Made by a program: the position numbers and the translations under genes
In this document: one piece after another, positions 1 to 64,000 of the stretch
How the letters are laid out: each line of letters begins with the position of its first letter
Position numbering within the stretch: position 1 is the stretch's first letter
Notes under the pieces: generated by a model
The model's input: only the letters and a program-made list of their open reading frames with translations
The model's database searches: none
What the model was told of the DNA's origin: nothing
Origin: an uncultured Desulfurococcales archaeon
GTDB taxonomy: Archaea > Thermoproteota > Thermoprotei_A > Sulfolobales > CAZFJX01
Assembly (NCBI GenBank): GCA_964519505.1
Contig: CAZFJX010000005.1
Coordinates: 20,743 to 84,742, forward strand
Direction: 5' to 3'
Length of the DNA stretch: 64,000 nt

Positions 1-427
1 GCCCGTAGTCCTTAACTAATCTACACCCAGCTAACACCGCAAAGTAATCGGAGCTATTGATGTTTATGTTTAAGTACTTTAGCCCCTCGGTCTCCACACC
101 CCTAAGGATGACTAAGTGATTACCATTAACTAATACCGGGGTTAGTATCTCAGCCCACGTGATCTTAACCCCGCTAACGTTGATTAACTTATCTTTAAGC
201 CTATAATCAATAAGTCCCGTAAATGGTGTTGATGCGGACCCACTATAGATTACTAATGTATTAATACCTTCAGGACTTAAGCCGTGAAGCATTACTTCGT
301 AACTACTATTAGTTAATGAGGAAACAAAGTAAGTGAATGATGAAGTAAGCACTATTATTACGGATACGTAAATCAATGTATGCTTACCTAAGACCTTTAC
401 TAAGTAAGTGATTAGGTTAAGACCCAT
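1..427 (-). CDS. Membrane protein, N-terminal part only (gene runs off the left edge); paralog of the adjacent 348-aa protein
   Basis: Not in the ORF track because it is truncated. My reverse-strand reading from ATG 427-425 gives MGLNLITYLVKVLGKHTLIYVSVIIVLTSSFTYFVSSLTNSSYEVMLHGLSPEGINTLVIYSGSASTPFTGLIDYRLKDKLINVSGVKITWAEILTPVLVNGNHLVILRGVETEGLKYLNINI... It has the same MGL start and TM-then-soluble-loop layout as its neighbour. Its start overlaps the neighbour's stop by 11 nt. Confidence 0.5.
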   Translation of the reverse strand, partial: MGLNLITYLVKVLGKHTLIYVSVIIVLTSSFTYFVSSLTNSSYEVMLHGLSPEGINTLVIYSGSASTPFTGLIDYRLKDKLINVSGVKITWAEILTPVLVNGNHLVILRGVETEGLKYLNININSSDYFAVLAGCRLVKDYG

Positions 428-1463
428 ACTTAGCTACACCTAAGGCCTTGACCGTTAATAGTGAGGAAGTAAAGACTATAGGCATCGGTAGTAAAGTAAG
501 TTCTATTAGGTCATGAATGGGTAAGGTAGGTCTTAAAATGAATGTAAGCCCAACAAACCTACTTAACCATAATGAAGTATCGACTAACAAGACCCCCAAT
601 GAAATACCGAAAAGAACTCCTACACAACCCAGTATGAGTATGGCTGTAGGTATGGTCACGTAAGGATTTATGTCTGTGAACGTAGCTACAGTCTTTAGAT
701 AAGGCATTAACTCATTGATTAACTTATGAGTAACTAAGGCAGAAATGATTAAGTACAATATTAGGAATAGGTACAGCCATACCTTAGCTATATTTAAAAT
801 ATCCCTATTTAGTGAGGAGATCATTTTACTAAACAAGCCAGACTTAGTAATTACTGTGTCCTCGACGGATTTACCTAACGCGCCATATTCATAAATAATT
901 ACATAGTAATCACAATCTCTCGGCAATTCATTAAGAACTATGGTAATGGACGAATCCAGGAAATTATTAAACTTATGTATATTGCTGATTAAGTAAATTG
1001 TTTGACCTATTCTTAAGGATTCATTGATACTTAAGTCAAGTTCCTTAGCTAGTTCCTTACCTATAGATAGCGTATTAGTACTGAATTTTAGTAACTTAGT
1101 TAATGGGTGTTTAATCCCTGACGTACCGTTGAGGTATGTTATTAATGTATGTACCTCAGTATCATTATCAAGCGATACAATCCCGTAAGCTATACCTAGC
1201 ACTAAATACCCCACACCTAAACCCTTTAATCTACTTAGGGTCTTAGAGCATTGGTCAATAACCTTACATACCTTGACCTCATAATCCTCCTTAAAAGCTA
1301 AGTTACTGGCTAGGGCTTCGCTCTCGTAGGTTACGTAATTAATTAGTAAGTAAACCACCGTGAGTATCGATGCTAGTATGAAGAATGAGGCTAATATTGA
1401 TGTAAGTAAGCCCCTCCTAATTACTAATTTAATTATTAAGGCTGTATATTCACCTAAACCCAT
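417..1463 (-). CDS. Integral membrane protein with FtsX/MacB-like permease topology (N-terminal TM, ~200-aa external domain, C-terminal TM bundle)
   Basis: 348-aa ORF. N-terminal helix LLTSILASFFILASILTVVYLL; C-terminal helices VWLYLFLILYLIISALV, ILILGCVGVLFGISLGVLLV, LLPMPIVFTSSLLTV. The call rests on topology only, and no ATPase partner is adjacent. Confidence 0.45.
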   Translation of the reverse strand: MGLGEYTALIIKLVIRRGLLTSILASFFILASILTVVYLLINYVTYESEALASNLAFKEDYEVKVCKVIDQCSKTLSRLKGLGVGYLVLGIAYGIVSLDNDTEVHTLITYLNGTSGIKHPLTKLLKFSTNTLSIGKELAKELDLSINESLRIGQTIYLISNIHKFNNFLDSSITIVLNELPRDCDYYVIIYEYGALGKSVEDTVITKSGLFSKMISSLNRDILNIAKVWLYLFLILYLIISALVTHKLINELMPYLKTVATFTDINPYVTIPTAILILGCVGVLFGISLGVLLVDTSLWLSRFVGLTFILRPTLPIHDLIELTLLPMPIVFTSSLLTVKALGVAKYGS

Positions 1464-1493
1464 TCTAGCCCATATACTTAATGGTTGGAATAA

Positions 1494-2378
1494 TTAATGA
1501 AGTTTTAACTTACGTTTAATCTCCTTAATAAGTTCTCTTAATTCATTCTCACCGTAACCTCTGCGTGCGTACAGATACCTTTCGTAACTACTTATTAAGG
1601 TGTTAATTAGTTCGTAATGCTTACGCTCTAAGTGAGGTTCTAGAGCATGTAGGATTTCCCTTAATGTTAAGTCATCACTAAACTCAACGCCATACCTACC
1701 GCATAAGGACTTTAGTATGTCTCTAATCTCCTCACCCAAACTCTTAGGTTTAGATGGCTTAGTAACTATTACCTCTTCGGTCTCTATAGATTCACGAACC
1801 TCACTAGTACTTCCACCTACATACTCACTAGTTGTCCTTAGAGCTTCCTTAACCTCACTTACGCCTCCCTTAACCCTGTATATGTAGAGTGTTCTATCCT
1901 CAAGGAGCATCTTAACAGTGACCACCTTCTCGGGCTCCCAACCAGGTATTGGGTATGTGAGTGATATGACTTTAGCACCGGGCTTAGCGTACTTCTCAAG
2001 AAGCTCCTTAACTAGGGAAACACCTTTAGAGTCTAGGAACATGTATATGACGTCTGCGTAACTAACGTACTTATACTTGAATAAATCGCCATGAGTTATT
2101 ATTACCTTACCGTCAAGACCTACCTCCTTAACCTTAGCCCTGGCCTCCTTAACTAAATCCTCATTAATCTCAACACCTATAGCTAAAGCACCCCTCCTAG
2201 CTGCCTCAATAAGTATCCTACCATCACCACAACCCAAATCACAAAAAACCATGTTAGGCTTAATTTCAGCTAACTCCATGACCTTATCAATAACCTTCTT
2301 AGGGGTGGGTACGTACGGGACTATATACATGGGGTTATCGACCTCATATACAGGCGGGGGAGGTATAAATGTCCTCAT
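1494..2378 (-). CDS. Class I SAM-dependent methyltransferase with a charged C-terminal extension
   Basis: 294-aa ORF with motif I VFCDLGCGDGRILIEAARRG, followed by GVEINEDL and a post-I/II Rossmann pattern. The C-terminal ~120 aa is helical and charged, with no family I recognise. Confidence 0.8.
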   Translation of the reverse strand: MRTFIPPPPVYEVDNPMYIVPYVPTPKKVIDKVMELAEIKPNMVFCDLGCGDGRILIEAARRGALAIGVEINEDLVKEARAKVKEVGLDGKVIITHGDLFKYKYVSYADVIYMFLDSKGVSLVKELLEKYAKPGAKVISLTYPIPGWEPEKVVTVKMLLEDRTLYIYRVKGGVSEVKEALRTTSEYVGGSTSEVRESIETEEVIVTKPSKPKSLGEEIRDILKSLCGRYGVEFSDDLTLREILHALEPHLERKHYELINTLISSYERYLYARRGYGENELRELIKEIKRKLKLH

Positions 2379-2533
2379 TTCGTGTCAAGAAACAGTAAAG
2401 TATAGGTAGCTTAAAAACTTAAGCATACGTAGGTAGGTCATTCTTAAGGAGTAACTGATGTTGGTAGGGATTGATAGCGCGACATCAAACTTAAACCTTA
2501 TATAATTAAGTATGAAGCATATAATGACCTAAA

Positions 2534-2683
2534 TTGGTGTCCTTGAAGGAGAGAGATTACGAGTTTAAGTCCTTGGTAGAGTACATTCATAGAGTAACAG
2601 GTATTGATAAGGAAACTATAATTAAGATATTGGAGGCGCAGGAAGATTATTACCTACTTAAGCTGGAGACCTTATTAACGTAA
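2534..2683 (+). CDS. Possible small protein (48-49 aa), hypothetical
   Basis: Below the ORF-track cutoff. TTG 2534 / GTG 2537 to TAA 2681-2683 reads (L)VSLKERDYEFKSLVEYIHRVTGIDKETIIKILEAQEDYYLLKLETLLT. An A/T-rich TATA-like box (ttatataattaag, ~2506-2520) lies ~25 nt upstream, as expected for a leaderless archaeal mRNA. The composition looks like a real helical protein. Confidence 0.25.
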   Translation: MVSLKERDYEFKSLVEYIHRVTGIDKETIIKILEAQEDYYLLKLETLLT

Positions 2684-2736
2684 GGCTAACATATATGCTT
2701 AATAGTTAGAAAACCTAAGTATACGAGTATGTATGT

Positions 2737-5196
2737 GTGTTAGCTTTGGAGAGAAGTAATGAGCTCACAAATATATTGAAAGTGTTAATGAATGAAGTTA
2801 ATATACAGATACTCACCGTATTAAAGACAGGTAGCCTCAATCCTAGGCAGATAGCCCGTGTTTTAAAGAGGGATGAAACCGATATTTCTAGGAAGTTAAA
2901 ACAGCTTGAGAGGGTAGGGTTAGTCACTAGTAGATGGGTTAGGCTAGGGAATAGGAATGTTAAAATATATAAGCTTAACATTGATGAGATAAGGATAAGT
3001 ATTTCTAGTAGCGGCTTAAAGGTCGAACTACGCACCGAGGATAACGTAACAACAAAGCACATATATATACTTTTAAGTAAGGTATTACGCGTTAAGATAC
3101 CTGAAGTCCCTAAGTTCATAAATAGAAGGAAAGAGTTAAGGCAAATAAACGAAAGTGGTAAGAACATCATATTAATCACAGGTATGCCAGGCATAGGTAA
3201 AACAACGTTAGTAGCTTACTACGTAAGAAACTACGTAAAAGATCCCGTATTCTGGCATAAGATAAGTGAATTCGATACGTTAGAATTAATCCTCTGGAGA
3301 TTAGCTGCCTTCCTAAATGGGCTAGGATTTAATGAACCTCTTGAATGCCTTAAGTTAAGTAATGTTGATTTAGGGGTTAAGATAAACTTATTACTCAACA
3401 TCATAGACGGTTTATCATGTGTTATTGTCTTTGATGATATACATAAATGTAAGGATAAGAGAATTCTTGAATTCATTAGGTACTTAATAGATAATTTAAG
3501 TAGCGCTAAATTAATTCTCATCTCAAGAGATAGACCTAAATTAACGCCCTTTAATAAAGAGAAAATACTGAACTTGACCCTCAAAGGATTTAATATTAAG
3601 GAGACCTATGAGTTGTTTAAGGCTAAAGGTATAGCGTTAAGGAATGAATACATTATTAGGTCCTATATGATTACGAAGGGGCATCCATTACTCTTAGTCA
3701 TACTTATAGACGCCTTACGTAGGGATAATCCTGAAGAGGTATTTAAGCACTTAATTAATGAGGACTTACCTAGCTTCTTCTGGCGTGAAATATATGAGAA
3801 GTTAAGTGATATAGAGAAATCTGTTATTAGGGTCTTAGCAGTAATTAAAGATCCACTAACACTTGATGAACTTCAAGAACTAATACCTAGAAAAGCCTTA
3901 CAACTCATCCTTTATTCACTCATTGATAAAGGCATAGTCGAGCATCAAGAAGATACCTACGTCCTTCACGATGTCATTAAGTCAATAATGCCTAACCTAA
4001 ACGTGTCTACCCAAGAGATTAATGAGTATTATGGTAGGTTAGGTAGGGCTTTATATGAGAAAGGCGGAGTTATTAATGAGTTAAAGGCCTTAAAATACTT
4101 CATTAAAGCAGGTGATGTTGATGCCGCCATTAATATACTTCGAGATAGAGTCAGGTTACAGAAGTATTCATATCTAGACTTTCTTGACTTCTATGCTAAA
4201 TTAATACATGACTTAGAGGCTATAGTGCCACCTCATTATGAGGTAGCTGAAGCTTACATAAAGTACGAGAAAAGCCTAATAGCGTTAGCTAAAGGCGACG
4301 TTGAGAAGGCCATACCGTTACTTTATGATGCTTTAAAAATATTCAAGAAGTTAGGGTTTAAGTTAGAGGTCTCCGAAACTTTATCGACTTTGGGTAGGGC
4401 ATTAACCGACGTTAAAGACTACGATAATGCATTAAAGTGCCTTAATGAAGGTATTAGACTTATTAAGGAAGTTGATGAAGAAAGTAAGATGCTTATCGAG
4501 TGGGGCCTATATGCAAACTTAGCTAAGTTATGGTCCTATGTAGGTGACTTAGATAAGGCTAAGGAGGTTGTGCTTAAGGAGTTAGAGATAGCTGAGAAGA
4601 TAGATGATTTAATGTATTATGCAACAACATTATTTCACTTAGGTAACGTATTGGAAATACGTAATGAACTCATAGAGGCTGAGAGGTATACTAAGAAGTC
4701 GTTAGAGATGTTCAAGTTAATAGGGTCTAACTATTACGTTGGGTTAAGTCACTTAGTACTTACTTACATATACTTAAAGCTAAGGAAGTTAGAGAAGGCC
4801 TTAAGACATGTGAATAAGTCTTTGGACACTTTAAGGAAATTATATGCAGGTGCATGGGTTCTTGAGGCATTAGCTCTTCGGTCATTAATATATTTTGAGT
4901 TGGGTAAGATGAAAGAAGCTGAGGCCGACAGTTTAGAGGCTATAGAGTTAGGTAAAAAGGTCAAGTACTATATGGTTGGGTATGCTAAGATAGTTTTAGG
5001 GACTATTAAGCTAACTAATGGATTGAGTAGTGAAGGGCTTAAGCTCATACGTGATGGGTATAAAGACCTTATGTACTTTAAGACTGATTTAGTGTTAATA
5101 CTTGAGTTCCTAATTAAAAATTTAAGGAGGTTAGGGTTTCAGGATGAAGCGAGGTTTTATGAATCAGTAATTAATAACCTAAATCTGACTAAGTAA
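2737..5196 (+). CDS. wHTH (ArsR-like) - STAND/NB-ARC-like P-loop NTPase - TPR repeat protein
   Basis: 819 aa, GTG start. N-terminal wHTH: ILTVLKTGSLNPRQIARVLKRDETDISRKLKQLERVGLVTSRW. Walker A ITGMPGIGKTTLVAYY; Walker B CVIVFDDIHKC; LILISRDRP; GxP-type motif ITKGHPLLLVILIDAL; winged helix EKSVIRVLAVIKDPLTLDELQELI. The C-terminal ~380 aa consists of TPR-like helical repeats (ALKYFIKAGDVDAAI, AKGDVEKAIPLLYDALKIFKKLG, DYDNALKCLNEGIRL, GDLDKAKEV...). Confidence 0.8.
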   Translation: MLALERSNELTNILKVLMNEVNIQILTVLKTGSLNPRQIARVLKRDETDISRKLKQLERVGLVTSRWVRLGNRNVKIYKLNIDEIRISISSSGLKVELRTEDNVTTKHIYILLSKVLRVKIPEVPKFINRRKELRQINESGKNIILITGMPGIGKTTLVAYYVRNYVKDPVFWHKISEFDTLELILWRLAAFLNGLGFNEPLECLKLSNVDLGVKINLLLNIIDGLSCVIVFDDIHKCKDKRILEFIRYLIDNLSSAKLILISRDRPKLTPFNKEKILNLTLKGFNIKETYELFKAKGIALRNEYIIRSYMITKGHPLLLVILIDALRRDNPEEVFKHLINEDLPSFFWREIYEKLSDIEKSVIRVLAVIKDPLTLDELQELIPRKALQLILYSLIDKGIVEHQEDTYVLHDVIKSIMPNLNVSTQEINEYYGRLGRALYEKGGVINELKALKYFIKAGDVDAAINILRDRVRLQKYSYLDFLDFYAKLIHDLEAIVPPHYEVAEAYIKYEKSLIALAKGDVEKAIPLLYDALKIFKKLGFKLEVSETLSTLGRALTDVKDYDNALKCLNEGIRLIKEVDEESKMLIEWGLYANLAKLWSYVGDLDKAKEVVLKELEIAEKIDDLMYYATTLFHLGNVLEIRNELIEAERYTKKSLEMFKLIGSNYYVGLSHLVLTYIYLKLRKLEKALRHVNKSLDTLRKLYAGAWVLEALALRSLIYFELGKMKEAEADSLEAIELGKKVKYYMVGYAKIVLGTIKLTNGLSSEGLKLIRDGYKDLMYFKTDLVLILEFLIKNLRRLGFQDEARFYESVINNLNLTK

Positions 5197-5256
5197 GAAT
5201 AATAGCCTTTAATACGTTTGAGTTAAAAATCTGAAATCATACTAAGCAAACCTTAA

Positions 5257-5646
5257 TTGAGTTCTGGAATCATGTTTCTTGGTGAGGGCATGTCTTCAGC
5301 GCTTAAGACAGTACTCTCAGACTTCACTCGTATTGAAGGCGTTAGAGGTGCTTGCATTATAAGTAAGGATGGCTTCATGGTTGAGTCCGTAATGCCTGTT
5401 GGTGGCATAGATCCTGATGCATTAGCAGCCATGATAGTCACGCTATTCGGTACTGCCGCTAGGATGGGTGAGGAGTTGAAGATGGGTAGTACTGAGTTAG
5501 TAACCATTGAGTTCATGAATAACTACGTACTTATTGAGGATCTAGGTGATGTTGTCTTTACCGTTATTGCTGAGAGGGCGGCATTACTCGGGAGAATTAG
5601 GTATGAAATGAAGAGGCAGAAGGATAGGGTAAGGGCCGCGCTTTAA
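5257..5646 (+). CDS. Roadblock/LC7 (MglB-like) domain protein
   Basis: 129 aa. IEGVRGACIISKDGFMVESVMPVGGIDPDALAAMIVTLFGTAARMGEELKMGSTELVTIEFMNNYVLIEDLGDVVFTVIAE matches the Robl_LC7 pattern. The true start may be ATG 5272 rather than TTG 5257. Confidence 0.8.
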   Translation: MSSGIMFLGEGMSSALKTVLSDFTRIEGVRGACIISKDGFMVESVMPVGGIDPDALAAMIVTLFGTAARMGEELKMGSTELVTIEFMNNYVLIEDLGDVVFTVIAERAALLGRIRYEMKRQKDRVRAAL

Positions 5647-5687
5647 GGCGAACATAAAGTCTTAAGCGTGGTGATGGGTGGTTACGC

Positions 5688-6257
5688 ATGGTTGAGGAAG
5701 TTAGTTTAGAGGAGATGACACGTAAGTACAGAGAGATTGCTGAGAAGGAAATGAGGGGTGAGAAGCCCTTAAGAGAGAGGGTTAAGGAATACACGACCAT
5801 TAACTTCCTAAACCCGCAAAGACCGTTCATGAGTAAGCAGAGTGCTGACGATACTAAATACGTAATTAACTTCAGGTTAGTTAGGTGGAGTGAGTTAGAG
5901 AGGATTGTTGGTTTAGGTGCTAGCAATACTTTATGGTATAACGCAGGTAAGAGCTTAGGTGAGTTAGCCGTTGAGAAAGGGCTTATTAAGAGTGTTGATG
6001 ACCTCATAAACTTCGTAATTAACCAGAGGATAGGCTTAGTTGATGTAATTAAGGAAAGCAGTAATAAGACTAGGATACACGTATATGAATGCATAACATG
6101 TTCAGGGATACCTAATATAGGTAGAGTAGCATGCTTCTTTGAAGGTGGGTTACTGGCTGGGGTCCTTTCTAAGTTAGTAGGTAAGTGCAGAGCTAAGGAA
6201 ACCCACTGCTGGGGTACTGGATATAGCTTCTGCGGTTTCGACATAATATTCCTTTAA
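5688..6257 (+). CDS. V4R (4-vinyl reductase-like) domain protein
   Basis: 189 aa. C-terminal Cys-rich V4R signature: YECITCSGIPNIGRVACFFEGGLLAGVLSKLVGKCRAKETHCWGTGYSFCGFDI. Confidence 0.75.
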   Translation: MVEEVSLEEMTRKYREIAEKEMRGEKPLRERVKEYTTINFLNPQRPFMSKQSADDTKYVINFRLVRWSELERIVGLGASNTLWYNAGKSLGELAVEKGLIKSVDDLINFVINQRIGLVDVIKESSNKTRIHVYECITCSGIPNIGRVACFFEGGLLAGVLSKLVGKCRAKETHCWGTGYSFCGFDIIFL

Positions 6258-6301
6258 CATCAATAACGTTGCATATCAATTAGGTTTTTGAGGCAACCAG
6301 A

Positions 6302-7012
6302 ATGGCGGTTAAAGAGGATTTGGTATCTAAGCTTATGGAGGTTTTAGACCTACTTAAGAGGCTAGATGGCGTGGATTCAGCAGTTCTCACGTATGAAGGG
6401 TTACCATTAAAAATACTTAATATGGATACTAGCGAGGCTGAGGCGTTATCAGCAATAATTTCTGAGGAGTTAGTTAGGTTAAGTAAGTACTCACATATAG
6501 GTAAGGTTAATTACGTAGTAATTAATAGGGATGGCATATCACTCTACGCTAGGATCGTAGATCCTAGGACTATGCTCATAGTGAACTGTGATTATGGGTT
6601 AATGGGCTTAATAAACAGCGTTGTTGATCAAGTAATTAACAATAAGGTAGTAAAGTGCTCTAACTGTGGATTTAACCTAACGCTTCAACCAATTAAATGC
6701 CCCAGATGCGGTAAGTCAATACCCCTCATAGCCCGCGTATGTCCGTTCTGTAAGGTATCTATAGATGCTAGGGAATGCCCCAATTGCGGTAAATTAGTAA
6801 CTCATGAAGGAACCTTAGTTAAGAAGAGTTACGCCCCGCTAGCGCTCTTTGGAGGCATAGGTGCAGGTACATTCATTGCTGACTTAATCATAGCTTACGG
6901 ATTAGGTCTTCTTGAGAGGGCAGCAAGCATATTAATACTTCCTGGAGTGATTTCAATTGCTTTAATAGGGCTAGGTATATATTTCTATAAAACCCAGTAC
7001 AGGATGTGGTAA
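6302..7012 (+). CDS. Roadblock/LC7-like domain fused to a double zinc ribbon and a C-terminal two-helix membrane anchor
   Basis: 236 aa. N-terminus: LKRLDGVDSAVLTYEGLPLKILNMDTSEAEALSAIISEELVRLS...VVINRDGISLYARIV. Four CxxC pairs: CSNCG...CPRCG...CPFCK...CPNCG. C-terminal helices: LALFGGIGAGTFIADLIIAYGLGLL and ILILPGVISIALIGLGIYFY. Confidence 0.7.
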   Translation: MAVKEDLVSKLMEVLDLLKRLDGVDSAVLTYEGLPLKILNMDTSEAEALSAIISEELVRLSKYSHIGKVNYVVINRDGISLYARIVDPRTMLIVNCDYGLMGLINSVVDQVINNKVVKCSNCGFNLTLQPIKCPRCGKSIPLIARVCPFCKVSIDARECPNCGKLVTHEGTLVKKSYAPLALFGGIGAGTFIADLIIAYGLGLLERAASILILPGVISIALIGLGIYFYKTQYRMW

Positions 7013-7079
7013 AGGGCATCCGTAGCTATTAAGTTAAAATTAAGCAAAGAAAAGCATTAATAGGGGCTAGGGAATCGCT

Positions 7080-7865
7080 ATGTTCCTAGCGAGAGGTAGA
7101 GTATTTAAGATTACTGATGCAAGGCATGAGGCCTTAGGGGAAGTTTTAAGGTATTTAATGAGGTTAAATAGTAATTTTAAGGTATCCTTTCATGACGTAA
7201 CTAGAGGTTACCTATATGAGTTACTCATGAGTAAAGACGCTATAGTTGCCTGCGCATGTAGGGATAATATAGGTAATGTATTCTTAGGTAAGGAATGCTG
7301 GGATAAAGTCATTAAGAGCAACATACTCGATATTGATGAAGGGATCATAGAGATTTACGAATTAACTGAAAGTGAGTTAGCCGTAAACTTAAGTGAATTA
7401 CCTGACTCTAAGTTACCTGAGGAGTACCCTATAATGATCCTCCCAGTAACTAAACCAACTGGGGTACCTAAGGTACGTAGAGAGGTAATTAGTGGGAGCT
7501 TAAGCGCACCTGATGATAGGTTCATTAGGAACTTCTCACTAAGTAAGGAGCTAGAAGACCCTGTTTATGTATCAAGAATACTGCTTTCATCATCACTACT
7601 TGAAACCTCAACACTAAATTCTGAGCTAATAATAGACTATCTTAGGATGCTTAATGAGAGATACCCCAATAAAACCATATATGTACTAATTAAAGATGAT
7701 GATGTAACGTCTAGAATTTTAGTAAATTATTCTTCAAGGACTATATCTCTTTACCTCTTGCTAGGTGACCGTGAATTTATGGGTTTTGAGGCGCTTAAGG
7801 AGTTAATTAAGTTAAGAAAGCAGTTAAGGGCTTACGCTTTCCTTGTACGTGAGGAAGGCCATTGA
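7080..7865 (+). CDS. Hypothetical protein; two weak PATAN/DUF4388-like repeats (tentative)
   Basis: 261 aa and last gene of the same-strand cluster. N-terminus GRVFKITDARHEALGEVLRYLMRLNSNFKVSFHDVTRGYLYELLMSKDAIVACACRD...FLGKECWDKVI and C-terminus IYVLIKDDDVTSRILVNYSSRTISLYLLLGDREFMGFEALKELI resemble the G-x-L...G-x-I-v-A...G-x-eA-l pattern. This is a pattern-level call only. Confidence 0.55.
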   Translation: MFLARGRVFKITDARHEALGEVLRYLMRLNSNFKVSFHDVTRGYLYELLMSKDAIVACACRDNIGNVFLGKECWDKVIKSNILDIDEGIIEIYELTESELAVNLSELPDSKLPEEYPIMILPVTKPTGVPKVRREVISGSLSAPDDRFIRNFSLSKELEDPVYVSRILLSSSLLETSTLNSELIIDYLRMLNERYPNKTIYVLIKDDDVTSRILVNYSSRTISLYLLLGDREFMGFEALKELIKLRKQLRAYAFLVREEGH

Positions 7866-8620
7866 GCTACTGAGTATGGGCAGAAGTACCCGATGTTTAA
7901 GAATTCCTTAAACGCTCTCTTAAGGATGGTATAAGCACCTTTAGCTGAAACACCATATATCACCCCTACCTTACCTTCTTTAAATACTTCATTAATGATG
8001 CCGTAAATGGTTTTATTGACTATAGCACTACCTGTTATCAATATAATGTCAACATATTTAATTAACTCATTATTCTTGAAGCCGTCAATAATCCTTACCC
8101 CATACTTTACTTTACCAATAACGTCTTTATTCAAATCAGTAACGTACACGTTACGGAACCTACTTACTAATGCCTTAACGTGACCTGGGTGGTAGCCTAT
8201 GTGAAGAATACTTACGTTACTACCGTAACTTCTTAGTAAGTAATCAGCTAATTCCACACCACATAACTCAGGTTCCTTACCTTTACAATGTGTGCCCCCA
8301 TCTATAATACCTAACATAGTTAGTAACGCGTTAAGGGTAGCAAAAAATATGCCTCTCCACCCGATATTACCTAGGTCAAGGTCATTAACTAACCTACTTA
8401 AAGTACTCTTGTAACTTAGTGGGTAAGGAGTGAATGCATGACCTTTAAAACCATTAATTTCACACTCAATGAGTACTTCAGGACCCCTAATTAAGGCATA
8501 CTCGTCCGACGGTAAGTTAAGCTCCTTACCTAACCTAGACCTACAGATAATTGACTTTCTAAGTAAGTCCCTCTTAACTAGTAACTCCTTAAACGAATTA
8601 AGTAAGTACTCATCATACAT
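7832..8620 (-). CDS. DUF364-like Rossmann-fold protein (putative metal-chelation domain family)
   Basis: 262 aa. ...ILHIGYHPGHVKALVSRFRNVYVTDLNKD...KYVDIILITGSAIVNKTIYGII resembles the DUF364 C-terminal motif (xITGstlvNxT). It is last in the same-strand ABC operon, 4 nt from the ATPase gene. Confidence 0.5.
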   Translation of the reverse strand: MYDEYLLNSFKELLVKRDLLRKSIICRSRLGKELNLPSDEYALIRGPEVLIECEINGFKGHAFTPYPLSYKSTLSRLVNDLDLGNIGWRGIFFATLNALLTMLGIIDGGTHCKGKEPELCGVELADYLLRSYGSNVSILHIGYHPGHVKALVSRFRNVYVTDLNKDVIGKVKYGVRIIDGFKNNELIKYVDIILITGSAIVNKTIYGIINEVFKEGKVGVIYGVSAKGAYTILKRAFKEFLNIGYFCPYSVAQWPSSRTRKA

Positions 8621-8624
8621 AGAC

Positions 8625-9665
8625 CTACACCACGATCCTTAAATACCTAATAGGTAGCTTAACGTAAACTAAATCACCACTCCTTAAGCTTAAAGACTCT
8701 GGAGTGTACACCTTCAACTCTAGGCCATTTAATGATACCAAAACCTCGTTATGTTCTGTACATGACTTAATCACTAAAGCCTTAAACGTGTTCACCTTAG
8801 TGTATGGTGGTTCCTTAGATAGAACAACTTTATTTGGGGGTATGACCACGAGTACCTCATCACCTACCTTAAGAGGCCCCTCAGTAGGGGCCATAAGTAA
8901 TAACCCTCTACACTTAACCTTAACTAAGCCCTCATGACCTAAAGAACCAACAACACATCTAAACACGTTTAACTCATGAAGTACCTTAGAAATAACGTTG
9001 ATGACGTCCCTTAATCTACCTATACCAATTAATGAGCCGTTATTAAGTACGGCTATTTTTGAACCAAGTTCCTCAGCCTCACTTATGTCGTGAGTAACGA
9101 AAAGCATAGTTATACGTAACTTACTATGGAGTTTCTTAATCTCAGATATTAACTGGTACTTCATACTTGACTGGATACTGCTGAATGGTTCATCAAGAAG
9201 CAGTATCTTTGGTTTTATAGCTAAAGCCCTAGCGATAGCGACCCTCTGCCTCTCACCACCACTTAAAGTTCTTGGGTATCTTCTACGTAGGTGATTAAGC
9301 TCAAGTAACTCAAGTACCTCATTGGTTCTCTCCTCAATAGCGTCCTTAGGTAACCCCCTGGCCCTAAGCCCGTAAGCAACGTTTTCCTCAACAGTCATGT
9401 GTGGGAATAAAGCCAGGTTTTGGGGCACATAACCAACACCTCTTCTCTCAGGCGGTATGTGGTCTACGGGCACATCGTCGAAAAGAACACTGCCTTCATA
9501 CTTAACTAAGCCGGCAATAACCTTAAGTAGCGTAGTCTTACCAGCACCGTTAGGGCCTAAAACACATAGTAACTCACCATTACTTACCCTAAGGTTAATG
9601 TTCTTAAGGACGAAGTTCCTAACATTCCTTAACTCTATTGAAGGCATTACCCCCTCAACCCCCAC
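8625..9665 (-). CDS. ABC transporter ATP-binding protein with a C-terminal TOBE/Mop-like domain
   Basis: 346 aa. Walker A GPNGAGKTTLLKVIAG, signature LSGGERQRVAIARAL, Walker B ILLLDEPFS, H-loop VTHD. The ~110-aa beta-rich C-terminal tail is typical of ModC/WtpC/CysA-type ATPases. Confidence 0.85.
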   Translation of the reverse strand: MGVEGVMPSIELRNVRNFVLKNINLRVSNGELLCVLGPNGAGKTTLLKVIAGLVKYEGSVLFDDVPVDHIPPERRGVGYVPQNLALFPHMTVEENVAYGLRARGLPKDAIEERTNEVLELLELNHLRRRYPRTLSGGERQRVAIARALAIKPKILLLDEPFSSIQSSMKYQLISEIKKLHSKLRITMLFVTHDISEAEELGSKIAVLNNGSLIGIGRLRDVINVISKVLHELNVFRCVVGSLGHEGLVKVKCRGLLLMAPTEGPLKVGDEVLVVIPPNKVVLSKEPPYTKVNTFKALVIKSCTEHNEVLVSLNGLELKVYTPESLSLRSGDLVYVKLPIRYLRIVV

Positions 9666-10420
9666 CTCCTTAATACGCTAAGCTCTAACTTCTCGAAAAG
9701 TAAATGGAAGAGATAAGTCGAGACAGATAACACAAGTAACGCAGCAATAAGCACATCAACCCTTAAAGTACTTTGAGCAACTATCATTAGGTACCCAAGA
9801 CCTGAAGACATAACCAGCATCTCAGCAACGAAACATGTTTTCCAAGCCATAACAGCCTCTATCTTTAATGCTGAAAATATGGATGGAAGTGCTTGAGGTA
9901 ACATAATTGTGAATATGACCTTGAAGGTACTGGCACCTAAGGTCTTAGCAACACCTATCATCTCAGGGTCAACAGACCTCATACCGCTAATGGTGTTATA
10001 TATGACGGGGATTGAGGAACATATAAAAACGGCCGTTATAGGTAAGAACTCATTAATGCCGACCCACACTATAAGTAAAGGTATTAACGCAACCGTAGGT
10101 GTTACAGCTAAGAAAGCTAGTATCGGGTAAAACACATCCCTAACCAAGTCCTTTAACGATAGAGCAATCCCCACAAAAAGACCTACTAAAGTCCCTAACG
10201 TAAAACCTATTAAAACCCTAACTAAGGTCCTGACATACTCATTAATAAGGGCACCGGATACAATTAAGTGAATTAAGGTCATGCCTACTTTAGATGGTGG
10301 TGGGAAGAGATACGTAGGTACAACACCGATGGAGGGAACGAGCTCCCATAGAGCACAAATTACAAGAACCGTAATAAGAACTAATAAGGCCCTTACTAAA
10401 CCCCCCTTAATCGGCCTCAC
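9647..10420 (-). CDS. ABC transporter permease (binding-protein-dependent, NitT/TauT-like)
   Basis: 257 aa with ~6 TM helices. EAA-like loop: AKTLGASTFKVIFTIMLPQALPSIF. Overlaps both neighbours (19 and 14 nt), which suggests translational coupling. Confidence 0.85.
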   Translation of the reverse strand: MRPIKGGLVRALLVLITVLVICALWELVPSIGVVPTYLFPPPSKVGMTLIHLIVSGALINEYVRTLVRVLIGFTLGTLVGLFVGIALSLKDLVRDVFYPILAFLAVTPTVALIPLLIVWVGINEFLPITAVFICSSIPVIYNTISGMRSVDPEMIGVAKTLGASTFKVIFTIMLPQALPSIFSALKIEAVMAWKTCFVAEMLVMSSGLGYLMIVAQSTLRVDVLIAALLVLSVSTYLFHLLFEKLELSVLRRWGLRG

Positions 10421-11369
10421 CTAATACCTTCTTGAGGTAAGTTAAATCAACGACGTCTTCAGCCTTAACACCCTCATTAATAACCCCATACTTAACCAGT
10501 AGGTTAATTAATTTCTGAATTTCATCCTTATCGATAACGTAGGTATATCTTAAGTTCTTCATGGATCTAAGCATAACGTCATAGGGCACGTTGAGTCTCT
10601 TAGCAACTATTCGTGCTGACTCATTAAGATTCTTATTAATGTACTTAGTAGACTTCACAGTCACCTTAATAAGCTTTAAGACTATATCTGGATGCCCCTT
10701 AAGGAAGTCTTCCCTAACGACTAAAGCACTGCCAGGCATGTTGGGCCATATGTCTTGACTCCTTATAAGTACCCTCATACCCTTAGACTCAGCTAGTGAG
10801 ACATAATGCTCAGGTAGTGATGCAGCATCTATCTGACCAGTCAGCAAGGCGTTTAAGGACATAAATGGAGGCATCTTCTTAATCTCTACATCACTTAAGT
10901 TATACATATCGATAACCATCTTAAGCAGTAACCACGTAGGACTCCCGGGACCTGAGGAAGCCACTACCTTACCACTTAGTTCACGTACATCACTTATTCC
11001 TGGGCGGGCGACTATGGCGTAACCGTGCAGATGCGTCATGGCTAAGATCTTAATGGGGGTTCCTCTAGAGTAAATAAGTATTGCTGGAGATGTACACACC
11101 CAAGCAACAGGTATATCTCCTTTAGCCATCGCTGTAGCTAGCTCAAGACCCGTCCTAAAAACCACTAACTTACTGACATTAAGACCTTCCTCCTTAAACC
11201 ACCCCTTATCTAAAGCAACCCAAGCGGCCGCTGAATGATCGTTAAACTCAACAGCCATACCTACATTCGTTAACTCCCCCTTAATGACCATGTTAATGTA
11301 GGTTAGAGAAGCCGCTAATAGGGTCACTAATAAAACCGTAAGCATTAGTACTGAGGTGCTTACCCTCAT
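10407..11369 (-). CDS. ABC substrate-binding protein, NMT1/THI5-like (NitT/TauT family), N-terminal membrane anchor
   Basis: 320 aa with an N-terminal TM. AAAWVALDKGWFKEEGLNV...TGLELATAMAKGDIPVAWV... fits the COG0715-type binding-protein pattern. Confidence 0.7.
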   Translation of the reverse strand: MRVSTSVLMLTVLLVTLLAASLTYINMVIKGELTNVGMAVEFNDHSAAAWVALDKGWFKEEGLNVSKLVVFRTGLELATAMAKGDIPVAWVCTSPAILIYSRGTPIKILAMTHLHGYAIVARPGISDVRELSGKVVASSGPGSPTWLLLKMVIDMYNLSDVEIKKMPPFMSLNALLTGQIDAASLPEHYVSLAESKGMRVLIRSQDIWPNMPGSALVVREDFLKGHPDIVLKLIKVTVKSTKYINKNLNESARIVAKRLNVPYDVMLRSMKNLRYTYVIDKDEIQKLINLLVKYGVINEGVKAEDVVDLTYLKKVLGEAD

Positions 11370-11484
11370 TAGAATCCCTGTAAATGTAAGTAGTTACACT
11401 TAATAAGTATTATGATTTATGAATGTAAACAAATCCATTAACATATTGAGTTTAGATAGAAAAACATTATATTTGTTAACTAGT

Positions 11485-13542
11485 TTAGAGTTTAAACGCT
11501 ATTGTTTTAACGTAATTTAAGTCCTCAGTAACTATCTTTATTGATTCCTCACCTATTAGGTATAGGTACTCGCCTATGTATATAGTTCTCTCAACGAACC
11601 TATGCTCAACAAATCCCTTAAGCACTAACTTACCGTCACCGACCTTAATCACCATAACACCCTCACCACTACCGAGGCGTACCGGGAATGTGAAGTAGCC
11701 TTTCTCGTAGTTGATCATGAATGCCTTATGATCCCTAAATAGTGGTGACCATACAGCGCCTTCTTTAGCTATCTTAGCTACCTCGGTAATGTTTGTGGGG
11801 TCAGTTATGTTGAAGAGAGATACCTTAATGCCACGTACGATACCTGAGTCTTCGTAGGTGTCATAGCCAATACCTATTAAGTACTTATTCTTACCGAAGT
11901 TAATGGGGTGCAGATACTCTGAGTAACCAGGTATTTTTAGGTAGCCAAGTACCTTCGGGTTCTTAGGATCTGATAAGTCAATACCGAATAGTGGGTCAAC
12001 CCTCCTATAAGTCACTAAATACATTAAATCACCTAAATACCTAGCAGCATAGATTCTCTCACCAGGAGCTAACCCCTCTAACTCACCTACAATCTCTAAG
12101 TTCTCGTCAAGTACGTAAACATTATTTAATGTCTTAAACTCAACAACCCCTCCCTCCTTCACGGAGTACTTATGTACAGTTGTTGCTACCCTGAAGTAGC
12201 CGTTATACTCATCCATTGAGAATTGGTCAAGTACATAACCAGGGACAGACCCCTTAGCTACAGCGACTATGTCGAGGCCGTTTAAGCTGAACTTATATAT
12301 TACGGTTTTCTCATGATAGTACTCCTCATATATGTATGCTGTCTTATTAATAAATTCCTTCATAAACTTCTCCCTCTCCTTAAAGTCTAGCGAGTTAAAC
12401 CAATCGCTAATTACCTCCATAACCAACTTACGCTTAAGTCTATCAGAGATATCTAGTGACTTAATCTTAATTATGTCCTCCTTAATATCTTCAGGAACTA
12501 GCTGTAGTAGCACCTTCTCCAACTCATCATATATGACCTCAGGACTTACCCAAGACCTTGACAGTATGTATAGGTTACTTAGTGATACATAGACATTAGC
12601 TGAGTTACCTAACATGAATACCTGCCACGAGTAATCACCAGAGTCTACATCCACGGCTAGTATTATCGTGAATACGTAACCATAGTCCTTCTCAAAATAC
12701 TTAATGTCCGTAGGGTCTACCTTAACATCATTTATAACTGGTAGTACTACCTCATTCTCAACATATATTACGGGCATTGTGGTAATTAAGTATAGGTACT
12801 TACCGATCATTCTTGAGGTCATGTAGTGACCTGTAATGTTTATATCCTTAATTAGCTTAGGCTCGCACCTATCAGATATGTCATATATCAATATAGTCGT
12901 GTTTGAAACCTTACGGTATGGTGGTGGCACCATCCCCTTACTAGCTTCAGGTATTGCTAGAAGTCCGCGATATGATGAAGCTATAATGACTAGTTTATCA
13001 CCATATACGTATAGCCCGTAGACCATCCTATGTAAATCGATCTCACTAACTACTTCAGAATCCTCGCCTGGATACGCCTTAACTATGTATACCTTAGCGT
13101 GACCTACAGGAGCTACATATATGTACTTACCATCAGTCTTAACTATGTCTGCTTCATCAACACCAGCTACCTGAACATTCGTTTTTGAGTAACTTACTTC
13201 GCCCTTCGCTATGGATGCTGGTCTTGGGGTTGCTGTTGGTGTGACTAAGGCTAATGCTCGGGATTCCGCATACTCACCAATAACCCCAAAGACTATCGCT
13301 GGAATACCTATATCGGCTGTGAATATGTAAGGACTTGACTCCTTAGACTTAACGAAATTAACTAACTCCTCATAACTACTGAATGACTTAACCTCAACTA
13401 GTTGCTTAGGTGTCGTGGTTGTTACTGGAACCCCCTCACCCACGGGTGGTATCTTAACTATGTTGAGAGTTATAGCCAGGATTATTAGGGTGACAACAAG
13501 TACCACAGACATTAACGCCTTCCTTGACCTCACATCCAGCAC
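11485..13542 (-). CDS. Secreted/membrane-anchored beta-propeller domain protein (PF09826-like)
   Basis: 685 aa with an N-terminal TM. Hallmark SKTNVQVAGVDEADIVKTDGKYIYV, plus a C-terminal YLHPI...GIGYD...GIKVSLFNITDP propeller pattern. Confidence 0.7.
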   Translation of the reverse strand: MLDVRSRKALMSVVLVVTLIILAITLNIVKIPPVGEGVPVTTTTPKQLVEVKSFSSYEELVNFVKSKESSPYIFTADIGIPAIVFGVIGEYAESRALALVTPTATPRPASIAKGEVSYSKTNVQVAGVDEADIVKTDGKYIYVAPVGHAKVYIVKAYPGEDSEVVSEIDLHRMVYGLYVYGDKLVIIASSYRGLLAIPEASKGMVPPPYRKVSNTTILIYDISDRCEPKLIKDINITGHYMTSRMIGKYLYLITTMPVIYVENEVVLPVINDVKVDPTDIKYFEKDYGYVFTIILAVDVDSGDYSWQVFMLGNSANVYVSLSNLYILSRSWVSPEVIYDELEKVLLQLVPEDIKEDIIKIKSLDISDRLKRKLVMEVISDWFNSLDFKEREKFMKEFINKTAYIYEEYYHEKTVIYKFSLNGLDIVAVAKGSVPGYVLDQFSMDEYNGYFRVATTVHKYSVKEGGVVEFKTLNNVYVLDENLEIVGELEGLAPGERIYAARYLGDLMYLVTYRRVDPLFGIDLSDPKNPKVLGYLKIPGYSEYLHPINFGKNKYLIGIGYDTYEDSGIVRGIKVSLFNITDPTNITEVAKIAKEGAVWSPLFRDHKAFMINYEKGYFTFPVRLGSGEGVMVIKVGDGKLVLKGFVEHRFVERTIYIGEYLYLIGEESIKIVTEDLNYVKTIAFKL

Positions 13543-13726
13543 CGTGGAAACTATCGTGAACCCCCTATATAGAACTACACATTAGAACATGAAGCTAAAG
13601 AGACTCGAACACCCAGTCCTTAATCAAGGACTAAACACTGAATCAACGTGCCTCAAGGTAGTTATTAGAAGGTACTACAGTCACTTATAAAAGGTTCAAC
13701 CAAGCAATTTAGGTATTGGAGCTAAA

Positions 13727-14887
13727 GTGAGGTACGGAATAAGGAGCTTAATAAGTGCTTCGATACCCATCATAAGCTTACTCATACTCACGCTCACAAC
13801 ATCCCTTACTGCCTCGGCAAGCAGTAACTATGTTTTCTATATTTACGGTAGCTTAAAGTGTGGTTCCTGTGCTTCATTAGTTAATTTCTTTAAGGATGAA
13901 GGACTTAACTACTACTTCTGTAGTTTTGAAAATATGAGTTGCGCGACTAGGTTCTCATCACTTGTTGAGGGTTACGGAGTCCCTGACATAACACCGCTTA
14001 CGTTGGTCATAGTTAATGACTCGGTAGTAGCTATAGTTGGTGGTGACGTGCATAATAAGGATTTCTGGCTTGGACTACTCAGTAAGAACTACGGTGGTAA
14101 GATACCTATCTACCTATTCACTATGGGTAAGGGATTTATCGAGGGTGTTGACTCTAAGGTATTTGCTGCTAAGTACGCTCCTGAGGTTGTTAAGGTAAGT
14201 AACGTTACTGAGACTACTAATGGGTTTAAGGGTGATTTATGGGCTGTTGTTGCTGTTATGTTTGGCTTAGCACTTAGTGATGCTATAAATCCGTGTGCTA
14301 CATACGTATATATCTTACTACTAGTCGCTTCAGCCTTAGTAGCTGTTAAGAGGGGTAGTAAGGGGTTAATAATGGCCACAGGGACCGCATTCATATGTGC
14401 TGTGTACGTAGGCTACTACATGTTAGGTGTTGGTCTACTTTCAGTACTTACCTACGTACCTACATGGGTGCTTAGCGCCATAGCTATAGGCTTCGGACTT
14501 TGGGTGATTATCACAGGCATATTTAGGAAGTCAAGGATCGTTGCTAAGAGCTCTATAATAAACTTAATTAGGAGGGCTAAGACCTCAGTAATAATGTCGG
14601 TCGTACTAGGATTCGTAGTAACCTTCACATTACTCCCATGCTCTTCAGGCCCCTACGTTGTCTTCGCCGGACTTATATCTAGGTTCAACCTAGTCACAGC
14701 ATTAACCTTATTAGCACTATATAACCTACTCTTCATACTCCCACTAGTAGTGATTATGTTCATAATAACTACAACTATGAAGTACAGAAGGGTTCAAGAA
14801 TTCATAGTCACCTATGACAGACCCCTATCCGTTGTTGCTGGGATACTCCTAATAGGCGTAGGTATATACGTTCTCCTCCTTCATTAA
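13727..14887 (+). CDS. Fusion of an extracytoplasmic thioredoxin/glutaredoxin-like domain (CGSC) with a DsbD/CcdA-type thiol-disulfide transporter core
   Basis: 386 aa. Signal/TM, then YIYGSLKCGSCASLVNFF (CxxC). The membrane core carries the two conserved Cys motifs LSDAINPCATYVYILLL and TLLPCSSGPYVVF. Confidence 0.7.
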   Translation: MRYGIRSLISASIPIISLLILTLTTSLTASASSNYVFYIYGSLKCGSCASLVNFFKDEGLNYYFCSFENMSCATRFSSLVEGYGVPDITPLTLVIVNDSVVAIVGGDVHNKDFWLGLLSKNYGGKIPIYLFTMGKGFIEGVDSKVFAAKYAPEVVKVSNVTETTNGFKGDLWAVVAVMFGLALSDAINPCATYVYILLLVASALVAVKRGSKGLIMATGTAFICAVYVGYYMLGVGLLSVLTYVPTWVLSAIAIGFGLWVIITGIFRKSRIVAKSSIINLIRRAKTSVIMSVVLGFVVTFTLLPCSSGPYVVFAGLISRFNLVTALTLLALYNLLFILPLVVIMFIITTTMKYRRVQEFIVTYDRPLSVVAGILLIGVGIYVLLLH

Positions 14888-14975
14888 GCGTTTTACCTAA
14901 GCCTACACTCTGAATCTGAGAGAGTTACCTCAGTATTTAAATTCTTAGATTAGAGTTTAGTGGGGGCGTAAAGCC

Positions 14976-15914
14976 ATGAGTGAAGTAGTGATTGAGGTTA
15001 GGGATGTAGTTAAGAGATACGGTGATGTAGTGGCTGTTGCCGGGGTATCTTTTGATGTAGTCAAGAGTGAGGTATTTGGCCTACTAGGACCTAACGGTGC
15101 TGGTAAAACAACCTTACTCAACGTTATTGTGGGTGTTTTAAGACCAGATGAGGGTAGGGTAACCATTAAGGGTATTGACGTAGTCTCAATGCCGTTTAAG
15201 GTCAAGAAGTTAATAGGTTTCTTACCTCAAGAAAACCCCCTATATCCATGGTTAACGGGGGAGGAGAATTTAGTGCTTTACGCAAGCATATACGGCATAC
15301 CCAGGGATGAGGCTAAGAGGAGGGCTAGGGAGCTACTTGAGCTATTTGGTCTTGAGGAAGACGCTAAGAAGAGAGTGAGTAAGTACTCTGGTGGTATGAT
15401 GAGGAAGCTATCATTAGCTACAGCCTTAATACATGATCCTGAGATACTCATTCTTGACGAGCCAACAACGGGTCTAGACCCTAACATGAGGAGGGAGTTT
15501 TGGGGTTATGTAAATGACTTAAGGAGGAAAGGGAAGACAGTAATCCTATCAACACACTACATGGAGGAGGCTGATGTATTATCAAGTAGGGTAGCCATCA
15601 TGGATAAAGGTAAGATACTGGTCCTAGATACACCTGAGAACTTAAAGAAGAGCTTAGGTCCTTACGCATCAATAAACATAGAGTTTAAGGCTATTGATGG
15701 CGAACACGTTGGCGGGTTACTCAAGGAGTTTGCTGAGGGGGGTATAGCGTGTAGAGAGGATGTTTGTAGGGTCTTAGTAAGGAACCCAGACGTAGCCGTT
15801 CCTAAGATAACTAGTAAGCTATACTCTTCGGGTGTAAAGATAGTTAGGTTAAGTGTTGAGGAACCAACCCTTGAGGATGTATTTATTAAACTAACTGGTA
15901 GGAGGTTAGAGTAA
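14976..15914 (+). CDS. ABC-2 type exporter ATP-binding protein
   Basis: 312 aa. GPNGAGKTTLLNVIVG, YSGGMMRKLSLATALI, ILILDEPTTGLD, STHYMEEA. Confidence 0.9.
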   Translation: MSEVVIEVRDVVKRYGDVVAVAGVSFDVVKSEVFGLLGPNGAGKTTLLNVIVGVLRPDEGRVTIKGIDVVSMPFKVKKLIGFLPQENPLYPWLTGEENLVLYASIYGIPRDEAKRRARELLELFGLEEDAKKRVSKYSGGMMRKLSLATALIHDPEILILDEPTTGLDPNMRREFWGYVNDLRRKGKTVILSTHYMEEADVLSSRVAIMDKGKILVLDTPENLKKSLGPYASINIEFKAIDGEHVGGLLKEFAEGGIACREDVCRVLVRNPDVAVPKITSKLYSSGVKIVRLSVEEPTLEDVFIKLTGRRLE

Positions 15915-15915
15915 G

Positions 15916-17181
15916 ATGAATTGGAGGGCAGTATACGCATTACTCGTACGTAACATAAAGAGGGGGTTTAGGCATAAGGACGAGCTATTCTGGATGATAA
16001 TATTCCCAATAATGATGATGTTCCTAGTAGCTTACGTATTCATACCGCCTGAAAGGACTATAATGACTATAGACCTAGGTATAGTTAATTACGATGGTAA
16101 TCCAGCAGGGTTTAATTTTACTGCCCAGGACTTTATGAACATACTTAAGAACGTAACCATCGACGATAAGAAGCTATTTAAAGTAAAGGAATTCAACAGT
16201 ACTGAGGAAGGTCTTAGGGCGTTAAAGAAAGGTGATTTAGACGCCTTACTAGTGATCCCATCAGGATTTACCGTGAACTTAACGTATAGTAAGGCCCACC
16301 TTAAGGTATACATACTTAGTGCTGACCCGATGACTAAGCAAGTAGCTGAAGCAGAACTCATGGGTTTCCTACAGGGATTTGCTTCAAGGACGTCTAAGAT
16401 AAAGTTCCAGATCATGGTTAAGTACATGATGAAATACGTACCTGAGGAGTATAGGGACTACATAGACATATTCATTAAGTATATGGAGGGTATTGTAGAG
16501 CCCGTAAACGTTACTTATGAGACCGTATACCCTGAGAGGATGTATGAGAGAGGACACATAATCGGTTGGTTAGCTATAGGTATGATAGGTATCATGATAA
16601 TGTATAGTGGGTTTTATAGTGGTTCACTAGCCTTAATAAGTGAGAGGGAGGGCGGTACTTTAAGGAGGCTCTTTGCCGCACCAATAACTTACTTCGAGAT
16701 CTATATAACCGTAGTACTTGACGTACTAATATCGACAGCTATAACGGCTGCTATAGTTCTAACCATGAGCATATTCCTCCTAGGGGCTAAATTCACATGG
16801 ATATCTGGCCTTGACTTCGCAGTGATAGTGGCCCTATACATACTGGCAGCGTTATTCACGGTATCTATAGGCATACTGATATCTTTAGTATCTAAGAGCG
16901 TGAGGGGTGCCGCGGCCATAGCTAATGGCTTAGCATTCCCACTGATGTTCCTTACAGGTATATGGATACCTAAGTTCATGCTTCCACCAGCACTCCACGT
17001 AATCGCTGATTACTTCCCATTAACAAAGATAATTGACGGTATTAGAGACCTTGTAATTTACGGTAAGTCAATTACTGAGGTAATGACGTACCTACCGATA
17101 CCTGTAGTAGTGACCTTAGTACTAACGGCTATAGGTGTGCTGATATTTAGGAGAAGCGTTGAGAAGATGCTAGTTGGGTGA
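15916..17181 (+). CDS. ABC-2 family transporter permease
   Basis: 421 aa. N-terminal TM, large external loop, then 5 C-terminal TMs. Starts 2 nt after the ATPase stop. Confidence 0.85.
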   Translation: MNWRAVYALLVRNIKRGFRHKDELFWMIIFPIMMMFLVAYVFIPPERTIMTIDLGIVNYDGNPAGFNFTAQDFMNILKNVTIDDKKLFKVKEFNSTEEGLRALKKGDLDALLVIPSGFTVNLTYSKAHLKVYILSADPMTKQVAEAELMGFLQGFASRTSKIKFQIMVKYMMKYVPEEYRDYIDIFIKYMEGIVEPVNVTYETVYPERMYERGHIIGWLAIGMIGIMIMYSGFYSGSLALISEREGGTLRRLFAAPITYFEIYITVVLDVLISTAITAAIVLTMSIFLLGAKFTWISGLDFAVIVALYILAALFTVSIGILISLVSKSVRGAAAIANGLAFPLMFLTGIWIPKFMLPPALHVIADYFPLTKIIDGIRDLVIYGKSITEVMTYLPIPVVVTLVLTAIGVLIFRRSVEKMLVG

Positions 17182-17190
17182 TAAGCAATA

Positions 17191-18486
17191 GTGGGTAAGA
17201 TTAGTAAACCAATAAGGTTTTTCTTAACAGTAGTCCTTATAACGGTAATTATGTCATCACTTATACATAACGTTTACATAGCCAATTCCGAGAGAGTTAT
17301 CTTGAGTAACATACCTTATTACCCTATGCATCACCCTACATGCGCCATAACAGCTCTCCAAATGATATTTTCGTACTATGGCTATAACTACAGCCATACC
17401 CTACTCATGGTAATTAGCGGTTGGGGTTTCGGTATATATTACTCAAGTAAGTATAGGTTCGGGTTTGGATGCTCACCTTATCCCGTGCTAGCGGTTATCT
17501 TTACGGCTAAGCAACTAGGGTTTAACGCCACCTACAGAACATTTAGTGATTTTAATAATGCCCTTACGTGGGTTAAAGAGAACTTAAGAAGAGGTGACCC
17601 TGTATTCTTAGAGATTAAGGGGCATTCGGTAGTAGCTGTTGGCTTTGATGATGGGGAAGGCGCTCTATACGTACATGACCCATCAGGAGGTATGTCATCG
17701 TGGGGGTTCCTTAGTGAAGGGCGTGCTCTAGGATTAAATGTCAGTTGGTATGTTGAAGAAATAACTAAGAGGGAAGGGTTTGGTGCCTTCGTTAAGGTAC
17801 CTTACGAGAGGATGAAAGAGTTATGGAGGTGGTATAGGGGTTATGAGGCAGTACTTATTAAGCCTGTTAATCCAGTAACTGACTTAACTAAGATTAAGTG
17901 GGTCGATATATTCGATAGGGTGGTCACTAATACCTTATACGGCCTAGAATACCCTGAGGATGAAGGAATTAATGCGTGGCTTAAGCTAGCTAATGATTTA
18001 AGAGGTAATTACTCAAGGGATTACTTAATTATTGTGAAGGACTACATATTAGGTATCGCCTGGAGGAATAGGGATGATGTGGCATCTTTCTTCACGGGGT
18101 TATCAACAGTGCTAAATATTTCTGAGTTAAGGGGTGTTTCATGGTATTTTAGGATGGCGGCTAGTGAGTATGGGCTAGCCTACTCATTACTGGGTTACGC
18201 AATACTCCACTATAACGACACAGACGTAAGTAACTACGTCATTAGGGCAGCTAAGTATATCGAGGAGGGTGCCCAATACGAGAAGAAAGCAGCGGAACTA
18301 CTATCTTCTAAGGTAAGTAAGTCCCTTAGGGCAAGGGTGAGTAAGGTAAGTACATCAACAACACCCACAACCCAGGGTATTACCCCACTAAATGCCATGT
18401 ATATATTGGCGGGCTTCGTCTTAGGCCTCGCTATAGGTGCTGTAGTATTTAAGGTGAAGAAACGTAAGTCATGGAGTAGGCATTAA
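17191..18486 (+). CDS. Membrane-anchored extracellular BtrH_N/C39-like (papain-fold) Cys-His protein with a helical C-terminal domain
   Basis: 431 aa, GTG start, with N- and C-terminal TMs. Candidate catalytic Cys in HHPTCAITALQMIFSYYGYNYSHTLLMVISGWGFGIYY; candidate His in KGHSVVAVGFDDGEGALYVHDP. A Thr-rich stalk (STSTTPTTQGITP) precedes the C-terminal anchor. Confidence 0.6.
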   Translation: MGKISKPIRFFLTVVLITVIMSSLIHNVYIANSERVILSNIPYYPMHHPTCAITALQMIFSYYGYNYSHTLLMVISGWGFGIYYSSKYRFGFGCSPYPVLAVIFTAKQLGFNATYRTFSDFNNALTWVKENLRRGDPVFLEIKGHSVVAVGFDDGEGALYVHDPSGGMSSWGFLSEGRALGLNVSWYVEEITKREGFGAFVKVPYERMKELWRWYRGYEAVLIKPVNPVTDLTKIKWVDIFDRVVTNTLYGLEYPEDEGINAWLKLANDLRGNYSRDYLIIVKDYILGIAWRNRDDVASFFTGLSTVLNISELRGVSWYFRMAASEYGLAYSLLGYAILHYNDTDVSNYVIRAAKYIEEGAQYEKKAAELLSSKVSKSLRARVSKVSTSTTPTTQGITPLNAMYILAGFVLGLAIGAVVFKVKKRKSWSRH

Positions 18487-19670
18487 GTATTTTTAGCTAC
18501 CTTAACCACACCCTCCTTAATTAACTCCTTAATCTCCTCATCACTATACCCTAACTCCTTAAGTATTTCTAAGGTATGCTCACCTAGATCCGGTGGCGGT
18601 AACTCGCTCATTAACCTAACACCATTAACCTTAGCAGGCTCGGCGAGCTGGGGTATCTTACCGAATTTCTTATGGGTTAAGTACCTTAAGATTCCTGAGG
18701 ACTTAATATGCGGATCTTTAAATACCTCATCAACGGTGTAGGCAGGAGCTACAGGGACCCCATATTTCTCAAGTAGCTTAACCCACTCCTCCCTACCCCT
18801 CTTGCTAAATACCTCATTAAGTATTTTGATAAGTACCTCCCTATTCCTAACCCTATCAGGGTTTGTTCTAAACCTAGGGTCTTCAGCTAACCCCTTAAGA
18901 CCTAAGGCATCACATAAGGACCTCCATAACCTATCGTTAGCTGCAGCAATAATGAAGTACTTACCTCTAGAGTCCTTAAACGCTTGGTAAGGAACTATTG
19001 AGGGGTGTCCCGAGCCTAACCTCTTAGGTACCTTACCACTCATTAAGTAGATTATGGGTATGTAGACCATAGAGAAAACAGCGGTATCATACATACCCAC
19101 CTCTATATAGGTAGGTCTCCTATTAGCGTATAGCGCTGCCAATACGTGAATAACCGCTGAGTAACCAGTAAGTATATCGAAGAGAGCGAAAGCAACCCTA
19201 ACAGGTGGTGCCCCCTCTTCACCTGTAGACATCATTAAACCACTTAACGCCTGGATAATTATGTCGTAAGCAGGCTTCATCTCGTAAGGTGACCCCCTCC
19301 CAAAACCCTTAATGCTACAGTAAATGAGTTTAGGGTTAAATTTAAGGAGCGTATCGTAATCAACACCTAACTTCTCAGGTACCCCAGGCCTGAAGTTCTC
19401 AATAACTACATCAGACCTACTAGCAAGCTTCCAAACAATTTCTCTACCCTTACTTGACTTAAGGTCTATAACTATAGACCTCTTACCCCTATTTATTGAG
19501 GCAAAGTAAGCACTTAATCCCTTAACTATGGGTGCCCAAGTCCTTGTCTCATCACCGTGAGGGGCTTCAATCTTAATGACATCAGCACCTAAGTCAGCAA
19601 GAACCATAGTAGCGAAAGGACCCGCCAGCGCGTGGCTTAAATCAAGAACCCTAACACCCCTCAACAACAT
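18483..19670 (-). CDS. Family III CoA-transferase (CaiB/BaiF / alpha-methylacyl-CoA racemase family)
   Basis: 395 aa. The N-terminus GVRVLDLSHALAGPFATMVLADLGADVIKIE and ...VVIENFRPG... are classic for the family. Confidence 0.9.
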   Translation of the reverse strand: MLLRGVRVLDLSHALAGPFATMVLADLGADVIKIEAPHGDETRTWAPIVKGLSAYFASINRGKRSIVIDLKSSKGREIVWKLASRSDVVIENFRPGVPEKLGVDYDTLLKFNPKLIYCSIKGFGRGSPYEMKPAYDIIIQALSGLMMSTGEEGAPPVRVAFALFDILTGYSAVIHVLAALYANRRPTYIEVGMYDTAVFSMVYIPIIYLMSGKVPKRLGSGHPSIVPYQAFKDSRGKYFIIAAANDRLWRSLCDALGLKGLAEDPRFRTNPDRVRNREVLIKILNEVFSKRGREEWVKLLEKYGVPVAPAYTVDEVFKDPHIKSSGILRYLTHKKFGKIPQLAEPAKVNGVRLMSELPPPDLGEHTLEILKELGYSDEEIKELIKEGVVKVAKNT

Positions 19671-19864
19671 ACAACAAACACCTAAACAACACTACACCAA
19701 CACCAATAAATAAAGTTAGTTCCTTCACAACATTATCAAAGCTAAAAATATCCCTTTAAGTATATACAACAGTAATGAGTGAATCGCTTTAAGAATTAAG
19801 TATTCTCAATAGTAAGGATGCTTTATTAACCTATTTATAAGTTCAATGCATTCTTTAGCAACAG

Positions 19865-20251
19865 CTAATAGTTCTTCGACATCGCTTTTGCTATACTCCT
19901 ACCGTATCGTGCTTGGATGTACGCCTCCTCTATTTCAATGAGTTGTTTTCTATATTTCCTGATAAAGTCTATTATCTCGTCTTTACCTATTACACTGTGA
20001 AGTTTAGAAAGTAATGTTCTAATACCATGTGCTTCAGGATAATATCCTGTTAGTTTCAGCAGTACTGCCTTCAAATATAGCTGTAAAGACTGTTCAGTAT
20101 GAAAGATAGCTAAGTTATATAGTCCTTCAGCTAAATCTCTTTCAGCTTCCTTAAGAAATTCTAGTGCCCTCTTTATTAGGGTGTTTACTCTTGAGATATG
20201 GCTCATTATTACACCTTTATAGCCTTTATCCTTAAGTTCTCGAAGAACCAT
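19865..20251 (-). CDS. HEPN domain protein (pair 1), 3' end apparently frameshifted
   Basis: 128-aa ORF. ALEFLKEAERDLAEGLYNLAIFHTEQSLQLYLKAVLL...HGIRTLL...EEAYIQARYGR. The expected HEPN C-terminus EYSKSDVEELLAVAKECIELINRLIKHPYY is encoded in another frame at 19898-19806 (see findings). The likely true start is MSHISRV (~20206). Confidence 0.75.
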   Translation of the reverse strand: MVLRELKDKGYKGVIMSHISRVNTLIKRALEFLKEAERDLAEGLYNLAIFHTEQSLQLYLKAVLLKLTGYYPEAHGIRTLLSKLHSVIGKDEIIDFIRKYRKQLIEIEEAYIQARYGRSIAKAMSKNY

Positions 20252-20571
20252 TTACTCTCCTCAATAGTAACTGGATGAAGTTCTACGAGGTTTGGGCCCA
20301 GACTAAGTGCATCCTCAATGAGGATCTTAAGCTCTATGCGTTTCCTATGGTCTTTAGGTATGCTGTCTGAAACCACTAACACATCTAAATCACTTGCCGC
20401 CGTGAACTCACCCCTAACAACACTCCCAAAAACATATACTTCGGCATCAGGAATAATCCGTAACACAACTTCCTTTATTTTCTTAGCTAATTCACGCCAA
20501 TTCTTAAGCATTAAATACCTCCTATACCCATGCTTAAGTAGAGAATCACTCATGAATACCCCACACAGCAT
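20209..20571 (-). CDS. Minimal nucleotidyltransferase (MNT, pol-beta fold), pair 1
   Basis: 120 aa. GSVVRGEFTAASDLDVLVVS motif. Overlaps the downstream HEPN gene. Confidence 0.85.
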   Translation of the reverse strand: MLCGVFMSDSLLKHGYRRYLMLKNWRELAKKIKEVVLRIIPDAEVYVFGSVVRGEFTAASDLDVLVVSDSIPKDHRKRIELKILIEDALSLGPNLVELHPVTIEESKWFFENLRIKAIKV

Positions 20572-20754
20572 CCCTTATGGTTCTAGGTGCTTAATTAAAG
20601 ACATGTTTCGATACCATATATTTTTAATGCTTATAAGCCTAAGTTGGGTTGTCGGTTGGGATACATGATTAACGTACGGTTTGATTTATGTCTCGTTTGT
20701 AGGACGTTAGCGTTGTATGGGTTTTAGTTTTATTCCTTATTCACGTATCTATGC

Positions 20755-22026
20755 ATGGTAGGTGGCATGAGTCGTAAGCTTGGGGTTGCTCTATTGGTTT
20801 TAGTGGCTATTACTGCATGGTCGTCTCTGATCGTTGCTGGGTGTTTCGATATTAAGGATGTAGCGTCTATAGAGGTAGTACTGAATAAGCCTGGAGTCGC
20901 CTATGACTTAAGTGTGCTTGAGTCAAACCCGAAGGTAGTTAAGGTTAAGTATATAGGGTTTAGGGGTGGTGATTACGCATACCTATATAGGTCTCACATA
21001 GATAGACACCTAGTCGTTATAGTATCGCTCCAGGAAGTTCCGCCAGTCACAGGCTACTATTTAGCCATTAGAGTTGAGAGCCCCCTTAAGGAGGTCTACG
21101 TACCAGTAACCATGGTTTCAGTAGAGCTCAGTAATGTTAGTATTAATATTGAGGAATTTATTGAGAGAATTAAAAGAGTTGAGGAACTATACCTAATGAA
21201 GGTTAAGATAGGATATAAACTAACTGGTGAAGATAGATACGTAAGGGCGGTACTTAGGAAGGACTATGAGGGCACTGAGGTCTCTATATTCATTAGCTTA
21301 GTTAGGGGTAAGTTATTCATTAATGCCTACATAAGAGGGGAGGTGGGGAGCGTTAAGTATGAGGAGATTATCAATGAGGTTAAGGAGGTCATTAAATACG
21401 TACTCGAGGACCTATACAATGAGGAATCTCTAAAGGTTAGGGAAAGTACTGAAACTATATACGAACCTATGGTTAATCCCAATAAGATTAGGGAGGCGCT
21501 GATCTACGAACTCTTATGGCTTACTAGGGTAGGCGTTATTAATGGGTTAAGTGAGGGCGATATTAAGGCTATAGGTGAAGTGGCTGAAGTAGGTAATGCC
21601 GGGTGGAATAGTAGGTTAGTCTATTATGAAGGTGAGTGGATACCTTACTATAAGGTCAGCGACGCTTTATTAATCAAGGTTTATGGGGGCTGCAGTTGGG
21701 AGTATCCACCAGAGAAGATACCTCAAGAACCACCAGAGCCTACCGAGACAGTGATGACTACGTTAATACCTCAGGAGACAACCACTTACGTACACCCACA
21801 CACTACAGTACCTACATCAACAATTGAGACACATACGGCTATAGAAACACCCCCCATGCCTACCGAGACGCCTACGATAGCGGCTCATGCAACATCATCA
21901 AAAACGACGGTAACGACGGTCACCATTTCTCCATGGTTAAGTACTTACTTACACATAGCGATAGCTTTAATGATTGCGTTAATAGTCGCAGTAGCTGTAG
22001 CTCTTATATTTAAGGCGTCTAGGTAA
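20755..22026 (+). CDS. Surface protein: N-terminal signal/TM, unknown globular region, Thr/Pro-rich stalk, C-terminal TM anchor
   Basis: 423 aa. MSRKLGVALLVLVAITAW...; stalk PQEPPEPTETVMTTLIPQETTTYVHPHTTVPTSTIETHTAIETPPMPTETPT; anchor HIAIALMIALIVAVAVALIF. Confidence 0.6.
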   Translation: MVGGMSRKLGVALLVLVAITAWSSLIVAGCFDIKDVASIEVVLNKPGVAYDLSVLESNPKVVKVKYIGFRGGDYAYLYRSHIDRHLVVIVSLQEVPPVTGYYLAIRVESPLKEVYVPVTMVSVELSNVSINIEEFIERIKRVEELYLMKVKIGYKLTGEDRYVRAVLRKDYEGTEVSIFISLVRGKLFINAYIRGEVGSVKYEEIINEVKEVIKYVLEDLYNEESLKVRESTETIYEPMVNPNKIREALIYELLWLTRVGVINGLSEGDIKAIGEVAEVGNAGWNSRLVYYEGEWIPYYKVSDALLIKVYGGCSWEYPPEKIPQEPPEPTETVMTTLIPQETTTYVHPHTTVPTSTIETHTAIETPPMPTETPTIAAHATSSKTTVTTVTISPWLSTYLHIAIALMIALIVAVAVALIFKASR

Positions 22027-22052
22027 GCATTAAGCGTAGGTAAGTAACGTAG

Positions 22053-22469
22053 GTGACTTCTGTGAGGGGTATTGATAGTGAGGCGCTTAAGGTATATATA
22101 AAGCTACTTAAGTACGGTAAGCCCGTAGGTGTTAGGGAGGCTCAGAGATTACTAGGGTATAGAAGCCCTGGGAAGACTCAGAGGGTTCTTGAGAGGTTAG
22201 TTAAGGCTAACTTAGCCTTTAGAAATGAAAATGGCGATTACGTAATCGTTAAGGAACTACCGCCTCAGTTAGCCTCATACATGGTCATAAGGAAGTTAAT
22301 ATTACCTAGGTCTCTAGTCTACGCGACATTCACGACTACTTTCGTAGTGACTTACGCATTACTCACTGACCTACCAGCACATCTAGTTATTGTGCTGGCT
22401 ATAGTCACCATACCTTACTGGTTAGAGACTGCCAAGATGGTTAAGCTACTTAAGGACTTAATGAAGTAA
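22053..22469 (+). CDS. wHTH domain protein with two C-terminal TM helices
   Basis: 138 aa, GTG start. KVYIKLLKYGKPVGVREAQRLLGYRSPGKTQRVLERLVKANLAFRNENGDYVI, then SLVYATFTTTFVVTYALL and LVIVLAIVTIPYWL. Confidence 0.55.
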   Translation: MTSVRGIDSEALKVYIKLLKYGKPVGVREAQRLLGYRSPGKTQRVLERLVKANLAFRNENGDYVIVKELPPQLASYMVIRKLILPRSLVYATFTTTFVVTYALLTDLPAHLVIVLAIVTIPYWLETAKMVKLLKDLMK

Positions 22470-22802
22470 TTATTTAACGCTCTCATCAACCCAGCTCAGG
22501 TAGTCCTCATAACCAGCGATTATGGGTAAGGCAATTATCTCAGGCACTGAATAGCTATGGATACCTTTCACAACATTAATTAACTCATTAAGCAGGTCAA
22601 TTCTAGTTTTCACTATTAGCAGTACCTCCTTGGCCTCATCAATTCTACCCTCCCACCAAAAGAATGACTTAACGTCCCTCACGATATTTACGCAAGCCGC
22701 TAACCTAGTATTTAGCAACGCCTTAGCTATCTTCTCAGCCTCAGCTTCCGAAGATGACGTAATTAACACGACGACATGTGCACCTCTCACGAACAACACC
22801 AA
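22470..22802 (-). CDS. cutA: Divalent-cation tolerance protein CutA
   Basis: 110 aa. AEKIAKALLNTRLAACVNI...SFFWWEGRIDEAKEVLLIVKT...HSYSVPEI matches the CutA1 pattern. Confidence 0.85.
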   Translation of the reverse strand: MVLFVRGAHVVVLITSSSEAEAEKIAKALLNTRLAACVNIVRDVKSFFWWEGRIDEAKEVLLIVKTRIDLLNELINVVKGIHSYSVPEIIALPIIAGYEDYLSWVDESVK

Positions 22803-22864
22803 TTATTAATTGTTAAAGCATTATAAAGAGGTGTTAGTGGATGGCTATATCCATAAGTAACTGG

Positions 22865-23245
22865 CTATGTGAAGAGACCGTAATCATCAACTATAACTAT
22901 CCTATTTCTTAGTGCTTCTTTCCACCAAGGCTTTGATAAATTCCTCTTAGCTTCTTGTAGTGTCCAGATTTTAACCTCGAAATTCTCTGGTATGAACTTA
23001 GAAATGATGTCATACCTCTTAAGGAAGTCTATGTTGGTGAAGTATTCGGATATGAGTATTACGTCAACATCGCTCCATAAGTTAAAATCCCCTCTAGCAT
23101 AGCTTCCGTAAATAATTAATGTTACTTTACCTATTACTTTCCTTATAACGTTAGAGAACTCTGTAGCTTCCTTTATTACCTTATCAACTATTGATTTACG
23201 CTTCTTAATCACTTCTTCCCATGAACCTACCGACACATTCCTCAA
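22865..23245 (-). CDS. Minimal nucleotidyltransferase (MNT), pair 2
   Basis: 126 aa. GSYARGDFNLWSDVDVILIS. Confidence 0.85.
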   Translation of the reverse strand: MRNVSVGSWEEVIKKRKSIVDKVIKEATEFSNVIRKVIGKVTLIIYGSYARGDFNLWSDVDVILISEYFTNIDFLKRYDIISKFIPENFEVKIWTLQEAKRNLSKPWWKEALRNRIVIVDDYGLFT

Positions 23246-23633
23246 CCCATGAAATCACTTTCTTAACGCACTCCTTAGACCTTAGCGCCTCATTCCTTGT
23301 GAAATATTCATGAGGAGCGCCTTCACTAAACGCGTTTGGATAACGTGGTGGTATATACATTTTATTAAGGTATAGGAGACATTCAAATAACTCGTCGTTT
23401 AACTCTCCACAAACCTCATTCACTTCCTTACTGAGTCTTTTCAGGTCATGTCCGAAGGCTGGTTTGCCTACAGCTCTAAGTAAAGCTTTTAAGGCGTATT
23501 CCGCGGCTTGGTGAGCCTTAAAGCAAGCCCAGTCATAACTACCGAAGTTTATGTCTGCCTCCATGGAGTTTAATGTATGCTTAGCTTGACTTACCCATCT
23601 TCTATATTCGCTAACGTCAATCAGGTACTTCAT
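23205..23633 (-). CDS. HEPN domain protein, pair 2
   Basis: 142 aa. WACFKAHQAAEYALKALLRAVGKPAFGHDLKRL...YIPPRYP. Overlaps the downstream MNT gene by 41 nt. Confidence 0.85.
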   Translation of the reverse strand: MKYLIDVSEYRRWVSQAKHTLNSMEADINFGSYDWACFKAHQAAEYALKALLRAVGKPAFGHDLKRLSKEVNEVCGELNDELFECLLYLNKMYIPPRYPNAFSEGAPHEYFTRNEALRSKECVKKVISWVEECVGRFMGRSD

Positions 23634-23759
23634 ACGCGATACCTAATTCTATGTTAAGTGTTATATCGTATTAACTTTTTGATTGTTGGTTCAAGGGGTT
23701 TTGTGTTTAATGACTTAATAACGTGTTATTTAAGAGGGGTTGTTACATACTTTCCTTGG

Positions 23760-25076
23760 GTGTGTAGGCTGACTACGTTAATTAGGATTGCTAGAAGTGG
23801 TAGTGTAACGCCGGAAATTGAGGAGGTGGCCGAGGCTGAAGGCATATCACCTAATAAGTTAAGGTCTAGGATAGCTACTGGTAGGGTTATAATTATTAGG
23901 AATGTTAAGGCTGACGGTGTTAAGGGACTAGGTGTTGGGCAGGGGTTATTCACTAAGGTAAACGTCAACGTAGGTACTAGCGAGCTCGTTAAGGACCTGG
24001 ACCTTGAGTTAGAGAAGGTTAGGATATCGAAGAAGTACGGTGCTGACTCAATAATGGACCTATCAACGGGCGGTGACTTAGACACTATTAGGAGAGCCGT
24101 AATTAAAGAGACTAGACCACTACCCTTAGGTACAGTACCTACTTACCAGGCTTTCATTGAGGCTTTTAGGAAGAAGAAAGGTGGTGCTTACTTCACGGAG
24201 GATGAGTTATTCAATGTTGTTGAGAGACACCTTAAGGACGGTGTTGATTTCATGACCATTCATGCAGGTATAACTAAGGACTTAGGACTTAAGCTAATCA
24301 GGAGTGGGAGGGTCATTAAGATAGTTAGCCGTGGTGGTGACATGATACTTGGGTGGATGCTCTATAACGATTCTGAAAACCCGTTCTACAAGAACTTCGA
24401 CTACCTACTAGAGATGTTTGCTGAGTATGACGCAACAATAAGCCTAGGCGATGCGTTAAGGCCTGGAGGTATTGCGGACGCCTTAGATGAGTTCCATATA
24501 GGTGAGTTAATAAATAACGCTAGGCTAGCTAGGAGGGCCATAGAGTACGGTGTTCAGGTAATGATTGAAGGCCCGGGACACGTCCCCCTACATCTGATTA
24601 AGACAGACGTTAAGTTAATGAAGAGGTTAAGCGGTGGTGTTCCCTACTACGTATTAGGCCCCTTACCCACAGATATAGCGGCACCTTATGACCATATAGC
24701 CGCAGCAGCCGGTGCCTCAATAGCTGCTGCGGCTGGTGCTGACTTACTCTGCTACTTAACTCCTGCTGAGCACCTATCGTTACCTACTTTAGAGCAGGTT
24801 AAGGAGGGTCTTATAGCTACTAAGATAGCTGCCCACATAGGTGACATAGTTAAGTACGGCCCTAGGGCTATGAAGAGAGATATCCTAGTTAGTAAGTTAC
24901 GTGCTGAAGTCAATATAGCTAAGACAATACCTCACCTACTAATACCTGAAGATGCTGAGAGAGTGTTTAAGCAGTTCGGTGTGGCGCCAGCTAAGGGCTG
25001 CACCATGTGTGGTGAGTACTGCCCATTAATGCTACTTCAGGAGCAGGCTAAGAAAGTCTTGAAAGAGAAGAAGTAG
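23760..25076 (+). CDS. thiC: Phosphomethylpyrimidine synthase ThiC (radical SAM, thiamine pyrimidine branch)
   Basis: The ORF is open from 23658, but conserved ThiC sequence begins near GTG 23760 ([27 protein letters not shown]...). IEGPGHVPL; C-terminal cluster motif [15 protein letters not shown]-like ttatttaag lies ~23 nt upstream of 23760. Confidence 0.9.
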
Positions 25077-25113
25077 GTACGCAGTAACGCTTAGTAACCT
25101 ACCCCTTAAACTA

Positions 25114-25119
25114 TTTTTT
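25114..25119 (+). terminator. Oligo-T tract downstream of thiC (candidate archaeal terminator)
   Basis: TTTTTT lies 38 nt after the thiC stop. Archaeal RNAP terminates at oligo-T tracts. The call is weak because the next gene starts at 25122. Confidence 0.25.
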
Positions 25120-25121
25120 AG

Positions 25122-26012
25122 GTGTACTTATTGAGTACAAGTAACGACCTACGTAAGTACTTACCATACATGCCGCCACTAATACTTATAGTGATAGCTA
25201 CTCTCTCATACGTCGCTGATTTCTGGATTGACTATTGGAGGGGGATTACATTCTTAGGTGAGGAGGTTTTCTACGTAGCGTTACTGCCGATTATTTACCA
25301 TGGAGTATCGCGTGCTTTAGGTATTGAGTTAATAATTATATTCTCATCATCTATATGGTTAGCGAGTACGTTAAAGAACATATTTAAAATGCCTAGACCA
25401 CCTAAGCAGTTATGGCTTACTAAGGCGTCAGGCTATGGATTCCCTAGTGGACACGCACTGGGCTCCTCAGTATTCTGGGGTTACCTCTCTATATATTATA
25501 AGGTATTAATACCAACAGCTATAACGTTGATAGTCCTTATATCGGTATCTAGACTCATACTTAGAGTTCACTATCCTGTGGATGTAATTGGTGGTTTATT
25601 TATCGGGTTTTTAGTGATTACTGGCTCCTTAACCATTAAGAGGGCTTACGTAAGTAGAATGGGTGTTAAGGCTAAGGTAGTTACTACAATTATCTACGCA
25701 TTAATACTACTAGGGCTATCCTACCTAGCTAAGACGCTAACTTATGTTGAGTACATGACCGTAGGTGTCATGGTAGGCAGCTACTTAGGGCATGCACTAC
25801 TACATATGGGTAAGGAGAAACCACCTAAACTAACCATTAAAGGAAGAGTGATAGGCTCTATAATAGCCCTAGTGATTAGCTTCGTAGGATATAAGCTAAG
25901 TATGTATATACCTCAAGACCCTCTACTACTGCCTCATTACCTAATAACGTCGTTACTAATGATATACGTCACTGGAGTATTAGTGGAGCGTATTAAGTTG
26001 TTTAGAGATTAA
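25122..26012 (+). CDS. PAP2-family (type 2 phosphatidic acid phosphatase-like) membrane phosphatase
   Basis: 296 aa, GTG start. The three PAP2 motifs are KNIFKMPRPP, GFPSGHALGS and SRLILRVHYPVDVIGG. Confidence 0.8.
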   Translation: MYLLSTSNDLRKYLPYMPPLILIVIATLSYVADFWIDYWRGITFLGEEVFYVALLPIIYHGVSRALGIELIIIFSSSIWLASTLKNIFKMPRPPKQLWLTKASGYGFPSGHALGSSVFWGYLSIYYKVLIPTAITLIVLISVSRLILRVHYPVDVIGGLFIGFLVITGSLTIKRAYVSRMGVKAKVVTTIIYALILLGLSYLAKTLTYVEYMTVGVMVGSYLGHALLHMGKEKPPKLTIKGRVIGSIIALVISFVGYKLSMYIPQDPLLLPHYLITSLLMIYVTGVLVERIKLFRD

Positions 26013-26080
26013 CGCCCTTTATAAAGTCGCTCTTAATTAGTTTTCATGTTGTAAGACATGGGAGGAAGTCTTATCTAGGG

Positions 26081-26707
26081 GTGCAACTATTTCTTTGGTG
26101 GGCAGTGTTCTACATACTGATAGCTGGCGGTCCCTGCACAGGTAAAACGACGCTTACTAACCTACTTAGTCATGCCTTAAGAGAGAAGGGTTTTAGAGTT
26201 TACGTCATTAGAGATTGGGCTAGAGAGTTAATCAAGATAAGTAAAGAGGGTAAAGAGAATGGAGGCCCATTACCATGGACTGATAGGGTCGGTTTTGAGG
26301 TTGAGGTAGCTAGGAGACACTTAAATGAATTCAAACAAGCATTAAAGTCAAGGTTTGATGTAATCATTGAGGATTCGGGATCCATAGCTACCATAGCTTA
26401 CTGTAAAGCTGATGGAGTTAAGATGCCTTCAGAAATAGTTAATGAGATTATCAAGCATTCAAGAAACATAGATTTAGTACTAATTACTGAACCAAATAGT
26501 GACTACATGAAAGATGCTGAGAGGTGGGAGGAGAGGAGTTATGCGCTAAAAATACATAAAGAGATAATTAAGATACATAAGGAACTACTTAAGGATAAAG
26601 TAATTATATTACCATCATCACCAACACCTAAACAAAGGCTACAGAACGTACTGAACGTACTCTCAGCTAAATACCCAAGAATTAAGGCACGTAGGTTAAG
26701 GACTTAA
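26081..26707 (+). CDS. P-loop ATPase (AAA_28 / COG3911-like)
   Basis: 208 aa, GTG start. ILIAGGPCTGKTTLTNLL...IRDWARELI...PLPWTD. Confidence 0.6.
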   Translation: MQLFLWWAVFYILIAGGPCTGKTTLTNLLSHALREKGFRVYVIRDWARELIKISKEGKENGGPLPWTDRVGFEVEVARRHLNEFKQALKSRFDVIIEDSGSIATIAYCKADGVKMPSEIVNEIIKHSRNIDLVLITEPNSDYMKDAERWEERSYALKIHKEIIKIHKELLKDKVIILPSSPTPKQRLQNVLNVLSAKYPRIKARRLRT

Positions 26708-26957
26708 CCTCGTGTTCATAGTTATAGGGTAGTATTTTCTAAGTACTCAACCCTTAAGGTTACTCCATAATAGGTTCGTGAATCTGTGTTTTTGTGATCA
26801 GCACGTAAGACCTGGTTATTATCTATGTTAGTTAGGATTGGTAGCGTGTGGTATTATGAGGTATGGTAGCGTGTTTAGGTTTTACTCATAACCTTGCTAA
26901 TTTAATAATCCATGCCGATATTAGCGATACCTTTAATGGCTTCGAGCGCAGAGTGCT

Positions 26958-27137
26958 GAGTGGTCTATTCTTACCCATATGGATGGTGATGACGACCTAG
27001 AGCTCGCTACCCTTAAAAACGTAGCTGAAATGAAGGCTTACGCATCTATAGGTAACGTTGATGTTGTCGTACTTTTAGATATGTCTGGTAAGGGCTACGG
27101 GCATGCATCAGAATCCCTAAATACCGTCGGTAATTAG
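26958..27137 (+). pseudogene. Remnant resembling the N-terminus of a clostripain/C11-like secreted peptidase
   Basis: My translation gives EWSILTHMDGDDDLELATLKNVAEMKAYASIGNVDVVVLLDMSGKGY...*. This resembles the W-x-i-l-v-Y-M-D-G-D-N-x-L...E-M...v-n-v-v-v-l-x-D pattern. It is surrounded by stop-riddled sequence in an otherwise ORF-free 0.8 kb. Confidence 0.3.
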
Positions 27138-27506
27138 AGTAATGTTAAGGCCTTCTACGTAGTTAAGGCCAAGGTCGATGGCTTCCCAATATCTGAAAGT
27201 ATTTCGGGGGTTCCTTTACGCCCATGGCGGTTAAAAAGATGCCTAACTCCTTAACTAGATGTGAGGTGATCTAGAAATCTCACTCTTATTCAGTAACCTA
27301 GATAGCTCCTTAGTACGGTACTTACCTGATGAAAGTAAAGACAGAATAGATACGTTCAGGGATTCTTAACTAAATCAAGTAACTCATGAAACCCCAAGCC
27401 ACTACCCAATGTACTTACCTCGTGACATCAAAACTGCTACTTAGCTGTTATGTTAAAATCTAATTAAAGACTTATAAATATTTTAAACAAGCTAAGCAGT
27501 TTATAA

Positions 27507-28049
27507 TTGTTTACATTTGTACTATGTGTTTTTAAGCTAACCTATCCTACTTACTTTGGTGGTTTGGTCGTGGTTAATTACTTACTAAGTACTTGGGTTA
27601 AAGCACCTAAGCTGAAGGACTGTAAGTTAGCTATTGTTGCTGCCTGCCTACCATACGTAAACCCAGAGTTATTTAAGGAGATAAGTAAGGATAAGGAAGT
27701 ACTCTTCGCATGCCCCGAGAAAGAGCCAGCCCTACATTACGGTAAGTTAGCTAGCGTTATCAGGAGCTCAGAGCCTAAGGAGATATACATATACACTATT
27801 GAGGGTAGCCCGCACTGCTTTACGTTACATGCATCGGCTAATGAGGCTGAGTACATTCTTGGGAAAAAGTTGGTTAAGAAGCACTATGTAGTTGTTGATG
27901 GTAAGGAACTAAGAGAAATATCACCGGACGCTATAAGGGTTGCTAGGTACCTACACATAGTTAATGAATTAATAAAGAAATACCCGGAGGCACTTGAGGA
28001 GTTAAGGAAGCATAGCTTAGAATATAGGCTTTATAAGAAACTCAAATAA
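27507..28049 (+). CDS. Hypothetical protein (Cys-containing; distantly like the C-terminal module of some small Fe-S proteins)
   Basis: 180-aa ORF. ...VAACLPYVNPELF...VLFACPEKEPALHYGKLASVI...IEGSPHCFTL. I cannot name a family. The true start may be internal (VVNYLL). Confidence 0.45.
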   Translation: MFTFVLCVFKLTYPTYFGGLVVVNYLLSTWVKAPKLKDCKLAIVAACLPYVNPELFKEISKDKEVLFACPEKEPALHYGKLASVIRSSEPKEIYIYTIEGSPHCFTLHASANEAEYILGKKLVKKHYVVVDGKELREISPDAIRVARYLHIVNELIKKYPEALEELRKHSLEYRLYKKLK

Positions 28050-28051
28050 CG

Positions 28052-29281
28052 TCACTCCTCTATTTTTTCTATCTTAGGTATAGCTGTAGTTACGGGTATG
28101 GCCATAAGTAAGATTAACGAGGCTAACATGAACACTGCTTGAGGATTCTTAACATATATTGCTGCCGCGATTAAATTACCTACAGAGTGCAGTATATTAC
28201 TTATGAGCATTTGAAGGGCATTTACCCTACCCCTAACAGCTCTTGGGGTCACATCAATAGCTACTCTAGCGAACGCTATCCATAGTATACCCCCAATAAC
28301 CCACCATAGTGAGTAGCCTATAGTTACATAATTCCAACCACCTAATGAGAATATGAATAAAGCTACTGATGATAGGGCTGCAGTACCTATTAGTGACTCC
28401 TTATGAGGTATCCTATCTATGAATGGGAATATTATTAAAGAACAAACCACGTAGGCAGCGCTTAGCGCCGTTAATAAAGCACCCCAAGACTTACTCTCAT
28501 AACCGTTAAGGAATGCATACCTAATGAAGTAAGGCTCAGTAAGTCCCACAGTTAATGCTAGCACTACCTCAAGCACGAGTATTAACTTAACATGCCTCGT
28601 TAACTTAGGTAAAGTATTGACTATGTCAGTATAACCACGCCTAAACCCTTCACTTAAAGCCTTAAAGAAACTAGTCTCCTTAACCCTAATAGTCTCAGTA
28701 AGGAAGAACTGCCTTAAGATAGCCGCTAATAGACTTATGAAGAATGAGGCTAGGAATAGTAGCCTATAGCCTAGTGGATTATAGTCTCCGTAGGTAGCTA
28801 TCACGTAACCAGCTATTAGTGGGAAGGGTATGGCAACAACCTCAGGTAGGATCTCGCTCAATATGTTAGCCCTACCCCTATACCCAGGCTTAATGCTGTC
28901 AGCAAATAGAGCCCTTAATGCGGGTATATATATCCTTACTAGACCCTCTATAGCTAATGCTAATACTATAAACCACCATGCGGGTGCTATGACATAGAGT
29001 AGGGTTGCTAGGACTATAAGCCATGTAAACCTAACGACTATCTTCTTACGCCCGTAGATATCGGCTATGTAACCTCCAGGAATCACTATGAGTGCGAGCA
29101 TGAAGCTCTCAACAGCCCTAACAAGACCTATACTAGCTTCATCACCTCCTAACGCGATAATGTAGTTAGATAAGTAGGGGAATGTTAGTGAGTAACTAAC
29201 CCTAAATATGACCCACGTAATCACTATGATCCAGAAGTTCCTCGTAAACCCAGATAGAAATTCCCTTATATTTAACCGCAT
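28052..29281 (-). CDS. MFS transporter
   Basis: 409 aa with ~12 TMs. MFS loop motif GGYIADIYGRKKIV. Confidence 0.85.
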   Translation of the reverse strand: MRLNIREFLSGFTRNFWIIVITWVIFRVSYSLTFPYLSNYIIALGGDEASIGLVRAVESFMLALIVIPGGYIADIYGRKKIVVRFTWLIVLATLLYVIAPAWWFIVLALAIEGLVRIYIPALRALFADSIKPGYRGRANILSEILPEVVAIPFPLIAGYVIATYGDYNPLGYRLLFLASFFISLLAAILRQFFLTETIRVKETSFFKALSEGFRRGYTDIVNTLPKLTRHVKLILVLEVVLALTVGLTEPYFIRYAFLNGYESKSWGALLTALSAAYVVCSLIIFPFIDRIPHKESLIGTAALSSVALFIFSLGGWNYVTIGYSLWWVIGGILWIAFARVAIDVTPRAVRGRVNALQMLISNILHSVGNLIAAAIYVKNPQAVFMLASLILLMAIPVTTAIPKIEKIEE

Positions 29282-29405
29282 CTCTCACTCCATCAGCCTC
29301 TTTCTTATTAAGCTAGGTATACCAGAATAAGCCATCCTTATAAGCGTGATGCCCATCACTACCTTAATACTTCTTCACCAATAACTTACTTAGTGGTGTA
29401 GGCGC

Positions 29406-30515
29406 ATGGTTAAGGTAGCCTTCATAGGTTTAGGTAGGGTTGGTAGTTTAGCGCTTAAGCTATTCGCTAAACACTTCGGTATTAATAAGGTTGATGAGGT
29501 TTTAGCAATAGATGTGAACCCAGAGAGGAAGGGCTTAGCTGATGATGTGGGTGCTAAATTCGTTTTAGCTATGGCTATGGAGGACTTAGTAAGCGTCTCT
29601 AAGGACTCACACATAGCTGTAGTGGCCCTACCCTCAAGTATAGCTTTCAATGTGGTTAAGGAGCTTCTTAAGTCAGGTATTAACGTAGTTGATGTCTCAT
29701 ACATTAAGGAGGACCCCTACAGTCTGCAGGACATAACGAAATCTAATAATGTGTTCTACATACCTCACGCAGGCTTCGCTCCAGGGCTAAGTAATGTGGT
29801 TGCTGGTTATGCCTACGAGGTTCTTGGTGAGCTAGACTATCTAAGAATATATGTTGGTGGTATACCTATCAAGCCAGTACCACCTATAGGCTATGAAATC
29901 ACATGGAGTGCTGAAGACCTTCTTGAGGAATACACCAGACCAGTTAAGATAGTACTTAATGGTGAGGTAGTTGAGAAAGACCCTCTTTCTAAGATTATTG
30001 ATGTAGAGATAGAGGGCGTAGGTAAATTTGAGGGTTTCTTTAGCGATGGGTTAACAACCTTAATCAGGAACGTGAAGGCTAAGGAAATGTTTGAGGTGAC
30101 CTTAAGGTGGCCTGGCCATTTAGGGTTTATGAAGGTACTTAGAGATTTAGGCTTCATGAGTGATGAGCCATTAGTCGTGGATTATGTACCAATAAAGCCT
30201 AAGAGGTTCACTGCTAGGATTTTAGAAAAGTCGTTAAGGAGGAGGACTAAGGATTGGGCTATACTTGAGGTTAAGGTAGGCTCTAAAAAGGGTAGTTACA
30301 GGTTCTTAGCCGTACTCAAAGGCACTGATGAGTACCCAGCAACAACCCTCTTCACCGCATTAATACTTGAGAAGACCGTAGAGATAGCACTTACTAATGA
30401 GATACCTAAGGGGGTGATGCCCTTAGAGAGGTTTACGAAGTATCTAGACACATATATCGATAGGCTTAAGGAGTACGGGTGCTTAGTGAGACAACACTTA
30501 ATTCCCTCAAATTAA
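29406..30515 (+). CDS. Saccharopine dehydrogenase-like NAD(P)-binding oxidoreductase
   Basis: 369 aa. VAFIGLGRVGS Rossmann motif; ...VDVSY...PHAGFAPGLSN...GGIP...YEITWS pattern of the Sacchrp_dh N- and C-terminal domains. Confidence 0.75.
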   Translation: MVKVAFIGLGRVGSLALKLFAKHFGINKVDEVLAIDVNPERKGLADDVGAKFVLAMAMEDLVSVSKDSHIAVVALPSSIAFNVVKELLKSGINVVDVSYIKEDPYSLQDITKSNNVFYIPHAGFAPGLSNVVAGYAYEVLGELDYLRIYVGGIPIKPVPPIGYEITWSAEDLLEEYTRPVKIVLNGEVVEKDPLSKIIDVEIEGVGKFEGFFSDGLTTLIRNVKAKEMFEVTLRWPGHLGFMKVLRDLGFMSDEPLVVDYVPIKPKRFTARILEKSLRRRTKDWAILEVKVGSKKGSYRFLAVLKGTDEYPATTLFTALILEKTVEIALTNEIPKGVMPLERFTKYLDTYIDRLKEYGCLVRQHLIPSN

Positions 30516-30536
30516 AATGAGTTACTTGGTGATTAT

Positions 30537-31106
30537 ATGGAGTTTAAGCCAAGCCCAAAGCTTAAATTCATCTACTGGCTATACGCCCTACCAGCGATCG
30601 TGATTCTAGCCTTCATCACATTATTACTGGTTGTTGTAGCACCGCCAGCTGCCTTAATACCATTAATTATCTTAGCTGCTATAGTCATTATACTAGCTAT
30701 ATGGATACCTAGGTTCTATAACTCAATAACGTATTCACTTGAAACCGATCACGTATACTCTAAGTTCGGTGTTTGGTGGAAGAAGGAGAAGAGAGTACCT
30801 TATAATCTAGTATCTGAGGTTAGGCTCCATCAAGGACCCCTACAGAGGAAGCTAAGTTTAGCTAATGTCGATGTATTTACGCCAGCTACGGGTACCTTAA
30901 GACCCGAGCTCTCCTTCTTCCAGGTGGATTACGAGTTGGCTTTAAGGCTTCAGGAGGAGTTGAGGAGGCGTGTAGGTATACTAACTACGAAGGAGAGGAG
31001 GGTTATTGAGGAGGAGATCCTTGAAGAACTTAAGAACATTAGATCACTACTTGAGGAGTACTTAAAGAAGCGTAGGAGGAGAACTAAGAAGGAAGGATCT
31101 TCATAA
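30537..31106 (+). CDS. Membrane protein with bacterial-type PH domain (bPH_2 / YdbS-like)
   Basis: 189 aa. Two TMs, then YSLETDHVYSKFGVWWKKEKRVPYNLVSEVRLHQGPLQRKLSLANVDVFT. Confidence 0.65.
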   Translation: MEFKPSPKLKFIYWLYALPAIVILAFITLLLVVVAPPAALIPLIILAAIVIILAIWIPRFYNSITYSLETDHVYSKFGVWWKKEKRVPYNLVSEVRLHQGPLQRKLSLANVDVFTPATGTLRPELSFFQVDYELALRLQEELRRRVGILTTKERRVIEEEILEELKNIRSLLEEYLKKRRRRTKKEGSS

Positions 31107-32081
31107 TTCATTAAGTATTTTTCTAGCTAGTCTCTCAGCCCCATCGGGATACTTAGGTGGTTTCCTAAGCCTAGCCTCCTCGATAGCCTTCATCAATATT
31201 TTAGGCTTAGGATTAAGTACCAACATAGCATTGAGTTTCTTAGCTAGCGCTAAAGCGTCAGAAACGCCAACACTGCTACTCCTACGCCATTCAGGGTTAT
31301 ACACTATGATAGTAGGTTTCCTATAAGCTAATGCAGCATCGATAACGGTCTTACCTAAGTGAGTAATAACGACGTCAGCACCAGCAAGCCACCTACCGAA
31401 GTCTGGGTCATACCTAAACACAACCCATCCAGGAAACCTCCTCCTATAGGGTTCTGGATCAACACGTCCTGTCTGGAGTACTACGTCCTTAAGACCTAAC
31501 TCAGCGATGGCCTCAAATAGCTCCTTATGGCCGTAGGTACCTCCAGTAACGAGTACGTAACCCTCATTCCTTATCGGGTATTCAGGGTACTCAATTAAAG
31601 GCCCGAAGTACTCACCCTTAGGTAGTATCCTCTTCTGTTCAGGCCATTGAAGTACCGTTATATCTGCATACCTCTCGAGTAGTTTAGCAGTACCACTGGG
31701 CCTAGTAAACCTAACGCTACTCTCGATACTCACTAACTTCATGCCCATAATCTTCTTACCGACCATTGAGGGTGGGATGCTATGGTTACTGCCCCCACTA
31801 ACTATGACCTCATAACCCTCACACCTAGTTAGTAGCTTAAATATGGATTCGAAGTAAGCGCCTATGAATCTAGGTAGAAATACGTAGTAAGGGTCTTTAG
31901 GTCCTCTAGCCTTAATAATCTCCATAACCTTACCTAACTTAGACACCTTCCTAGCTGACCACCTATCGCCTTTAGGGACTATGAAGAGTAACTCAGCCTT
32001 ACCCTTGAGCCTCTGCCCTAAAGCAACAGCATGTCCAGTATGCCCGCCGCCACTAGCCAGCAGCACCACATGCCTAGCCAT
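31101..32081 (-). CDS. MurG/Alg14-Alg13-like glycosyltransferase (Agl24-like candidate)
   Basis: 326 aa. N-terminal LLASGGGHTGHAVAL (GGH motif, His at residue 14). Alg14-like ...VSIESSVRF. C-terminal Glyco_tran_28_C-like half ...ADVVITHLGKTVIDAALAYRKPTIIV. Confidence 0.65.
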   Translation of the reverse strand: MARHVVLLASGGGHTGHAVALGQRLKGKAELLFIVPKGDRWSARKVSKLGKVMEIIKARGPKDPYYVFLPRFIGAYFESIFKLLTRCEGYEVIVSGGSNHSIPPSMVGKKIMGMKLVSIESSVRFTRPSGTAKLLERYADITVLQWPEQKRILPKGEYFGPLIEYPEYPIRNEGYVLVTGGTYGHKELFEAIAELGLKDVVLQTGRVDPEPYRRRFPGWVVFRYDPDFGRWLAGADVVITHLGKTVIDAALAYRKPTIIVYNPEWRRSSSVGVSDALALAKKLNAMLVLNPKPKILMKAIEEARLRKPPKYPDGAERLARKILNEL

Positions 32082-32173
32082 TACGCTAACTCCCTACTTA
32101 AGCACTTACCTCAAAATAAATTATTTAAGTAACTAGTAAAAATAGTGTTAAATATAGCTTAAGGTGATTAAGA

Positions 32174-33049
32174 TTGAGCCACGAACTAAGTAAGGAATTA
32201 AGTAGGTTTTACTCCATATTTGAGTGGCCTGAAGACCCTTACAGTGAGGCTGGTAAGGAGAGGTTTAAGGTAGCTATAGAGAAAATGAGGAAGTTAGTTG
32301 AGCATGAATACCTCAAGAAATTAATCAATACTAAGGACGTTATTAAGATCCTTGAGCTATGTGGTGGTACAGGTATAGGTAGTGTAGCTCTCGCTAAGGT
32401 AATTAAGGACTTAGGTAAGTCAGTTGAATTAATGGTAACTGATTTACGTGAGGAGGCTTTAGCAACAGCACGTAGGTGGGGTAGTGAGGTATTAGGCATT
32501 AATGTAGAGACTGAAGTAATTGATGCTAGAGAAGTTCATAGGTTAGGTAGGGAGTTTGATATAGCCCTACTGTATGGTTTCTCAACACCACACTTTAACC
32601 CTTGGGACATGGTTAAGTTACTCACATCGACATCTAAAGTATTGAGTAATCAAGGCGTGTTCCTAGTGGAGGAGACTGATAGGAGATATACGGTATTTTT
32701 ACGTACGGGATATAAGTGGGTCTTAGTTGAGCCTAGAGCTAAAGGTGAAAGTTATGTAATAAGCTATCACGCTGATTACGACGTACTTACTGGTGAGGTA
32801 CATAGACTATTCACAACAACTAAGAAACCCAATGAATTCATTACTATGTCCGTATATTTCTGGGGAGTAGCTGAGCTAGCTACACTTATGTGGTTATTCT
32901 TCAAGGACGTCGACACATTACCTATATTACGAACATCCTTCATAGTATTAGGGTACATTCCAAGAAGAATACTTAAGCCTGAAGACCTTAAAGAGTTACC
33001 TAAGATATTCAAGACCTTAAAAACACAAGGTAAGGTGCTAATCCCCTAA
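32174..33049 (+). CDS. Class I SAM-dependent methyltransferase
   Basis: 291 aa, TTG start. Motif I ILELCGGTGIGSVALAKV; acidic VTDLREEAL. Confidence 0.75.
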   Translation: MSHELSKELSRFYSIFEWPEDPYSEAGKERFKVAIEKMRKLVEHEYLKKLINTKDVIKILELCGGTGIGSVALAKVIKDLGKSVELMVTDLREEALATARRWGSEVLGINVETEVIDAREVHRLGREFDIALLYGFSTPHFNPWDMVKLLTSTSKVLSNQGVFLVEETDRRYTVFLRTGYKWVLVEPRAKGESYVISYHADYDVLTGEVHRLFTTTKKPNEFITMSVYFWGVAELATLMWLFFKDVDTLPILRTSFIVLGYIPRRILKPEDLKELPKIFKTLKTQGKVLIP

Positions 33050-33379
33050 AAGCACTTCAATCCAATATTTTGACGCATCCATTAAGACAGCACTACTTCT
33101 AATTCTCTCCTTAAACTCACTTGGGGTTAAGGGGATTACCTCAATGAAAGGTCTTATACGCATCCTCCACTGAATTTCATTAAGTACATCAAGTCTCTTA
33201 AGAAACGGTATATCACCGAAATCTGGCGATACTATAACTAGGTCTATATCGCTACCCTTTAACCACGTACCTTTAACGTAACTACCAAACACATAGGCTT
33301 TCTCAATCTTAAACCTCTTCGATACCTCCTTAAGAAACTTCTTAACGACCTCCATGACCTCCTCTAATGAATTCTTCAA
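33038..33379 (-). CDS. Minimal nucleotidyltransferase (MNT), pair 3
   Basis: 113 aa. GSYVKGTWLKGSDIDLVIVS. Confidence 0.85.
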   Translation of the reverse strand: MKNSLEEVMEVVKKFLKEVSKRFKIEKAYVFGSYVKGTWLKGSDIDLVIVSPDFGDIPFLKRLDVLNEIQWRMRIRPFIEVIPLTPSEFKERIRSSAVLMDASKYWIEVLLGD

Positions 33380-33761
33380 TATTCTTCACCACCTTCAAAG
33401 CTATTTCATAAGCTCTTTCAGCCTCAAACCTATCTACGGACTCACTCGGTAATCCATTTGCTGCGTCTGGGTACCTTGTTACTGTATAATACTTATTCAG
33501 TACATAGAGAGCATCCTCAAGATCTTTAGGTAGTTTAAATCCTTTCTCCTTAAGCATCATATAAAGCTCAGTAACGGTATGTATATGCGGGGGTTCTTCC
33601 CTTCTAACGATAAAGAAAAGAGCTTTAAGCGCTTTTTCAACAGCCTGTTGAGCAAAGAACGCAGCCCTAAACCATCTACGCCTATTTAACGCATCATAAG
33701 CATCCTCTAAATCCTCATTAGCCGCTCTTATCCATAATAAAACCTCCCTACGTATACTCAC
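33342..33761 (-). CDS. HEPN domain protein, pair 3
   Basis: 139 aa. WFRAAFFAQQAVEKALKALFF...HIHTVTELY...TVTRYPD. Overlaps the MNT gene by 38 nt. Confidence 0.85.
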   Translation of the reverse strand: MSIRREVLLWIRAANEDLEDAYDALNRRRWFRAAFFAQQAVEKALKALFFIVRREEPPHIHTVTELYMMLKEKGFKLPKDLEDALYVLNKYYTVTRYPDAANGLPSESVDRFEAERAYEIALKVVKNIEEFIRGGHGGR

Positions 33762-33825
33762 TTATATCAACACCTACATCCATCTTATTTAATGTAATAG
33801 CTTTAAATAATCTTACTTATGGTAT

Positions 33826-34914
33826 TTAAAATACAGCTTCTCCTGTTTTTCTATCGAATACATGTAAGTATCTCTCATCAAATTTTAGGTATATCTTCTG
33901 TCCCGGGGCTATGGGTGCTGTTGGTGGTACTATTATCTTTATTAGGTCTTCACCTACGTCGGCAGTAACTATTAAGTCCCTACCTAAGGGCTCAGTAACT
34001 ATGACTGACGCCTTAGCGTGAGCTTCCTTAGGCTCCTTAGTTAAGTATATGTGCTCAGGTCTTATGCCTAAGTATACCTCAGGAGACGTTATTTTACTCT
34101 TGACTAACTCACCTAACTCCTTACTTAGCTTATAGGTGAAGCCTCCACACTTAATCGCATAACCCTCACCTTCCTTAAACTCACATCTTATTAGGTTCAT
34201 TGGTGGTGTACCTATGAAGCTAGCTACAAATGTGTTAGCTGGCTTATGGTATATCTCTTCTGAAGTACCTATCTGCTGTATCTTACCTTTATTCATAACC
34301 ACTATTCTATCAGCCATTGAGAGAGCCTCAACTTGGTCGTGGGTTACGTAGACGGTAGTTATGCCTAACTCCTTCTGTAGTCTTTTAATCTCAGCCCTCA
34401 TGTAGACCCTAAGTAAGGCGTCAAGATTAGATAAGGGCTCATCTAGGAGTAGTACGTCCGGTTCCTTAACTAATGCCCTAGCTAAAGCAACTCTCTGTTG
34501 CTGACCACCAGATAACTGCCTAGGATACCTATCAAGTAGCTCACCTATCTTGAGTAGGTTGGCTATCTCCTTAACCTTCTTATCGATTTCATTCTTAGGT
34601 AGTTTCTTTATCTTTAATGGAAACGCTATATTATCATAGACCTTCATGTGTGGGTATAGTGCGTAGCTTTGGAATACCATACCCACGTTCCTATCCTTAG
34701 GCGGTAAGTCCGTTACGTCCTTATCATCGAAATATATCCTACCTTTAGTCGGTTTATAAATACCTGCAATCATGAGTAGAGTCGTTGTCTTACCACAACC
34801 AGAAGGTCCTAGTAAAGCTATGAACTCACCATGACTAATGTTTATGTTTACGTTATCGACGGCTCTAACCTTACCGAAGTACTTACTTAGGTTTACGAGT
34901 TTTACCCTAACCAT
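33826..34914 (-). CDS. Sugar ABC transporter ATP-binding protein (MalK/UgpC-like, CUT1)
   Basis: 362 aa. GPSGCGKTTTLLMIAG, LSGGQQQRVALARAL, LLLDEPLSNLD, plus a C-terminal regulatory/TOBE-like domain. Confidence 0.9.
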   Translation of the reverse strand: MVRVKLVNLSKYFGKVRAVDNVNINISHGEFIALLGPSGCGKTTTLLMIAGIYKPTKGRIYFDDKDVTDLPPKDRNVGMVFQSYALYPHMKVYDNIAFPLKIKKLPKNEIDKKVKEIANLLKIGELLDRYPRQLSGGQQQRVALARALVKEPDVLLLDEPLSNLDALLRVYMRAEIKRLQKELGITTVYVTHDQVEALSMADRIVVMNKGKIQQIGTSEEIYHKPANTFVASFIGTPPMNLIRCEFKEGEGYAIKCGGFTYKLSKELGELVKSKITSPEVYLGIRPEHIYLTKEPKEAHAKASVIVTEPLGRDLIVTADVGEDLIKIIVPPTAPIAPGQKIYLKFDERYLHVFDRKTGEAVF

Positions 34915-34916
34915 GA

Positions 34917-35807
34917 CTAAACACCCTTTACACCACCTACAGCAACCCTAAGTAGGTATTTCTGAGCGAAAATGAAGAAGAGTATAATCGGTATCATGTA
35001 CCATAAACCTACGGCTATGATCATTGGTCTAGTAATGCCAGCTACGGAAACCTCACCAGCGAATGCTTGGTAAGCAAGCCTCTGTAAGTACATGGTTAAT
35101 GTCCATGACTTCTCCGTAGGTAAGAAAACAACAACCAGTATATACTCAGACCAGCCATAGATGAACGCTAATATGCTTAAAGCAGCTAACCCCGGCCTCA
35201 CTAATGGCAACATTATCTTAAAGAATGTCTTTATACGTGATAACCCATCAACTAACGCAGCCATCTCTATTTCCCATGAGATAGTGTCGAAGAACCCCTT
35301 CATTACCCAGAGACCTAGGGGTAGCATCAGTGCTGTCTTAGATAGTATGACGCTCCATGGGTTACCGTAAAGCCTAAACATGTTTATGACGTAGAATAAA
35401 GCGACGAGTAAGGCTATTCCTGGGAATGCCCTTAGAACCATGGTCAATGCTAGGAATAAACCCCTACCAGCGAACTTAACCCTAGATAATGCGTAACCAC
35501 CGAATGCCGATAGGAATACTGTTAGTATGGTTGTTGCTGCAGCTATGAATAAGGTATTGAAAGTAACTAACCATATGTCTGGATACTTAACACCAGCTCC
35601 AGGCACTTGTATGGGTTCGATAAGAAACTTCCAGTTACTTAATGTAAGCCCTGTAGGTATCACACCCCTTAGGTCAGTTGCGAAAGCACCTATCACGAGC
35701 CAAGCGTAAGGAATTATTATTGGTAGGCTAAGCAGTATTAACGCTATGTATATGATCATTCTATGTTTCTTTTTTGAAGGCATTAACTCATACTCTATTT
35801 CGGTCAT
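34917..35807 (-). CDS. Sugar ABC transporter permease (MalG-like)
   Basis: 296 aa with 6 TMs. EAA loop AALVDGLSRIKTFFKIMLPLVRPGL. Confidence 0.9.
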   Translation of the reverse strand: MTEIEYELMPSKKKHRMIIYIALILLSLPIIIPYAWLVIGAFATDLRGVIPTGLTLSNWKFLIEPIQVPGAGVKYPDIWLVTFNTLFIAAATTILTVFLSAFGGYALSRVKFAGRGLFLALTMVLRAFPGIALLVALFYVINMFRLYGNPWSVILSKTALMLPLGLWVMKGFFDTISWEIEMAALVDGLSRIKTFFKIMLPLVRPGLAALSILAFIYGWSEYILVVVFLPTEKSWTLTMYLQRLAYQAFAGEVSVAGITRPMIIAVGLWYMIPIILFFIFAQKYLLRVAVGGVKGV

Positions 35808-35808
35808 G

Positions 35809-36768
35809 TTAAGTCACCTCAACCTTGGGCTCAAATATTAACTCCCTAAACCTAAAGATCTTGAAGTAAAGTATACTGAGTGCCAAGCCTAGAACCACTA
35901 GCACTAGAGATAGAGCAGCACCATAGCCAAACTCCCAACCACCGAAGGCGCTTAACGCCTTATGGTAGACATGCAGTGCCCAAACCTCAGTAGTGTAGAA
36001 GCCTGGACCACCATCAGTGAGTAGCAGTATGTATTCAAAGCTCGTTAGTAGCGATAGTGTTTGGTATGCTGTAACGAAGAGTATTGGCCACTTAAGTATG
36101 GGTAGCATAATGTCCTTAATCAACCTAAATAGGGATGCCCCATCAACCTTAGCTGCCCTAATGACGTCTATGGGTATTGATTTAATGGCTGAACCAATAA
36201 TTAACATACCGAAACTAGCCCCCACGAAACCATTAGCCAAGATAACAACAGCCCACGGAGCCGCATAAATCCAGTAAACATCCTTGTATTGTTCAAGACC
36301 TAATATATCAACTAAGAAGAAATTAATTAATCCGTAAGGATACGGGCTGGTTATACCTAACCATAGCAAGTAATAAACCACAGGAGGCGTTAACCTAGGT
36401 AAGAGCCAGAGTAACCTAAAGACATTACCGACTCTAGGAGGTATTAACGAGGTTAAGATAGCTAAGAGCAATCCATAACCTACGTTAAAGCAAAGAAGTG
36501 TTGTGAATACGTAAAATAAAGTATTAAAGAGTATCTTAGTAATTAGCGGGTCTCTAATCATACGTTGAAAGTTAACGAAACCCACAAAGTTCCACTGAAA
36601 CCTATAATCCATGTCCGTGAATGCCATAGCGAATGTGAGGAATACGGGCATGAAGTAAAAGATGATTATAAAAACAAGTACTGGCGCTATTAAGAGGATT
36701 ACAGTTACGGACTTTATGGTTAGTAGTCTCTTTAGAGGCATATCACGAATCACCAAAGCCTTACCCAT
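35809..36768 (-). CDS. Sugar ABC transporter permease (MalF-like)
   Basis: 319 aa with 6 TMs. EAA loop AAKVDGASLFRLIKDIMLPILKWPI. Confidence 0.9.
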   Translation of the reverse strand: MGKALVIRDMPLKRLLTIKSVTVILLIAPVLVFIIIFYFMPVFLTFAMAFTDMDYRFQWNFVGFVNFQRMIRDPLITKILFNTLFYVFTTLLCFNVGYGLLLAILTSLIPPRVGNVFRLLWLLPRLTPPVVYYLLWLGITSPYPYGLINFFLVDILGLEQYKDVYWIYAAPWAVVILANGFVGASFGMLIIGSAIKSIPIDVIRAAKVDGASLFRLIKDIMLPILKWPILFVTAYQTLSLLTSFEYILLLTDGGPGFYTTEVWALHVYHKALSAFGGWEFGYGAALSLVLVVLGLALSILYFKIFRFRELIFEPKVEVT

Positions 36769-36813
36769 GATTAAGAAGGGGATGGTATCTGTAATTAATT
36801 AGTTTATGGAAGT

Positions 36814-36819
36814 AAAAAA
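36814..36819 (-). terminator. Oligo-T tract between the binding-protein gene and the permease genes (possible intra-operon attenuating terminator)
   Basis: The minus strand reads cgTTTTTTac ~40 nt downstream of the SBP stop (36859). This would fit excess SBP expression relative to the permeases. Confidence 0.25.
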
Positions 36820-36858
36820 CGTTTTGTTTTTGGTTGTGGGAAATTATTTGGGTTTAAA

Positions 36859-38343
36859 TCACTCCTTGATTACTATCTCATCGCCTAACTGAGCCTTTAA
36901 CTGATCGACTATGTAGGAAACCGCGTCTTCAGGTGATAGCTCACCGCTTTCTACACCACCCATAGCCTTAAATACGATCTCATCGTAAGTACCGAACTTA
37001 GCGTGGTTTGGTGGGAACTTGCTGAACTCTAGTAGTGATGCTGATACGGCTAACCATTTATCCTCTTGGTACTTCTTAGCGCTTAACTCTGAGTACATGA
37101 TAGCTAAGTGACCGCTCTCAACGGCATGTATGGCGTTGTATAGTGGGTTAGTTGCTAGTGCTACTATTAGGAAGGCTAGGTCTGGATGCTTACTCTGGCT
37201 TGATACCATGTAGACTAACGGGTGTGATAGGGTTACTGGCTTACCACCTTTCTCGCCTGGCGGTACTGGTATGAAGTCGATGTTAGCCCAGAACTCCTCT
37301 TCAGGCATGTTGTACTTCTTTATCCACTCAGCCTTCTGCCACGTACCGCCGAACCAGAATAGTAACTTACCGGCCACCCAATTCTCATGGATGATCTTCC
37401 AGTCAAGACCTATCATATCGCTCCTTAATGCCTTATACTTATGTACAGCATCATGTAGCCACTTCATCATATTCAACATAGCCTTCTTGTCAAGTACCAA
37501 CTTACCTGTCTCTGGATCCTGTAGTATGCCTCCAAAGGCTAAGTAGATCTGGTAGTAGTCAACACCTCTCTTAGGCCTATGCCATATACAGTAGCCCTCT
37601 TCAATAACCCCCTTATCGATGGCCTCCTTACATATCTCTAGTAAATCCCATAGAGTTATCTCACCATTCCAAGCCTTTTTCTTGAACTCCTCAATATCCT
37701 CATCTGACCAGCCCATATCCTTCAGTAGGTCCTTCCTAAAGTATAGCGGTCTAGCCTCAGTATCCTGTGGTATACCCCATATCTTACCCTTATACTTAAC
37801 TGAGTCCCATAGTGATGGTATCATGTCATCAAAGAACCAGAGACCCTTATACTTAGCTATGAAGTCATCTAAAGGTAGTATATAGCCCGCTTCAGCCCAT
37901 GGCGCTATATCCTCATGGCCTGACAGTATTATGTCTGGCGCCTCACCCGCCTGGAACATCATTAGTAACTTATTCTTATAGTCCTCCCAAGAACCTGTCC
38001 AGAACTCACCCTCGACCTTAACAGTTACTGGTATTCCAGCATCAGCTAACATCTTATTAAGTAGCTCAGCAGCCCTCTTCAAGTTCTCGAATCTGTTGTA
38101 GCTGGGCTCGTCAGGACCTACGGTCATAGCCCTAATGACTATCTCCTGAGGACCTGCAGCAGCTGTTACCGTCTTGGTTATTACTGACGTTGACGTCACT
38201 GTCTGCGTTACTGTTGTCGGTGCTGCAGCGGGTGGAGCTGGTTTAATGGCGTAACCTATAGCAACACCTATTATCAATCCGATGATAAGTAGGACAGCAT
38301 ACATCATAGTAGCTTTCTGAGTTGCCATAAGACACACCCACAA
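36859..38343 (-). CDS. Extracellular sugar-binding protein (SBP family 1), membrane-anchored with a Thr-rich stalk
   Basis: 494 aa. N-terminal TM MMYAVLLIIGLIIGVAIGYAI; stalk TTVTQTVTSTSVITKTVT; body with typical CUT1 SBP features (GEAPDIILSGHEDI..., GIPQDTEARPLYFRKDLL). Confidence 0.85.
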   Translation of the reverse strand: MWVCLMATQKATMMYAVLLIIGLIIGVAIGYAIKPAPPAAAPTTVTQTVTSTSVITKTVTAAAGPQEIVIRAMTVGPDEPSYNRFENLKRAAELLNKMLADAGIPVTVKVEGEFWTGSWEDYKNKLLMMFQAGEAPDIILSGHEDIAPWAEAGYILPLDDFIAKYKGLWFFDDMIPSLWDSVKYKGKIWGIPQDTEARPLYFRKDLLKDMGWSDEDIEEFKKKAWNGEITLWDLLEICKEAIDKGVIEEGYCIWHRPKRGVDYYQIYLAFGGILQDPETGKLVLDKKAMLNMMKWLHDAVHKYKALRSDMIGLDWKIIHENWVAGKLLFWFGGTWQKAEWIKKYNMPEEEFWANIDFIPVPPGEKGGKPVTLSHPLVYMVSSQSKHPDLAFLIVALATNPLYNAIHAVESGHLAIMYSELSAKKYQEDKWLAVSASLLEFSKFPPNHAKFGTYDEIVFKAMGGVESGELSPEDAVSYIVDQLKAQLGDEIVIKE

Positions 38344-38586
38344 GATATTAATCTACCTTCACCGATTTAAACCTGTCGGGGCTCCTAATCACTTCACTAT
38401 ATATAGAATTGCTTATCGCACATAAATTTATTTATGGTTCATTTATATACAGTGGTATTTACAGATAAACATATTTATCAAGCAACATATTTATGGCAGA
38501 AACTATAAATATTTAAATCATTGTCCTGAATTACTCAATCATAATTCAAGGGACATAAAGGAAAAGCATAAAAGTTTCTTTTTTGA

Positions 38587-40803
38587 ATGCTTAAACTTGA
38601 ACTTAGTTGGTTGGTGATTTGTATGAAGAGAAAAACGTTAGTCATAATAGCCTTACTAACAATATTGATAGTCGCTCTAGCCCCCACACCTATGGCTAAG
38701 TACGTTAAGTACTATGCTAAGTACGTTAAGTACCCAACATTAAGTGTTCCTGAACCCGTACTTGTTGGAGGAACTCTTGAAGTGAGGGTAGAGCTACCAC
38801 CCGATGAGGAACTTAAGGACTTCAGTATGAGCATATATAACGAGTTCTACAGCTATGACTTAGAATTCATTAATGTTAGCTATAGTGAGTACTGGAAGAG
38901 CTGGATAGCCTACTTCAAACTACCTAACGACGTTAAGCCAGGCTTCTATAGCTTTAAACTAACGTTTACTGGGGCTAAGAGTTATGAAATAGACATGCCT
39001 AATAGCATATGGGTTCTTGAGGAGTGGCCCGACGAGCTAGTATTTATATTCGTTGGTGACACCAAGACACCTGCAGGTGAGCCATACTGGGCTGAAATGG
39101 TTAAGGAGGCTAACCTAATCCACCCTGACTTCTTGATATTTGATGGTGACCAAGTAGATAGGCCCTATAGAAGTGCTTGGGAGAAATACCTTAAATGGTG
39201 GTTGGCACTCAAAATACCTGGTTACGGAGTTATAGGTAATCATGAGTACGACGCCCCTGGCGTACATAAGACTTGGTCAAAGATAATGGGCTATACAAAC
39301 TATTCAGTAACCATTGGTAAGTTCCTGTTAATAGCCCTAGATACAGGGATGGATGGCTGGATAAGCATGGATCAGGCGAAGTGGCTTGAGAACCTACTTA
39401 AGAAGAATGCTAATAAGGTAAAGATACTTGTAATGCACCATCCAATATTTGGTTATAAAATTAAGGATGAGAAGATTGAGGTTGTTGAGGTTAAGGACAT
39501 CGATTCAGACTTTGAGAGGCTATTTAATGAGGGATACTTCTATGGTAGCTGGTCAGAGCATAAGGAGGAGCTTAAGGAATTATTTAGGATAATACTTACT
39601 TACGGTGTTAGGTTAGTGCTGTCCGCCCATACCCATACAGACATAAATAACGTTGTAATATATAACGGAACCGAGTACTACTTTATAACAATGAGCGGCG
39701 TACCTTATGATGTTAGAGACTTCGATGTTAGGGGCTTTAGGCTAATACACATATACGCTAATGGTACCATAGTTAGGGAGTCATTAACATATATGGGTAA
39801 AGCGTTTTCAGACTATCCGAACAGTATACCAATAGAATCAGGTGAGAAGGTATATCCATATAGGTTAGGCTACCTAGAGTACTATTACACACCAGCTAAT
39901 GACGGCACCAAGTACGCGATCTCCTTTAAGGCATGGAACGACCTTGACATGAACTTTAGTGAGATATATGTATGCTTCAAGTTACCCAAAGATAAACCTA
40001 TAAAGGAGTACAAGTTCCTACCAACAACACCGGAGTACGAGGTATTAGAGACCGACAATTACTACTACGTAATCCTTAAGGATGTTGACTTACCAGCCCA
40101 CAGCGTGGTTAAGTTCACCATAACGGCTATAGACGATACTGATGACCCAACAATAGGTAGCATAACGATGTCTTTAGGTGAGCATGGCTGGTGGGTAGGT
40201 CAGATATTAGTTTCTGACCAGGGTTGGGGTGTTGATAATGTGACCATATACTATAGTCTCAACGGTGAAGAGTGGAAGGAACCAGCACTATATGATTTCG
40301 TTAAAGCACTAGATAACGGCACATTAATCTATAAGTTCTGGATATCTGGTAAGGAGATTACAGATAAAGCATACTTCAAGGTAGTCGTCACTGACTTTGC
40401 CATGCATAAGGTCGTTAAGGAGTACGTATTCACACCTGAGAAAGGATTTGAAGTGCCAGTAACCACTACACCAACAACACCGACAACCCCACCAACCACA
40501 ACTACAACAACCGTAACAACCCCACCAACAACTACCACACCTCCAACAACCAGTACGACAGTAACCACGCCACCAACCACAACGCCCACGACTACCGTAA
40601 CTACATCACCAACCACAACGACACCGCCACCAACTAAGACCACCACAACACCTACTCCAACGACTACGACTCCCTCACCAACATCAACAACACCAACAAC
40701 AACCCCACCACCTAAGCCTGATTACACACCATTGATCATAGGTGTAGTTGTGATAGTTATAATAGCGGCTATAGCCGCTATATTCTTAAAGAGAAGGACG
40801 TAA
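38587..40803 (+). CDS. Surface-anchored calcineurin-like metallophosphoesterase with a large C-terminal beta-rich region, Thr/Pro stalk and C-terminal TM
   Basis: 738 aa. FVGDTKTP, FDGDQVDRP, GNHEYD, MHHPIFG, SAHTHTD. ~100-aa T/P stalk, then LIIGVVVIVIIAAIAAIFL. The likely start is MKRKTLVII (38623). Confidence 0.8.
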   Translation: MLKLELSWLVICMKRKTLVIIALLTILIVALAPTPMAKYVKYYAKYVKYPTLSVPEPVLVGGTLEVRVELPPDEELKDFSMSIYNEFYSYDLEFINVSYSEYWKSWIAYFKLPNDVKPGFYSFKLTFTGAKSYEIDMPNSIWVLEEWPDELVFIFVGDTKTPAGEPYWAEMVKEANLIHPDFLIFDGDQVDRPYRSAWEKYLKWWLALKIPGYGVIGNHEYDAPGVHKTWSKIMGYTNYSVTIGKFLLIALDTGMDGWISMDQAKWLENLLKKNANKVKILVMHHPIFGYKIKDEKIEVVEVKDIDSDFERLFNEGYFYGSWSEHKEELKELFRIILTYGVRLVLSAHTHTDINNVVIYNGTEYYFITMSGVPYDVRDFDVRGFRLIHIYANGTIVRESLTYMGKAFSDYPNSIPIESGEKVYPYRLGYLEYYYTPANDGTKYAISFKAWNDLDMNFSEIYVCFKLPKDKPIKEYKFLPTTPEYEVLETDNYYYVILKDVDLPAHSVVKFTITAIDDTDDPTIGSITMSLGEHGWWVGQILVSDQGWGVDNVTIYYSLNGEEWKEPALYDFVKALDNGTLIYKFWISGKEITDKAYFKVVVTDFAMHKVVKEYVFTPEKGFEVPVTTTPTTPTTPPTTTTTTVTTPPTTTTPPTTSTTVTTPPTTTPTTTVTTSPTTTTPPPTKTTTTPTPTTTTPSPTSTTPTTTPPPKPDYTPLIIGVVVIVIIAAIAAIFLKRRT
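40648..40712 (+). repeat. 65-bp perfect inverted-repeat copy A (inside the T/P stalk of the phosphoesterase gene)
   Basis: acacctactccaacgactacgactccctcaccaacatcaacaacaccaacaacaaccccaccacc is the exact reverse complement of 45415-45479. Compared by hand, base by base. Confidence 0.9.
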
Positions 40804-40861
40804 GTAATCTTGATTAAGTAAATAAATTAAATTGAATGTTTTTATCTCAATAACTTCTGAC

Positions 40862-41965
40862 TTACTCTATCTTCCCGAAGTAAGGCAGTTCTGACTTACT
40901 ATATGGGAATACTATGGTCTCATCATAGGTTATGTATACCTTAAGTCTATCACCTATCTTTACTGGTGTGTCTGGATCCATACTTACCAAGAACCTCTTC
41001 CCATGTGACTTAATCCTCACTTCAGCGTACGGACCTACGAAGGATACCCAATCAACAACGCCCTCTACCTCGTTATGATCCTTCCTAGGCTTCGTTAATG
41101 TGAAGTCGTGGGGTCTCATTATAGCTACCGCCTCATCACCTATGAATAACTTAATATCCCTCGCCGGCTTCACGCCAGTTATGCTTAGCCCACCAGCATC
41201 TATAGTTACATAGCCATCCGGAGTCACTTTCCTTACGGTACCCTTAACTATGGAGCATCTACCTAAGAAGGTAGCTACGAATAATGTTCTTGGATTTCTA
41301 TAAAGCTCCTGCGGCGGACCTACCTGAATTACCTTACCGAAGTTCATTACGGCTATCCTATCTGAAATAACCATGGCTTCCTCCTGATCATGGGTTACGT
41401 AGATAGTCGTTATACCTAACTGTCTTTGAATCCTCTTAATCTCCTCCCTCATCTCAACCCTTAACTTAGCATCAAGGTTGGATAAAGGCTCATCAAGAAG
41501 AAGTACTGCTGGCTCAATAACTAAAGCCCTAGCCAAAGCAACTCTCTGTTGCTGGCCTCCAGAGAGCTGGGTTGGGTACCTATTCTCAAGACCGCGTAGC
41601 TTAACTAATTCAAGAACCTCATGAACCCTCCTACGTATTTCGTTCTTAGGTAATCTCCTTATCTTTAAACCATAAGCGACATTATCGAATACGGTCATAT
41701 GGGGCCATAAGGCATAGTTCTGAAATACCATGCCTGTATTTCTCTTATAAGGAGGCTCATCAGTAACGTCCTTATCATCAAAGAATACCTTACCTTCATC
41801 AGGATATTCGAGACCCGCTATGATCCTTAGTGTAGTTGTTTTACCGCAACCTGAAGGTCCTAGGAACGTGAAGAACTCTCCATGCTCTATAGTTAGTGTT
41901 ATGCTATCAGCAGCTACTACCTCACCGAACCTCTTTGTTACGTTCTCTAACCTTACGCTTACCAT
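40862..41965 (-). CDS. ABC transporter ATP-binding protein (FbpC/PotA-like, Fe3+/polyamine type)
   Basis: 367 aa. GPSGCGKTTTLRIIAG, LSGGQQQRVALARAL, LLLDEPLSNLD, plus a C-terminal TOBE-like domain. Confidence 0.9.
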   Translation of the reverse strand: MVSVRLENVTKRFGEVVAADSITLTIEHGEFFTFLGPSGCGKTTTLRIIAGLEYPDEGKVFFDDKDVTDEPPYKRNTGMVFQNYALWPHMTVFDNVAYGLKIRRLPKNEIRRRVHEVLELVKLRGLENRYPTQLSGGQQQRVALARALVIEPAVLLLDEPLSNLDAKLRVEMREEIKRIQRQLGITTIYVTHDQEEAMVISDRIAVMNFGKVIQVGPPQELYRNPRTLFVATFLGRCSIVKGTVRKVTPDGYVTIDAGGLSITGVKPARDIKLFIGDEAVAIMRPHDFTLTKPRKDHNEVEGVVDWVSFVGPYAEVRIKSHGKRFLVSMDPDTPVKIGDRLKVYITYDETIVFPYSKSELPYFGKIE

Positions 41966-41967
41966 GG

Positions 41968-43881
41968 TTACACACCTAAGAAAGCAACTCTCTGCTTAAG
42001 AATATAGTTTGAGAGGGTAATAGCCGTTATCTGAAGGACCATCAGTAAAACACCTAATGCAGCAGCCACACTTACAGCGCCTACGGCTGCGGTACCGTAT
42101 ATTACCTGGCTCATTAGGAATGTTATGGGTCCTTGATTCGGGTTGCGGCTACCTAATATGACGCTAGTACTTACCTCACTCATGCAGTAAACAAAGGCTA
42201 GTATGGAGCCACCTATTATGTTAGCTGCAAGTAGCGGCATGACTATATTAAAGAATGCCCTAGCCCTACTAGCACCTAAGTTATGGGCAGCCTCCTCAAG
42301 ACTTACGTGGGTCTGCTGAAGACCCGCGAATACAGACCTAGCTAGGAAGGGTAACCTCCTAACCGCGTAGGTAAACACCAGTAGCGCTCCAGGGTTAATG
42401 AATGGATCCATGAATGTGTTTGAGAATACGGTGCCGAAGAATACTAAGTAACCTACGGCCACTATAATGCCCGGTATGACTATAGGCGTAGTTGCTAGTA
42501 AGTCAAGGAGTTCCCTACCGGGTATTCTTCTACGAGCAACTATGTATGCGGCACTGGTTCCCGTAAGGACTATGACGACTATGGCTAAGCCAGCGTACGT
42601 TAAGCTATTGGTTATTGCCTGAGTAACTGCTGACTTAGTGAGTAGCTCAGATATGTATTCTAAAGTAAACTTAGTCGGTAACGCACCACTCGTAGCCCAA
42701 TCGGTAAGTGCTAAAACAACAACACCTATCTGCGGGAAGCTAGCGATAATGACTAAGGGTATTAAGAATACATATATGGCTACTAAGCCCTTAGTCCCCG
42801 GCCTCCTAACTCTAGGACTCCACCTACCTCCCTTAGCCAACATAGCGTACTGCCTTAGTGAGACGTACTTCTTAATAAGTAAGAATGCAATAGCAGCTAT
42901 GACTAGCATTATCACCGCTATGGCATAAGCAGATGAATGTACTTGCTGCAGGGTTAGCGCCTTCTTGAACTCATCAAATACGTAGAAGGACATTACGTGG
43001 GTATGTAGCCCATCGCCAAAGGCGCCACTAAGACCTATAGGGGCACCTAAGTCCTCCATACTGAATATGAAGACTAAGGTAGCACCAGCAGCCAACCCAG
43101 GCAGTGATAGTGGGAACGTCACGGTCCTAAATAGCTTAAATCCATGGGCACCCATATTCTCTGCTTGCTCCTCAAGTGCTGGATCTATATTGATGAGGCT
43201 TGAGAGTACGTTAATATAGACTATAGGGAAGAAGCTTAATGTCTGAACAAGTATGACTGCGGGTAAGCCAACTATAACTATAGTATAATCAATTATCTTA
43301 AGAACATCCTTAAGTAGGTAATTAAGGAGCCCGCCAGGACCTAATACCTTACCTATAACATAGGCATTAACGAATGGCGTTGCCAGTAAAGGTATCATGA
43401 GGAGTACTCTAAATACGTTCTTGCCTGGGAAGTTGTACCTGGCCATTATGAAGGCAGCTATAGTGCCTATTATTGAGGCGAAGAGCGTGACCATCGAAGA
43501 AACGAATATTGAGTTGAGTATGTATCCGAAGTCGGGCCCCTTACTACCTATAACTAATGTCTTGAGAGGTACGAGAATCCTGGTTCCGTTGGGTAGGGTA
43601 ACGAACTTATAACGCTCAATAAACTCCATTACCTTACCCTCAGGTGGGAACCTAACCATTGAGGGGTCGGTAAATGTTTCCTCAAAGTACTTAAGTGTGA
43701 ATGCACCCTCATGAAAGAATGCACGTGCTAACATAGAGAATATAGGTATAACGAGGAACAGTATTAATATTGAAAAAGCTATTAAAAGTTGAATTACAGT
43801 TAGTTTATCTAATTCTCTCTTTAACACCCTTAAGTTATGCCTAAGCCTTAGCTCCCTCCTCAAACCCTCTAATTTACCCAT
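41968..43881 (-). CDS. Fused two-module ABC permease (FbpB/ThiP-like)
   Basis: 637 aa with two permease modules, each carrying an EAA loop (EQAENMGAHGFKLFRTVTFPLSLPG and EEAAHNLGASRARAFFNIVMPLLAAN). Confidence 0.85.
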   Translation of the reverse strand: MGKLEGLRRELRLRHNLRVLKRELDKLTVIQLLIAFSILILFLVIPIFSMLARAFFHEGAFTLKYFEETFTDPSMVRFPPEGKVMEFIERYKFVTLPNGTRILVPLKTLVIGSKGPDFGYILNSIFVSSMVTLFASIIGTIAAFIMARYNFPGKNVFRVLLMIPLLATPFVNAYVIGKVLGPGGLLNYLLKDVLKIIDYTIVIVGLPAVILVQTLSFFPIVYINVLSSLINIDPALEEQAENMGAHGFKLFRTVTFPLSLPGLAAGATLVFIFSMEDLGAPIGLSGAFGDGLHTHVMSFYVFDEFKKALTLQQVHSSAYAIAVIMLVIAAIAFLLIKKYVSLRQYAMLAKGGRWSPRVRRPGTKGLVAIYVFLIPLVIIASFPQIGVVVLALTDWATSGALPTKFTLEYISELLTKSAVTQAITNSLTYAGLAIVVIVLTGTSAAYIVARRRIPGRELLDLLATTPIVIPGIIVAVGYLVFFGTVFSNTFMDPFINPGALLVFTYAVRRLPFLARSVFAGLQQTHVSLEEAAHNLGASRARAFFNIVMPLLAANIIGGSILAFVYCMSEVSTSVILGSRNPNQGPITFLMSQVIYGTAAVGAVSVAAALGVLLMVLQITAITLSNYILKQRVAFLGV

Positions 43882-43916
43882 TAATATCCCTCAGCTACCA
43901 TAACCCACTAGGGTAT

Positions 43917-45608
43917 TCAACCTATTAAAGATTTCAACTCATTGAGTATTTCAGTATATCTCTCCTCGGCAGCTTGGCTCCATGCCCTTACTAACGCGTT
44001 CCTATAGTCTGGGCTCTTCATTATCTTCTTATTAGCCATCTGGGCTACCTCTTGAGTGAATGTGAGTTCCTTACCTGTCTCTGGGTCCTTGAACTTCAGT
44101 AGTGTTGGGTTAGTTAACCTATTTACGAAGTCCTCGAACTGCTCCTTAGTTATCTTACCCATTAGGTAAGCAAGCGCTAACTCTCTCCAAACCTCCTGTA
44201 GCTTGTCATGAGGTCTAGTTATTGTTGCGTGGAAGAACCACCTCATAGCTTCCTCATAGCTTAGCGCTAACTCATCACTAAACTCTATAGATGAAGCACT
44301 TAATGTCCTCTCATAAGCCTGCTTTAAGTCCTGTCTAGCTTGGCCCTCAGATGTCTCGAAGACCTTCGGGTTAACGGGCATTCTGTTTACCTTAGGGTGC
44401 ATCCAGATGGTCTGGCCCTCAGCACTTAATACCCAGGCAATGAATGCTTGAGCTGCCTCAGGGTGTTTGCTTGTTACTACTAAGGCTATTGGATCACCAT
44501 TAACTATTGAGCCGTCGGCAGGTAGTACGTACTGACACTGCTCAGGATTCTCTAACTGTGCTGTATATCCGTAGAAATCTATCGTGATACCTACAGCTAT
44601 ATCGCCCCTAATCACAGCGTCCCTAACGAGTCCTGATTCATCATAGATCCTTGCATTGGCTCCCATTAACGTAATTATCTTCCAGCCCTCCTCCCAGCCA
44701 TAGATCTGTAGGATGATCTCATACATCCTCGTGTTGCTGGTGCTTCTTATGGCGTCAGCAACACCTACACTAGGTGTTGGTAGGGTTACAGCGAAGTCAG
44801 GGCTAGCTAGGTCAGTCCATTTCTGAGGTGTTGGTAAGCCAAACTCAGTGAGTTTCTGCTTGTTTATGGTGAAGCCGAATGAGGCTATTGCTGCGGCTAT
44901 CCATATTATGTTACCGTTCTTATCCTTCCTAATCATTGGTGAGCCAGCTATCTCCTCAGGTATTTCAGGTAATACCTTCATTACCTCCTCACTAGTTATT
45001 GGTGCTAGTAAGCCCTCAGCGGCTAAGTAGTCGAATAGTGTTGGTCCACCGCCCCAAGCAACATCGACCTCCCTACCAGGCTTCTGCGCTAACGCCTTAA
45101 TCGTGTCAATCCACTGCGATGGATCTACAGGCATCCATATAATATCAACAATATTATACTTCTTAGCTAACTCACTCTTAAGGAACTTCTCCTTAGCTAC
45201 GTCTAAGATGTCATATGGGTGTCTAGTGATTACCTTAAGTACTATGCCCTTCTCGGCAGGTGTTGTGGTTGTTGGTGTCGTAGTGGGTGGAGGAGTTGTT
45301 GTAGGCGGAGTGGTTACTGTGGTTGTTGGTGTAGTTGTAGGTGTTGTTGGTGGGGTTGTCGGTGTCGTTGTAGGTGTGGTGGTTGTCGGCGGGGTCGTCG
45401 TAGGTGTTGTAGTTGGTGGTGGGGTTGTTGTTGGTGTTGTTGATGTTGGTGAGGGAGTCGTAGTCGTTGGAGTAGGTGTCGTTGTTGGTGTTGGTGCTGG
45501 GGGCTTATATAGTATTAAGGCACCAGCTATTAACGCTATTATGATTACTACAACTATACCGATAGCTACGGTTTTTGAAATGCCTGACTTAACGCGGCTA
45601 ATACGCAT
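43917..45608 (-). CDS. Extracellular substrate-binding protein (Fe3+/thiamine-type SBP), N-terminal TM and ~95-aa Thr/Pro stalk
   Basis: 563 aa. TM TVAIGIVVVIIIALIAGALILY, T/P stalk, then body ...DVAWGGGPTLFDYLAAEGLL... Confidence 0.8.
   Translation of the reverse strand: MRISRVKSGISKTVAIGIVVVIIIALIAGALILYKPPAPTPTTTPTPTTTTPSPTSTTPTTTPPPTTTPTTTPPTTTTPTTTPTTPPTTPTTTPTTTVTTPPTTTPPPTTTPTTTTPAEKGIVLKVITRHPYDILDVAKEKFLKSELAKKYNIVDIIWMPVDPSQWIDTIKALAQKPGREVDVAWGGGPTLFDYLAAEGLLAPITSEEVMKVLPEIPEEIAGSPMIRKDKNGNIIWIAAAIASFGFTINKQKLTEFGLPTPQKWTDLASPDFAVTLPTPSVGVADAIRSTSNTRMYEIILQIYGWEEGWKIITLMGANARIYDESGLVRDAVIRGDIAVGITIDFYGYTAQLENPEQCQYVLPADGSIVNGDPIALVVTSKHPEAAQAFIAWVLSAEGQTIWMHPKVNRMPVNPKVFETSEGQARQDLKQAYERTLSASSIEFSDELALSYEEAMRWFFHATITRPHDKLQEVWRELALAYLMGKITKEQFEDFVNRLTNPTLLKFKDPETGKELTFTQEVAQMANKKIMKSPDYRNALVRAWSQAAEERYTEILNELKSLIG
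45415..45479 (-). repeat. 65-bp perfect inverted-repeat copy B (inside the T/P stalk of the SBP gene)
   Basis: Exact reverse complement of 40648-40712. Both copies are in the same codon phase in their own genes and encode TPTPTTTTPSPTSTTPTTTPP. Confidence 0.9.
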
Positions 45609-45774
45609 GAATTACCCCCGCAATAATTAATACTGGAAAGACATTTTAAGGTTTTTATAGATTCTAAGAACACCTAACTTATACTTCATGATCGCTTACG
45701 ATACCATACCGCTTTAAGCTAAATAAGAAAAGCTTAAAACTCTTTTCTTAGTATTTATTACGTGAAAGTCGTTA

Positions 45775-46959
45775 TTGTGGTGTATATATATGAGAAAGGT
45801 ACTTCCCGCGTTAGTACTGTCCCTCCTCCTTTTGATGGCCTTAGCTACGGGCTTAATAACACCCGTAAAAGCTGAGAAGCCACTGGTTGTCGTTATAGCT
45901 CATGGAGCTCTCGAAGAGGATGTTCAGCTACAGTACATGAAGGGTAATATAACTGAGGTTGATTGGAAGGTAATTACTGAGGAAGTAACCTACGACGAAA
46001 TTAAGGATGCTGACATGATTATCTATGTACAGGTAGATATTGACCTAAACATAACTGATGATGAGGTAGCAGCCATTAAGAGATGGTTCGATCAGGGCGG
46101 TAAGACACTATGGGTTACTGGTGATAGCGACTATAAGGGCGGCGACTTCAAGAGGATACCAAATACTAACAAGATACTTAAGGCTGTAGGCTCGATTCTA
46201 AGGAACGACCATGCAGAAGCTGTTGACAGGGAGAGCAATTGTGGAGCTGCATACAGAGTTGCAGCCATAATAGCTCCTGACAAAGGTCTAGAGTTCCTTG
46301 CCGCTGGTGTTGAGCGCCCAGTATTATTCCACGGTCCTGGCGTTGTTGCTGTAGAGATTAATGGTGAGTGGAAGCCATTCTATGGTAAGGGTGATAAGCC
46401 GGCACCAAACGTCTATAGGCTAGCAATAACTTCTGATAAGGGCGCTATCGCAGAGTTCGTTAAGCCACTACCAGCAGCTTACACAATAGGTGAGGAAGGT
46501 AGCTTCACATTAATGGCCGTTGAGTTCATGCCTAATGACAACATAGTTATCCTAAGTGTTGAGGCACCATTCGATCACTACCACGGTATGTGGGAGACCG
46601 TATATAAGGATGTACCATTAGATGGACCTAAATTCGTTAAGAACGTAGTTCTATGGGCGGTTGGGCTCTATGGACCTAGGATACCATTCGTAACAGTAAC
46701 ACAGACAGTTACGGAGACCGTAACTGAGACAGTAACACAGACCCAAGTACAGACAGTTACGGAGACAGCAACAATTACTGAGACTTCAACAATAACCACA
46801 ACAGAGACCTCAACGGTCACATCAACAGTAACTACAACACAAGTATCAACAACCACAACAACAGTAACAGCACCAGACTACACAGCTGCCGCAGGCATAG
46901 GCATAGTACTACTAATCATAGGTATAATAATAGGGTACTTCGTAGGTAAGAGAAAGTAA
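45775..46959 (+). CDS. Surface protein: signal peptide, unknown globular domain, Thr/Val/Glu/Gln-rich stalk, C-terminal TM
   Basis: 394 aa. Likely start MRKVLPALVL (45790). Stalk TVTQTVTETVTETVTQTQVQTVTETATITETSTITTTETSTVTSTVTTTQVSTTTTTVT; anchor GIGIVLLIIGIIIGYFV. Confidence 0.6.
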   Translation: MWCIYMRKVLPALVLSLLLLMALATGLITPVKAEKPLVVVIAHGALEEDVQLQYMKGNITEVDWKVITEEVTYDEIKDADMIIYVQVDIDLNITDDEVAAIKRWFDQGGKTLWVTGDSDYKGGDFKRIPNTNKILKAVGSILRNDHAEAVDRESNCGAAYRVAAIIAPDKGLEFLAAGVERPVLFHGPGVVAVEINGEWKPFYGKGDKPAPNVYRLAITSDKGAIAEFVKPLPAAYTIGEEGSFTLMAVEFMPNDNIVILSVEAPFDHYHGMWETVYKDVPLDGPKFVKNVVLWAVGLYGPRIPFVTVTQTVTETVTETVTQTQVQTVTETATITETSTITTTETSTVTSTVTTTQVSTTTTTVTAPDYTAAAGIGIVLLIIGIIIGYFVGKRK

Positions 46960-47138
46960 CAAAGTAAAATAAAACAATATTATTTTTATTAGGAATTATC
47001 TTCTTACATCTCTCAAAACGGTCACTCTACACACTTAGATATAATTAATATTGTAATTAAATCATATTTTATTTACCTACATGTTAATGGGTAAATATTT
47101 TTAAGTGGGTTCGTGTATGTTATTTGTAAATAGTTCTG

Positions 47139-47990
47139 GTGTTTACCGTGCTGCAAGGAATAAAATCTATTGCCGTCATTGGTGCTGGTAAAATAGGTTC
47201 TGCCATGATTAGAGCTATAAGGAGCTGCTTTAGTGATATTACTGTTTACGCTACGGGGCGTAGGGATGAGACATTAAAGTCTGCTGCCGCGTTAGGAGCT
47301 ATAGCTTTAAGGGATAATAGGAAGGCAGTTAGCTCAGCTGACCTAGTCATACTTAGTGTTAAGCCCCACCACTTCCCTCAAGTAGTTAATCAGGCAGGGC
47401 GTGACGTTTGGGAAGGTAAGATAGTTGTTTCTGTTATGGCTGGTATTAGGTTAAAGACCTTGAGGGATGCCCTTAAGGGTGCTAAAGTGTTTAGGGCTAT
47501 GCCCAACATTAATGCGTTAGTAAGGCACTCAACTACGGCTATAGCGATTGTTGAGGACGCTGACGATAGGGAGAAGAGCGTCGTTGACTCACTCTTTAAG
47601 TGCTTAGGGACTGTGTATTGGGTTCCTGAGGAGTTCCTAGATGTCTGGACAGGACTTATAGGTAGCGGGCCCGCGTTCCTTGCTGAGATTATAGATGCTT
47701 TAGTACTTGGTGCAGTCGCTTCAGGTATGTATAGGGAGTTGGCTTATAACGCTATACTAGACGTTCTTGAAGGTACCGCTATACTACTTAAGAATAGAAC
47801 TATACACCCTGCGGAAATGCGTGATGAAGTCACGACACCTGCAGGAACCACTATTAGGGGCCTCATGGTTCTCGAGTCTGAGGGTGTTAAGGCTGCGTTA
47901 ATGAAGACTGTTGAGGCAGCATCAAAAAGATCTAGTGAGATAGGTTCAGAGATTGATAGGGCTATAAGGAGGGCATTAGGCCTTGACTAA
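47139..47990 (+). CDS. proC: Pyrroline-5-carboxylate reductase
   Basis: 283 aa, GTG start. IAVIGAGKIGSAM, LSVKPHHFPQV, RAMPNINALV, TTPAGTTIRGL. Confidence 0.85.
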   Translation: MFTVLQGIKSIAVIGAGKIGSAMIRAIRSCFSDITVYATGRRDETLKSAAALGAIALRDNRKAVSSADLVILSVKPHHFPQVVNQAGRDVWEGKIVVSVMAGIRLKTLRDALKGAKVFRAMPNINALVRHSTTAIAIVEDADDREKSVVDSLFKCLGTVYWVPEEFLDVWTGLIGSGPAFLAEIIDALVLGAVASGMYRELAYNAILDVLEGTAILLKNRTIHPAEMRDEVTTPAGTTIRGLMVLESEGVKAALMKTVEAASKRSSEIGSEIDRAIRRALGLD

Positions 47991-47992
47991 AC

Positions 47993-48592
47993 TTAAAGCC
48001 CTAATACATCATGTATTTCTTGAAGTGCCTTAAGGCTTATCTCAAAGAACCTCTCTAAAGTAAGCCCTAATTTCTCACAGTAACGTATCTTATCTCTTTT
48101 AACATTCCTAGCAAAGTCCTTTTGCTTGAATTTCTTCTTAAGTGACTTAACCTTAACCTCAGCTAACTTCTTATTAGGCATGACTAACGCTGTAGCTATG
48201 ATTAAGCCAGAAATTTGGTCTGCTGCCTTTAACGCGTAAGCAAGCCTACTCTCACTTACGTAGCCAGTAAGCTCGTTATGTGCCTTGATAGCATCAATAA
48301 CTTCATCAGGTACCTTACCCTTAATTATTTCGGGGGTTATGAGACCGTGCTTACTTAGGTCCTTACCGACGAGTTCGTAGTCAAGGTCATGAAGTAGCCC
48401 AGTAAGCCCCCAAACCTCCTCATCCTCACCTAACTCCCTAGCTAAAGCCCTCATAATAGCTTCAACAGCAAGTACATGCTTAACCATCTTATCATTCTTT
48501 AAATACTTCTTAACTAACTCAAGAGCCTCTTCCCTACTAATCAAGCTAAACACCAAAACAAATACGTAAACTAAGAATAAATCCCTAACCAC
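47993..48592 (-). CDS. HD-domain metal-dependent phosphohydrolase (COG2316-like)
   Basis: 199 aa. KHVLAVEAIMRALA...GLLHDLDYE...AIKAHN. Confidence 0.75.
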   Translation of the reverse strand: MVRDLFLVYVFVLVFSLISREEALELVKKYLKNDKMVKHVLAVEAIMRALARELGEDEEVWGLTGLLHDLDYELVGKDLSKHGLITPEIIKGKVPDEVIDAIKAHNELTGYVSESRLAYALKAADQISGLIIATALVMPNKKLAEVKVKSLKKKFKQKDFARNVKRDKIRYCEKLGLTLERFFEISLKALQEIHDVLGL

Positions 48593-48725
48593 ATGAACTC
48601 ACAGAAGTAATTGAGGACGTAACCCATCACATAAACAAAGCATTACATCACTAAGGATGATCTCTTCAAGAGCGTTTAACAAACCATATTTAGTTATTGA
48701 GTTGAAGTAATTAAAGGTAGTACCT

Positions 48726-49226
48726 ATGAAGTGGGTTACTAGGGCATTCCCACACGTAGATAGGACAGCTTCTGCCTAGCTAATTAAGAGGTTTGCAGAC
48801 CCTAATGCAGAGTACGTCTTCATTAACTGGCCTGAAGATGAGCTTAAGCCCGAGCACGGCATACCGTTCGATATTAAGGGCGTCGAGTTAGGTCATAAGG
48901 ACAATAAGTGTACCTTCGAGGTTATTGTAGAGAAGTACTCGATTAAGGACCCTTACGTACTTAAGATAGCTGAAATAGTTCATGCCGCAGATATTGAGGG
49001 CGAGATAGATAAGGTGCTTGAAGCTAGGGGTATTAAGGCAGTGTTTAACGGCTTAAGATTCATAACGAAGGACGATTACGAGACTCTAGAGTTAGGTATG
49101 AAGATTTAGGACACCATATACGCAAGCCTAAAACTCAAGGATATTCAGGAGAGGTATAAGGATGTGCTTAAGTCAATGACTAGAACAGAGAGGCTGAGAT
49201 TTCTGAAGAAGGTTTTGAGGGAGTGA
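48726..49226 (+). pseudogene. ChrB C-terminal-domain-like (chromate-resistance family) gene interrupted by two in-frame TAG codons
   Basis: My translation gives MKWVTRAFPHVDRTASA*LIKRFADPNAEYVFINWPEDELKPEHGIPFDIKGVELGHKDNKCTFEVIVEKYSIKDPYVLKIAEIVHAADIEGE...LELGMKI*DTIYASLKLKDIQERYKDVLKSMTRTERLRFLKKVLRE*. The TAG codons lie at 48777-48779 and 49107-49109, both in frame with ATG 48726. Confidence 0.6.
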
Positions 49227-49229
49227 GGT

Positions 49230-50086
49230 ATAGGTAAGGGTAAGTCAAGCATACTTACGTTACTCTCCATAGCTGGCTTCGTAGCTATACTGAGCTCAGC
49301 AGCATCTAAATCACCTACGCTACCCTCTTCGCTGAATACCTAGGTGCAGGCCCTGGAGAAATAGGGGGTTATTGCCGCAGCATCAACCATTGTAGGGATA
49401 GCGGTTAATATAACTGCAGGTACCCTATCAGATATTTATGGTAGAGGAAGCTACTACTTACATCGGGTTTCTTCTTCTCTACAGCACCATTCCTTTACTT
49501 ACTGGTTAACGAGCCATGGCAGTTAATTGCTATTAGGGTTTATCACGGAGTAGCAACAGCCATATTCACACCAGTAGCTATAGCCTCCATAGCTGATGTG
49601 TATAAGGAACATAGAGGGGAATTCATGGGTTACTTTTCGTCAGCCACATTAGTGGGTAGGTTAATAGCGCCACTCATGGCCGGATCATTAATAACTATAT
49701 ACTCATTCCGTGAGGCCTACATAGCCTGTGGGGTATTCGGTACTGCAGCATTAATAACTTTAATTAAGTTCCCAGAAACAAAAAGCAGTTACCATACTAG
49801 TAAGGAAGTTAGTATGAGAGTTTTGAAGGTACTAAGTAATCCAGGGATACTTGTTGCCAGCACAGTTATGGCACTCACATACTTCGCCATGCAGAGTATA
49901 GAGACTTTCTTACCGCTATATATGGAGACTATTAAGGATGTTGGTCAAGCCTCAGGACCTATAGTGATGGGATTACTAACAACCTACATAACCTATGGTG
50001 AGGCGTTCATGGTCATAGCAATCATTACTGCCGCAACTATAGCATTAAACATCGCACTACATATCAAGATGAGGCCCCAGACTTAA
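49230..50086 (+). pseudogene. MFS transporter pseudogene (start lost, at least 3 frameshifts, internal deletion)
   Basis: Stitching the frames gives (I)GKGKSSILTLLSIAGFVAILSSAASKSPTLP / LFAEYLGAGPGEIG / VIAAASTIVGIAVNITAGTLSDIYG / RKLLLTSGFFFSTAPFLYLLVNEPWQLIAIRVYHGVATAIFTPVAIASIADVYKEHRGEF... Frame changes occur near 49325, the G5 run at 49364-49368, and 49442. The first codon is ATA rather than ATG. Only the last 162 aa appear in the ORF track, and the total length is ~100 aa short of a 12-TM MFS. Confidence 0.65.
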
Positions 50087-50702
50087 TTAACTCAATACAT
50101 ACAAAACCTAAGTCAAGTCCTAAACACCAGTCTCTAGGTTCCTCGTCCTTAGGTTCCTCCCAGGGTTTAAAACTAAGCGTGCCTAAGGCTTTAACGTACT
50201 TAAAGCCCTCATTAGTGAATAGCTTAATGGCTTCATTAACAGTATAGAACCTAGCTATAGAGTAAAATGGCCCTCCCTTACGCATGTAGTACTTACCCCA
50301 CGAACTATCTCTAGGGACTATACATGCAATCACCTTACCGCCATGCCTAAGTACCCTCAAGACCTCAGAAATAGCCTTTATAGGCTCATCAAGAAAACAT
50401 AACGTAACCACCATAAGTACTGAAGAGACTGAGGAGTCCCTTAAAGGCAACCTGCACGCATCTCCATGAACAACCTCAATCCCCCTAGACCTAGCTATGC
50501 GTAAGGCATTAAGCGCTAAATCAACACCTAAATCAGCATCTAATAGCCTTGAGAAGAAGCCTGTACCAACCCCTACATCAAGTATAGGCTTAGTAAGCCT
50601 AAATGACTTAAGTACCTTAACCTCATTATGGGCTATCACAGGATTCCTAAAGTACCATGAATCATACCTCTCCGCATACTTATCAAATACCCTAAAACTC
50701 AT
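50064..50702 (-). CDS. Class I SAM-dependent methyltransferase (Methyltransf_11-like)
   Basis: 212 aa. ILDVGVGTGFFSRLL, ...HGDACRLPLRDSSVSSVLMV..., LRHGGKVI. Confidence 0.8.
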   Translation of the reverse strand: MSFRVFDKYAERYDSWYFRNPVIAHNEVKVLKSFRLTKPILDVGVGTGFFSRLLDADLGVDLALNALRIARSRGIEVVHGDACRLPLRDSSVSSVLMVVTLCFLDEPIKAISEVLRVLRHGGKVIACIVPRDSSWGKYYMRKGGPFYSIARFYTVNEAIKLFTNEGFKYVKALGTLSFKPWEEPKDEEPRDWCLGLDLGFVCIELIKSGASS

Positions 50703-51761
50703 ACCGCACTCATTAAATATTTATGTACGTTGAAGTTATTTACCTACATGACCGCGTTCTTACTAAATAAACGGATGTATGAAGCTTAATACTTACGCTT
50801 AGATAGATTAGTGCCTTACTAATTACGGACCTGATAAATAAGCAGGCATTCGTGAGGCTGAAGGAACTTAAGAAATCCGTCCCTTAGCTACTGAGCTAGA
50901 GAGGAGAATCATAGAGGGCGTCAAAGATCAAAGACCCTAGGCTACGAGAAGCATACTTAGTTGCTGTGAATTCATAACTATGAAGCCACGTGGCGTGAAG
51001 GAGTTAGGTGTAAATCAAGTATAGAGGTTAGGTATAGCGGCCGTAAGCTCTCCATAGATACCATTAAGAAATACCATTTGAGGTCATCTATGAGTTAGGT
51101 GAATATGAGTTAAGTAACATAGTTAATGCCTTTAAAGAAGTAAAATATAGTTGAAGGTGATGAGGAGGTAAAGGAACCACCTACTAAGGCCTTGAGAACA
51201 CATACGACCTTACCCAAGGTTACGGAATTATATAGGGTTAATACCGATAAAGAGGACTTACGACTATGCCATGGTCATTGAGTGTGACAGTAATGGATAG
51301 CTCTGGATGAGTAAGAGGAATATTCAGAAGGGCATACCATTTCCGTTACTTAGCTCCTTAACTATACTTAGGGCTTTCTTAGAGTGTTCCTTGAACTAAC
51401 TCACCGTAAATGCTTCTAAATTACGTAATAGAAAACTATGGTTTAGGCTTTAGGTTATCTACTAGGTTTATTTCTTCAGGGCAAACTGTTGAGTAAGCTT
51501 AGGGGTTGCTATAAAGATATGAAGACAATATTATTGGGTGTAACCTATAAGTAGAATTCAATATGTTCGTACTTAAGTAAGCATTTAGCCATAACCATCA
51601 CTATTACCGGATAGTGACCGGTCTTTATACAGCATGCTTAATGTCCCTAATGCATTTCCATATAGGATACCTACGGATACTTATCACCAACTTTAAGCAT
51701 TATTATAGTGATCGCCTTAAATCATATAAGGTTTTTACACAGTCAATCAAACTAACTAAGT

Positions 51762-53111
51762 TTAAGAACGCACCATTAACTTCGTGAGGATTTCTTTAAC
51801 CTTGACTATATCAATTAAATCTGATCCTTCAGTGATTGAGAGAGTGCCTTCAGGATCGAATACCGTGAGAACACCTATCCAGTCATGTACAGCGTCATCG
51901 GGTCCTCTATCATTTTCAGGTAAGTACTTAGTCCCCCAACCTACAGTTCCTGCAGGCCTCCACGAAAGATTATCTAGGTATACCATTAGGTCCGGTGGGT
52001 CTCCATGTACTTCAGGGTAAAGCTCGTATGGTGTATATACCTTATTATCCCATAACTCGCCGTTCGGTCCTCTAATTCTCTCTATATCCCTCTTTAATTG
52101 CTTAATTGTCTCCTCATAATACTTAGGTTCTATAATGCCTTGAGGTTCCCTACCCTTAAGGTTAATGAATACCCTTGAGTAATAACCGCCCCAAGCCCAA
52201 GCAATAGTATGTTGCCAGTCAATAATCCCTTTACTTAGGTCTTGACCGGGCTTCTTAGGCTTTTCCTTAAACTTAAGGTAGCCTTGCTCAGCTAGCCACT
52301 CATTCATTACGAAAGCACCCTTCATAGACTTAATACCGTGGTCTGAAGCAATGACAATAACTGTGTCCTTAGGTAATAACTTCTTAACCTCGGCAAACCA
52401 ATTATCAATTAACCTATAGTACTTAGGTATAACCTCACTATACGCAGGGTGTTCAACATACCTTGGGTGTTCCCTATCGAAGAACTTCCAGAAGGCGTGG
52501 TGGGCCCTGTCAAGCCCTACCTCAACATAAATAAGTAAGTCCCAGACCTTTCTCTTTATTAAGTACTTAACTATTTTAAGGTGTTGCTCAGTCATCTTAA
52601 ATAATTCCTTAGCTACTTTATCCTTCTCATGGCTCCTATAAACAATATCAAATACGTAAGAACCAAATAAACTCTCTAACTCCCTCTTAAGCCATGGAGG
52701 CCACGTGTAAGGCTTTTCAGGCCCTGGGGTTGTGAAGTCTGTTATTAGGAAGCCATTAACGGGTTTTGGTGGGTATGTTGGTGGTACCCCAATAACACCT
52801 ACCTTAAGTCCCTTCCTACTTAACTCCTCCCATAGCGTTGGGTACTTAACATGTCTTGAGTTAATTATGTAGCTTTCTCTAACATCGCCAGGTTTTCTAT
52901 GCCTAAACCCATAGATACCTAATTCACCCGGTGTCTTACCCGTAAACATACAGAGCCATGCAGGTATAGTTATTGGGGGATGACAACTCCTTAGTAAGTA
53001 CTTAGCCCCATCATCAACAACCTCTTTAAGAGCACCCAACTCAACACCGTAACCTTCATAAAGAATTCTAGGGGGCGCTGAATCAAGACCCAGAATAAAT
53101 AGTTTCCTCAC
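51762..53111 (-). CDS. Alkaline-phosphatase superfamily protein (type I phosphodiesterase/nucleotide pyrophosphatase-like)
   Basis: 449 aa. MRKLFILGLDSAPP..., ...PPITIPAWLCMFTGKTPGELG..., VIASDHG. Confidence 0.8.
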   Translation of the reverse strand: MRKLFILGLDSAPPRILYEGYGVELGALKEVVDDGAKYLLRSCHPPITIPAWLCMFTGKTPGELGIYGFRHRKPGDVRESYIINSRHVKYPTLWEELSRKGLKVGVIGVPPTYPPKPVNGFLITDFTTPGPEKPYTWPPWLKRELESLFGSYVFDIVYRSHEKDKVAKELFKMTEQHLKIVKYLIKRKVWDLLIYVEVGLDRAHHAFWKFFDREHPRYVEHPAYSEVIPKYYRLIDNWFAEVKKLLPKDTVIVIASDHGIKSMKGAFVMNEWLAEQGYLKFKEKPKKPGQDLSKGIIDWQHTIAWAWGGYYSRVFINLKGREPQGIIEPKYYEETIKQLKRDIERIRGPNGELWDNKVYTPYELYPEVHGDPPDLMVYLDNLSWRPAGTVGWGTKYLPENDRGPDDAVHDWIGVLTVFDPEGTLSITEGSDLIDIVKVKEILTKLMVRS

Positions 53112-53236
53112 ATTAGCACCTATACCTTAGTAACGTACACTCATTAAAAACCTAATGCACTTAAAAATACAAGGCTTAAATAACTTAAAACGTTGTAAGA
53201 AATTTGTGGTATTAATGTAGGGCTTAAACGATAAGA

Positions 53237-53683
53237 ATGCTAATAATGTTTTTAAGTGTTGATGAAAGATACTTCCATGGCTGTTTACATATGGTTAAAC
53301 TTGAGGAGTATGAGCTCCTTCTTAGGAGGTCAAGAATGTTTTACGAAACAGCCCTTATGCAGATTGATAGGGGTTTCTATGACTTGGCAGTCTTCAGCTT
53401 TGAGCAATCACTACAACTATTTCTTAAAGCAGTACTCCTAAAGTTAGGTGTTGATTTCCCAAGAACACATAGTATAAGGAAGTTATTAGAGCTTATATAT
53501 AAGATCTCTAAGAATGAGAAGATAGCTAAATTATTAAAGAGGTACAGTTTGGAACTTGGGTTTCTCGAGGATGCGTACATAACTTCTAGATATGTAATGA
53601 GAGTCTATAACGAGGATGAAGTTAGGAGAGTTAAGGAAGTTATTGATGAGGTGATTAAAGTTGTCAGAGAGGTTGTTAGTTGA
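53237..53683 (+). CDS. HEPN domain protein, pair 4
   Basis: 148-aa ORF with a likely start at MVKLEEYELL (~53290). YDLAVFSFEQSLQLFLKAVLLKLGVDFPRTHSIRKLL...EDAYITSRY. Confidence 0.85.
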   Translation: MLIMFLSVDERYFHGCLHMVKLEEYELLLRRSRMFYETALMQIDRGFYDLAVFSFEQSLQLFLKAVLLKLGVDFPRTHSIRKLLELIYKISKNEKIAKLLKRYSLELGFLEDAYITSRYVMRVYNEDEVRRVKEVIDEVIKVVREVVS

Positions 53684-53981
53684 GGAGGCTGAAAGAAGGG
53701 CTAAGATCTTTAGGAATTTATGGAGTTATCTTAAGCTAATAGCTAAGATTGTTAAGGAGTTAGATAGGGATGCTGAGGTATATTTATTTGGTAGTGTTGC
53801 TGAAGGGAGGTACTTACTATCTAGTGATATAGACGTACTAGTGGTTACGGTAAGAAAACCTGAAGAAGTAATTAGTAGGCTATGGGAAGTAGGCATAGGA
53901 GATCCCTTCGAAATACACGTAATCACTAAAGAATACTTAGAGATATATAAAAGAAGGAGTAAGTTAGTACAAGTGACTTAA
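53661..53981 (+). CDS. Minimal nucleotidyltransferase (MNT), pair 4
   Basis: 106 aa, TTG start. GSVAEGRYLLSSDIDVLVVT. Overlaps the HEPN gene by 23 nt. Confidence 0.85.
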   Translation: MSERLLVEEAERRAKIFRNLWSYLKLIAKIVKELDRDAEVYLFGSVAEGRYLLSSDIDVLVVTVRKPEEVISRLWEVGIGDPFEIHVITKEYLEIYKRRSKLVQVT

Positions 53982-53996
53982 CTTAATTTCAGTTAT

Positions 53997-55034
53997 TTAC
54001 TCTAAGTAGAGTTTGAGTGTGCGTAGTAGTGTGTCTAGTTCATCACAGCGGTTGTTGCGACATGTAATTACTAGGACTCTATCTTTACCCCCTACTTTTA
54101 ACCCTTTAGACTTAAGTCCTTGAAGTACATGCCTCAGTATGTATTTATGGCTCCTTACGTAGATATAGCTCATGCCTAACTTCCTGACTTCGTGACATAA
54201 AACAATAACTTTATCTTTAAACTTACGTGCTAACTCACGACCTATACATGAAGTTATGTAGCTATCGCTATTAACCCTAAATAGCTTAATAACCCTATCA
54301 ACGTCTGTTACTTCAGCGTTATTTAATGCCTTAGCTATCTCCTCCCTTAACCTTAAGTACTTACCCAATAACCTTCTGCTTCTTAAGACCTCCCTCACGG
54401 ACTTGGATGTGAGTACCTCTCTAGCATAATCAATGCATTTATAGTCAATTAGCCTATAGCAGGTATCTATGATCCCTGAAGCCTTAATTAAGTCATTAAT
54501 AGTTAACCCGTATTTACTACAGACATCATTAACCCATGAAGAAATCTCATAAGACCTGATGAACCTACCTACATCACCAATAACACCTAACGCGACTAAA
54601 TCCTCATGCCCTGAGACATCAAGTATTTCCTTCAGCACCCACGTAGTTGATGGGTAATCATCCTCAGGGCAACCTAAAGCAATAGGATTACAGAATAACC
54701 TTCCTAAAGCCTCATTAACATGGTGGTCAATGACAGCAACCTCAGAATCCACCATTCTCCTAAGCCTAATTACTTCGTCTGGAGGTAATCCATAGTCGAG
54801 TAAAATAATTATAGTGTTCTTGGAAGGCGCTAAATTACCTAGGTCTATGGCGTTAGCACTATAAAGACCTATCTTAGGGACTAAGAATGAGAGTTCGCGA
54901 TCATTAAATATGCGTGATAATAAAGCTGCTGAAGAGATTCCATCACTATCCCAATGGTGAACGATAACAATGTGCTTGCACTTACTTAACTTACTGATTA
55001 GCTCCCTACAGCTACTCAACAAATGGGTTCTCAA
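53997..55034 (-). CDS. DHH-family phosphoesterase (NrnA-like; candidate pAp phosphatase)
   Basis: 345 aa. DHH motifs IVIVHHWDSDGISSAALL, LLDYG, VIDHH, GDVG. Its start overlaps the sat stop by 23 nt. Confidence 0.75.
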   Translation of the reverse strand: MRTHLLSSCRELISKLSKCKHIVIVHHWDSDGISSAALLSRIFNDRELSFLVPKIGLYSANAIDLGNLAPSKNTIIILLDYGLPPDEVIRLRRMVDSEVAVIDHHVNEALGRLFCNPIALGCPEDDYPSTTWVLKEILDVSGHEDLVALGVIGDVGRFIRSYEISSWVNDVCSKYGLTINDLIKASGIIDTCYRLIDYKCIDYAREVLTSKSVREVLRSRRLLGKYLRLREEIAKALNNAEVTDVDRVIKLFRVNSDSYITSCIGRELARKFKDKVIVLCHEVRKLGMSYIYVRSHKYILRHVLQGLKSKGLKVGGKDRVLVITCRNNRCDELDTLLRTLKLYLE

Positions 55035-56160
55035 AGCTTAACACAACCTCAGCTACTTCAGGTCTTAACATGTATTCAGGTGGTTTCTTCTTTTCCATAA
55101 TCATCTTCCTAAGCTTAGTACCGCTAATTCTTATTCTAAACTCGTTGCTATGTGGGCATATTTTCTCATTAACCATACCGCCGCACTTAACGCAATAGAA
55201 AGACTCCCTAATGAATAGTGGTGTTATGCCTAAGTCAGGGAACTCACTAAATATCTCCCAAGCATCGTAAGGACCATAGAAATTACCTACACCAGCATGA
55301 TCACGTCCAACAATGAAGTGAGAACACCCGAAGTTCTTTCTAACTATTGCGTGGTGTATGGCCTCCCTAGGTCCTGCATATCTCATTTCCATCCTTAGAA
55401 CCGAGAACACTACTGAATCACGTGGGTAGTAATGGTTTATTAATGCTTCATAAGCCTTAACAATCACTATATCTTTAAAATCACCTTTCTTCTTCCACCC
55501 AACCAGCGGGTTTATGAAGAGACCATCAACAAACGTTAATGCAGCCTTCTGCACGTACTCATGACCTAAGTGAGGTATGTTCCTTGTCTGGAAGCCAGCT
55601 ATGGTTCTCCATTTCTTCATCTCAAAGAGAACCCTAGTCTCTATAGGCCAAAGTCGGTACTTCTCGAAGGGCTCTTCATACTCATTAAGTAAGTCTATGG
55701 GCCCACCAATAAGTAACTCCTTCCTACTCATAGTCTTAACCACGCCAGGGTGTTCAGGGCTTACTGTCTTAAAGACCCACCTACAGTACTCCTTCTTATC
55801 CCATTCATAAATCTCCTCGATCTTCATGATTGCCAACGCTTTCTTACCGTCGGTTAAGGCTACATCATCACCCTCCTTTAAGCCCGCTGCCTCCTCTTTA
55901 CTAACGTCTAGGACTATAGGTATGGACCAAGGAACATCATTACTTAACCTCATATCATAAAGTACGTGCTCAAAATCATCACGGGTAAGGAAACCCTCTA
56001 GAGGACTGTAAACACCGTGAGCTATATTCATTAAGTCAGCCACCAGACTCTCATTAAGGGCAATCTTAGGTAACTCCCTAACCTCCTCAAGAAGATGTTC
56101 ACGCCTACGCCCTTTAATAACGCGGTTAACTAACTTACCACCATGGGGCTTAGAAACCAT
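55012..56160 (-). CDS. sat: Sulfate adenylyltransferase (ATP sulfurylase)
   Basis: 382 aa. FQTRNIPHLGHEYV, HFIVGRDHAGVG, with an N-terminal PUA-like region. Confidence 0.9.
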   Translation of the reverse strand: MVSKPHGGKLVNRVIKGRRREHLLEEVRELPKIALNESLVADLMNIAHGVYSPLEGFLTRDDFEHVLYDMRLSNDVPWSIPIVLDVSKEEAAGLKEGDDVALTDGKKALAIMKIEEIYEWDKKEYCRWVFKTVSPEHPGVVKTMSRKELLIGGPIDLLNEYEEPFEKYRLWPIETRVLFEMKKWRTIAGFQTRNIPHLGHEYVQKAALTFVDGLFINPLVGWKKKGDFKDIVIVKAYEALINHYYPRDSVVFSVLRMEMRYAGPREAIHHAIVRKNFGCSHFIVGRDHAGVGNFYGPYDAWEIFSEFPDLGITPLFIRESFYCVKCGGMVNEKICPHSNEFRIRISGTKLRKMIMEKKKPPEYMLRPEVAEVVLSFENPFVE

Positions 56161-56172
56161 GGGTCAACACCT

Positions 56173-56409
56173 CTATATATAGCCTAACCTCTTAAGTTTC
56201 TCAATAATCTTCTCCTTATCCTCGGGGGTTAAGGCCTCACTCTCTAACTTCTCCCTCTCCATAGAGGCAACAACCTCCCTAAGTATGTAGGTAACGAATT
56301 GAGATACTGAAGTAAATCCCGTATCCTTAATCAACTCCTTAATTCTATTATACAGCGTTATAGGTATAGAGACCGTAGTATACTTACCCTTCCTCTCCTC
56401 CTCTGACAT
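56173..56409 (-). CDS. Ribbon-helix-helix (CopG/Arc/MetJ-like) small DNA-binding protein
   Basis: 78 aa. KYTTVSIPITLYNRIKELIKDTGFTSVSQFVTYILREVV fits a beta-alpha-alpha layout, followed by a charged helix ending KLKRLGYI. Confidence 0.6.
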   Translation of the reverse strand: MSEEERKGKYTTVSIPITLYNRIKELIKDTGFTSVSQFVTYILREVVASMEREKLESEALTPEDKEKIIEKLKRLGYI

Positions 56410-56418
56410 GGCCCAACC

Positions 56419-56631
56419 CTAGAAGTAACCTAACGCCTTAAGCCTCTCCTTAACCTTCTCTTCCTCCTCCTTAGACATCTTATACTCAGTAACCTCCTCA
56501 CTCAATACCTCATTAATAACAAACTCAATGAACTCCTCAACACTCGAGAAACCACCCTGATCCTTAATGAACTTCTCTACCTTCTCGTAAAGCTCCTTCT
56601 TAACATACACAGGCACCTTATCACTACTCAT
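56419..56631 (-). CDS. Ribbon-helix-helix small DNA-binding protein, paralog of 56173-56409
   Basis: 70 aa. VPVYVKKELYEKVEKFIKDQGGFSSVEEFIEFVINEVL...RLKALGYF. Same architecture and the same C-terminal LK-x-LGY(F/I) ending as its neighbour. Confidence 0.6.
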   Translation of the reverse strand: MSSDKVPVYVKKELYEKVEKFIKDQGGFSSVEEFIEFVINEVLSEEVTEYKMSKEEEEKVKERLKALGYF

Positions 56632-56891
56632 GGTGCAACCCCTAAGATAAAATTAAGGAAGTACTTAATAAGTAAGACTGAGAATTTAAAGCAATACATA
56701 ATTAGTAAATAGGCACTAATTAAGCCATAACTATTAAGCCAAACGTTCTTCTGTCAGGAAGGTAAGAGGCAATTATGCTTTGAATACTATTAAGCACAGA
56801 GTATTCTTTAGTATTTATCTGTATTATCTGACTGATAAATCAGCAATACTTATAATGTTAGAATTACTAGACATCTTAGATAGGTGTTGGC

Positions 56892-57164
56892 ATGGGTAAT
56901 GCAGGGACTATCCCCTTAAAAATTAGGGTGGGTAAAAGATTTACAATAACTATCCCTAAGGAGGTTAGGGAGAAATTAAATATTAAGGAGGGGGATGAGT
57001 TAGAAGTTATTGTTGTAGATGATGGTATTATGTTAAGGAAAATCGTGTCTCTTATAGAATTTATTGATAGTGTAAAACCGAAAGGAAGTATTAAGGAATT
57101 TCTTAAGGAGAGGGAAGAGGAGATTAAACTTGAAAATGAAAGAGTTAATGAACTTATCAAATAG
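56892..57164 (+). CDS. vapB: AbrB/SpoVT-type antitoxin (VapB-like)
   Basis: 90 aa. IRVGKRFTITIPKEVREKLNIKEGDELEVIVVDDGIMLRK. Confidence 0.8.
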   Translation: MGNAGTIPLKIRVGKRFTITIPKEVREKLNIKEGDELEVIVVDDGIMLRKIVSLIEFIDSVKPKGSIKEFLKEREEEIKLENERVNELIK

Positions 57165-57609
57165 TCTAGTTATTGATACAGTACCCCTACTACTACCACT
57201 TACGCGTGAGCATGGTTGGAGAAAAGTTAGGAAGCTCTTAGTTATGCATGAGGAGGGTAAGGTATCTCTTTATGTTGGTCTATTTAATTTAGCTGAGCTA
57301 ATTTATGCGATGCATAGGTTGGGGTATGAGACGGGAACATCGTTAAGGTATGCTAAATTGATTTCAGAGAAACTTCATGTTGTTAATAACATATTATATA
57401 TGATGTGGATGGGTAAACTAAGGGTTGAGGCATATAGACGTAGGTATAATATACCATGGGGGGATATTTCATCAACAGCTGTTGCTATCTCCTTAGATAT
57501 CCCTGTGTTAGTGCTGAATGAGGACAAACATTTCGAGCAGTTAATGGTTATATGTAAAGAATTAGGGAAGGAGATAAAGGTAATTCATGTGAATGAATTA
57601 ATGGATTAA
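57130..57609 (+). CDS. vapC: PIN-domain protein (VapC-like toxin)
   Basis: 159-aa ORF with a likely start at MNLSNS. Acidic PIN positions: LVIDTVPLL (D), NLAELIY (E), WGDISSTAVAISL (D), VLNEDKHFE (D). Overlaps vapB. Confidence 0.65.
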   Translation: MKMKELMNLSNSLVIDTVPLLLPLTREHGWRKVRKLLVMHEEGKVSLYVGLFNLAELIYAMHRLGYETGTSLRYAKLISEKLHVVNNILYMMWMGKLRVEAYRRRYNIPWGDISSTAVAISLDIPVLVLNEDKHFEQLMVICKELGKEIKVIHVNELMD

Positions 57610-57633
57610 GCTAAGCCTATATATCTCCTTAAG

Positions 57634-58182
57634 TTACTCAATTAGCTTAAGTTCCTTTAGCTTATTGATTACTTTCTCAACATTCACCTCTATAGGATCA
57701 TATTCCGTGTCAACTACGATGTCTGGGTTTTCGGGTTCTTCGTAGGGGTCGCTGATGCCTGTGAAGTGCTTTATCTCTCCCCTCAAGGCTTTCTTGTAAA
57801 GTCCTTTAGGGTCTCTCCTAATGCATTCCTCAAGGCTACACTTAGTAAATACCTCAATAAACTTAAGCCCTTCCTCTTCAACGATCCTCCTTATCTCAGC
57901 CCTAACGTCTCTGTAAGGGGATACGAAGCTACATACCACGATAACACCATTCCTAGCTAGTAGCCTAGAGATCCATGCAACCCTAAGTAAGTGTATCCTC
58001 CTCTGTTCCTTAGCGAAGCCAGCGTCTGGGTTAATGGTCCTCCTTACCCAATCACCATCAAGAAACTCAACACGGTACCCCATCCCCTTAAGCCTCTCTA
58101 AAACACCTTTAGCAATAGTTGTCTTACCACTACCAGGGAGACCAGTAAACCATATGACGAAGCCCTTATCTATACACTTCAT
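57634..58182 (-). CDS. cysC: Adenylylsulfate (APS) kinase
   Basis: 182 aa. WFTGLPGSGKTTIA, LDGDWVR, VVCSFVSPY. Confidence 0.9.
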   Translation of the reverse strand: MKCIDKGFVIWFTGLPGSGKTTIAKGVLERLKGMGYRVEFLDGDWVRRTINPDAGFAKEQRRIHLLRVAWISRLLARNGVIVVCSFVSPYRDVRAEIRRIVEEEGLKFIEVFTKCSLEECIRRDPKGLYKKALRGEIKHFTGISDPYEEPENPDIVVDTEYDPIEVNVEKVINKLKELKLIE

Positions 58183-58318
58183 CGCCTAACTACCTAGCAC
58201 TAACTTAATTAAATATCATTAATAAGCCTTTTGGTGGGCTCACCGTAGCCATCACGTTATGCTTCACTCACATAGTATTTATTCTTACGTGTGAAGTATG
58301 TTTGGGTGTGCTTAAGGA

Positions 58319-59668
58319 ATGAGCGACCCTGTAGACCTAGTGTTTTCAAGTGAAAGATGGGTTTCTGTTTATGGTGTTGGTCACGTCGGATTAAGCCTTA
58401 TAGCTGTTTACTTAAGGCATGGGTTAAGAGTCATAGGTATTGATATAGATAAGAATAAGTTAAGGTCTATACGCGAAGGCAAGTTCAGATTTAGTGAGAA
58501 GGAAATTAAGGAAGCTATAGTTAAGGGGTTAAGCGATGGTAGGTTAGTATTGACTACTGACGGCATTAAGGCATCTAAGGAGTCAGTGATCAAGGTAGTG
58601 ACTGTCCCTGTATTTATTGATTGGATAACTAAGGAAGTGAGTTACGAAGCTATTAAGGATGTATCTAAGAAAATAGCTTTAGGACTGAAGAAAGGTGACT
58701 TAGTTATTATTGAGTCTAGTGTCCCTCCAGGAACTACTGAGGAGGTTGTTAAGCCAATACTTGAGGGTGTTAGTGGGTTAGTTGTTGAGAGAGATTTCTA
58801 CCTGGCTTACAGCCCTGAAAGAATATATGTTGGGAGGGCTGTGAAGGATATTGAAGAGAACTACCCAAAGATAGTTAGTGGTGTCGGCCCTAGAAGTCTA
58901 GAGCTCGTAAGTAAGTTCTATGAGCGCATAGCTAAGAAAGGTGTTATTAAGTTAAGTACTGTTAAGGCAGCTGAGTTTGAGAAGCTTGCTGAGGGTATCT
59001 ATAGGGATGTAAATATAGCCCTAGCTAATGAGCTAGCCCTAGCGGCTATGAGGTTAGGCATAGATTACTATGAGGTAAGGGAAGCAGCTAACTCACAACC
59101 ATACTGCCACCTACACCTACCCGGGCCTGGCGTTGGTGGTCCATGCATACCTATCTACCCGTACTTTATGATGGTTAAGGTAAGTAGTAAGGGCTTCCGC
59201 ATGGAGTTAACTAGGTTAGCACGTAGGATCAATGAAGAGATGCCTAGGGTAGTCACCTCATTAGTGATGAGGGGTGTTAAGAAGTACGGTATCGACGTTA
59301 AGGGATGTAAGTTGGCTATTCTTGGACTTGCTTTCCGTGGTGATGTGGAAGATACGAGATTATCCCCTGCTCATGAAATTATAGAGTTACTTACTAAGGA
59401 GGGATTTAAGAACATAGTCGTGCATGACCCGCTAGTTAAGTATGACCGTAAGTTAAGCGAGTTAGGTGTTAAATTAAGCAATGACTTAAGTGAGGTACTT
59501 AAGGATAGTGATGTGGTTGTGGTATTAACCAGGCACTCAGCCTATCGTGGGTTAAAAGTTAGTGAGTTGATTAAGTTATCAGGTCGTGAACCACTAATTG
59601 TGGACGCAGTAAGCTACTTATTGAATGATGTGGGGTATGGTAAGGTAGTGTATTTAGGTAGGGCTTAA
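58319..59668 (+). CDS. Nucleotide-sugar 6-dehydrogenase (UDP-glucose/GDP-mannose dehydrogenase family, WecC-like)
   Basis: 449 aa. VSVYGVGHVGLSLIAV, ...YSPERI..., ...GPGVGGPCIPIYP... (catalytic Cys), GLAFRGDVEDTR. Confidence 0.85.
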   Translation: MSDPVDLVFSSERWVSVYGVGHVGLSLIAVYLRHGLRVIGIDIDKNKLRSIREGKFRFSEKEIKEAIVKGLSDGRLVLTTDGIKASKESVIKVVTVPVFIDWITKEVSYEAIKDVSKKIALGLKKGDLVIIESSVPPGTTEEVVKPILEGVSGLVVERDFYLAYSPERIYVGRAVKDIEENYPKIVSGVGPRSLELVSKFYERIAKKGVIKLSTVKAAEFEKLAEGIYRDVNIALANELALAAMRLGIDYYEVREAANSQPYCHLHLPGPGVGGPCIPIYPYFMMVKVSSKGFRMELTRLARRINEEMPRVVTSLVMRGVKKYGIDVKGCKLAILGLAFRGDVEDTRLSPAHEIIELLTKEGFKNIVVHDPLVKYDRKLSELGVKLSNDLSEVLKDSDVVVVLTRHSAYRGLKVSELIKLSGREPLIVDAVSYLLNDVGYGKVVYLGRA

Positions 59669-59706
59669 GTCATTAATATAAGTTACCTAGTAATATATGT
59701 TAGTGG

Positions 59707-59770
59707 AGCCGATGAAGAGCCGTTGGGTGACTACTGAACCAGTGAAGAATCCCTCGGCTACTCTGAGGTT
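59707..59770 (+). ncRNA. Candidate archaeal C/D box sRNA (2'-O-methylation guide)
   Basis: Intergenic location. Reading: AGCC-G-[AUGAAGA = C, 59712-18]-15 nt-[CUGA = D', 59734-37]-ACCA-[GUGAAGA = C', 59742-48]-14 nt-[CUGA = D, 59763-66]-GGUU. The terminal AGCC/GGUU can pair. Caveats: both C boxes read UGAAGA rather than UGAUGA, and the spacers are 15 and 14 nt rather than the usual ~12. Confidence 0.4.
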
Positions 59771-59837
59771 CTATATTTAGACTTACGTAATGTTTAAGAA
59801 ACCACTAATTCTTAAGTATAGAGTGGTAAGGCGGTAG

Positions 59838-61025
59838 TTGAGTGACTTCATATTTCAGGTAGTTATTGCGCTACTGCTTGCTAAGGTACTTGGTGAAGTA
59901 CTAAGGAAAGGGGACATACACCCCATAGTAGGTGATATACTTATAGGTATATTACTGGGACCTACCCTCCTTGGTTTCCTACGTCCTGAGGGCGGTATTG
60001 AGTACTTAGCCTCATTCGGTCTTATAGTCCTTATGTTCTATACAGGGCTAACTAGCGATATTAGAACCTTAGCTAAGCGTAAGGGTTTAATAGTGCTTAC
60101 AGGAATCTCAGGGGTCGCTGTTACATTCATACTGATATTCCTTACGTGCTTGGGTTTAGGTTTAGGGTTGTGGGCATCGGTATTCATAGCCTTAGCACTC
60201 TCGAACACAGCTACGGAGGTTTCAGCAATTATTATGGAGAAGGCTAGGGGTGTTGATACAGAGATTAAGCAGATAGTTATTGGTGCTAGCTTCATAGATG
60301 ACGTACTAGCCGTCTACCTAATAACGTTACTTAGAGTATTCACTAAAGGTACGATAGCCCCTGAAGTCTTGATAATGACCTCACTAAAAATAGTTGTTTT
60401 CATATTAGCCGTTATCTATATATCTAAATTGGTGGTTACTAAAGCTACCAACCTAATATATAAGCTACTTTCTTCACCACCACGCATGATCACTACATCG
60501 ATAATAATTGCCTTCTCACTAGCATTAGCGGCTAGGTTAGCCGGTCTTAATGAGGTTATCGGTGCTTACCTAGGTGGTTTAGCCATAAGTAGATTGAGGG
60601 AGATTCATGACCCTATGTTAGTAAACATATTAAGGATTGAGAGCTTATCTATGAACCTTAAGGTAATGCTTGAGTCATTCTTAACACCGCTTTTCTTCCT
60701 TTATGTTGGTGTACTCTACAATGCTACATTAAGTAGTGAACACATAACCATGTTAGTAGCGCTCATATCATTAGCGGCTATAGGTAAGGTCGTAGGGTGC
60801 GGGCTACCTATACTTGTGGTTAGGAAGAACTTAAGTGACTCACTATTTGTTGGTGCAGGCATGGTTGGTAGGGGCGCTCTTGAGTCAGCAATAATAGTCT
60901 TCGCCCTCAAAGCTAACCTAATAACACCTGAATATTACGACATAATACTAACGACAACACTAACGTTAACTATATTGGCACCACTAATACTTAAGTTAGT
61001 TATGAAGCTGACTAGAAAAATATAG
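59838..61025 (+). CDS. Cation:proton antiporter (CPA2 / Na+/H+ exchanger family)
   Basis: 395 aa, TTG start, ~11-12 TMs. N-terminus LLLAKVLGEVLRKGDIHPIVGDILIGILLGPTLLG is typical of KefB/NapA-type exchangers. Confidence 0.85.
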   Translation: MSDFIFQVVIALLLAKVLGEVLRKGDIHPIVGDILIGILLGPTLLGFLRPEGGIEYLASFGLIVLMFYTGLTSDIRTLAKRKGLIVLTGISGVAVTFILIFLTCLGLGLGLWASVFIALALSNTATEVSAIIMEKARGVDTEIKQIVIGASFIDDVLAVYLITLLRVFTKGTIAPEVLIMTSLKIVVFILAVIYISKLVVTKATNLIYKLLSSPPRMITTSIIIAFSLALAARLAGLNEVIGAYLGGLAISRLREIHDPMLVNILRIESLSMNLKVMLESFLTPLFFLYVGVLYNATLSSEHITMLVALISLAAIGKVVGCGLPILVVRKNLSDSLFVGAGMVGRGALESAIIVFALKANLITPEYYDIILTTTLTLTILAPLILKLVMKLTRKI

Positions 61026-61065
61026 TTTAGTTAATTCAGTTAATTAGAAGTTTAAGGTAGGACTT

Positions 61066-62199
61066 TTAGTAAAGGTCTAGTAGTTTAGGCTCTATCTCCT
61101 CACCTAGGTCTTCAAGCCCCTTGTACAGCATTCTTAATGCTTCATAATCTGACTTAGGTATGTATGGCGGGTACTTAAAGTAGAATGCTGATGCCCAATC
61201 AACACTTCCTGAGATCCCGTGATCCTTAAGTACCTTAGCAAGCCTGACAGTATCTACGAGTACTGGTGCTGCCATAGCCTTATCATCAACCTTTAGCTTA
61301 AGGTCAATCTCAACCACGGACCCTGCAAAGGCCTCTACCTTCATGTACATGTAGGCTACCTTAGTATTCCCTAAGAAATCAACGAAACCGCTAGGTCCTG
61401 CATGTATCTTACCCTTCTTCACGAGCTCCTCAGGGTTTGGTTGTGTTGCTGCTACTGACATGGTCTTACTTATCTTCTTACTGGTTAACCTCTCGATGAG
61501 GAGCATGTTCTTAAAGTCTGTATTGCCACCAACGTTTAGCTGGTAAGATTCAAGTAGCTTAGCACCCCTCATCCTTATTAGGCTAGCTAAAGCCCTATGA
61601 ACTATCGTAGCACCTAACTGACCCTTAATATCATCACCGAGTAAAGGCGCACCACCCTCCCTAAATAACCTATCAAACCCGCCAGCACTGTCACTAGCTA
61701 AGAACACAGGTATGGCGTTAACTAAAGCAGCACCAGCCTTAGCAGCGGCTTTAGCGTAGAACCTGGAGGCCTCCTCACTACCAACAGGTAGTAAGTTTAT
61801 GAGTACATCAACACCAGCATCACCAATCTCTCTAGCTAATTCATCTACAGTAGGCTCGCTTAGCTTAGCGGGTCTAAAGTCATTGACCATATGGGGCGCT
61901 ACACCATCAAGTACCTTACCCATGGATACCTCAACACCTAGCTTATGTAGGTCAACAAATTTAGGTACTTGGTTGGGGTATGCAAATATCGCCTCAGATA
62001 AGTCCTTACCTACTTTCTCCTTCGATATGTCAACAGCATAAACAAACCTAAAATCAGTTATGTCGTACTTACCTATCCTCCTATGTATTAACCCATCCCT
62101 ATGTCCTACCTTCCTATAATACTCAACACTCTGCACCAGCATCGCCGCAATATTACCAACACCTATAATACCTACCCTGATCTCCGGCACAATATTCAC
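61066..62199 (-). CDS. ino1: myo-Inositol-1-phosphate synthase (archaeal short type)
   Basis: 377 aa. RVGIIGVGNIAAMLVQSVEYY (NAD binding), ...VNAIPVFLASD..., SYQLNVGGNTDFKNM. Confidence 0.8.
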   Translation of the reverse strand: MNIVPEIRVGIIGVGNIAAMLVQSVEYYRKVGHRDGLIHRRIGKYDITDFRFVYAVDISKEKVGKDLSEAIFAYPNQVPKFVDLHKLGVEVSMGKVLDGVAPHMVNDFRPAKLSEPTVDELAREIGDAGVDVLINLLPVGSEEASRFYAKAAAKAGAALVNAIPVFLASDSAGGFDRLFREGGAPLLGDDIKGQLGATIVHRALASLIRMRGAKLLESYQLNVGGNTDFKNMLLIERLTSKKISKTMSVAATQPNPEELVKKGKIHAGPSGFVDFLGNTKVAYMYMKVEAFAGSVVEIDLKLKVDDKAMAAPVLVDTVRLAKVLKDHGISGSVDWASAFYFKYPPYIPKSDYEALRMLYKGLEDLGEEIEPKLLDLY

Positions 62200-62313
62200 C
62201 TCTGTAAATATTTATACTCAGAAATATAAGCTTTCATCAGACCCCCAAAGCCCTTTACCTTTTTAAGCTTAGTCTCCAAAGATTGAAATTGGGGGAAACG
62301 AGCGGAACCACCC

Positions 62314-62640
62314 ATGCCTAAACGTAGGCCACGTATAAAGGCGGTCGAGAGATTTAAGAAGAAATTAACCATAGGGAATCTCTGGATTTATATAATTAAG
62401 ATATTAACACTTGAAAACCCGCTTAAGGCTTATGACGTTAAGAAAAGACTTCTAGACCTATACGGCATCAAACCAGCAACGGTTACTGTTTATGCAGTAC
62501 TGTATAAAATGTGTAGAGAAGGACTCATAGAGACTGTAAGGGTTGGTGGTGAAACACTATATAGGCCAACTAAGAGGGGTGTTGAGGCCCTTAATGAAGC
62601 AAGAAAAATAATCAGGAATATCGAAAATATTCTTGAGTGA
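62314..62640 (+). CDS. PadR-family wHTH transcriptional regulator
   Basis: 108 aa. LWIYIIKILTLENPLKAYDVKKRLLDLYGIKPATVTVYAVLYKMCREGLIE. Confidence 0.8.
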   Translation: MPKRRPRIKAVERFKKKLTIGNLWIYIIKILTLENPLKAYDVKKRLLDLYGIKPATVTVYAVLYKMCREGLIETVRVGGETLYRPTKRGVEALNEARKIIRNIENILE

Positions 62641-62643
62641 GAG

Positions 62644-63513
62644 ATGAACATGAAGATATTAATAATAATTATTTTCTTAATTATAATATTAGCTACAACC
62701 ATACCCTACATATGGAGCTATTTTAGAGAGCACCAAATACCTACTTATACACCCACAGTACAGACAGAAACACGGATACTAAGGAACTTGACTTACGCTA
62801 AACACGTTGAGATAGTGGTAGTCGTTGATAACTACCAGTTCAGAAATGACCTAATGACTGCTTGGGGTATAAGCATATATCTAGTTGTTGATGGCTTTAA
62901 AATACTCTTCGATACAGGGCCTTCAGAACAAATTCTTGAATATAACGCAGCTAAGTTAGGCATTGACTTAACAGATATTGACGCTGTAGTTATTAGTCAT
63001 GTGCACGGAGACCACATAGGTGGGTTATCATTCGCTACGGCTTTAAGCAATAAGAACGTAACTGTTTACGTACCTCTAGAGGTGTACCCCACAGCAAGGA
63101 GCTTACTTCCCAACATGAATATAGCCATAGTTAATGAAACCATGAAAATAGCGCCACACGCATATGTAGTAGGACCCCTCTACGGACCCCCACAAGAGAT
63201 GTTTTTAGCCATATCTACACGTAAGGGCTTAATCATAGTTACCGGCTGTAGTCACCCAGGAATAGTTAATATGGTTAAGAAAGCTATGGAAGATCTAAAC
63301 CAGAGTGTTTATATGGTCATAGGAGGCTTCCACTTAGCCGGTGCTTACAGCGGTAGGGTTAGATCAATAGCTGATGAGTTAGTTGGTTTGGGTGTTAAGA
63401 AGATATACCCACTACACTGTAGTGGTGACTGCATAAGGAACTACTTGAAAAACACGTACCCAGATGTATATGGTGATGGTGGGGTAGGGCTTAAGGTAAT
63501 TATTGAGTCTTAA
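62644..63513 (+). CDS. MBL-fold metallo-hydrolase (COG1237-like) with an N-terminal TM helix
   Basis: 289 aa. VISHVHGDHIGG, ...GCSHPG..., GGFHL. Starts 4 nt after the padR-like stop. Confidence 0.8.
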   Translation: MNMKILIIIIFLIIILATTIPYIWSYFREHQIPTYTPTVQTETRILRNLTYAKHVEIVVVVDNYQFRNDLMTAWGISIYLVVDGFKILFDTGPSEQILEYNAAKLGIDLTDIDAVVISHVHGDHIGGLSFATALSNKNVTVYVPLEVYPTARSLLPNMNIAIVNETMKIAPHAYVVGPLYGPPQEMFLAISTRKGLIIVTGCSHPGIVNMVKKAMEDLNQSVYMVIGGFHLAGAYSGRVRSIADELVGLGVKKIYPLHCSGDCIRNYLKNTYPDVYGDGGVGLKVIIES

Positions 63514-63516
63514 AAC

Positions 63517-64000
63517 TCAATAACTTTTTAATAACTCAACTAAAGTTATCCCTATGGCCCCCTCACTTAACATCTCATTAATAGCTTTTTCAACATCCCC
63601 TGGATTAACATCAACTCCCTTAATACCGTCAAGCAGTAGGAGTACTGTATAGCCTAGTCTTAAACCATCAAGTACCGTAGCTTTGACGCAGTAATCCGTA
63701 GCTACACCACCGATGAATAGTCTCTTAATGCCGTACTCCTTAAGGACTTTATCTAGGTTAGTAGCTTCAAAACCACTATAAGCCTCCTTATCAGGTTCTG
63801 TAGCCTTGGAAATTACTACAACGTCCTTAGGTAATTTAAGATCTGGATGAAACTCAGCGCCTTTAGTCCCTTGAATACAGTGTGGTGGCCAAGGGCCGCC
63901 CCTAGTCTTGAATGATATGTGGTTTGGTGGGTGCCAGTCTCTAGTGGCTATTACCTTAAGGTTCTTAGATTCGAATAAGGCTATGTACTTATTAAGTGTT
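63517..64000 (-). CDS. pncA: Nicotinamidase/pyrazinamidase (isochorismatase family), C-terminal part; 5' end beyond the window
   Basis: Not in the ORF track because it is truncated. My reverse translation gives ...IATRDWHPPNHISFKTRGGPWPPHCIQGTKGAEFHPDL...KRLFIGGVATDYCVKATVLDGLRLGYTVLLLLDGIKGV...LLKSY*, with the stop (tca in plus sense) at 63517-63519. Confidence 0.85.
   Translation of the reverse strand, partial: TLNKYIALFESKNLKVIATRDWHPPNHISFKTRGGPWPPHCIQGTKGAEFHPDLKLPKDVVVISKATEPDKEAYSGFEATNLDKVLKEYGIKRLFIGGVATDYCVKATVLDGLRLGYTVLLLLDGIKGVDVNPGDVEKAINEMLSEGAIGITLVELLKSY

Follow-up and report, generated by a model that had tools for sequence, protein, structure and literature searches.

A conserved crenarchaeal Roadblock/V4R operon without a nearby small GTPase, and its STAND-gene neighbor in an uncultured archaeon

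Five same-strand genes in a 64-kb stretch of archaeal DNA (the window) are best explained, with a probability of roughly 55%, as two separable units: a stand-alone STAND regulator (g1) and a conserved crenarchaeal scaffold (g2-g5) that would act on an NTPase encoded elsewhere. The genes g2-g5 are a conserved crenarchaeal operon, and the sequence 5' of g2 suggests that this operon probably has its own promoter. The host is a hot-spring archaeon, represented by an Acidilobales rather than a Thermoproteales MAG. Open reading frames on the plus strand at 2737-5196, 5257-5646, 5688-6257, 6302-7012 and 7080-7865 account for the cluster, and all five genes described in an earlier note on this DNA are real. 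The gaps of 41, 44 and 67 nt given there are correct, while the gap between g1 and g2 is 93 nt instead of 60 because the true g2 start is the ATG at 5290. The N-terminus MSSAL that begins at this codon is kept in all homologs, and a Shine-Dalgarno motif (GGTGAGG) lies just 5' of it. On either side of the cluster lies a minus-strand gene, one for a methyltransferase (1494-2378), which is divergent, and one of the DUF364 family (7832-8620), which is convergent. A literature search found no paper describing this gene set, in agreement with the earlier remark that the composition lacked a described precedent.

The g1 product (2737-5196, 819 aa) is a wHTH-NB-ARC-TPR STAND protein, as had been proposed, with the motifs GMPGIGKT, VIVFDD and GHPLLL readable in its sequence. 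Pfam matches include TrmB/HTH_20 at residues 17-67 (TrmB wHTH 35.7 bits, cutoff 25.6), AAA_22 (42.2 bits), NB-ARC and AAA_16 at residues 134-342, and TPR_12 (6.9e-22) and TPR_MalT (7.9e-11; 42.3 bits, slightly under the cutoff of 45) at residues ~450-745. The NB-ARC match (32.6 bits, cutoff 23.5) spans 16-220 of the 248 profile positions and takes in the helical ARC region. A P-loop NB-ARC/AAA_16-type module, a repeat sensor at the C-terminus and a DNA-binding domain as effector are thus all present, and NCBIfam returned partial matches to MalT and AfsR. MalT, AfsR (SARP-NB-ARC-TPR) and GutR likewise link a DNA-binding HTH to a STAND NTPase and a sensor of TPR repeats, although theirs is a LuxR or SARP HTH, whereas archaeal g1 carries an N-terminal ArsR/TrmB-type wHTH. 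Homologs of g1 with identical architecture and 24-32% identity occur in unrelated gene contexts. We conclude that g1 is a separate, lineage-specific neighbor of the operon and probably encodes a MalT/AfsR-like, ligand-switched transcription regulator.

The remaining four genes encode a different set of domains, and here too the domain calls made earlier for g2, g3 and g4 were borne out. The g2 product (5290-5646, corrected start) is a canonical single-domain Roadblock/LC7 protein of 118 aa (Robl_LC7, 2.4e-15), and g3 (5688-6257) encodes a 189-aa V4R protein (1.5e-14; 54.2 bits, cutoff 31) with a Cys cluster, CxxC...C...C, that is kept in its orthologs. Conservation of the operon is two-tiered: g2 is 64-76% identical to its orthologs in L023, L024 and L029-L031 and g3 is 70-75% identical to those in L029-L031, versus 29-36% for g4 and 26-34% for g5. 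Although the Robl_LC7 match of the g4 product (6302-7012) is weak (2e-3), alignment of its N-domain family with the g2 family by hhalign gave 94.8% probability (E 5e-8, 92 columns), and the two family HMMs find each other reciprocally. This Roadblock domain (residues ~9-100) is followed by two zinc ribbons (Pfam DZR and zinc-ribbon matches at 113-172) made up of four CxxC pairs at residues 119-162, whose Cys columns are invariant, and by hydrophobic helices at ~180-204 and 208-229 that hydropathy indicates as a two-helix membrane hairpin, in keeping with the anchor proposed earlier. The predicted structure model of g4 is of low confidence.

The fast-evolving g5 (7080-7865, 261 aa) lies in every case immediately 3' of the g4 ortholog. 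Neither g5 itself, which has no Pfam match, nor its family consensus matches DUF2226 or DUF4388. Its syntenic ortholog in L030 (P0029), to which g5 is homologous at E 4e-6, does pass the threshold for the archaeal family DUF2226 (PF09987), with 33.1 bits against a cutoff of 22 (5e-8). For DUF4388 (PF14332), the score is 0.0046 in one of 18 relatives and, below cutoff, 0.082 in the L030 ortholog. An AF2 model (pLDDT 87.5) comprises two alpha/beta domains with a disordered linker between them. The N-domain size of ~115 aa and its order of helix, three strands, helix and strand resemble those of a PATAN domain. Judged by sequence, g5 is a member of a divergent DUF2226-related family, set apart by its tandem layout with a variable linker, and possibly a tandem PATAN-like adaptor. 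The PATAN/DUF4388 likeness proposed earlier is suggestive, coming from DUF4388 scores of family members and not from a match of g5 itself. Exhaustive HMMER searches also recovered 17 distant relatives of g5. Those of Ignisphaera and Desulfurococcaceae (L015-L022; ~25% identity) occupy type IV pilus-like loci (PilB/TadC/KaiC), where they adjoin T2SSE PilB3-like, T2SSF and KaiC genes.

Comparative genomics separates g1 from the rest of the cluster. The order g2-g3-g4-g5 is retained in L030 and L031, where the gaps run from about -17 to +46 nt, and g2-g4-g5 in L024/25, where they measure 18 and 7 nt. Shorter versions comprise g4-g5-g2 in L023, g4-g5 in L014 and L026/27, and g2-g3 in L029, with g3 missing from the operon versions in L023 and L024/25. 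The Roadblock-V4R-g4-g5 arrangement is therefore found in two crenarchaeal lineages and a Roadblock-g4-g5 core in more. No module locus with upstream sequence (L023, L024/25, L030, L031, L033 and L034) contains a g1-type STAND gene, and none of the g1 homologs P0004, P0005, P0007, P0008 and P0009, from five lineages, has a g2-, g4- or g5-like neighbor; the g1-homolog locus of L007 has one distantly related V4R gene ~4 kb upstream. Only in near-identical contigs of the same species does g1 adjoin the g2-g5 module. Synteny in relatives, expected for all five genes, thus holds for g2-g5 and fails for g1, because module loci lack g1 and g1-homolog loci lack Roadblock, zinc-ribbon and g5-like genes. 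The independence of g1 is a caution against inferring function from adjacency in a single genome. At L030, the operon is divergently adjacent to a gene, distinct from g1, that encodes a P-loop and a wHTH (ATPase_2 with an MCM_C wHTH), a possible sign that an NTPase-wHTH link recurs.

The AT-rich spacer between g1 and g2 (5197-5289, 93 nt, plus strand) carries TATA-like boxes (TTTAATA, TTAAAAAT and CTTAATTG) in addition to the Shine-Dalgarno motif. A similar arrangement precedes the Roadblock gene in other lineages where that gene is first in the operon, and TATA-like and Shine-Dalgarno elements occur 5' of g2 in every lineage. The spacer is a candidate promoter and leader from which g2-g5 would be expressed independently of g1. 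Inspection of the spacer found no T-run terminator. Since g1 and g2-g5 lie on one strand and are not separated by any obvious terminator, the two may be co-transcribed by read-through in this species.

The earlier note had the STAND ATPase leading one five-gene system, in which Roadblock, V4R and PATAN-like proteins act as GAP/GEF-like regulators of g1 and the output passes through its wHTH. The common strand, the short gaps and the lack of a T-run terminator fit such a system, as do the P-loop and wHTH gene beside the L030 operon and the position of g1 as the sole regulatory-type NTPase in 64 kb; as cited in PMC4316618, Koonin and Aravind (2000) first put Roadblock proteins forward as regulators of NTPases in general. 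However, adjacency of g1 to the module is limited to one species, a g1-type gene is found in 0 of about 7 other module lineages, no g1-homolog lineage (0/5) has a Roadblock, zinc-ribbon or g5-like neighbor, and the spacer is promoter-like. Moreover, g2 and g3 keep 65-75% identity between lineages without g1, which excludes g1 as their conserved partner. We therefore find g1 unsupported as operon leader and consider regulation of g1 by the module quite improbable. It is conceivable, though doubtful, that g1 is instead a local transcription factor for g2-g5 in this lineage, neither regulated by the Roadblock module nor part of it. Genes for transcription factors are frequently found beside those they control, the g1 product carries a wHTH, its gene sits 93 nt 5' of g2 with a promoter-like region, and the varied neighbors at other module loci would fit lineage-specific regulators. 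Against this, no operator-like k-mers above shuffle expectation are common to the g1 upstream region and the spacer, and P0007, P0008 and P0009 are divergent from PLP-dependent Cys/Met-metabolism genes. The methyltransferase gene is an equally good target, as g1 is divergent from it. The resemblance to Avs/NLR-like anti-virus surveillance, suggested by the STAND and TPR architecture, is scarcely credible for this cluster. PADLOC gave weak local matches in g1 (P-loop, Csa3-like wHTH, TPR), but no Avs or system-level match for g1 and no match whatever for g2-g5; the effector is an HTH, and the flanks are of housekeeping type (methyltransferase, ABC transporters, ThiC) with no defense island.

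The absence of a small GTPase, also asserted earlier, was verified in the window and in at least seven other module-bearing lineages. No ORF in the 64 kb combines a P-loop with NKxD. The other P-loop ORFs checked by Pfam are an AAA_28 protein, an APS kinase and a 138-aa ORF with no match, and the remainder look ABC-type by their P-loop motif. Flanks of about 8 independent module loci (including L023-L033) contain no GTPase-like ORF, and a GTPase is beside none of the homologous clusters. Coupling of a Roadblock gene to a GTPase has been defined as a Ras-superfamily GTPase within about 4 genes (PMC4316618); here the Roadblock gene of an MglA/MglB-type module is present and the GTPase is absent. 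A classical small-GTPase/Roadblock (MglA/MglB-like) module with its GTPase encoded in trans would still account for this, given that MglB is the cognate GAP of MglA (PMC4316618), that PATAN genes neighbor MglA/MglB genes in bacteria (bioRxiv 10.1101/2021.06.11.447907), that Rup group 2 GTPases occur in multiple copies in some Crenarchaeota (PMC4316618) and that the part of the genome searched was 64 kb. We judge it unlikely, however, in view of the GTPase-less flanks at about 8 independent loci, the report of small GTPases in just a few crenarchaeal species, and the frequency of uncoupled MglB homologs: 328 of 749 (44%) are orphans, none of them characterised as of the 2014 survey (PMC4316618).

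If g1 and g2-g5 are indeed separate units, the g2-g5 products would form a platform in which a Roadblock heterodimer lies on the membrane as an anchored scaffold, g3 supplies a Cys/Zn-stabilised pocket for a small molecule, and the two PATAN-like domains of g5 serve as an adaptor linking to the target. Such a platform would regulate or position a P-loop NTPase encoded elsewhere. The distant g5 relatives in type IV pilus-like loci point to pilus-like machinery as the target, and we consider a secretion ATPase of PilB/FlaI type, or an associated one of KaiC type, more likely than a small GTPase. Roadblock genes of arCOG02603 are often found in archaeal type IV pilus loci (PMC4858521), and a PATAN domain binds PilB1 and PilC (bioRxiv 10.1101/2021.06.11.447907). 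As no type IV pilus, KaiC or GTPase gene is near the module in the window, L023, L024, L030 or L031, this target is inferred only from the distant g5 relatives (~25% identity) and such literature analogy. We tentatively suggest that g2-g5 might encode a GTPase-independent, Ragulator/TRAPP-like scaffold, comprising a membrane-anchored Roadblock heterodimer, a V4R (Bet3-fold) protein and a tandem PATAN-like adaptor, that steers a non-GTPase NTPase (e.g., PilB/FlaI- or KaiC-type, in a type IV pilus-like machine) on a small-molecule cue. If so, platforms of Roadblock and V4R proteins in TACK archaea would have worked on NTPases of other kinds, either earlier than on small GTPases or independently of them.

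The earlier note was right to see a relationship to Roadblock/PATAN modules that accompany GTPases. Like bacterial MglA/MglB (with MglC and PATAN proteins), g2-g5 pair a Roadblock protein with a second Roadblock paralog (cf. MglC) and a PATAN-like neighbor, and the g5 relatives suggest a type IV pilus link such as that of MglA/MglB polarity modules. The archaeal operon differs in having no MglA-type GTPase nearby in any lineage, a Roadblock domain that shares its chain with zinc ribbons and a membrane hairpin, and a V4R subunit. The Streptomyces conservon is also a membrane-associated operon around an MglB-type Roadblock protein; of CvnA (histidine-kinase-like), CvnB (Roadblock), CvnC (DUF742) and CvnD (GTPase), however, only the Roadblock is found here, and the anchor is carried by the Roadblock protein itself. 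The membrane-tethered Roadblock dimers of Ragulator (LAMTOR) and the V4R/Bet3-fold subunit of TRAPP, cf. g3, are analogies only: neither a Rag/Rab GTPase nor a longin subunit was identified, and we obtained no evidence that the assemblies share an ancestor. V4R has been proposed as the ancestor of Bet3 (PMC2253512). The g2-g5 operon provides a defined, conserved case of an orphan Roadblock with clear partners (a membrane-anchored second Roadblock, V4R and a PATAN-like adaptor), so that the targets of a GTPase-less Roadblock become approachable experimentally in Crenarchaeota. It also brings together, in one operon of a TACK archaeon, the Roadblock and V4R/Bet3 folds that are building blocks of Ragulator and TRAPP.

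An open reading frame check confirmed the five forward-strand genes that an earlier note had placed at 2737-7865. Gene g1 (2737-5196) encodes an ArsR/TrmB-type winged helix-turn-helix (wHTH, residues 17-67), an NB-ARC/AAA_22/AAA_16 STAND NTPase domain (residues 134-342) and TPR_12/TPR_MalT repeats (residues about 450-745), as assigned by Pfam and NCBIfam. The Roadblock and V4R assignments are likewise upheld by Pfam for g2 (5290-5646; Robl_LC7, 2.4e-15) and g3 (5688-6257; V4R, 1.5e-14). Gene g4 (6302-7012) encodes double zinc ribbons (residues 113-172) with a weak Robl_LC7 match, and g5 (7080-7865) has no match in Pfam or NCBIfam. The maximal g2 ORF begins at TTG 5257; the start was corrected to ATG 5290, giving 118 aa, because MSSAL is the N-terminus of every ortholog and this ATG closely follows a GGTGAGG Shine-Dalgarno motif. 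The g1-g2 gap is consequently 93 nt and not the 60 nt first claimed. Public gene calls for g2 are inconsistent (118 or 124 aa).

The cluster is flanked by a SAM-methyltransferase gene (1494-2378, reverse strand), divergent from g1, and by a DUF364 gene (7832-8620, reverse strand), convergent with g5, with an ABC transporter operon after it. If the longest DUF364 ORF is taken, its 3′ end overlaps that of g5 by 34 nt (7832-7865); some gene calls shorten the DUF364 product to 253 aa. Several public contigs annotate a gene in the 358 nt between the methyltransferase gene and g1, a 49-aa ORF (2534-2683, forward strand) that matches no Pfam family and could either be spurious or encode a small regulatory peptide.

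Six database contigs (L001-L006) carry the same five genes and flanks, with encoded proteins 94-100% identical; these belong to the window's own species and do not count as independent evidence. Word-indexed homolog searches with g4 and g5 returned near-identical proteins only, and the g5 family was recovered solely by an exhaustive HMMER search, which yielded 17 distant relatives. Independent loci were drawn from the contigs of these relatives and from scanning metagenomes with the Roadblock alignment as seed. The order g2-g3-g4-g5 occurs in L030 (L026-28 are of the same type) and in L031 (gaps of 12, -17 and 6 nt). Other arrangements are g2-g4-g5 in L024/25, from a Thermoproteota MAG (gaps of 18 and 7 nt), g4-g5-g2 in L023, g4-g5 in L014, g2-g3 at the contig end of L029 and g2-?-g4 in L033. 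None of these seven loci contains a g1-type gene, indicating that the conserved unit is g2-g5, with g2, g4 and g5 as its core, and that g1 is lineage-specific. The five-gene synteny that the earlier note set as its own test thus holds for the last four genes but not for g1. In the variant operon L033:1270-3016, a Roadblock gene and a g4-like gene for a Roadblock-zinc-ribbon-TM protein enclose a gene for a 174-aa protein, and g5 is missing. The 174-aa protein fills the V4R position and matches neither V4R nor any other Pfam family.

Upstream neighbours of the module vary, being a divergent ATPase_2 plus MCM_C-wHTH gene in L030, a GH130 gene in L031 and ferredoxin/hydrogenase-like genes in L024. 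The L030 gene (1369-2586, reverse strand) encodes a 404-aa protein with an ATPase_2 ("archaeal ATPase") domain and an MCM_C winged helix, and a 206-nt spacer separates it from the g2-g5 operon. It is a second P-loop and wHTH gene adjoining the module, unrelated to g1, and its position could reflect chance or a recurrent association. The ATPase_2/MCM_C family is abundant in Crenarchaeota.

Identity of the window's proteins to those of the other lineages is 64-76% for g2 and 70-75% for g3, as against 29-36% for g4 and 26-34% for g5. In every lineage an SD-like GGTG/GAGG motif precedes the Roadblock gene, and a TATA-like box lies 30-45 nt upstream of its start codon. The g1-g2 spacer in the window has the same elements, which suggests, from sequence, that g2-g5 has an independent promoter. 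Read-through from g1 is also possible, since the spacer contains no T-run terminator.

The Roadblock-like domain attributed to g4 was confirmed by profile-profile comparison, in which hhalign matched the g4 N-domain family to the g2 Roadblock family (probability 94.8%, E 5e-8, 92 aligned columns), and by reciprocal family-HMM matches in every locus. For the g4 family consensus, no Robl_LC7 match was among the 25 of 55 families listed. Two hydrophobic helices at about residues 180-204 and 208-229 bear out the two-helix membrane anchor. A g4 structure predicted from a two-sequence alignment had a pLDDT of 46.6, too low for use. The AlphaFold2 model of g5 is confident (pLDDT 87.5) and has two alpha/beta domains (residues 1-117 and 147-256), each with a core of helix, three-strand meander, helix and strand, and a disordered linker at 126-144. 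The family alignment also has two domains, joined by a variable and often Pro-rich linker. No sequence similarity between the N and C domains was detectable by hhalign, and a PDB sequence-profile search on the g5 fold gave no match. The syntenic ortholog in L030 (P0029) exceeds the Pfam threshold for DUF2226 (33.1 bits vs 22), a family for which no mention was found in searchable literature. DUF4388 (PATAN) gave weak matches to one relative (0.0046) and to the L030 ortholog (0.082), but neither DUF4388 nor DUF2226 matched g5 itself, the family consensus or the N- and C-domain consensus sequences. The description of g5 as PATAN-like is a reasonable lead, short of a result.

As the earlier note had it, no small GTPase lies in or beside the cluster: a motif search of the 64-kb window found no ORF with a P-loop and an NKxD motif. 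The other P-loop proteins in the window are ABC transporters, judged by P-loop motif, and three proteins scanned against Pfam (an AAA_28 protein, an APS kinase and a 138-aa ORF without a match). GTPase-like ORFs are also absent from every independent module locus (L030, L031, L024/25, L023, L014, L029 and L033). Only a few Crenarchaeota are reported to have small GTPases, and orphan MglB homologs are common (328/749), none of them characterised as of a 2014 survey (PMC4316618).

The earlier note proposed that the STAND protein g1 is the NTPase regulated by the Roadblock and V4R proteins. This headline connection does not hold up, and for this species it is unlikely. The synteny data show that g1 is not conserved beside the module, and g2 and g3 are highly conserved in genomes without g1; being so constrained, they must contact a conserved partner present in those genomes. 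The g1 homologs in the protein database share its architecture (about 800 aa, 24-32% identity), and in the five lineages inspected (P0004/L007, P0005/L008, P0007/L009-11, P0008/L012 and P0009/L013) the neighbourhood is free of Roadblock, zinc-ribbon and g5-like genes. A V4R gene lies 4 kb upstream in L007 only, and it is unrelated and distantly similar. We conclude that two units lie side by side, a g1 STAND regulator and a g2-g5 Roadblock platform. The latter would be membrane-tethered, with a putative g2·g4 heterodimer, a V4R subunit that may bind ligand, g5 as a two-domain adaptor and an NTPase partner presumably encoded elsewhere. A PilB/FlaI- or KaiC-type ATPase from a pilus-like system seems to us a likelier partner than a small GTPase: no module locus has a GTPase, only a few Crenarchaeota are reported to have one, and T4P loci are associated with both g5 relatives and archaeal Roadblock genes.

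The sequences in the whole g5 alignment diverged too far for it to serve as the seed of a genome scan, and a tighter subset retrieved only the "ECIDP" branch, distant relatives named after a motif (L015-L022; Ignisphaera, Desulfurococcaceae and other Thermoproteota MAGs). These proteins are about 300 aa, with the motif and a Pro-rich linker, and their neighbourhood (e.g., L017:1755-12946) is conserved and differs from that of the module. It comprises genes for a T2SSF (TadC/PilC-like) protein, a T2SSE ATPase with a PilB3_C domain, a secreted protein of roughly 1,200 aa with PEGA/CarboxypepD_reg domains, a small coiled-coil protein (roughly 137 aa), the g5-like protein, a small helical protein (110-130 aa) and, frequently, a KaiC-family ATPase. 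These genes appear to make up an accessory set, as yet undescribed, for a type IV pilus-like system. Published work is in line with a connection to pili. Roadblock genes of arCOG02603 often occur in archaeal T4P loci (PMC4858521). In bacteria, the binding partners of the PATAN domain include PilC and the PilB1 extension ATPase (bioRxiv 10.1101/2021.06.11.447907), and PATAN genes regularly have MglA/MglB genes nearby (bioRxiv 10.1101/2021.06.11.447907; PMC4316618). The link between module and pilus is indirect, as no T4P or KaiC gene lies near the module in the window, L023, L024, L030 or L031.

By analogy, the module may be closest in working to MglB/MglC/PATAN polarity modules, and it would resemble Ragulator/TRAPP scaffolds in fold composition. 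It differs from GTPase-Roadblock modules in missing their defining coupled small GTPase, and from the conservon in missing the kinase, DUF742 and GTPase. Searchable literature yielded no account of an operon of Roadblock, V4R, Roadblock-zinc-ribbon-TM and DUF2226 proteins, in agreement with the novelty claimed earlier, although arCOG supplementary tables may list parts; the V4R paper of Podar (2008) says nothing on the neighbourhoods of Roadblock or GTPase genes. As a Roadblock system without a GTPase, the module is conserved and well defined in TACK archaea; its mechanism is inferential.

We conclude that g1 is probably a STAND transcription regulator of the MalT/AfsR kind, in which an HTH serves as effector, NB-ARC as switch and the TPR repeats as sensor. 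An Avs/NLR-like defence role, also raised earlier, is without support, as PADLOC found no defence system. As candidate targets, g1 may act on the divergent methyltransferase operon, on g2-g5 downstream of it, or on the two together; a search for operators found no k-mers common to the g1 promoter region and the g1-g2 spacer above shuffles. In three of the five homolog lineages (P0007, P0008 and P0009) the gene divergently adjoins PLP-dependent Cys/Met-metabolism or aminotransferase genes, which hints that this regulator family controls sulfur amino-acid metabolism. Families near these three (L009-L013) are Cys_Met_Meta_PP, Aminotran_1_2, TusA and PALP. Two lineages have TnpB/Cas12f-like (Cas12f1-like_TNB) genes beside their STAND homologs or no more than about 4 kb away (L007:12651-13949 and L009:12597-13778), suggesting that g1-type regulators occupy variable regions visited by mobile elements.

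Follow-up and report, generated by a model that had tools for sequence, protein, structure and literature searches.

Three of four consecutive genes described here are best read as an export-plus-surface-processing (or transacylation) module, with a redox gene beside it that is unrelated. The four are called genes 1 to 4 in their order along the plus strand of the window, which is the whole stretch of 64,000 nucleotides that was analysed. Genes 2 to 4 (positions 14976-18486, plus strand) would form one operon in which a type V exporter has as its co-translated partner a BtrH-fold enzyme anchored on the outside of the membrane, and gene 1 would lie outside this system. This reading is held tentatively, as plausible but somewhat short of probable. 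At its centre is gene 4, a rare papain-like enzyme predicted to be membrane-tethered and to face outward, whose known relatives are all intracellular.

The host of the window is an archaeon of a hot environment. The preliminary description of the locus had named the four consecutive plus-strand genes and joined them in one system. All four ORFs are present where it had placed them (Table 1), and the identity given to each is upheld. The motifs that it quoted are likewise present: CGSC at residues 45-48 of the gene 1 product, and PTCAITALQMIFSYYG at residues 49-64 and GHSVVAVGFDD...VHDP at residues 144-164 of the gene 4 product.

Table 1. Positions of the genes, putative promoter elements and predicted protein segments (nucleotide positions are those of the window; residues are those of the gene 4 product)
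Feature	Position	Strand	Size or remark
TATA-like element TTATAAAA, putative	13684..13691	+	~36-43 nt upstream of gene 1 start; read from the sequence
Gene 1, Trx/Grx-CcdA fusion	13727..14887	+	386 aa; neighbour, probably outside the system
TTTT run	14891-14894		after gene 1 stop
TATA-like element TATTTAAAT, putative	14934..14942	+	in the gap between genes 1 and 2, ~34-42 nt before gene 2 ATG; read from the sequence
Gene 2, ABC ATPase, DrrA/ABCA-like (ABC-2, type V exporter)	14976..15914	+	312 aa
Gene 3, ABC-2 permease	15916..17181	+	421 aa
Gene 4, predicted membrane-tethered extracellular two-domain enzyme	17191..18486	+	431 aa
Gene 4 N-terminal signal or anchor	residues 6-26
Gene 4 papain-like domain	residues ~35-225		Cys51, His145, Asp163
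Gene 4 helical domain	residues ~237-388		Ser/Thr linker after
Gene 4 C-terminal TM segment	residues 399-424		basic tail

The spacing of the genes sets the last three apart. Genes 1 and 2 are separated by 88 nt, genes 2 and 3 by 1 nt (2 nt had been given earlier) and genes 3 and 4 by 9 nt, as reported before. Because the two downstream gaps are so short and a convergent gene overlaps the end of gene 4, genes 2 to 4 probably constitute an operon, and synteny points the same way. An independent Desulfurococcales locus (L012/L018) carries the same ATPase-permease-enzyme order at 57, 43 and 39% identity, respectively, with a 4-nt overlap followed by an 18-nt gap, and its flanking genes are unrelated to those of the window. 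The order is also present at a locus 82% identical (P0002). Transcription of genes 2 to 4 apart from gene 1 is suggested by the TATA-like TATTTAAAT in the 88-nt gap and by L012, where the orthologous ATPase gene likewise heads the unit, with a divergent neighbour before it.

The gene 4 family is rare, with 28 clusters among 1.84 billion representatives, and its linkage to ABC-2 genes is confined to one clade. The ABC-linked members were grouped together in 60/60 bootstraps of a neighbour-joining tree. In some six further archaeal lineages (L013, L019, L014/L020, L022, L034 and L036), and at the three homologue loci inspected from bacteria (L024, L026 and L029), no ABC-2 genes lie next to the gene of this family, and the enzyme therefore needs no neighbouring transporter in general. 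Conserved co-occurrence, by which the four-gene idea was to be checked, holds for the ATPase, the permease and gene 4, in this one clade; it does not extend to gene 1, which is absent from L012.

The gene 4 product was matched to Peptidase_C39_2 (PF13529) with 39.7 bits (cut-off 24, E 9e-10, profile positions 2-142 of 143) and to BtrH_N with 33.7 bits (cut-off 29.7), and it scored 13.6 bits against the canonical Peptidase_C39 model (PF03412), below the cut-off of 22. Among 23 aligned family members, C39_2 was matched by all 23, BtrH_N by 18 and DUF4872 by five. At least 90% of these members retain Cys51 and His145, as the earlier proposal of a catalytic pair had anticipated; Asp or Asn occupies position 163, and Pro164 hardly varies. 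Cys51, His145 and Asp163 are accordingly predicted from the alignment to form a catalytic triad.

The papain-like fold proposed earlier for gene 4 is borne out by an AF2 model (pLDDT 90.5) and its Foldseek matches, which were, in order, AziU3 (2e-9), CtaG (1e-6) and CcbD (4e-6), followed by the C39 domains of ComA (ComA PEP, 5xe9; 9e-5) and PCAT1 (2e-4). The structure of AziU3 has been deposited only as the AziU3/U2 complex. Alignments to AziU3, CtaG and CcbD spanned 357-408 columns (E 2e-9 to 1e-4), with moderate TM-scores against BtrH-like structures of 0.45 on the query and 0.55-0.60 on the target. In the PDB the family profile found 3erv, described as a 'putative C39-like peptidase' (1.3e-11), and the alignment pairs the catalytic Cys and His of the two. 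The model thus agrees more closely with the two-domain BtrH/CtaG/CcbD/AziU3 fold than with C39 domains. The earlier analogy with C39 peptidases is fair as to the papain-like core and the C39_2 match; it was overstated, given the canonical C39 score below cut-off and the better match of BtrH-type structures.

An outward orientation of gene 4 had also been proposed, and it is supported by several sequence signals: both termini obey the positive-inside rule, the C-terminal anchor is preceded by a Ser/Thr linker, N-X-S/T sequons are in excess (6 observed, 2.5 expected) and every archaeal homologue shares the topology of signal plus C-terminal anchor. Sequons are absent from the cytoplasmic gene 2 product and from the CoA-transferase.

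The assignment of genes 2 and 3 as an ABC-2 ATPase and permease is confirmed by profiles above cut-off. Gene 2 was matched to ABC_tran (8.5e-35), to the C-terminal domain DrrA1-3_C and to TIGR01188 drrA (325.7 bits, cut-off 312.45), and in the PDB its sequence is closest to the nucleotide-binding domains of ABCA4, ABCA3 and ABCA1 (1e-86 to 1e-81). Gene 3 was matched to ABC2_membrane_3 (PF12698) with 119.4 bits (cut-off 31.6) and, along the whole protein, to 8yzp, an ABCG23-like transporter (E 7.8e-11). Equivalog models for DrrB, NodJ and SagH were below cut-off for gene 3 (TIGR01247, 44.9 against 223; NF038293, 80.7 against 450; TIGR01291, 27.5 against 206), as were models of ABC-permease/CPBP fusions. 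Hydropathy predicts an extracellular loop of ~165 residues (~47-212) between TM1 and TM2 of gene 3; all five sequons of the protein fall within this loop, which is probably glycosylated.

Gene 1 had been described as a CGSC thioredoxin-like domain on a CcdA/DsbD core, and this description stands. Its product has a signal peptide, an extracytoplasmic Trx/Grx-like domain and a six-helix CcdA/DsbD-type membrane core, with C45-G-S-C48, C65 and C72 in the N-domain and NPC190 and LPC305 in the core. The protein alone matched no Pfam family. Its 72 homologues include 23 aligned sequences that all keep N188-P189-C190 and L303-P304-C305 and show conservation of 90% or more at the CxxC, and among which PF02683 (DsbD_TM) was matched by five, PF13386 (DsbD_2) by two and PF11139 (SfLAP) by nine. 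Glutaredoxin (PF00462) was also matched among family members, and the family profile found glutaredoxin 3ic4 in the PDB (E 0.0017). Core helices are visible in the AF2 model (pLDDT 84), and the N-domain, which holds all three N-X-S/T sequons, resembles thioredoxins in Foldseek with a probability of 0.99, though an E of only ~0.1. Gene 1 probably does encode a relay for thiol-disulfide exchange on the extracytoplasmic side.

How might genes 2 to 4 work together? We infer that the gene 4 enzyme is coupled to the cargo of the transporter and that its chemistry is as follows. The type V transporter would move a substrate, probably hydrophobic or peptide-like, to the outer leaflet or the surface, where Cys51 would attack an amide or ester bond and give a thioester acyl-enzyme outside the cell. 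Water could then release the acyl group from this intermediate (processing), or an amine or hydroxyl at the surface could accept it (transacylation or transpeptidation). To our knowledge, carrier-protein thioesters do not exist outside the cell, and the acyl donor would therefore have to differ from that of the cytoplasmic relatives. No carrier-protein, NRPS or PKS gene was found among the eight Pfam-scanned genes at 10407-22026 or among the genes called ~10 kb either side of gene 4 in L001. The preliminary description had noted that no precursor peptide gene was evident, and a low-power motif scan of the window likewise found no small intergenic ORF with a GG-type leader motif; no substrate gene or acceptor was identified for genes 2 to 4. 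A bolder and distinctly unlikely form of this idea is an extracellular acyl-transfer machine in some Thermoprotei, in which the ABC-2 exporter passes a substrate linked to a lipid or peptide on to the BtrH-fold Cys-His-Asp enzyme, the thioester forms outside the cell and the acyl group is ligated onto a surface acceptor. If true, it would amount to a carrier-protein-independent, sortase-like or transglutaminase-like surface modification in Thermoprotei, and a fold that until now has been seen only in natural-product biosynthesis in the cytoplasm would act outside the cell.

Other arrangements of the same genes have to be weighed against the three-gene module. The system first envisaged comprised all four genes, with the Trx-CcdA protein keeping the gene 4 Cys reduced, the ABC-2 pair exporting a peptide and gene 4 cutting it in the manner of C39 peptidases. 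The genes are adjacent and on the same strand, gene 1 does join a CcdA core to a CxxC domain that faces outward, and the one conserved reactive Cys of gene 4 would be exposed outside. Yet gene 1 has a TATA-like element of its own, and the gap between genes 1 and 2 contains an oligo-T run and another such element. The other complete operon (L012) has no counterpart of gene 1, none of four other contexts of gene 1 homologues has ABC-2 or C39-like neighbours, and in the MAG GCA_964627805.1 the gene 1 and gene 4 families are on separate contigs. With neither a GG-leader ORF found nor the canonical C39 cut-off reached, the four-gene system is improbable, and the proposal of gene 1 as a dedicated component is not supported: it appears to be a separately transcribed, general-purpose neighbour. 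Genes 2 to 4 could instead be co-transcribed and mechanistically separate, sharing only their regulation, with genes 2 and 3 a generic ABC-2 efflux system (for a drug, lipid or metabolite) and gene 4 an independent surface protease. Envelope-protein maturation or turnover and nutrient acquisition are examples of roles for such a protease. ABC-2 pairs of the DrrAB, NatAB and YbhFSR families are ubiquitous stand-alone efflux systems, gene 2 meets the threshold of the DrrA subfamily, and most gene 4 lineages have no neighbouring transporter. The three-gene unit, however, has stayed tightly spaced down to 39-57% identity with all flanks changed, which is unusual for unrelated functions, and a purely regulatory tie is somewhat unlikely, though deserving of serious consideration.

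The transporter might also act on the enzyme rather than on a cargo. By analogy with FtsEX, which switches PcsB, CwlO or EnvC, ATP hydrolysis by the ABC-2 pair could control the tethered thiol enzyme through the large loop of gene 3. FtsEX is a precedent for control of an extracellular Cys-peptidase, and here a papain-superfamily enzyme would be held at the membrane beside a large extracellular loop; but gene 3 belongs to the ABC-2 (type V) fold family and not to the FtsX/MacB (type VII) fold, for which such mechanotransmission is established, and gene 4 homologues in most lineages have no adjacent ABC system, so that mechanotransmission is very improbable. A different question is whether gene 4 is a peptidase or transacylase at all. 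It might be a diverged hydrolase of non-peptide substrates (a glycan or ester on a glycosylated cell surface) or a non-catalytic binder. A C39-like protein of a methanogen is a precedent, being inactive on double-glycine peptides and weakly active on pNP-beta-galactoside (PMC13642728), and the gene 4 family itself has one member (P0080), the only one without the Cys, in which the His is gone too. The glycosidase rate reported for the methanogen protein is very low, however, and its architecture differs. The Cys-His-Asp/Asn triad is kept across distant archaeal and bacterial members and lost only as a pair, which favours thiol catalysis in the window protein; a non-peptidase role is given little credence. 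The export-plus-surface-processing module of genes 2 to 4 remains the preferred reading.

Each part of the locus has known counterparts from which it departs. Gene 1 resembles CcdA/DsbD/ScsB-type relays in its two essential-type Pro-Cys cysteines (TM1 and TM4) and its N-terminal extracytoplasmic CxxC domain of Trx/Grx fold. Its family is highly diverged, the archaeal subfamily adds a conserved Cys pair (C65, C72), and no link to cytochrome c maturation genes was seen in the contexts available. Genes 2 and 3 fall with the DrrAB/ABCA/ABCH-type (ABC-2, type V) exporters: gene 2 passes the DrrA threshold and has ABCA nucleotide-binding domains as its closest solved relatives, and the ABCG23-like full-length match of gene 3, 8yzp, also has an extracellular domain. 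We know of no member of this group with a dedicated extracellular papain-like partner encoded in its operon.

For gene 4, three groups of proteins can be compared. In ComA, PCAT1 and LahT the C39 domain is a cytoplasm-facing part of the transporter polypeptide, a type I/IV ABC exporter (ABC_membrane fold), and cleaves peptides that carry a GG leader. Gene 4 shares with such PCAT/AMS domains the papain-like core, the placement of Cys and His and a genetic tie to an ABC exporter, whereas it is a separate, predicted outward-facing ORF with an ABC-2 partner. Typical C39_2 proteins are single-domain, and bacterial C39_2 loci (L015, L016 and L023) encode SH3 fusions or the bare domain. Stand-alone Peptidase_C39_2 proteins such as 3erv are related to gene 4 by its score above the gathering threshold and by the aligned Cys and His; members of the gene 4 family have a conserved helical domain in addition and, where archaeal, an anchor at the C terminus. 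In bacteria, C39_2 genes have been reported close to genes for permeases of the ABC-2 type (teichoic acid) (PMC10318531). All characterised BtrH/CtaG/AsbE/CcbD-type enzymes are cytoplasmic and take acyl groups from ACP/PCP thioesters in antibiotic or siderophore pathways, and a bipartite architecture and a ping-pong acyl-enzyme mechanism with a Cys-His-Asp triad (C11/H128/D144 in CtaG) have been described for them (PMC12865890). Unlike these enzymes, the gene 4 product carries a signal sequence as well as an anchor at its C terminus, and it is not encoded in a biosynthetic cluster; its sequence identity to solved BtrH-type structures is only 9-13%. Enzymes of this type are its best full-length structural matches, with a papain-like N-domain and a helical C-domain in both and a triad spacing in gene 4 (C51/H145/D163) similar to that of CtaG.

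The main finding at this locus is an apparently new and rare clade of secreted, membrane-tethered enzymes with the BtrH fold, which in one archaeal lineage is predicted to share an operon with an ABC-2 exporter. The preliminary description had placed four plus-strand genes here, and all four were found in position with every motif quoted for them. The 9-nt gap between genes 3 and 4 was reproduced; genes 2 and 3 lie 1 nt apart rather than 2. Genes 1 and 2 are separated by 88 nt.

Features of the four-gene locus and of its neighbours in the window
Feature	Position	Strand	Description
Beta_propel gene	11485-13542	-	685-aa secreted protein (PF09826, E 4e-145), divergent from gene 1
Gene 1	13727-14887	+	signal-anchored Trx-like domain and CcdA core
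Gene 2	14976-15914	+	ABC ATPase
Gene 3	15916-17181	+	ABC-2 permease
Gene 4	17191-18486	+	membrane-tethered papain-like enzyme
HEPN pair 1	19865-20571	-	HEPN/minimal nucleotidyltransferase (NTP_transf_2) gene pair
423-aa protein	20755-22026	+	secreted; lipobox-like VAGC near N-terminus, Thr/Pro-rich linker, C-terminal TM anchor; precomputed annotation PF27854 Heavy_Cys_CGP
HEPN pair 2	22865-23633	-	HEPN/minimal nucleotidyltransferase (NTP_transf_2) gene pair

The stop codon of gene 4 is overlapped by a convergent CoA-transferase gene, so any operon stops there. A TTTT run follows the stop codon of gene 1, an TATTTAAAT element lies ~34-42 nt upstream of the ATG of gene 2, and an TTATAAAA element upstream of gene 1 belongs to that gene itself. 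By their likeness to known archaeal signals, the run was read as a putative terminator and the two elements as putative promoters. Several metagenome contigs carry identical copies of the locus; a 'Thermoprotei archaeon' MAG is the closest of its named relatives, and the related loci come from Desulfurococcales MAGs. GC content is ~36-45% throughout the window (1-64000), across which neither tRNA genes (ARAGORN) nor Rfam families at the gathering threshold were detected.

Gene 4 clears the gathering thresholds that Pfam sets for Peptidase_C39_2 (39.7 vs 24 bits) and BtrH_N (33.7 vs 29.7 bits). The C39 likeness first proposed for it holds as membership of Peptidase_C39_2; a canonical C39 bacteriocin-processing domain it is not, with 13.6 bits against a Peptidase_C39 threshold of 22. 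When 1.84 billion cluster representatives were searched exhaustively with HMMER (E <= 1e-3), only 28 clusters of relatives came back, which marks the clade as rare; word-indexed searches returned 2 proteins from gene 4 and 6 from the family alignment. This alignment comprises 23 of the 28 relatives, and related loci were found with a 7-sequence alignment. All 23 sequences match Peptidase_C39_2, 18 match BtrH_N and 5 match DUF4872. Cys51 and His145 are at least 90% conserved among them, Asp or Asn occupies position 163, and Pro164 is near-invariant. The sole sequence lacking the catalytic Cys, P0080, also lacks the His, and this joint loss is the pattern expected of residues that would act together in catalysis.

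P0080 (L034/L035; sample ERZ27248007, MAG GCA_964633255.1) carries Gly for Cys and Ala for His, retains the two-domain architecture and is likely a pseudoenzyme. The same sample yields one copy of the window contig. At the contig end of another locus, L022 (8001-8695), a gene 4 homologue aligns in two segments, 8001-8330 and 8318-8695, in different frames, which points to a frameshift or to faulty assembly. Three bacterial candidates (L015, L016, L023) were rejected as two-domain family members because they are generic single-domain C39_2 proteins.

The AF2 model of gene 4, built on the family alignment, is confident (pLDDT 90.5, pTM 0.80) and comprises an alpha/beta papain-like domain (residues ~35-225) and, after it, a helical domain (~237-388). 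The best full-length Foldseek matches in the PDB are AziU3 (2e-9), CtaG (1e-6) and CcbD (4e-6), followed by the C39 domains of ComA (9e-5) and PCAT1 (2e-4), which match the N-terminal half only. Searched with the family profile, the PDB gave 3erv, a stand-alone 'putative C39-like peptidase' (1.3e-11) whose Cys and His align with those of the family; gene 4 as a single phmmer query had no significant match there. The comparison with Peptidase_C39_2, BtrH_N and DUF4872, the retained Cys and His and the papain-like fold all bear out the preliminary description.

The same holds for the outward orientation proposed for gene 4. Lys and Arg residues precede its N-terminal hydrophobic helix, and its C-terminal hydrophobic helix (399-424) runs from a Ser/Thr-rich linker into KVKKRKSWSRH, so the positive-inside rule places the catalytic region outside the cell. 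This signal-plus-anchor layout is common to all archaeal homologues; bacterial homologues carry N-terminal signal-like segments and no anchor. Surface proteins of Thermoprotei are extensively N-glycosylated. Gene 4 has six N-X-S/T sequons against 2.5 expected from composition, gene 3 has five, all inside loop 47-212, and the cytoplasmic gene 2 product and the CoA-transferase have none. From sequence, this pattern indirectly backs an outward topology.

Genes 2 and 3 together encode an exporter of type V (ABC-2). Gene 2 passes the cut-off of the NCBIfam DrrA subfamily (325.7 vs 312.45 bits), and among solved structures the nucleotide-binding domains of ABCA4, ABCA3 and ABCA1 are its nearest relatives. 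Gene 3 encodes a permease of the ABC2_membrane_3 family (119 bits) with a ~165-residue loop between TM1 and TM2, and it aligns over its full length to an ABCG23-like transporter (PDB 8yzp, E 7.8e-11). By analogy, a hydrophobic or lipid-linked cargo is weakly hinted at by the resemblance to ABCA/ABCH-type exporters of lipid-like compounds, and by sub-threshold matches of gene 3 to SagH and ABC-permease/CPBP fusion models (NCBIfam NF041647, 41 bits, under cut-off). In L014 (7971-10069; MAG GCA_964627805.1), a 267-aa polytopic membrane protein without family match lies ahead of an unlinked gene 4 homologue, and 114 nt beyond the homologue comes the gene for a CPBP/Rce1-like intramembrane protease. 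This neighbour and the CPBP-fusion match of gene 3 fit, weakly, a theme of membrane-proximal processing.

The order ATPase-permease-enzyme also occurs in the locus of P0002, an 82%-identical family member, and in the Desulfurococcales locus L012/L018 (ATPase 57, permease 43 and enzyme 39% identical). The latter has a 4-nt overlap and then an 18-nt gap, and both of its flanking genes are unlike those of the window. The three ABC-linked gene 4 proteins form one clade in 60/60 bootstraps (NJ tree). ABC-2 genes were absent beside the enzyme in the sister archaeal lineages (L013, L019, L014/L020 and L036; L022, where the upstream side alone is visible; and L034, the short contig of the catalytically dead P0080), and likewise beside the homologue in three bacterial loci that were inspected (L024, L026, L029). 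The linkage is thus genuine and of long standing, yet confined to one clade. The ABC genes adjoining L015 form a housekeeping prfB-ftsE-ftsX cluster and were not counted. Membrane proteins beside unlinked gene 4 homologues (234 aa in L012, 258 aa in L013, 267 aa in L014), tested as possible cryptic relatives of ABC-2 or CcdA proteins, showed no similarity by phmmer or tblastn.

The preliminary description of gene 1, a signal-anchored Trx-like domain joined to a CcdA core, was correct. Gene 1 itself matches no Pfam model; it has 72 homologues. Across an alignment of 23 sequences, members match Glutaredoxin, DsbD_TM, DsbD_2 and SfLAP, the CxxC motif is kept in at least 90%, and N-P-C190 and L-P-C305 are invariant. 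The family profile found glutaredoxins in the PDB (E 0.0017), with the Trx/Grx domain as the only region matched. The N-domain of the AF2 model (pLDDT 84) matches thioredoxins with a Foldseek probability of 0.99 but an E of only ~0.1, and no CcdA or DsbD membrane structure was recovered. All three sequons of gene 1 lie within the Trx-like domain. A second pair in this domain, C65 and C72 (FC...C), is kept in most closer homologues of the archaeal subfamily (~32-51% identical), is missing from most distant ones and may be a structural disulfide. In L010 (5848-6939) and L032 (4896-5957), Trx-CcdA homologues lie 40-60 nt downstream of a ~355-aa HTH-containing protein. These two proteins are 38% identical, may be a dedicated regulator and have no counterpart in the window.

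Other neighbours complete the setting. After the Beta_propel gene, the minus strand encodes an NMT1-type binding protein, a permease and an ATPase, which make up an ABC importer; none of these genes is kept beside genes 2-4 in L012. The 82%-identical relative (L007/L017) has a 90%-identical copy of the 423-aa protein beside its CoA-transferase. HEPN/minimal nucleotidyltransferase pairs are typical archaeal toxin-antitoxin-like modules, and similar pairs flank the Trx-CcdA homologue of L030.

It is proposed that genes 2-4 form one operon whose exporter would deliver a substrate to the external side of the membrane, where the tethered enzyme would attack it with Cys51; the acyl-enzyme would then be hydrolysed, or the acyl group passed to a surface acceptor. 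Such coupled export and processing is held tentatively, as a little short of probable. The main rival, in which genes 2-4 are co-transcribed and serve mechanistically separate functions, is rather unlikely. The redox-assisted model first put forward, with gene 1 as dedicated reductant supply for a four-gene set, now appears improbable. Conserved linkage was found for genes 2-4 in the one clade and did not extend to gene 1, which has its own promoter-like element. The Trx-CcdA gene is missing from L012, no ABC-2 or C39-like neighbour accompanies its homologues in four further contexts (L008, L010, L030, L032), and in MAG GCA_964627805.1 the homologues of genes 1 and 4 are on separate contigs.

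Coupled export and processing must also be weighed against an FtsEX-like mechanotransmission by the ABC pair, which is very improbable since gene 3 is of the ABC-2 fold and not of the FtsX/MacB one. Little credence is given, beside the conserved Cys and His, to a gene 4 that is no peptidase or has no catalytic role; in favour of such a reading, a recently studied methanogen C39-like protein left GG peptides uncut (PMC13642728). A scan of the window for small ORFs with double-glycine leaders, the classical C39 substrate, found none.

Peptidase_C39_2 proteins have been described as single-domain peptidases, sometimes near ABC-2 type (teichoic acid) permease genes (PMC10318531), so a loose C39_2-ABC-2 association is already on record. 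For annotation, a C39-like gene next to an ABC transporter need not mean bacteriocin processing, and adjoining redox genes should be counted into a system after conservation of their linkage has been checked. The restriction of the transporter linkage to one clade and the failed reductant-supply claim lessen the weight of the finding. Operon linkage to the exporter in that lineage nevertheless gives a concrete handle for a substrate search.

The BtrH/CtaG/CcbD fold defines a class of protease-like ligases recognised only recently. Its transacylases are closest to gene 4 in fold and in predicted mode of working. CtaG, BtrH and AsbE share a bipartite architecture and a Cys-His-Asp triad, and act via a thioester acyl-enzyme whose acyl group is donated by a carrier protein (PMC12865890). 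The characterised enzymes of this fold are all cytoplasmic and work on carrier-protein thioesters (PMC12865890), whereas cytoplasmic location, carrier-protein donor and biosynthetic cluster are all missing for gene 4. This contrast in topology is surprising to the specialist and experimentally tractable. Nothing at the locus is as unusual as the predicted extracellular placement, set against carrier-protein chemistry: it would exclude the chemistry of all characterised same-fold enzymes and suggests that an extracellular reaction not yet characterised takes place at the envelope of hyperthermophilic archaea.
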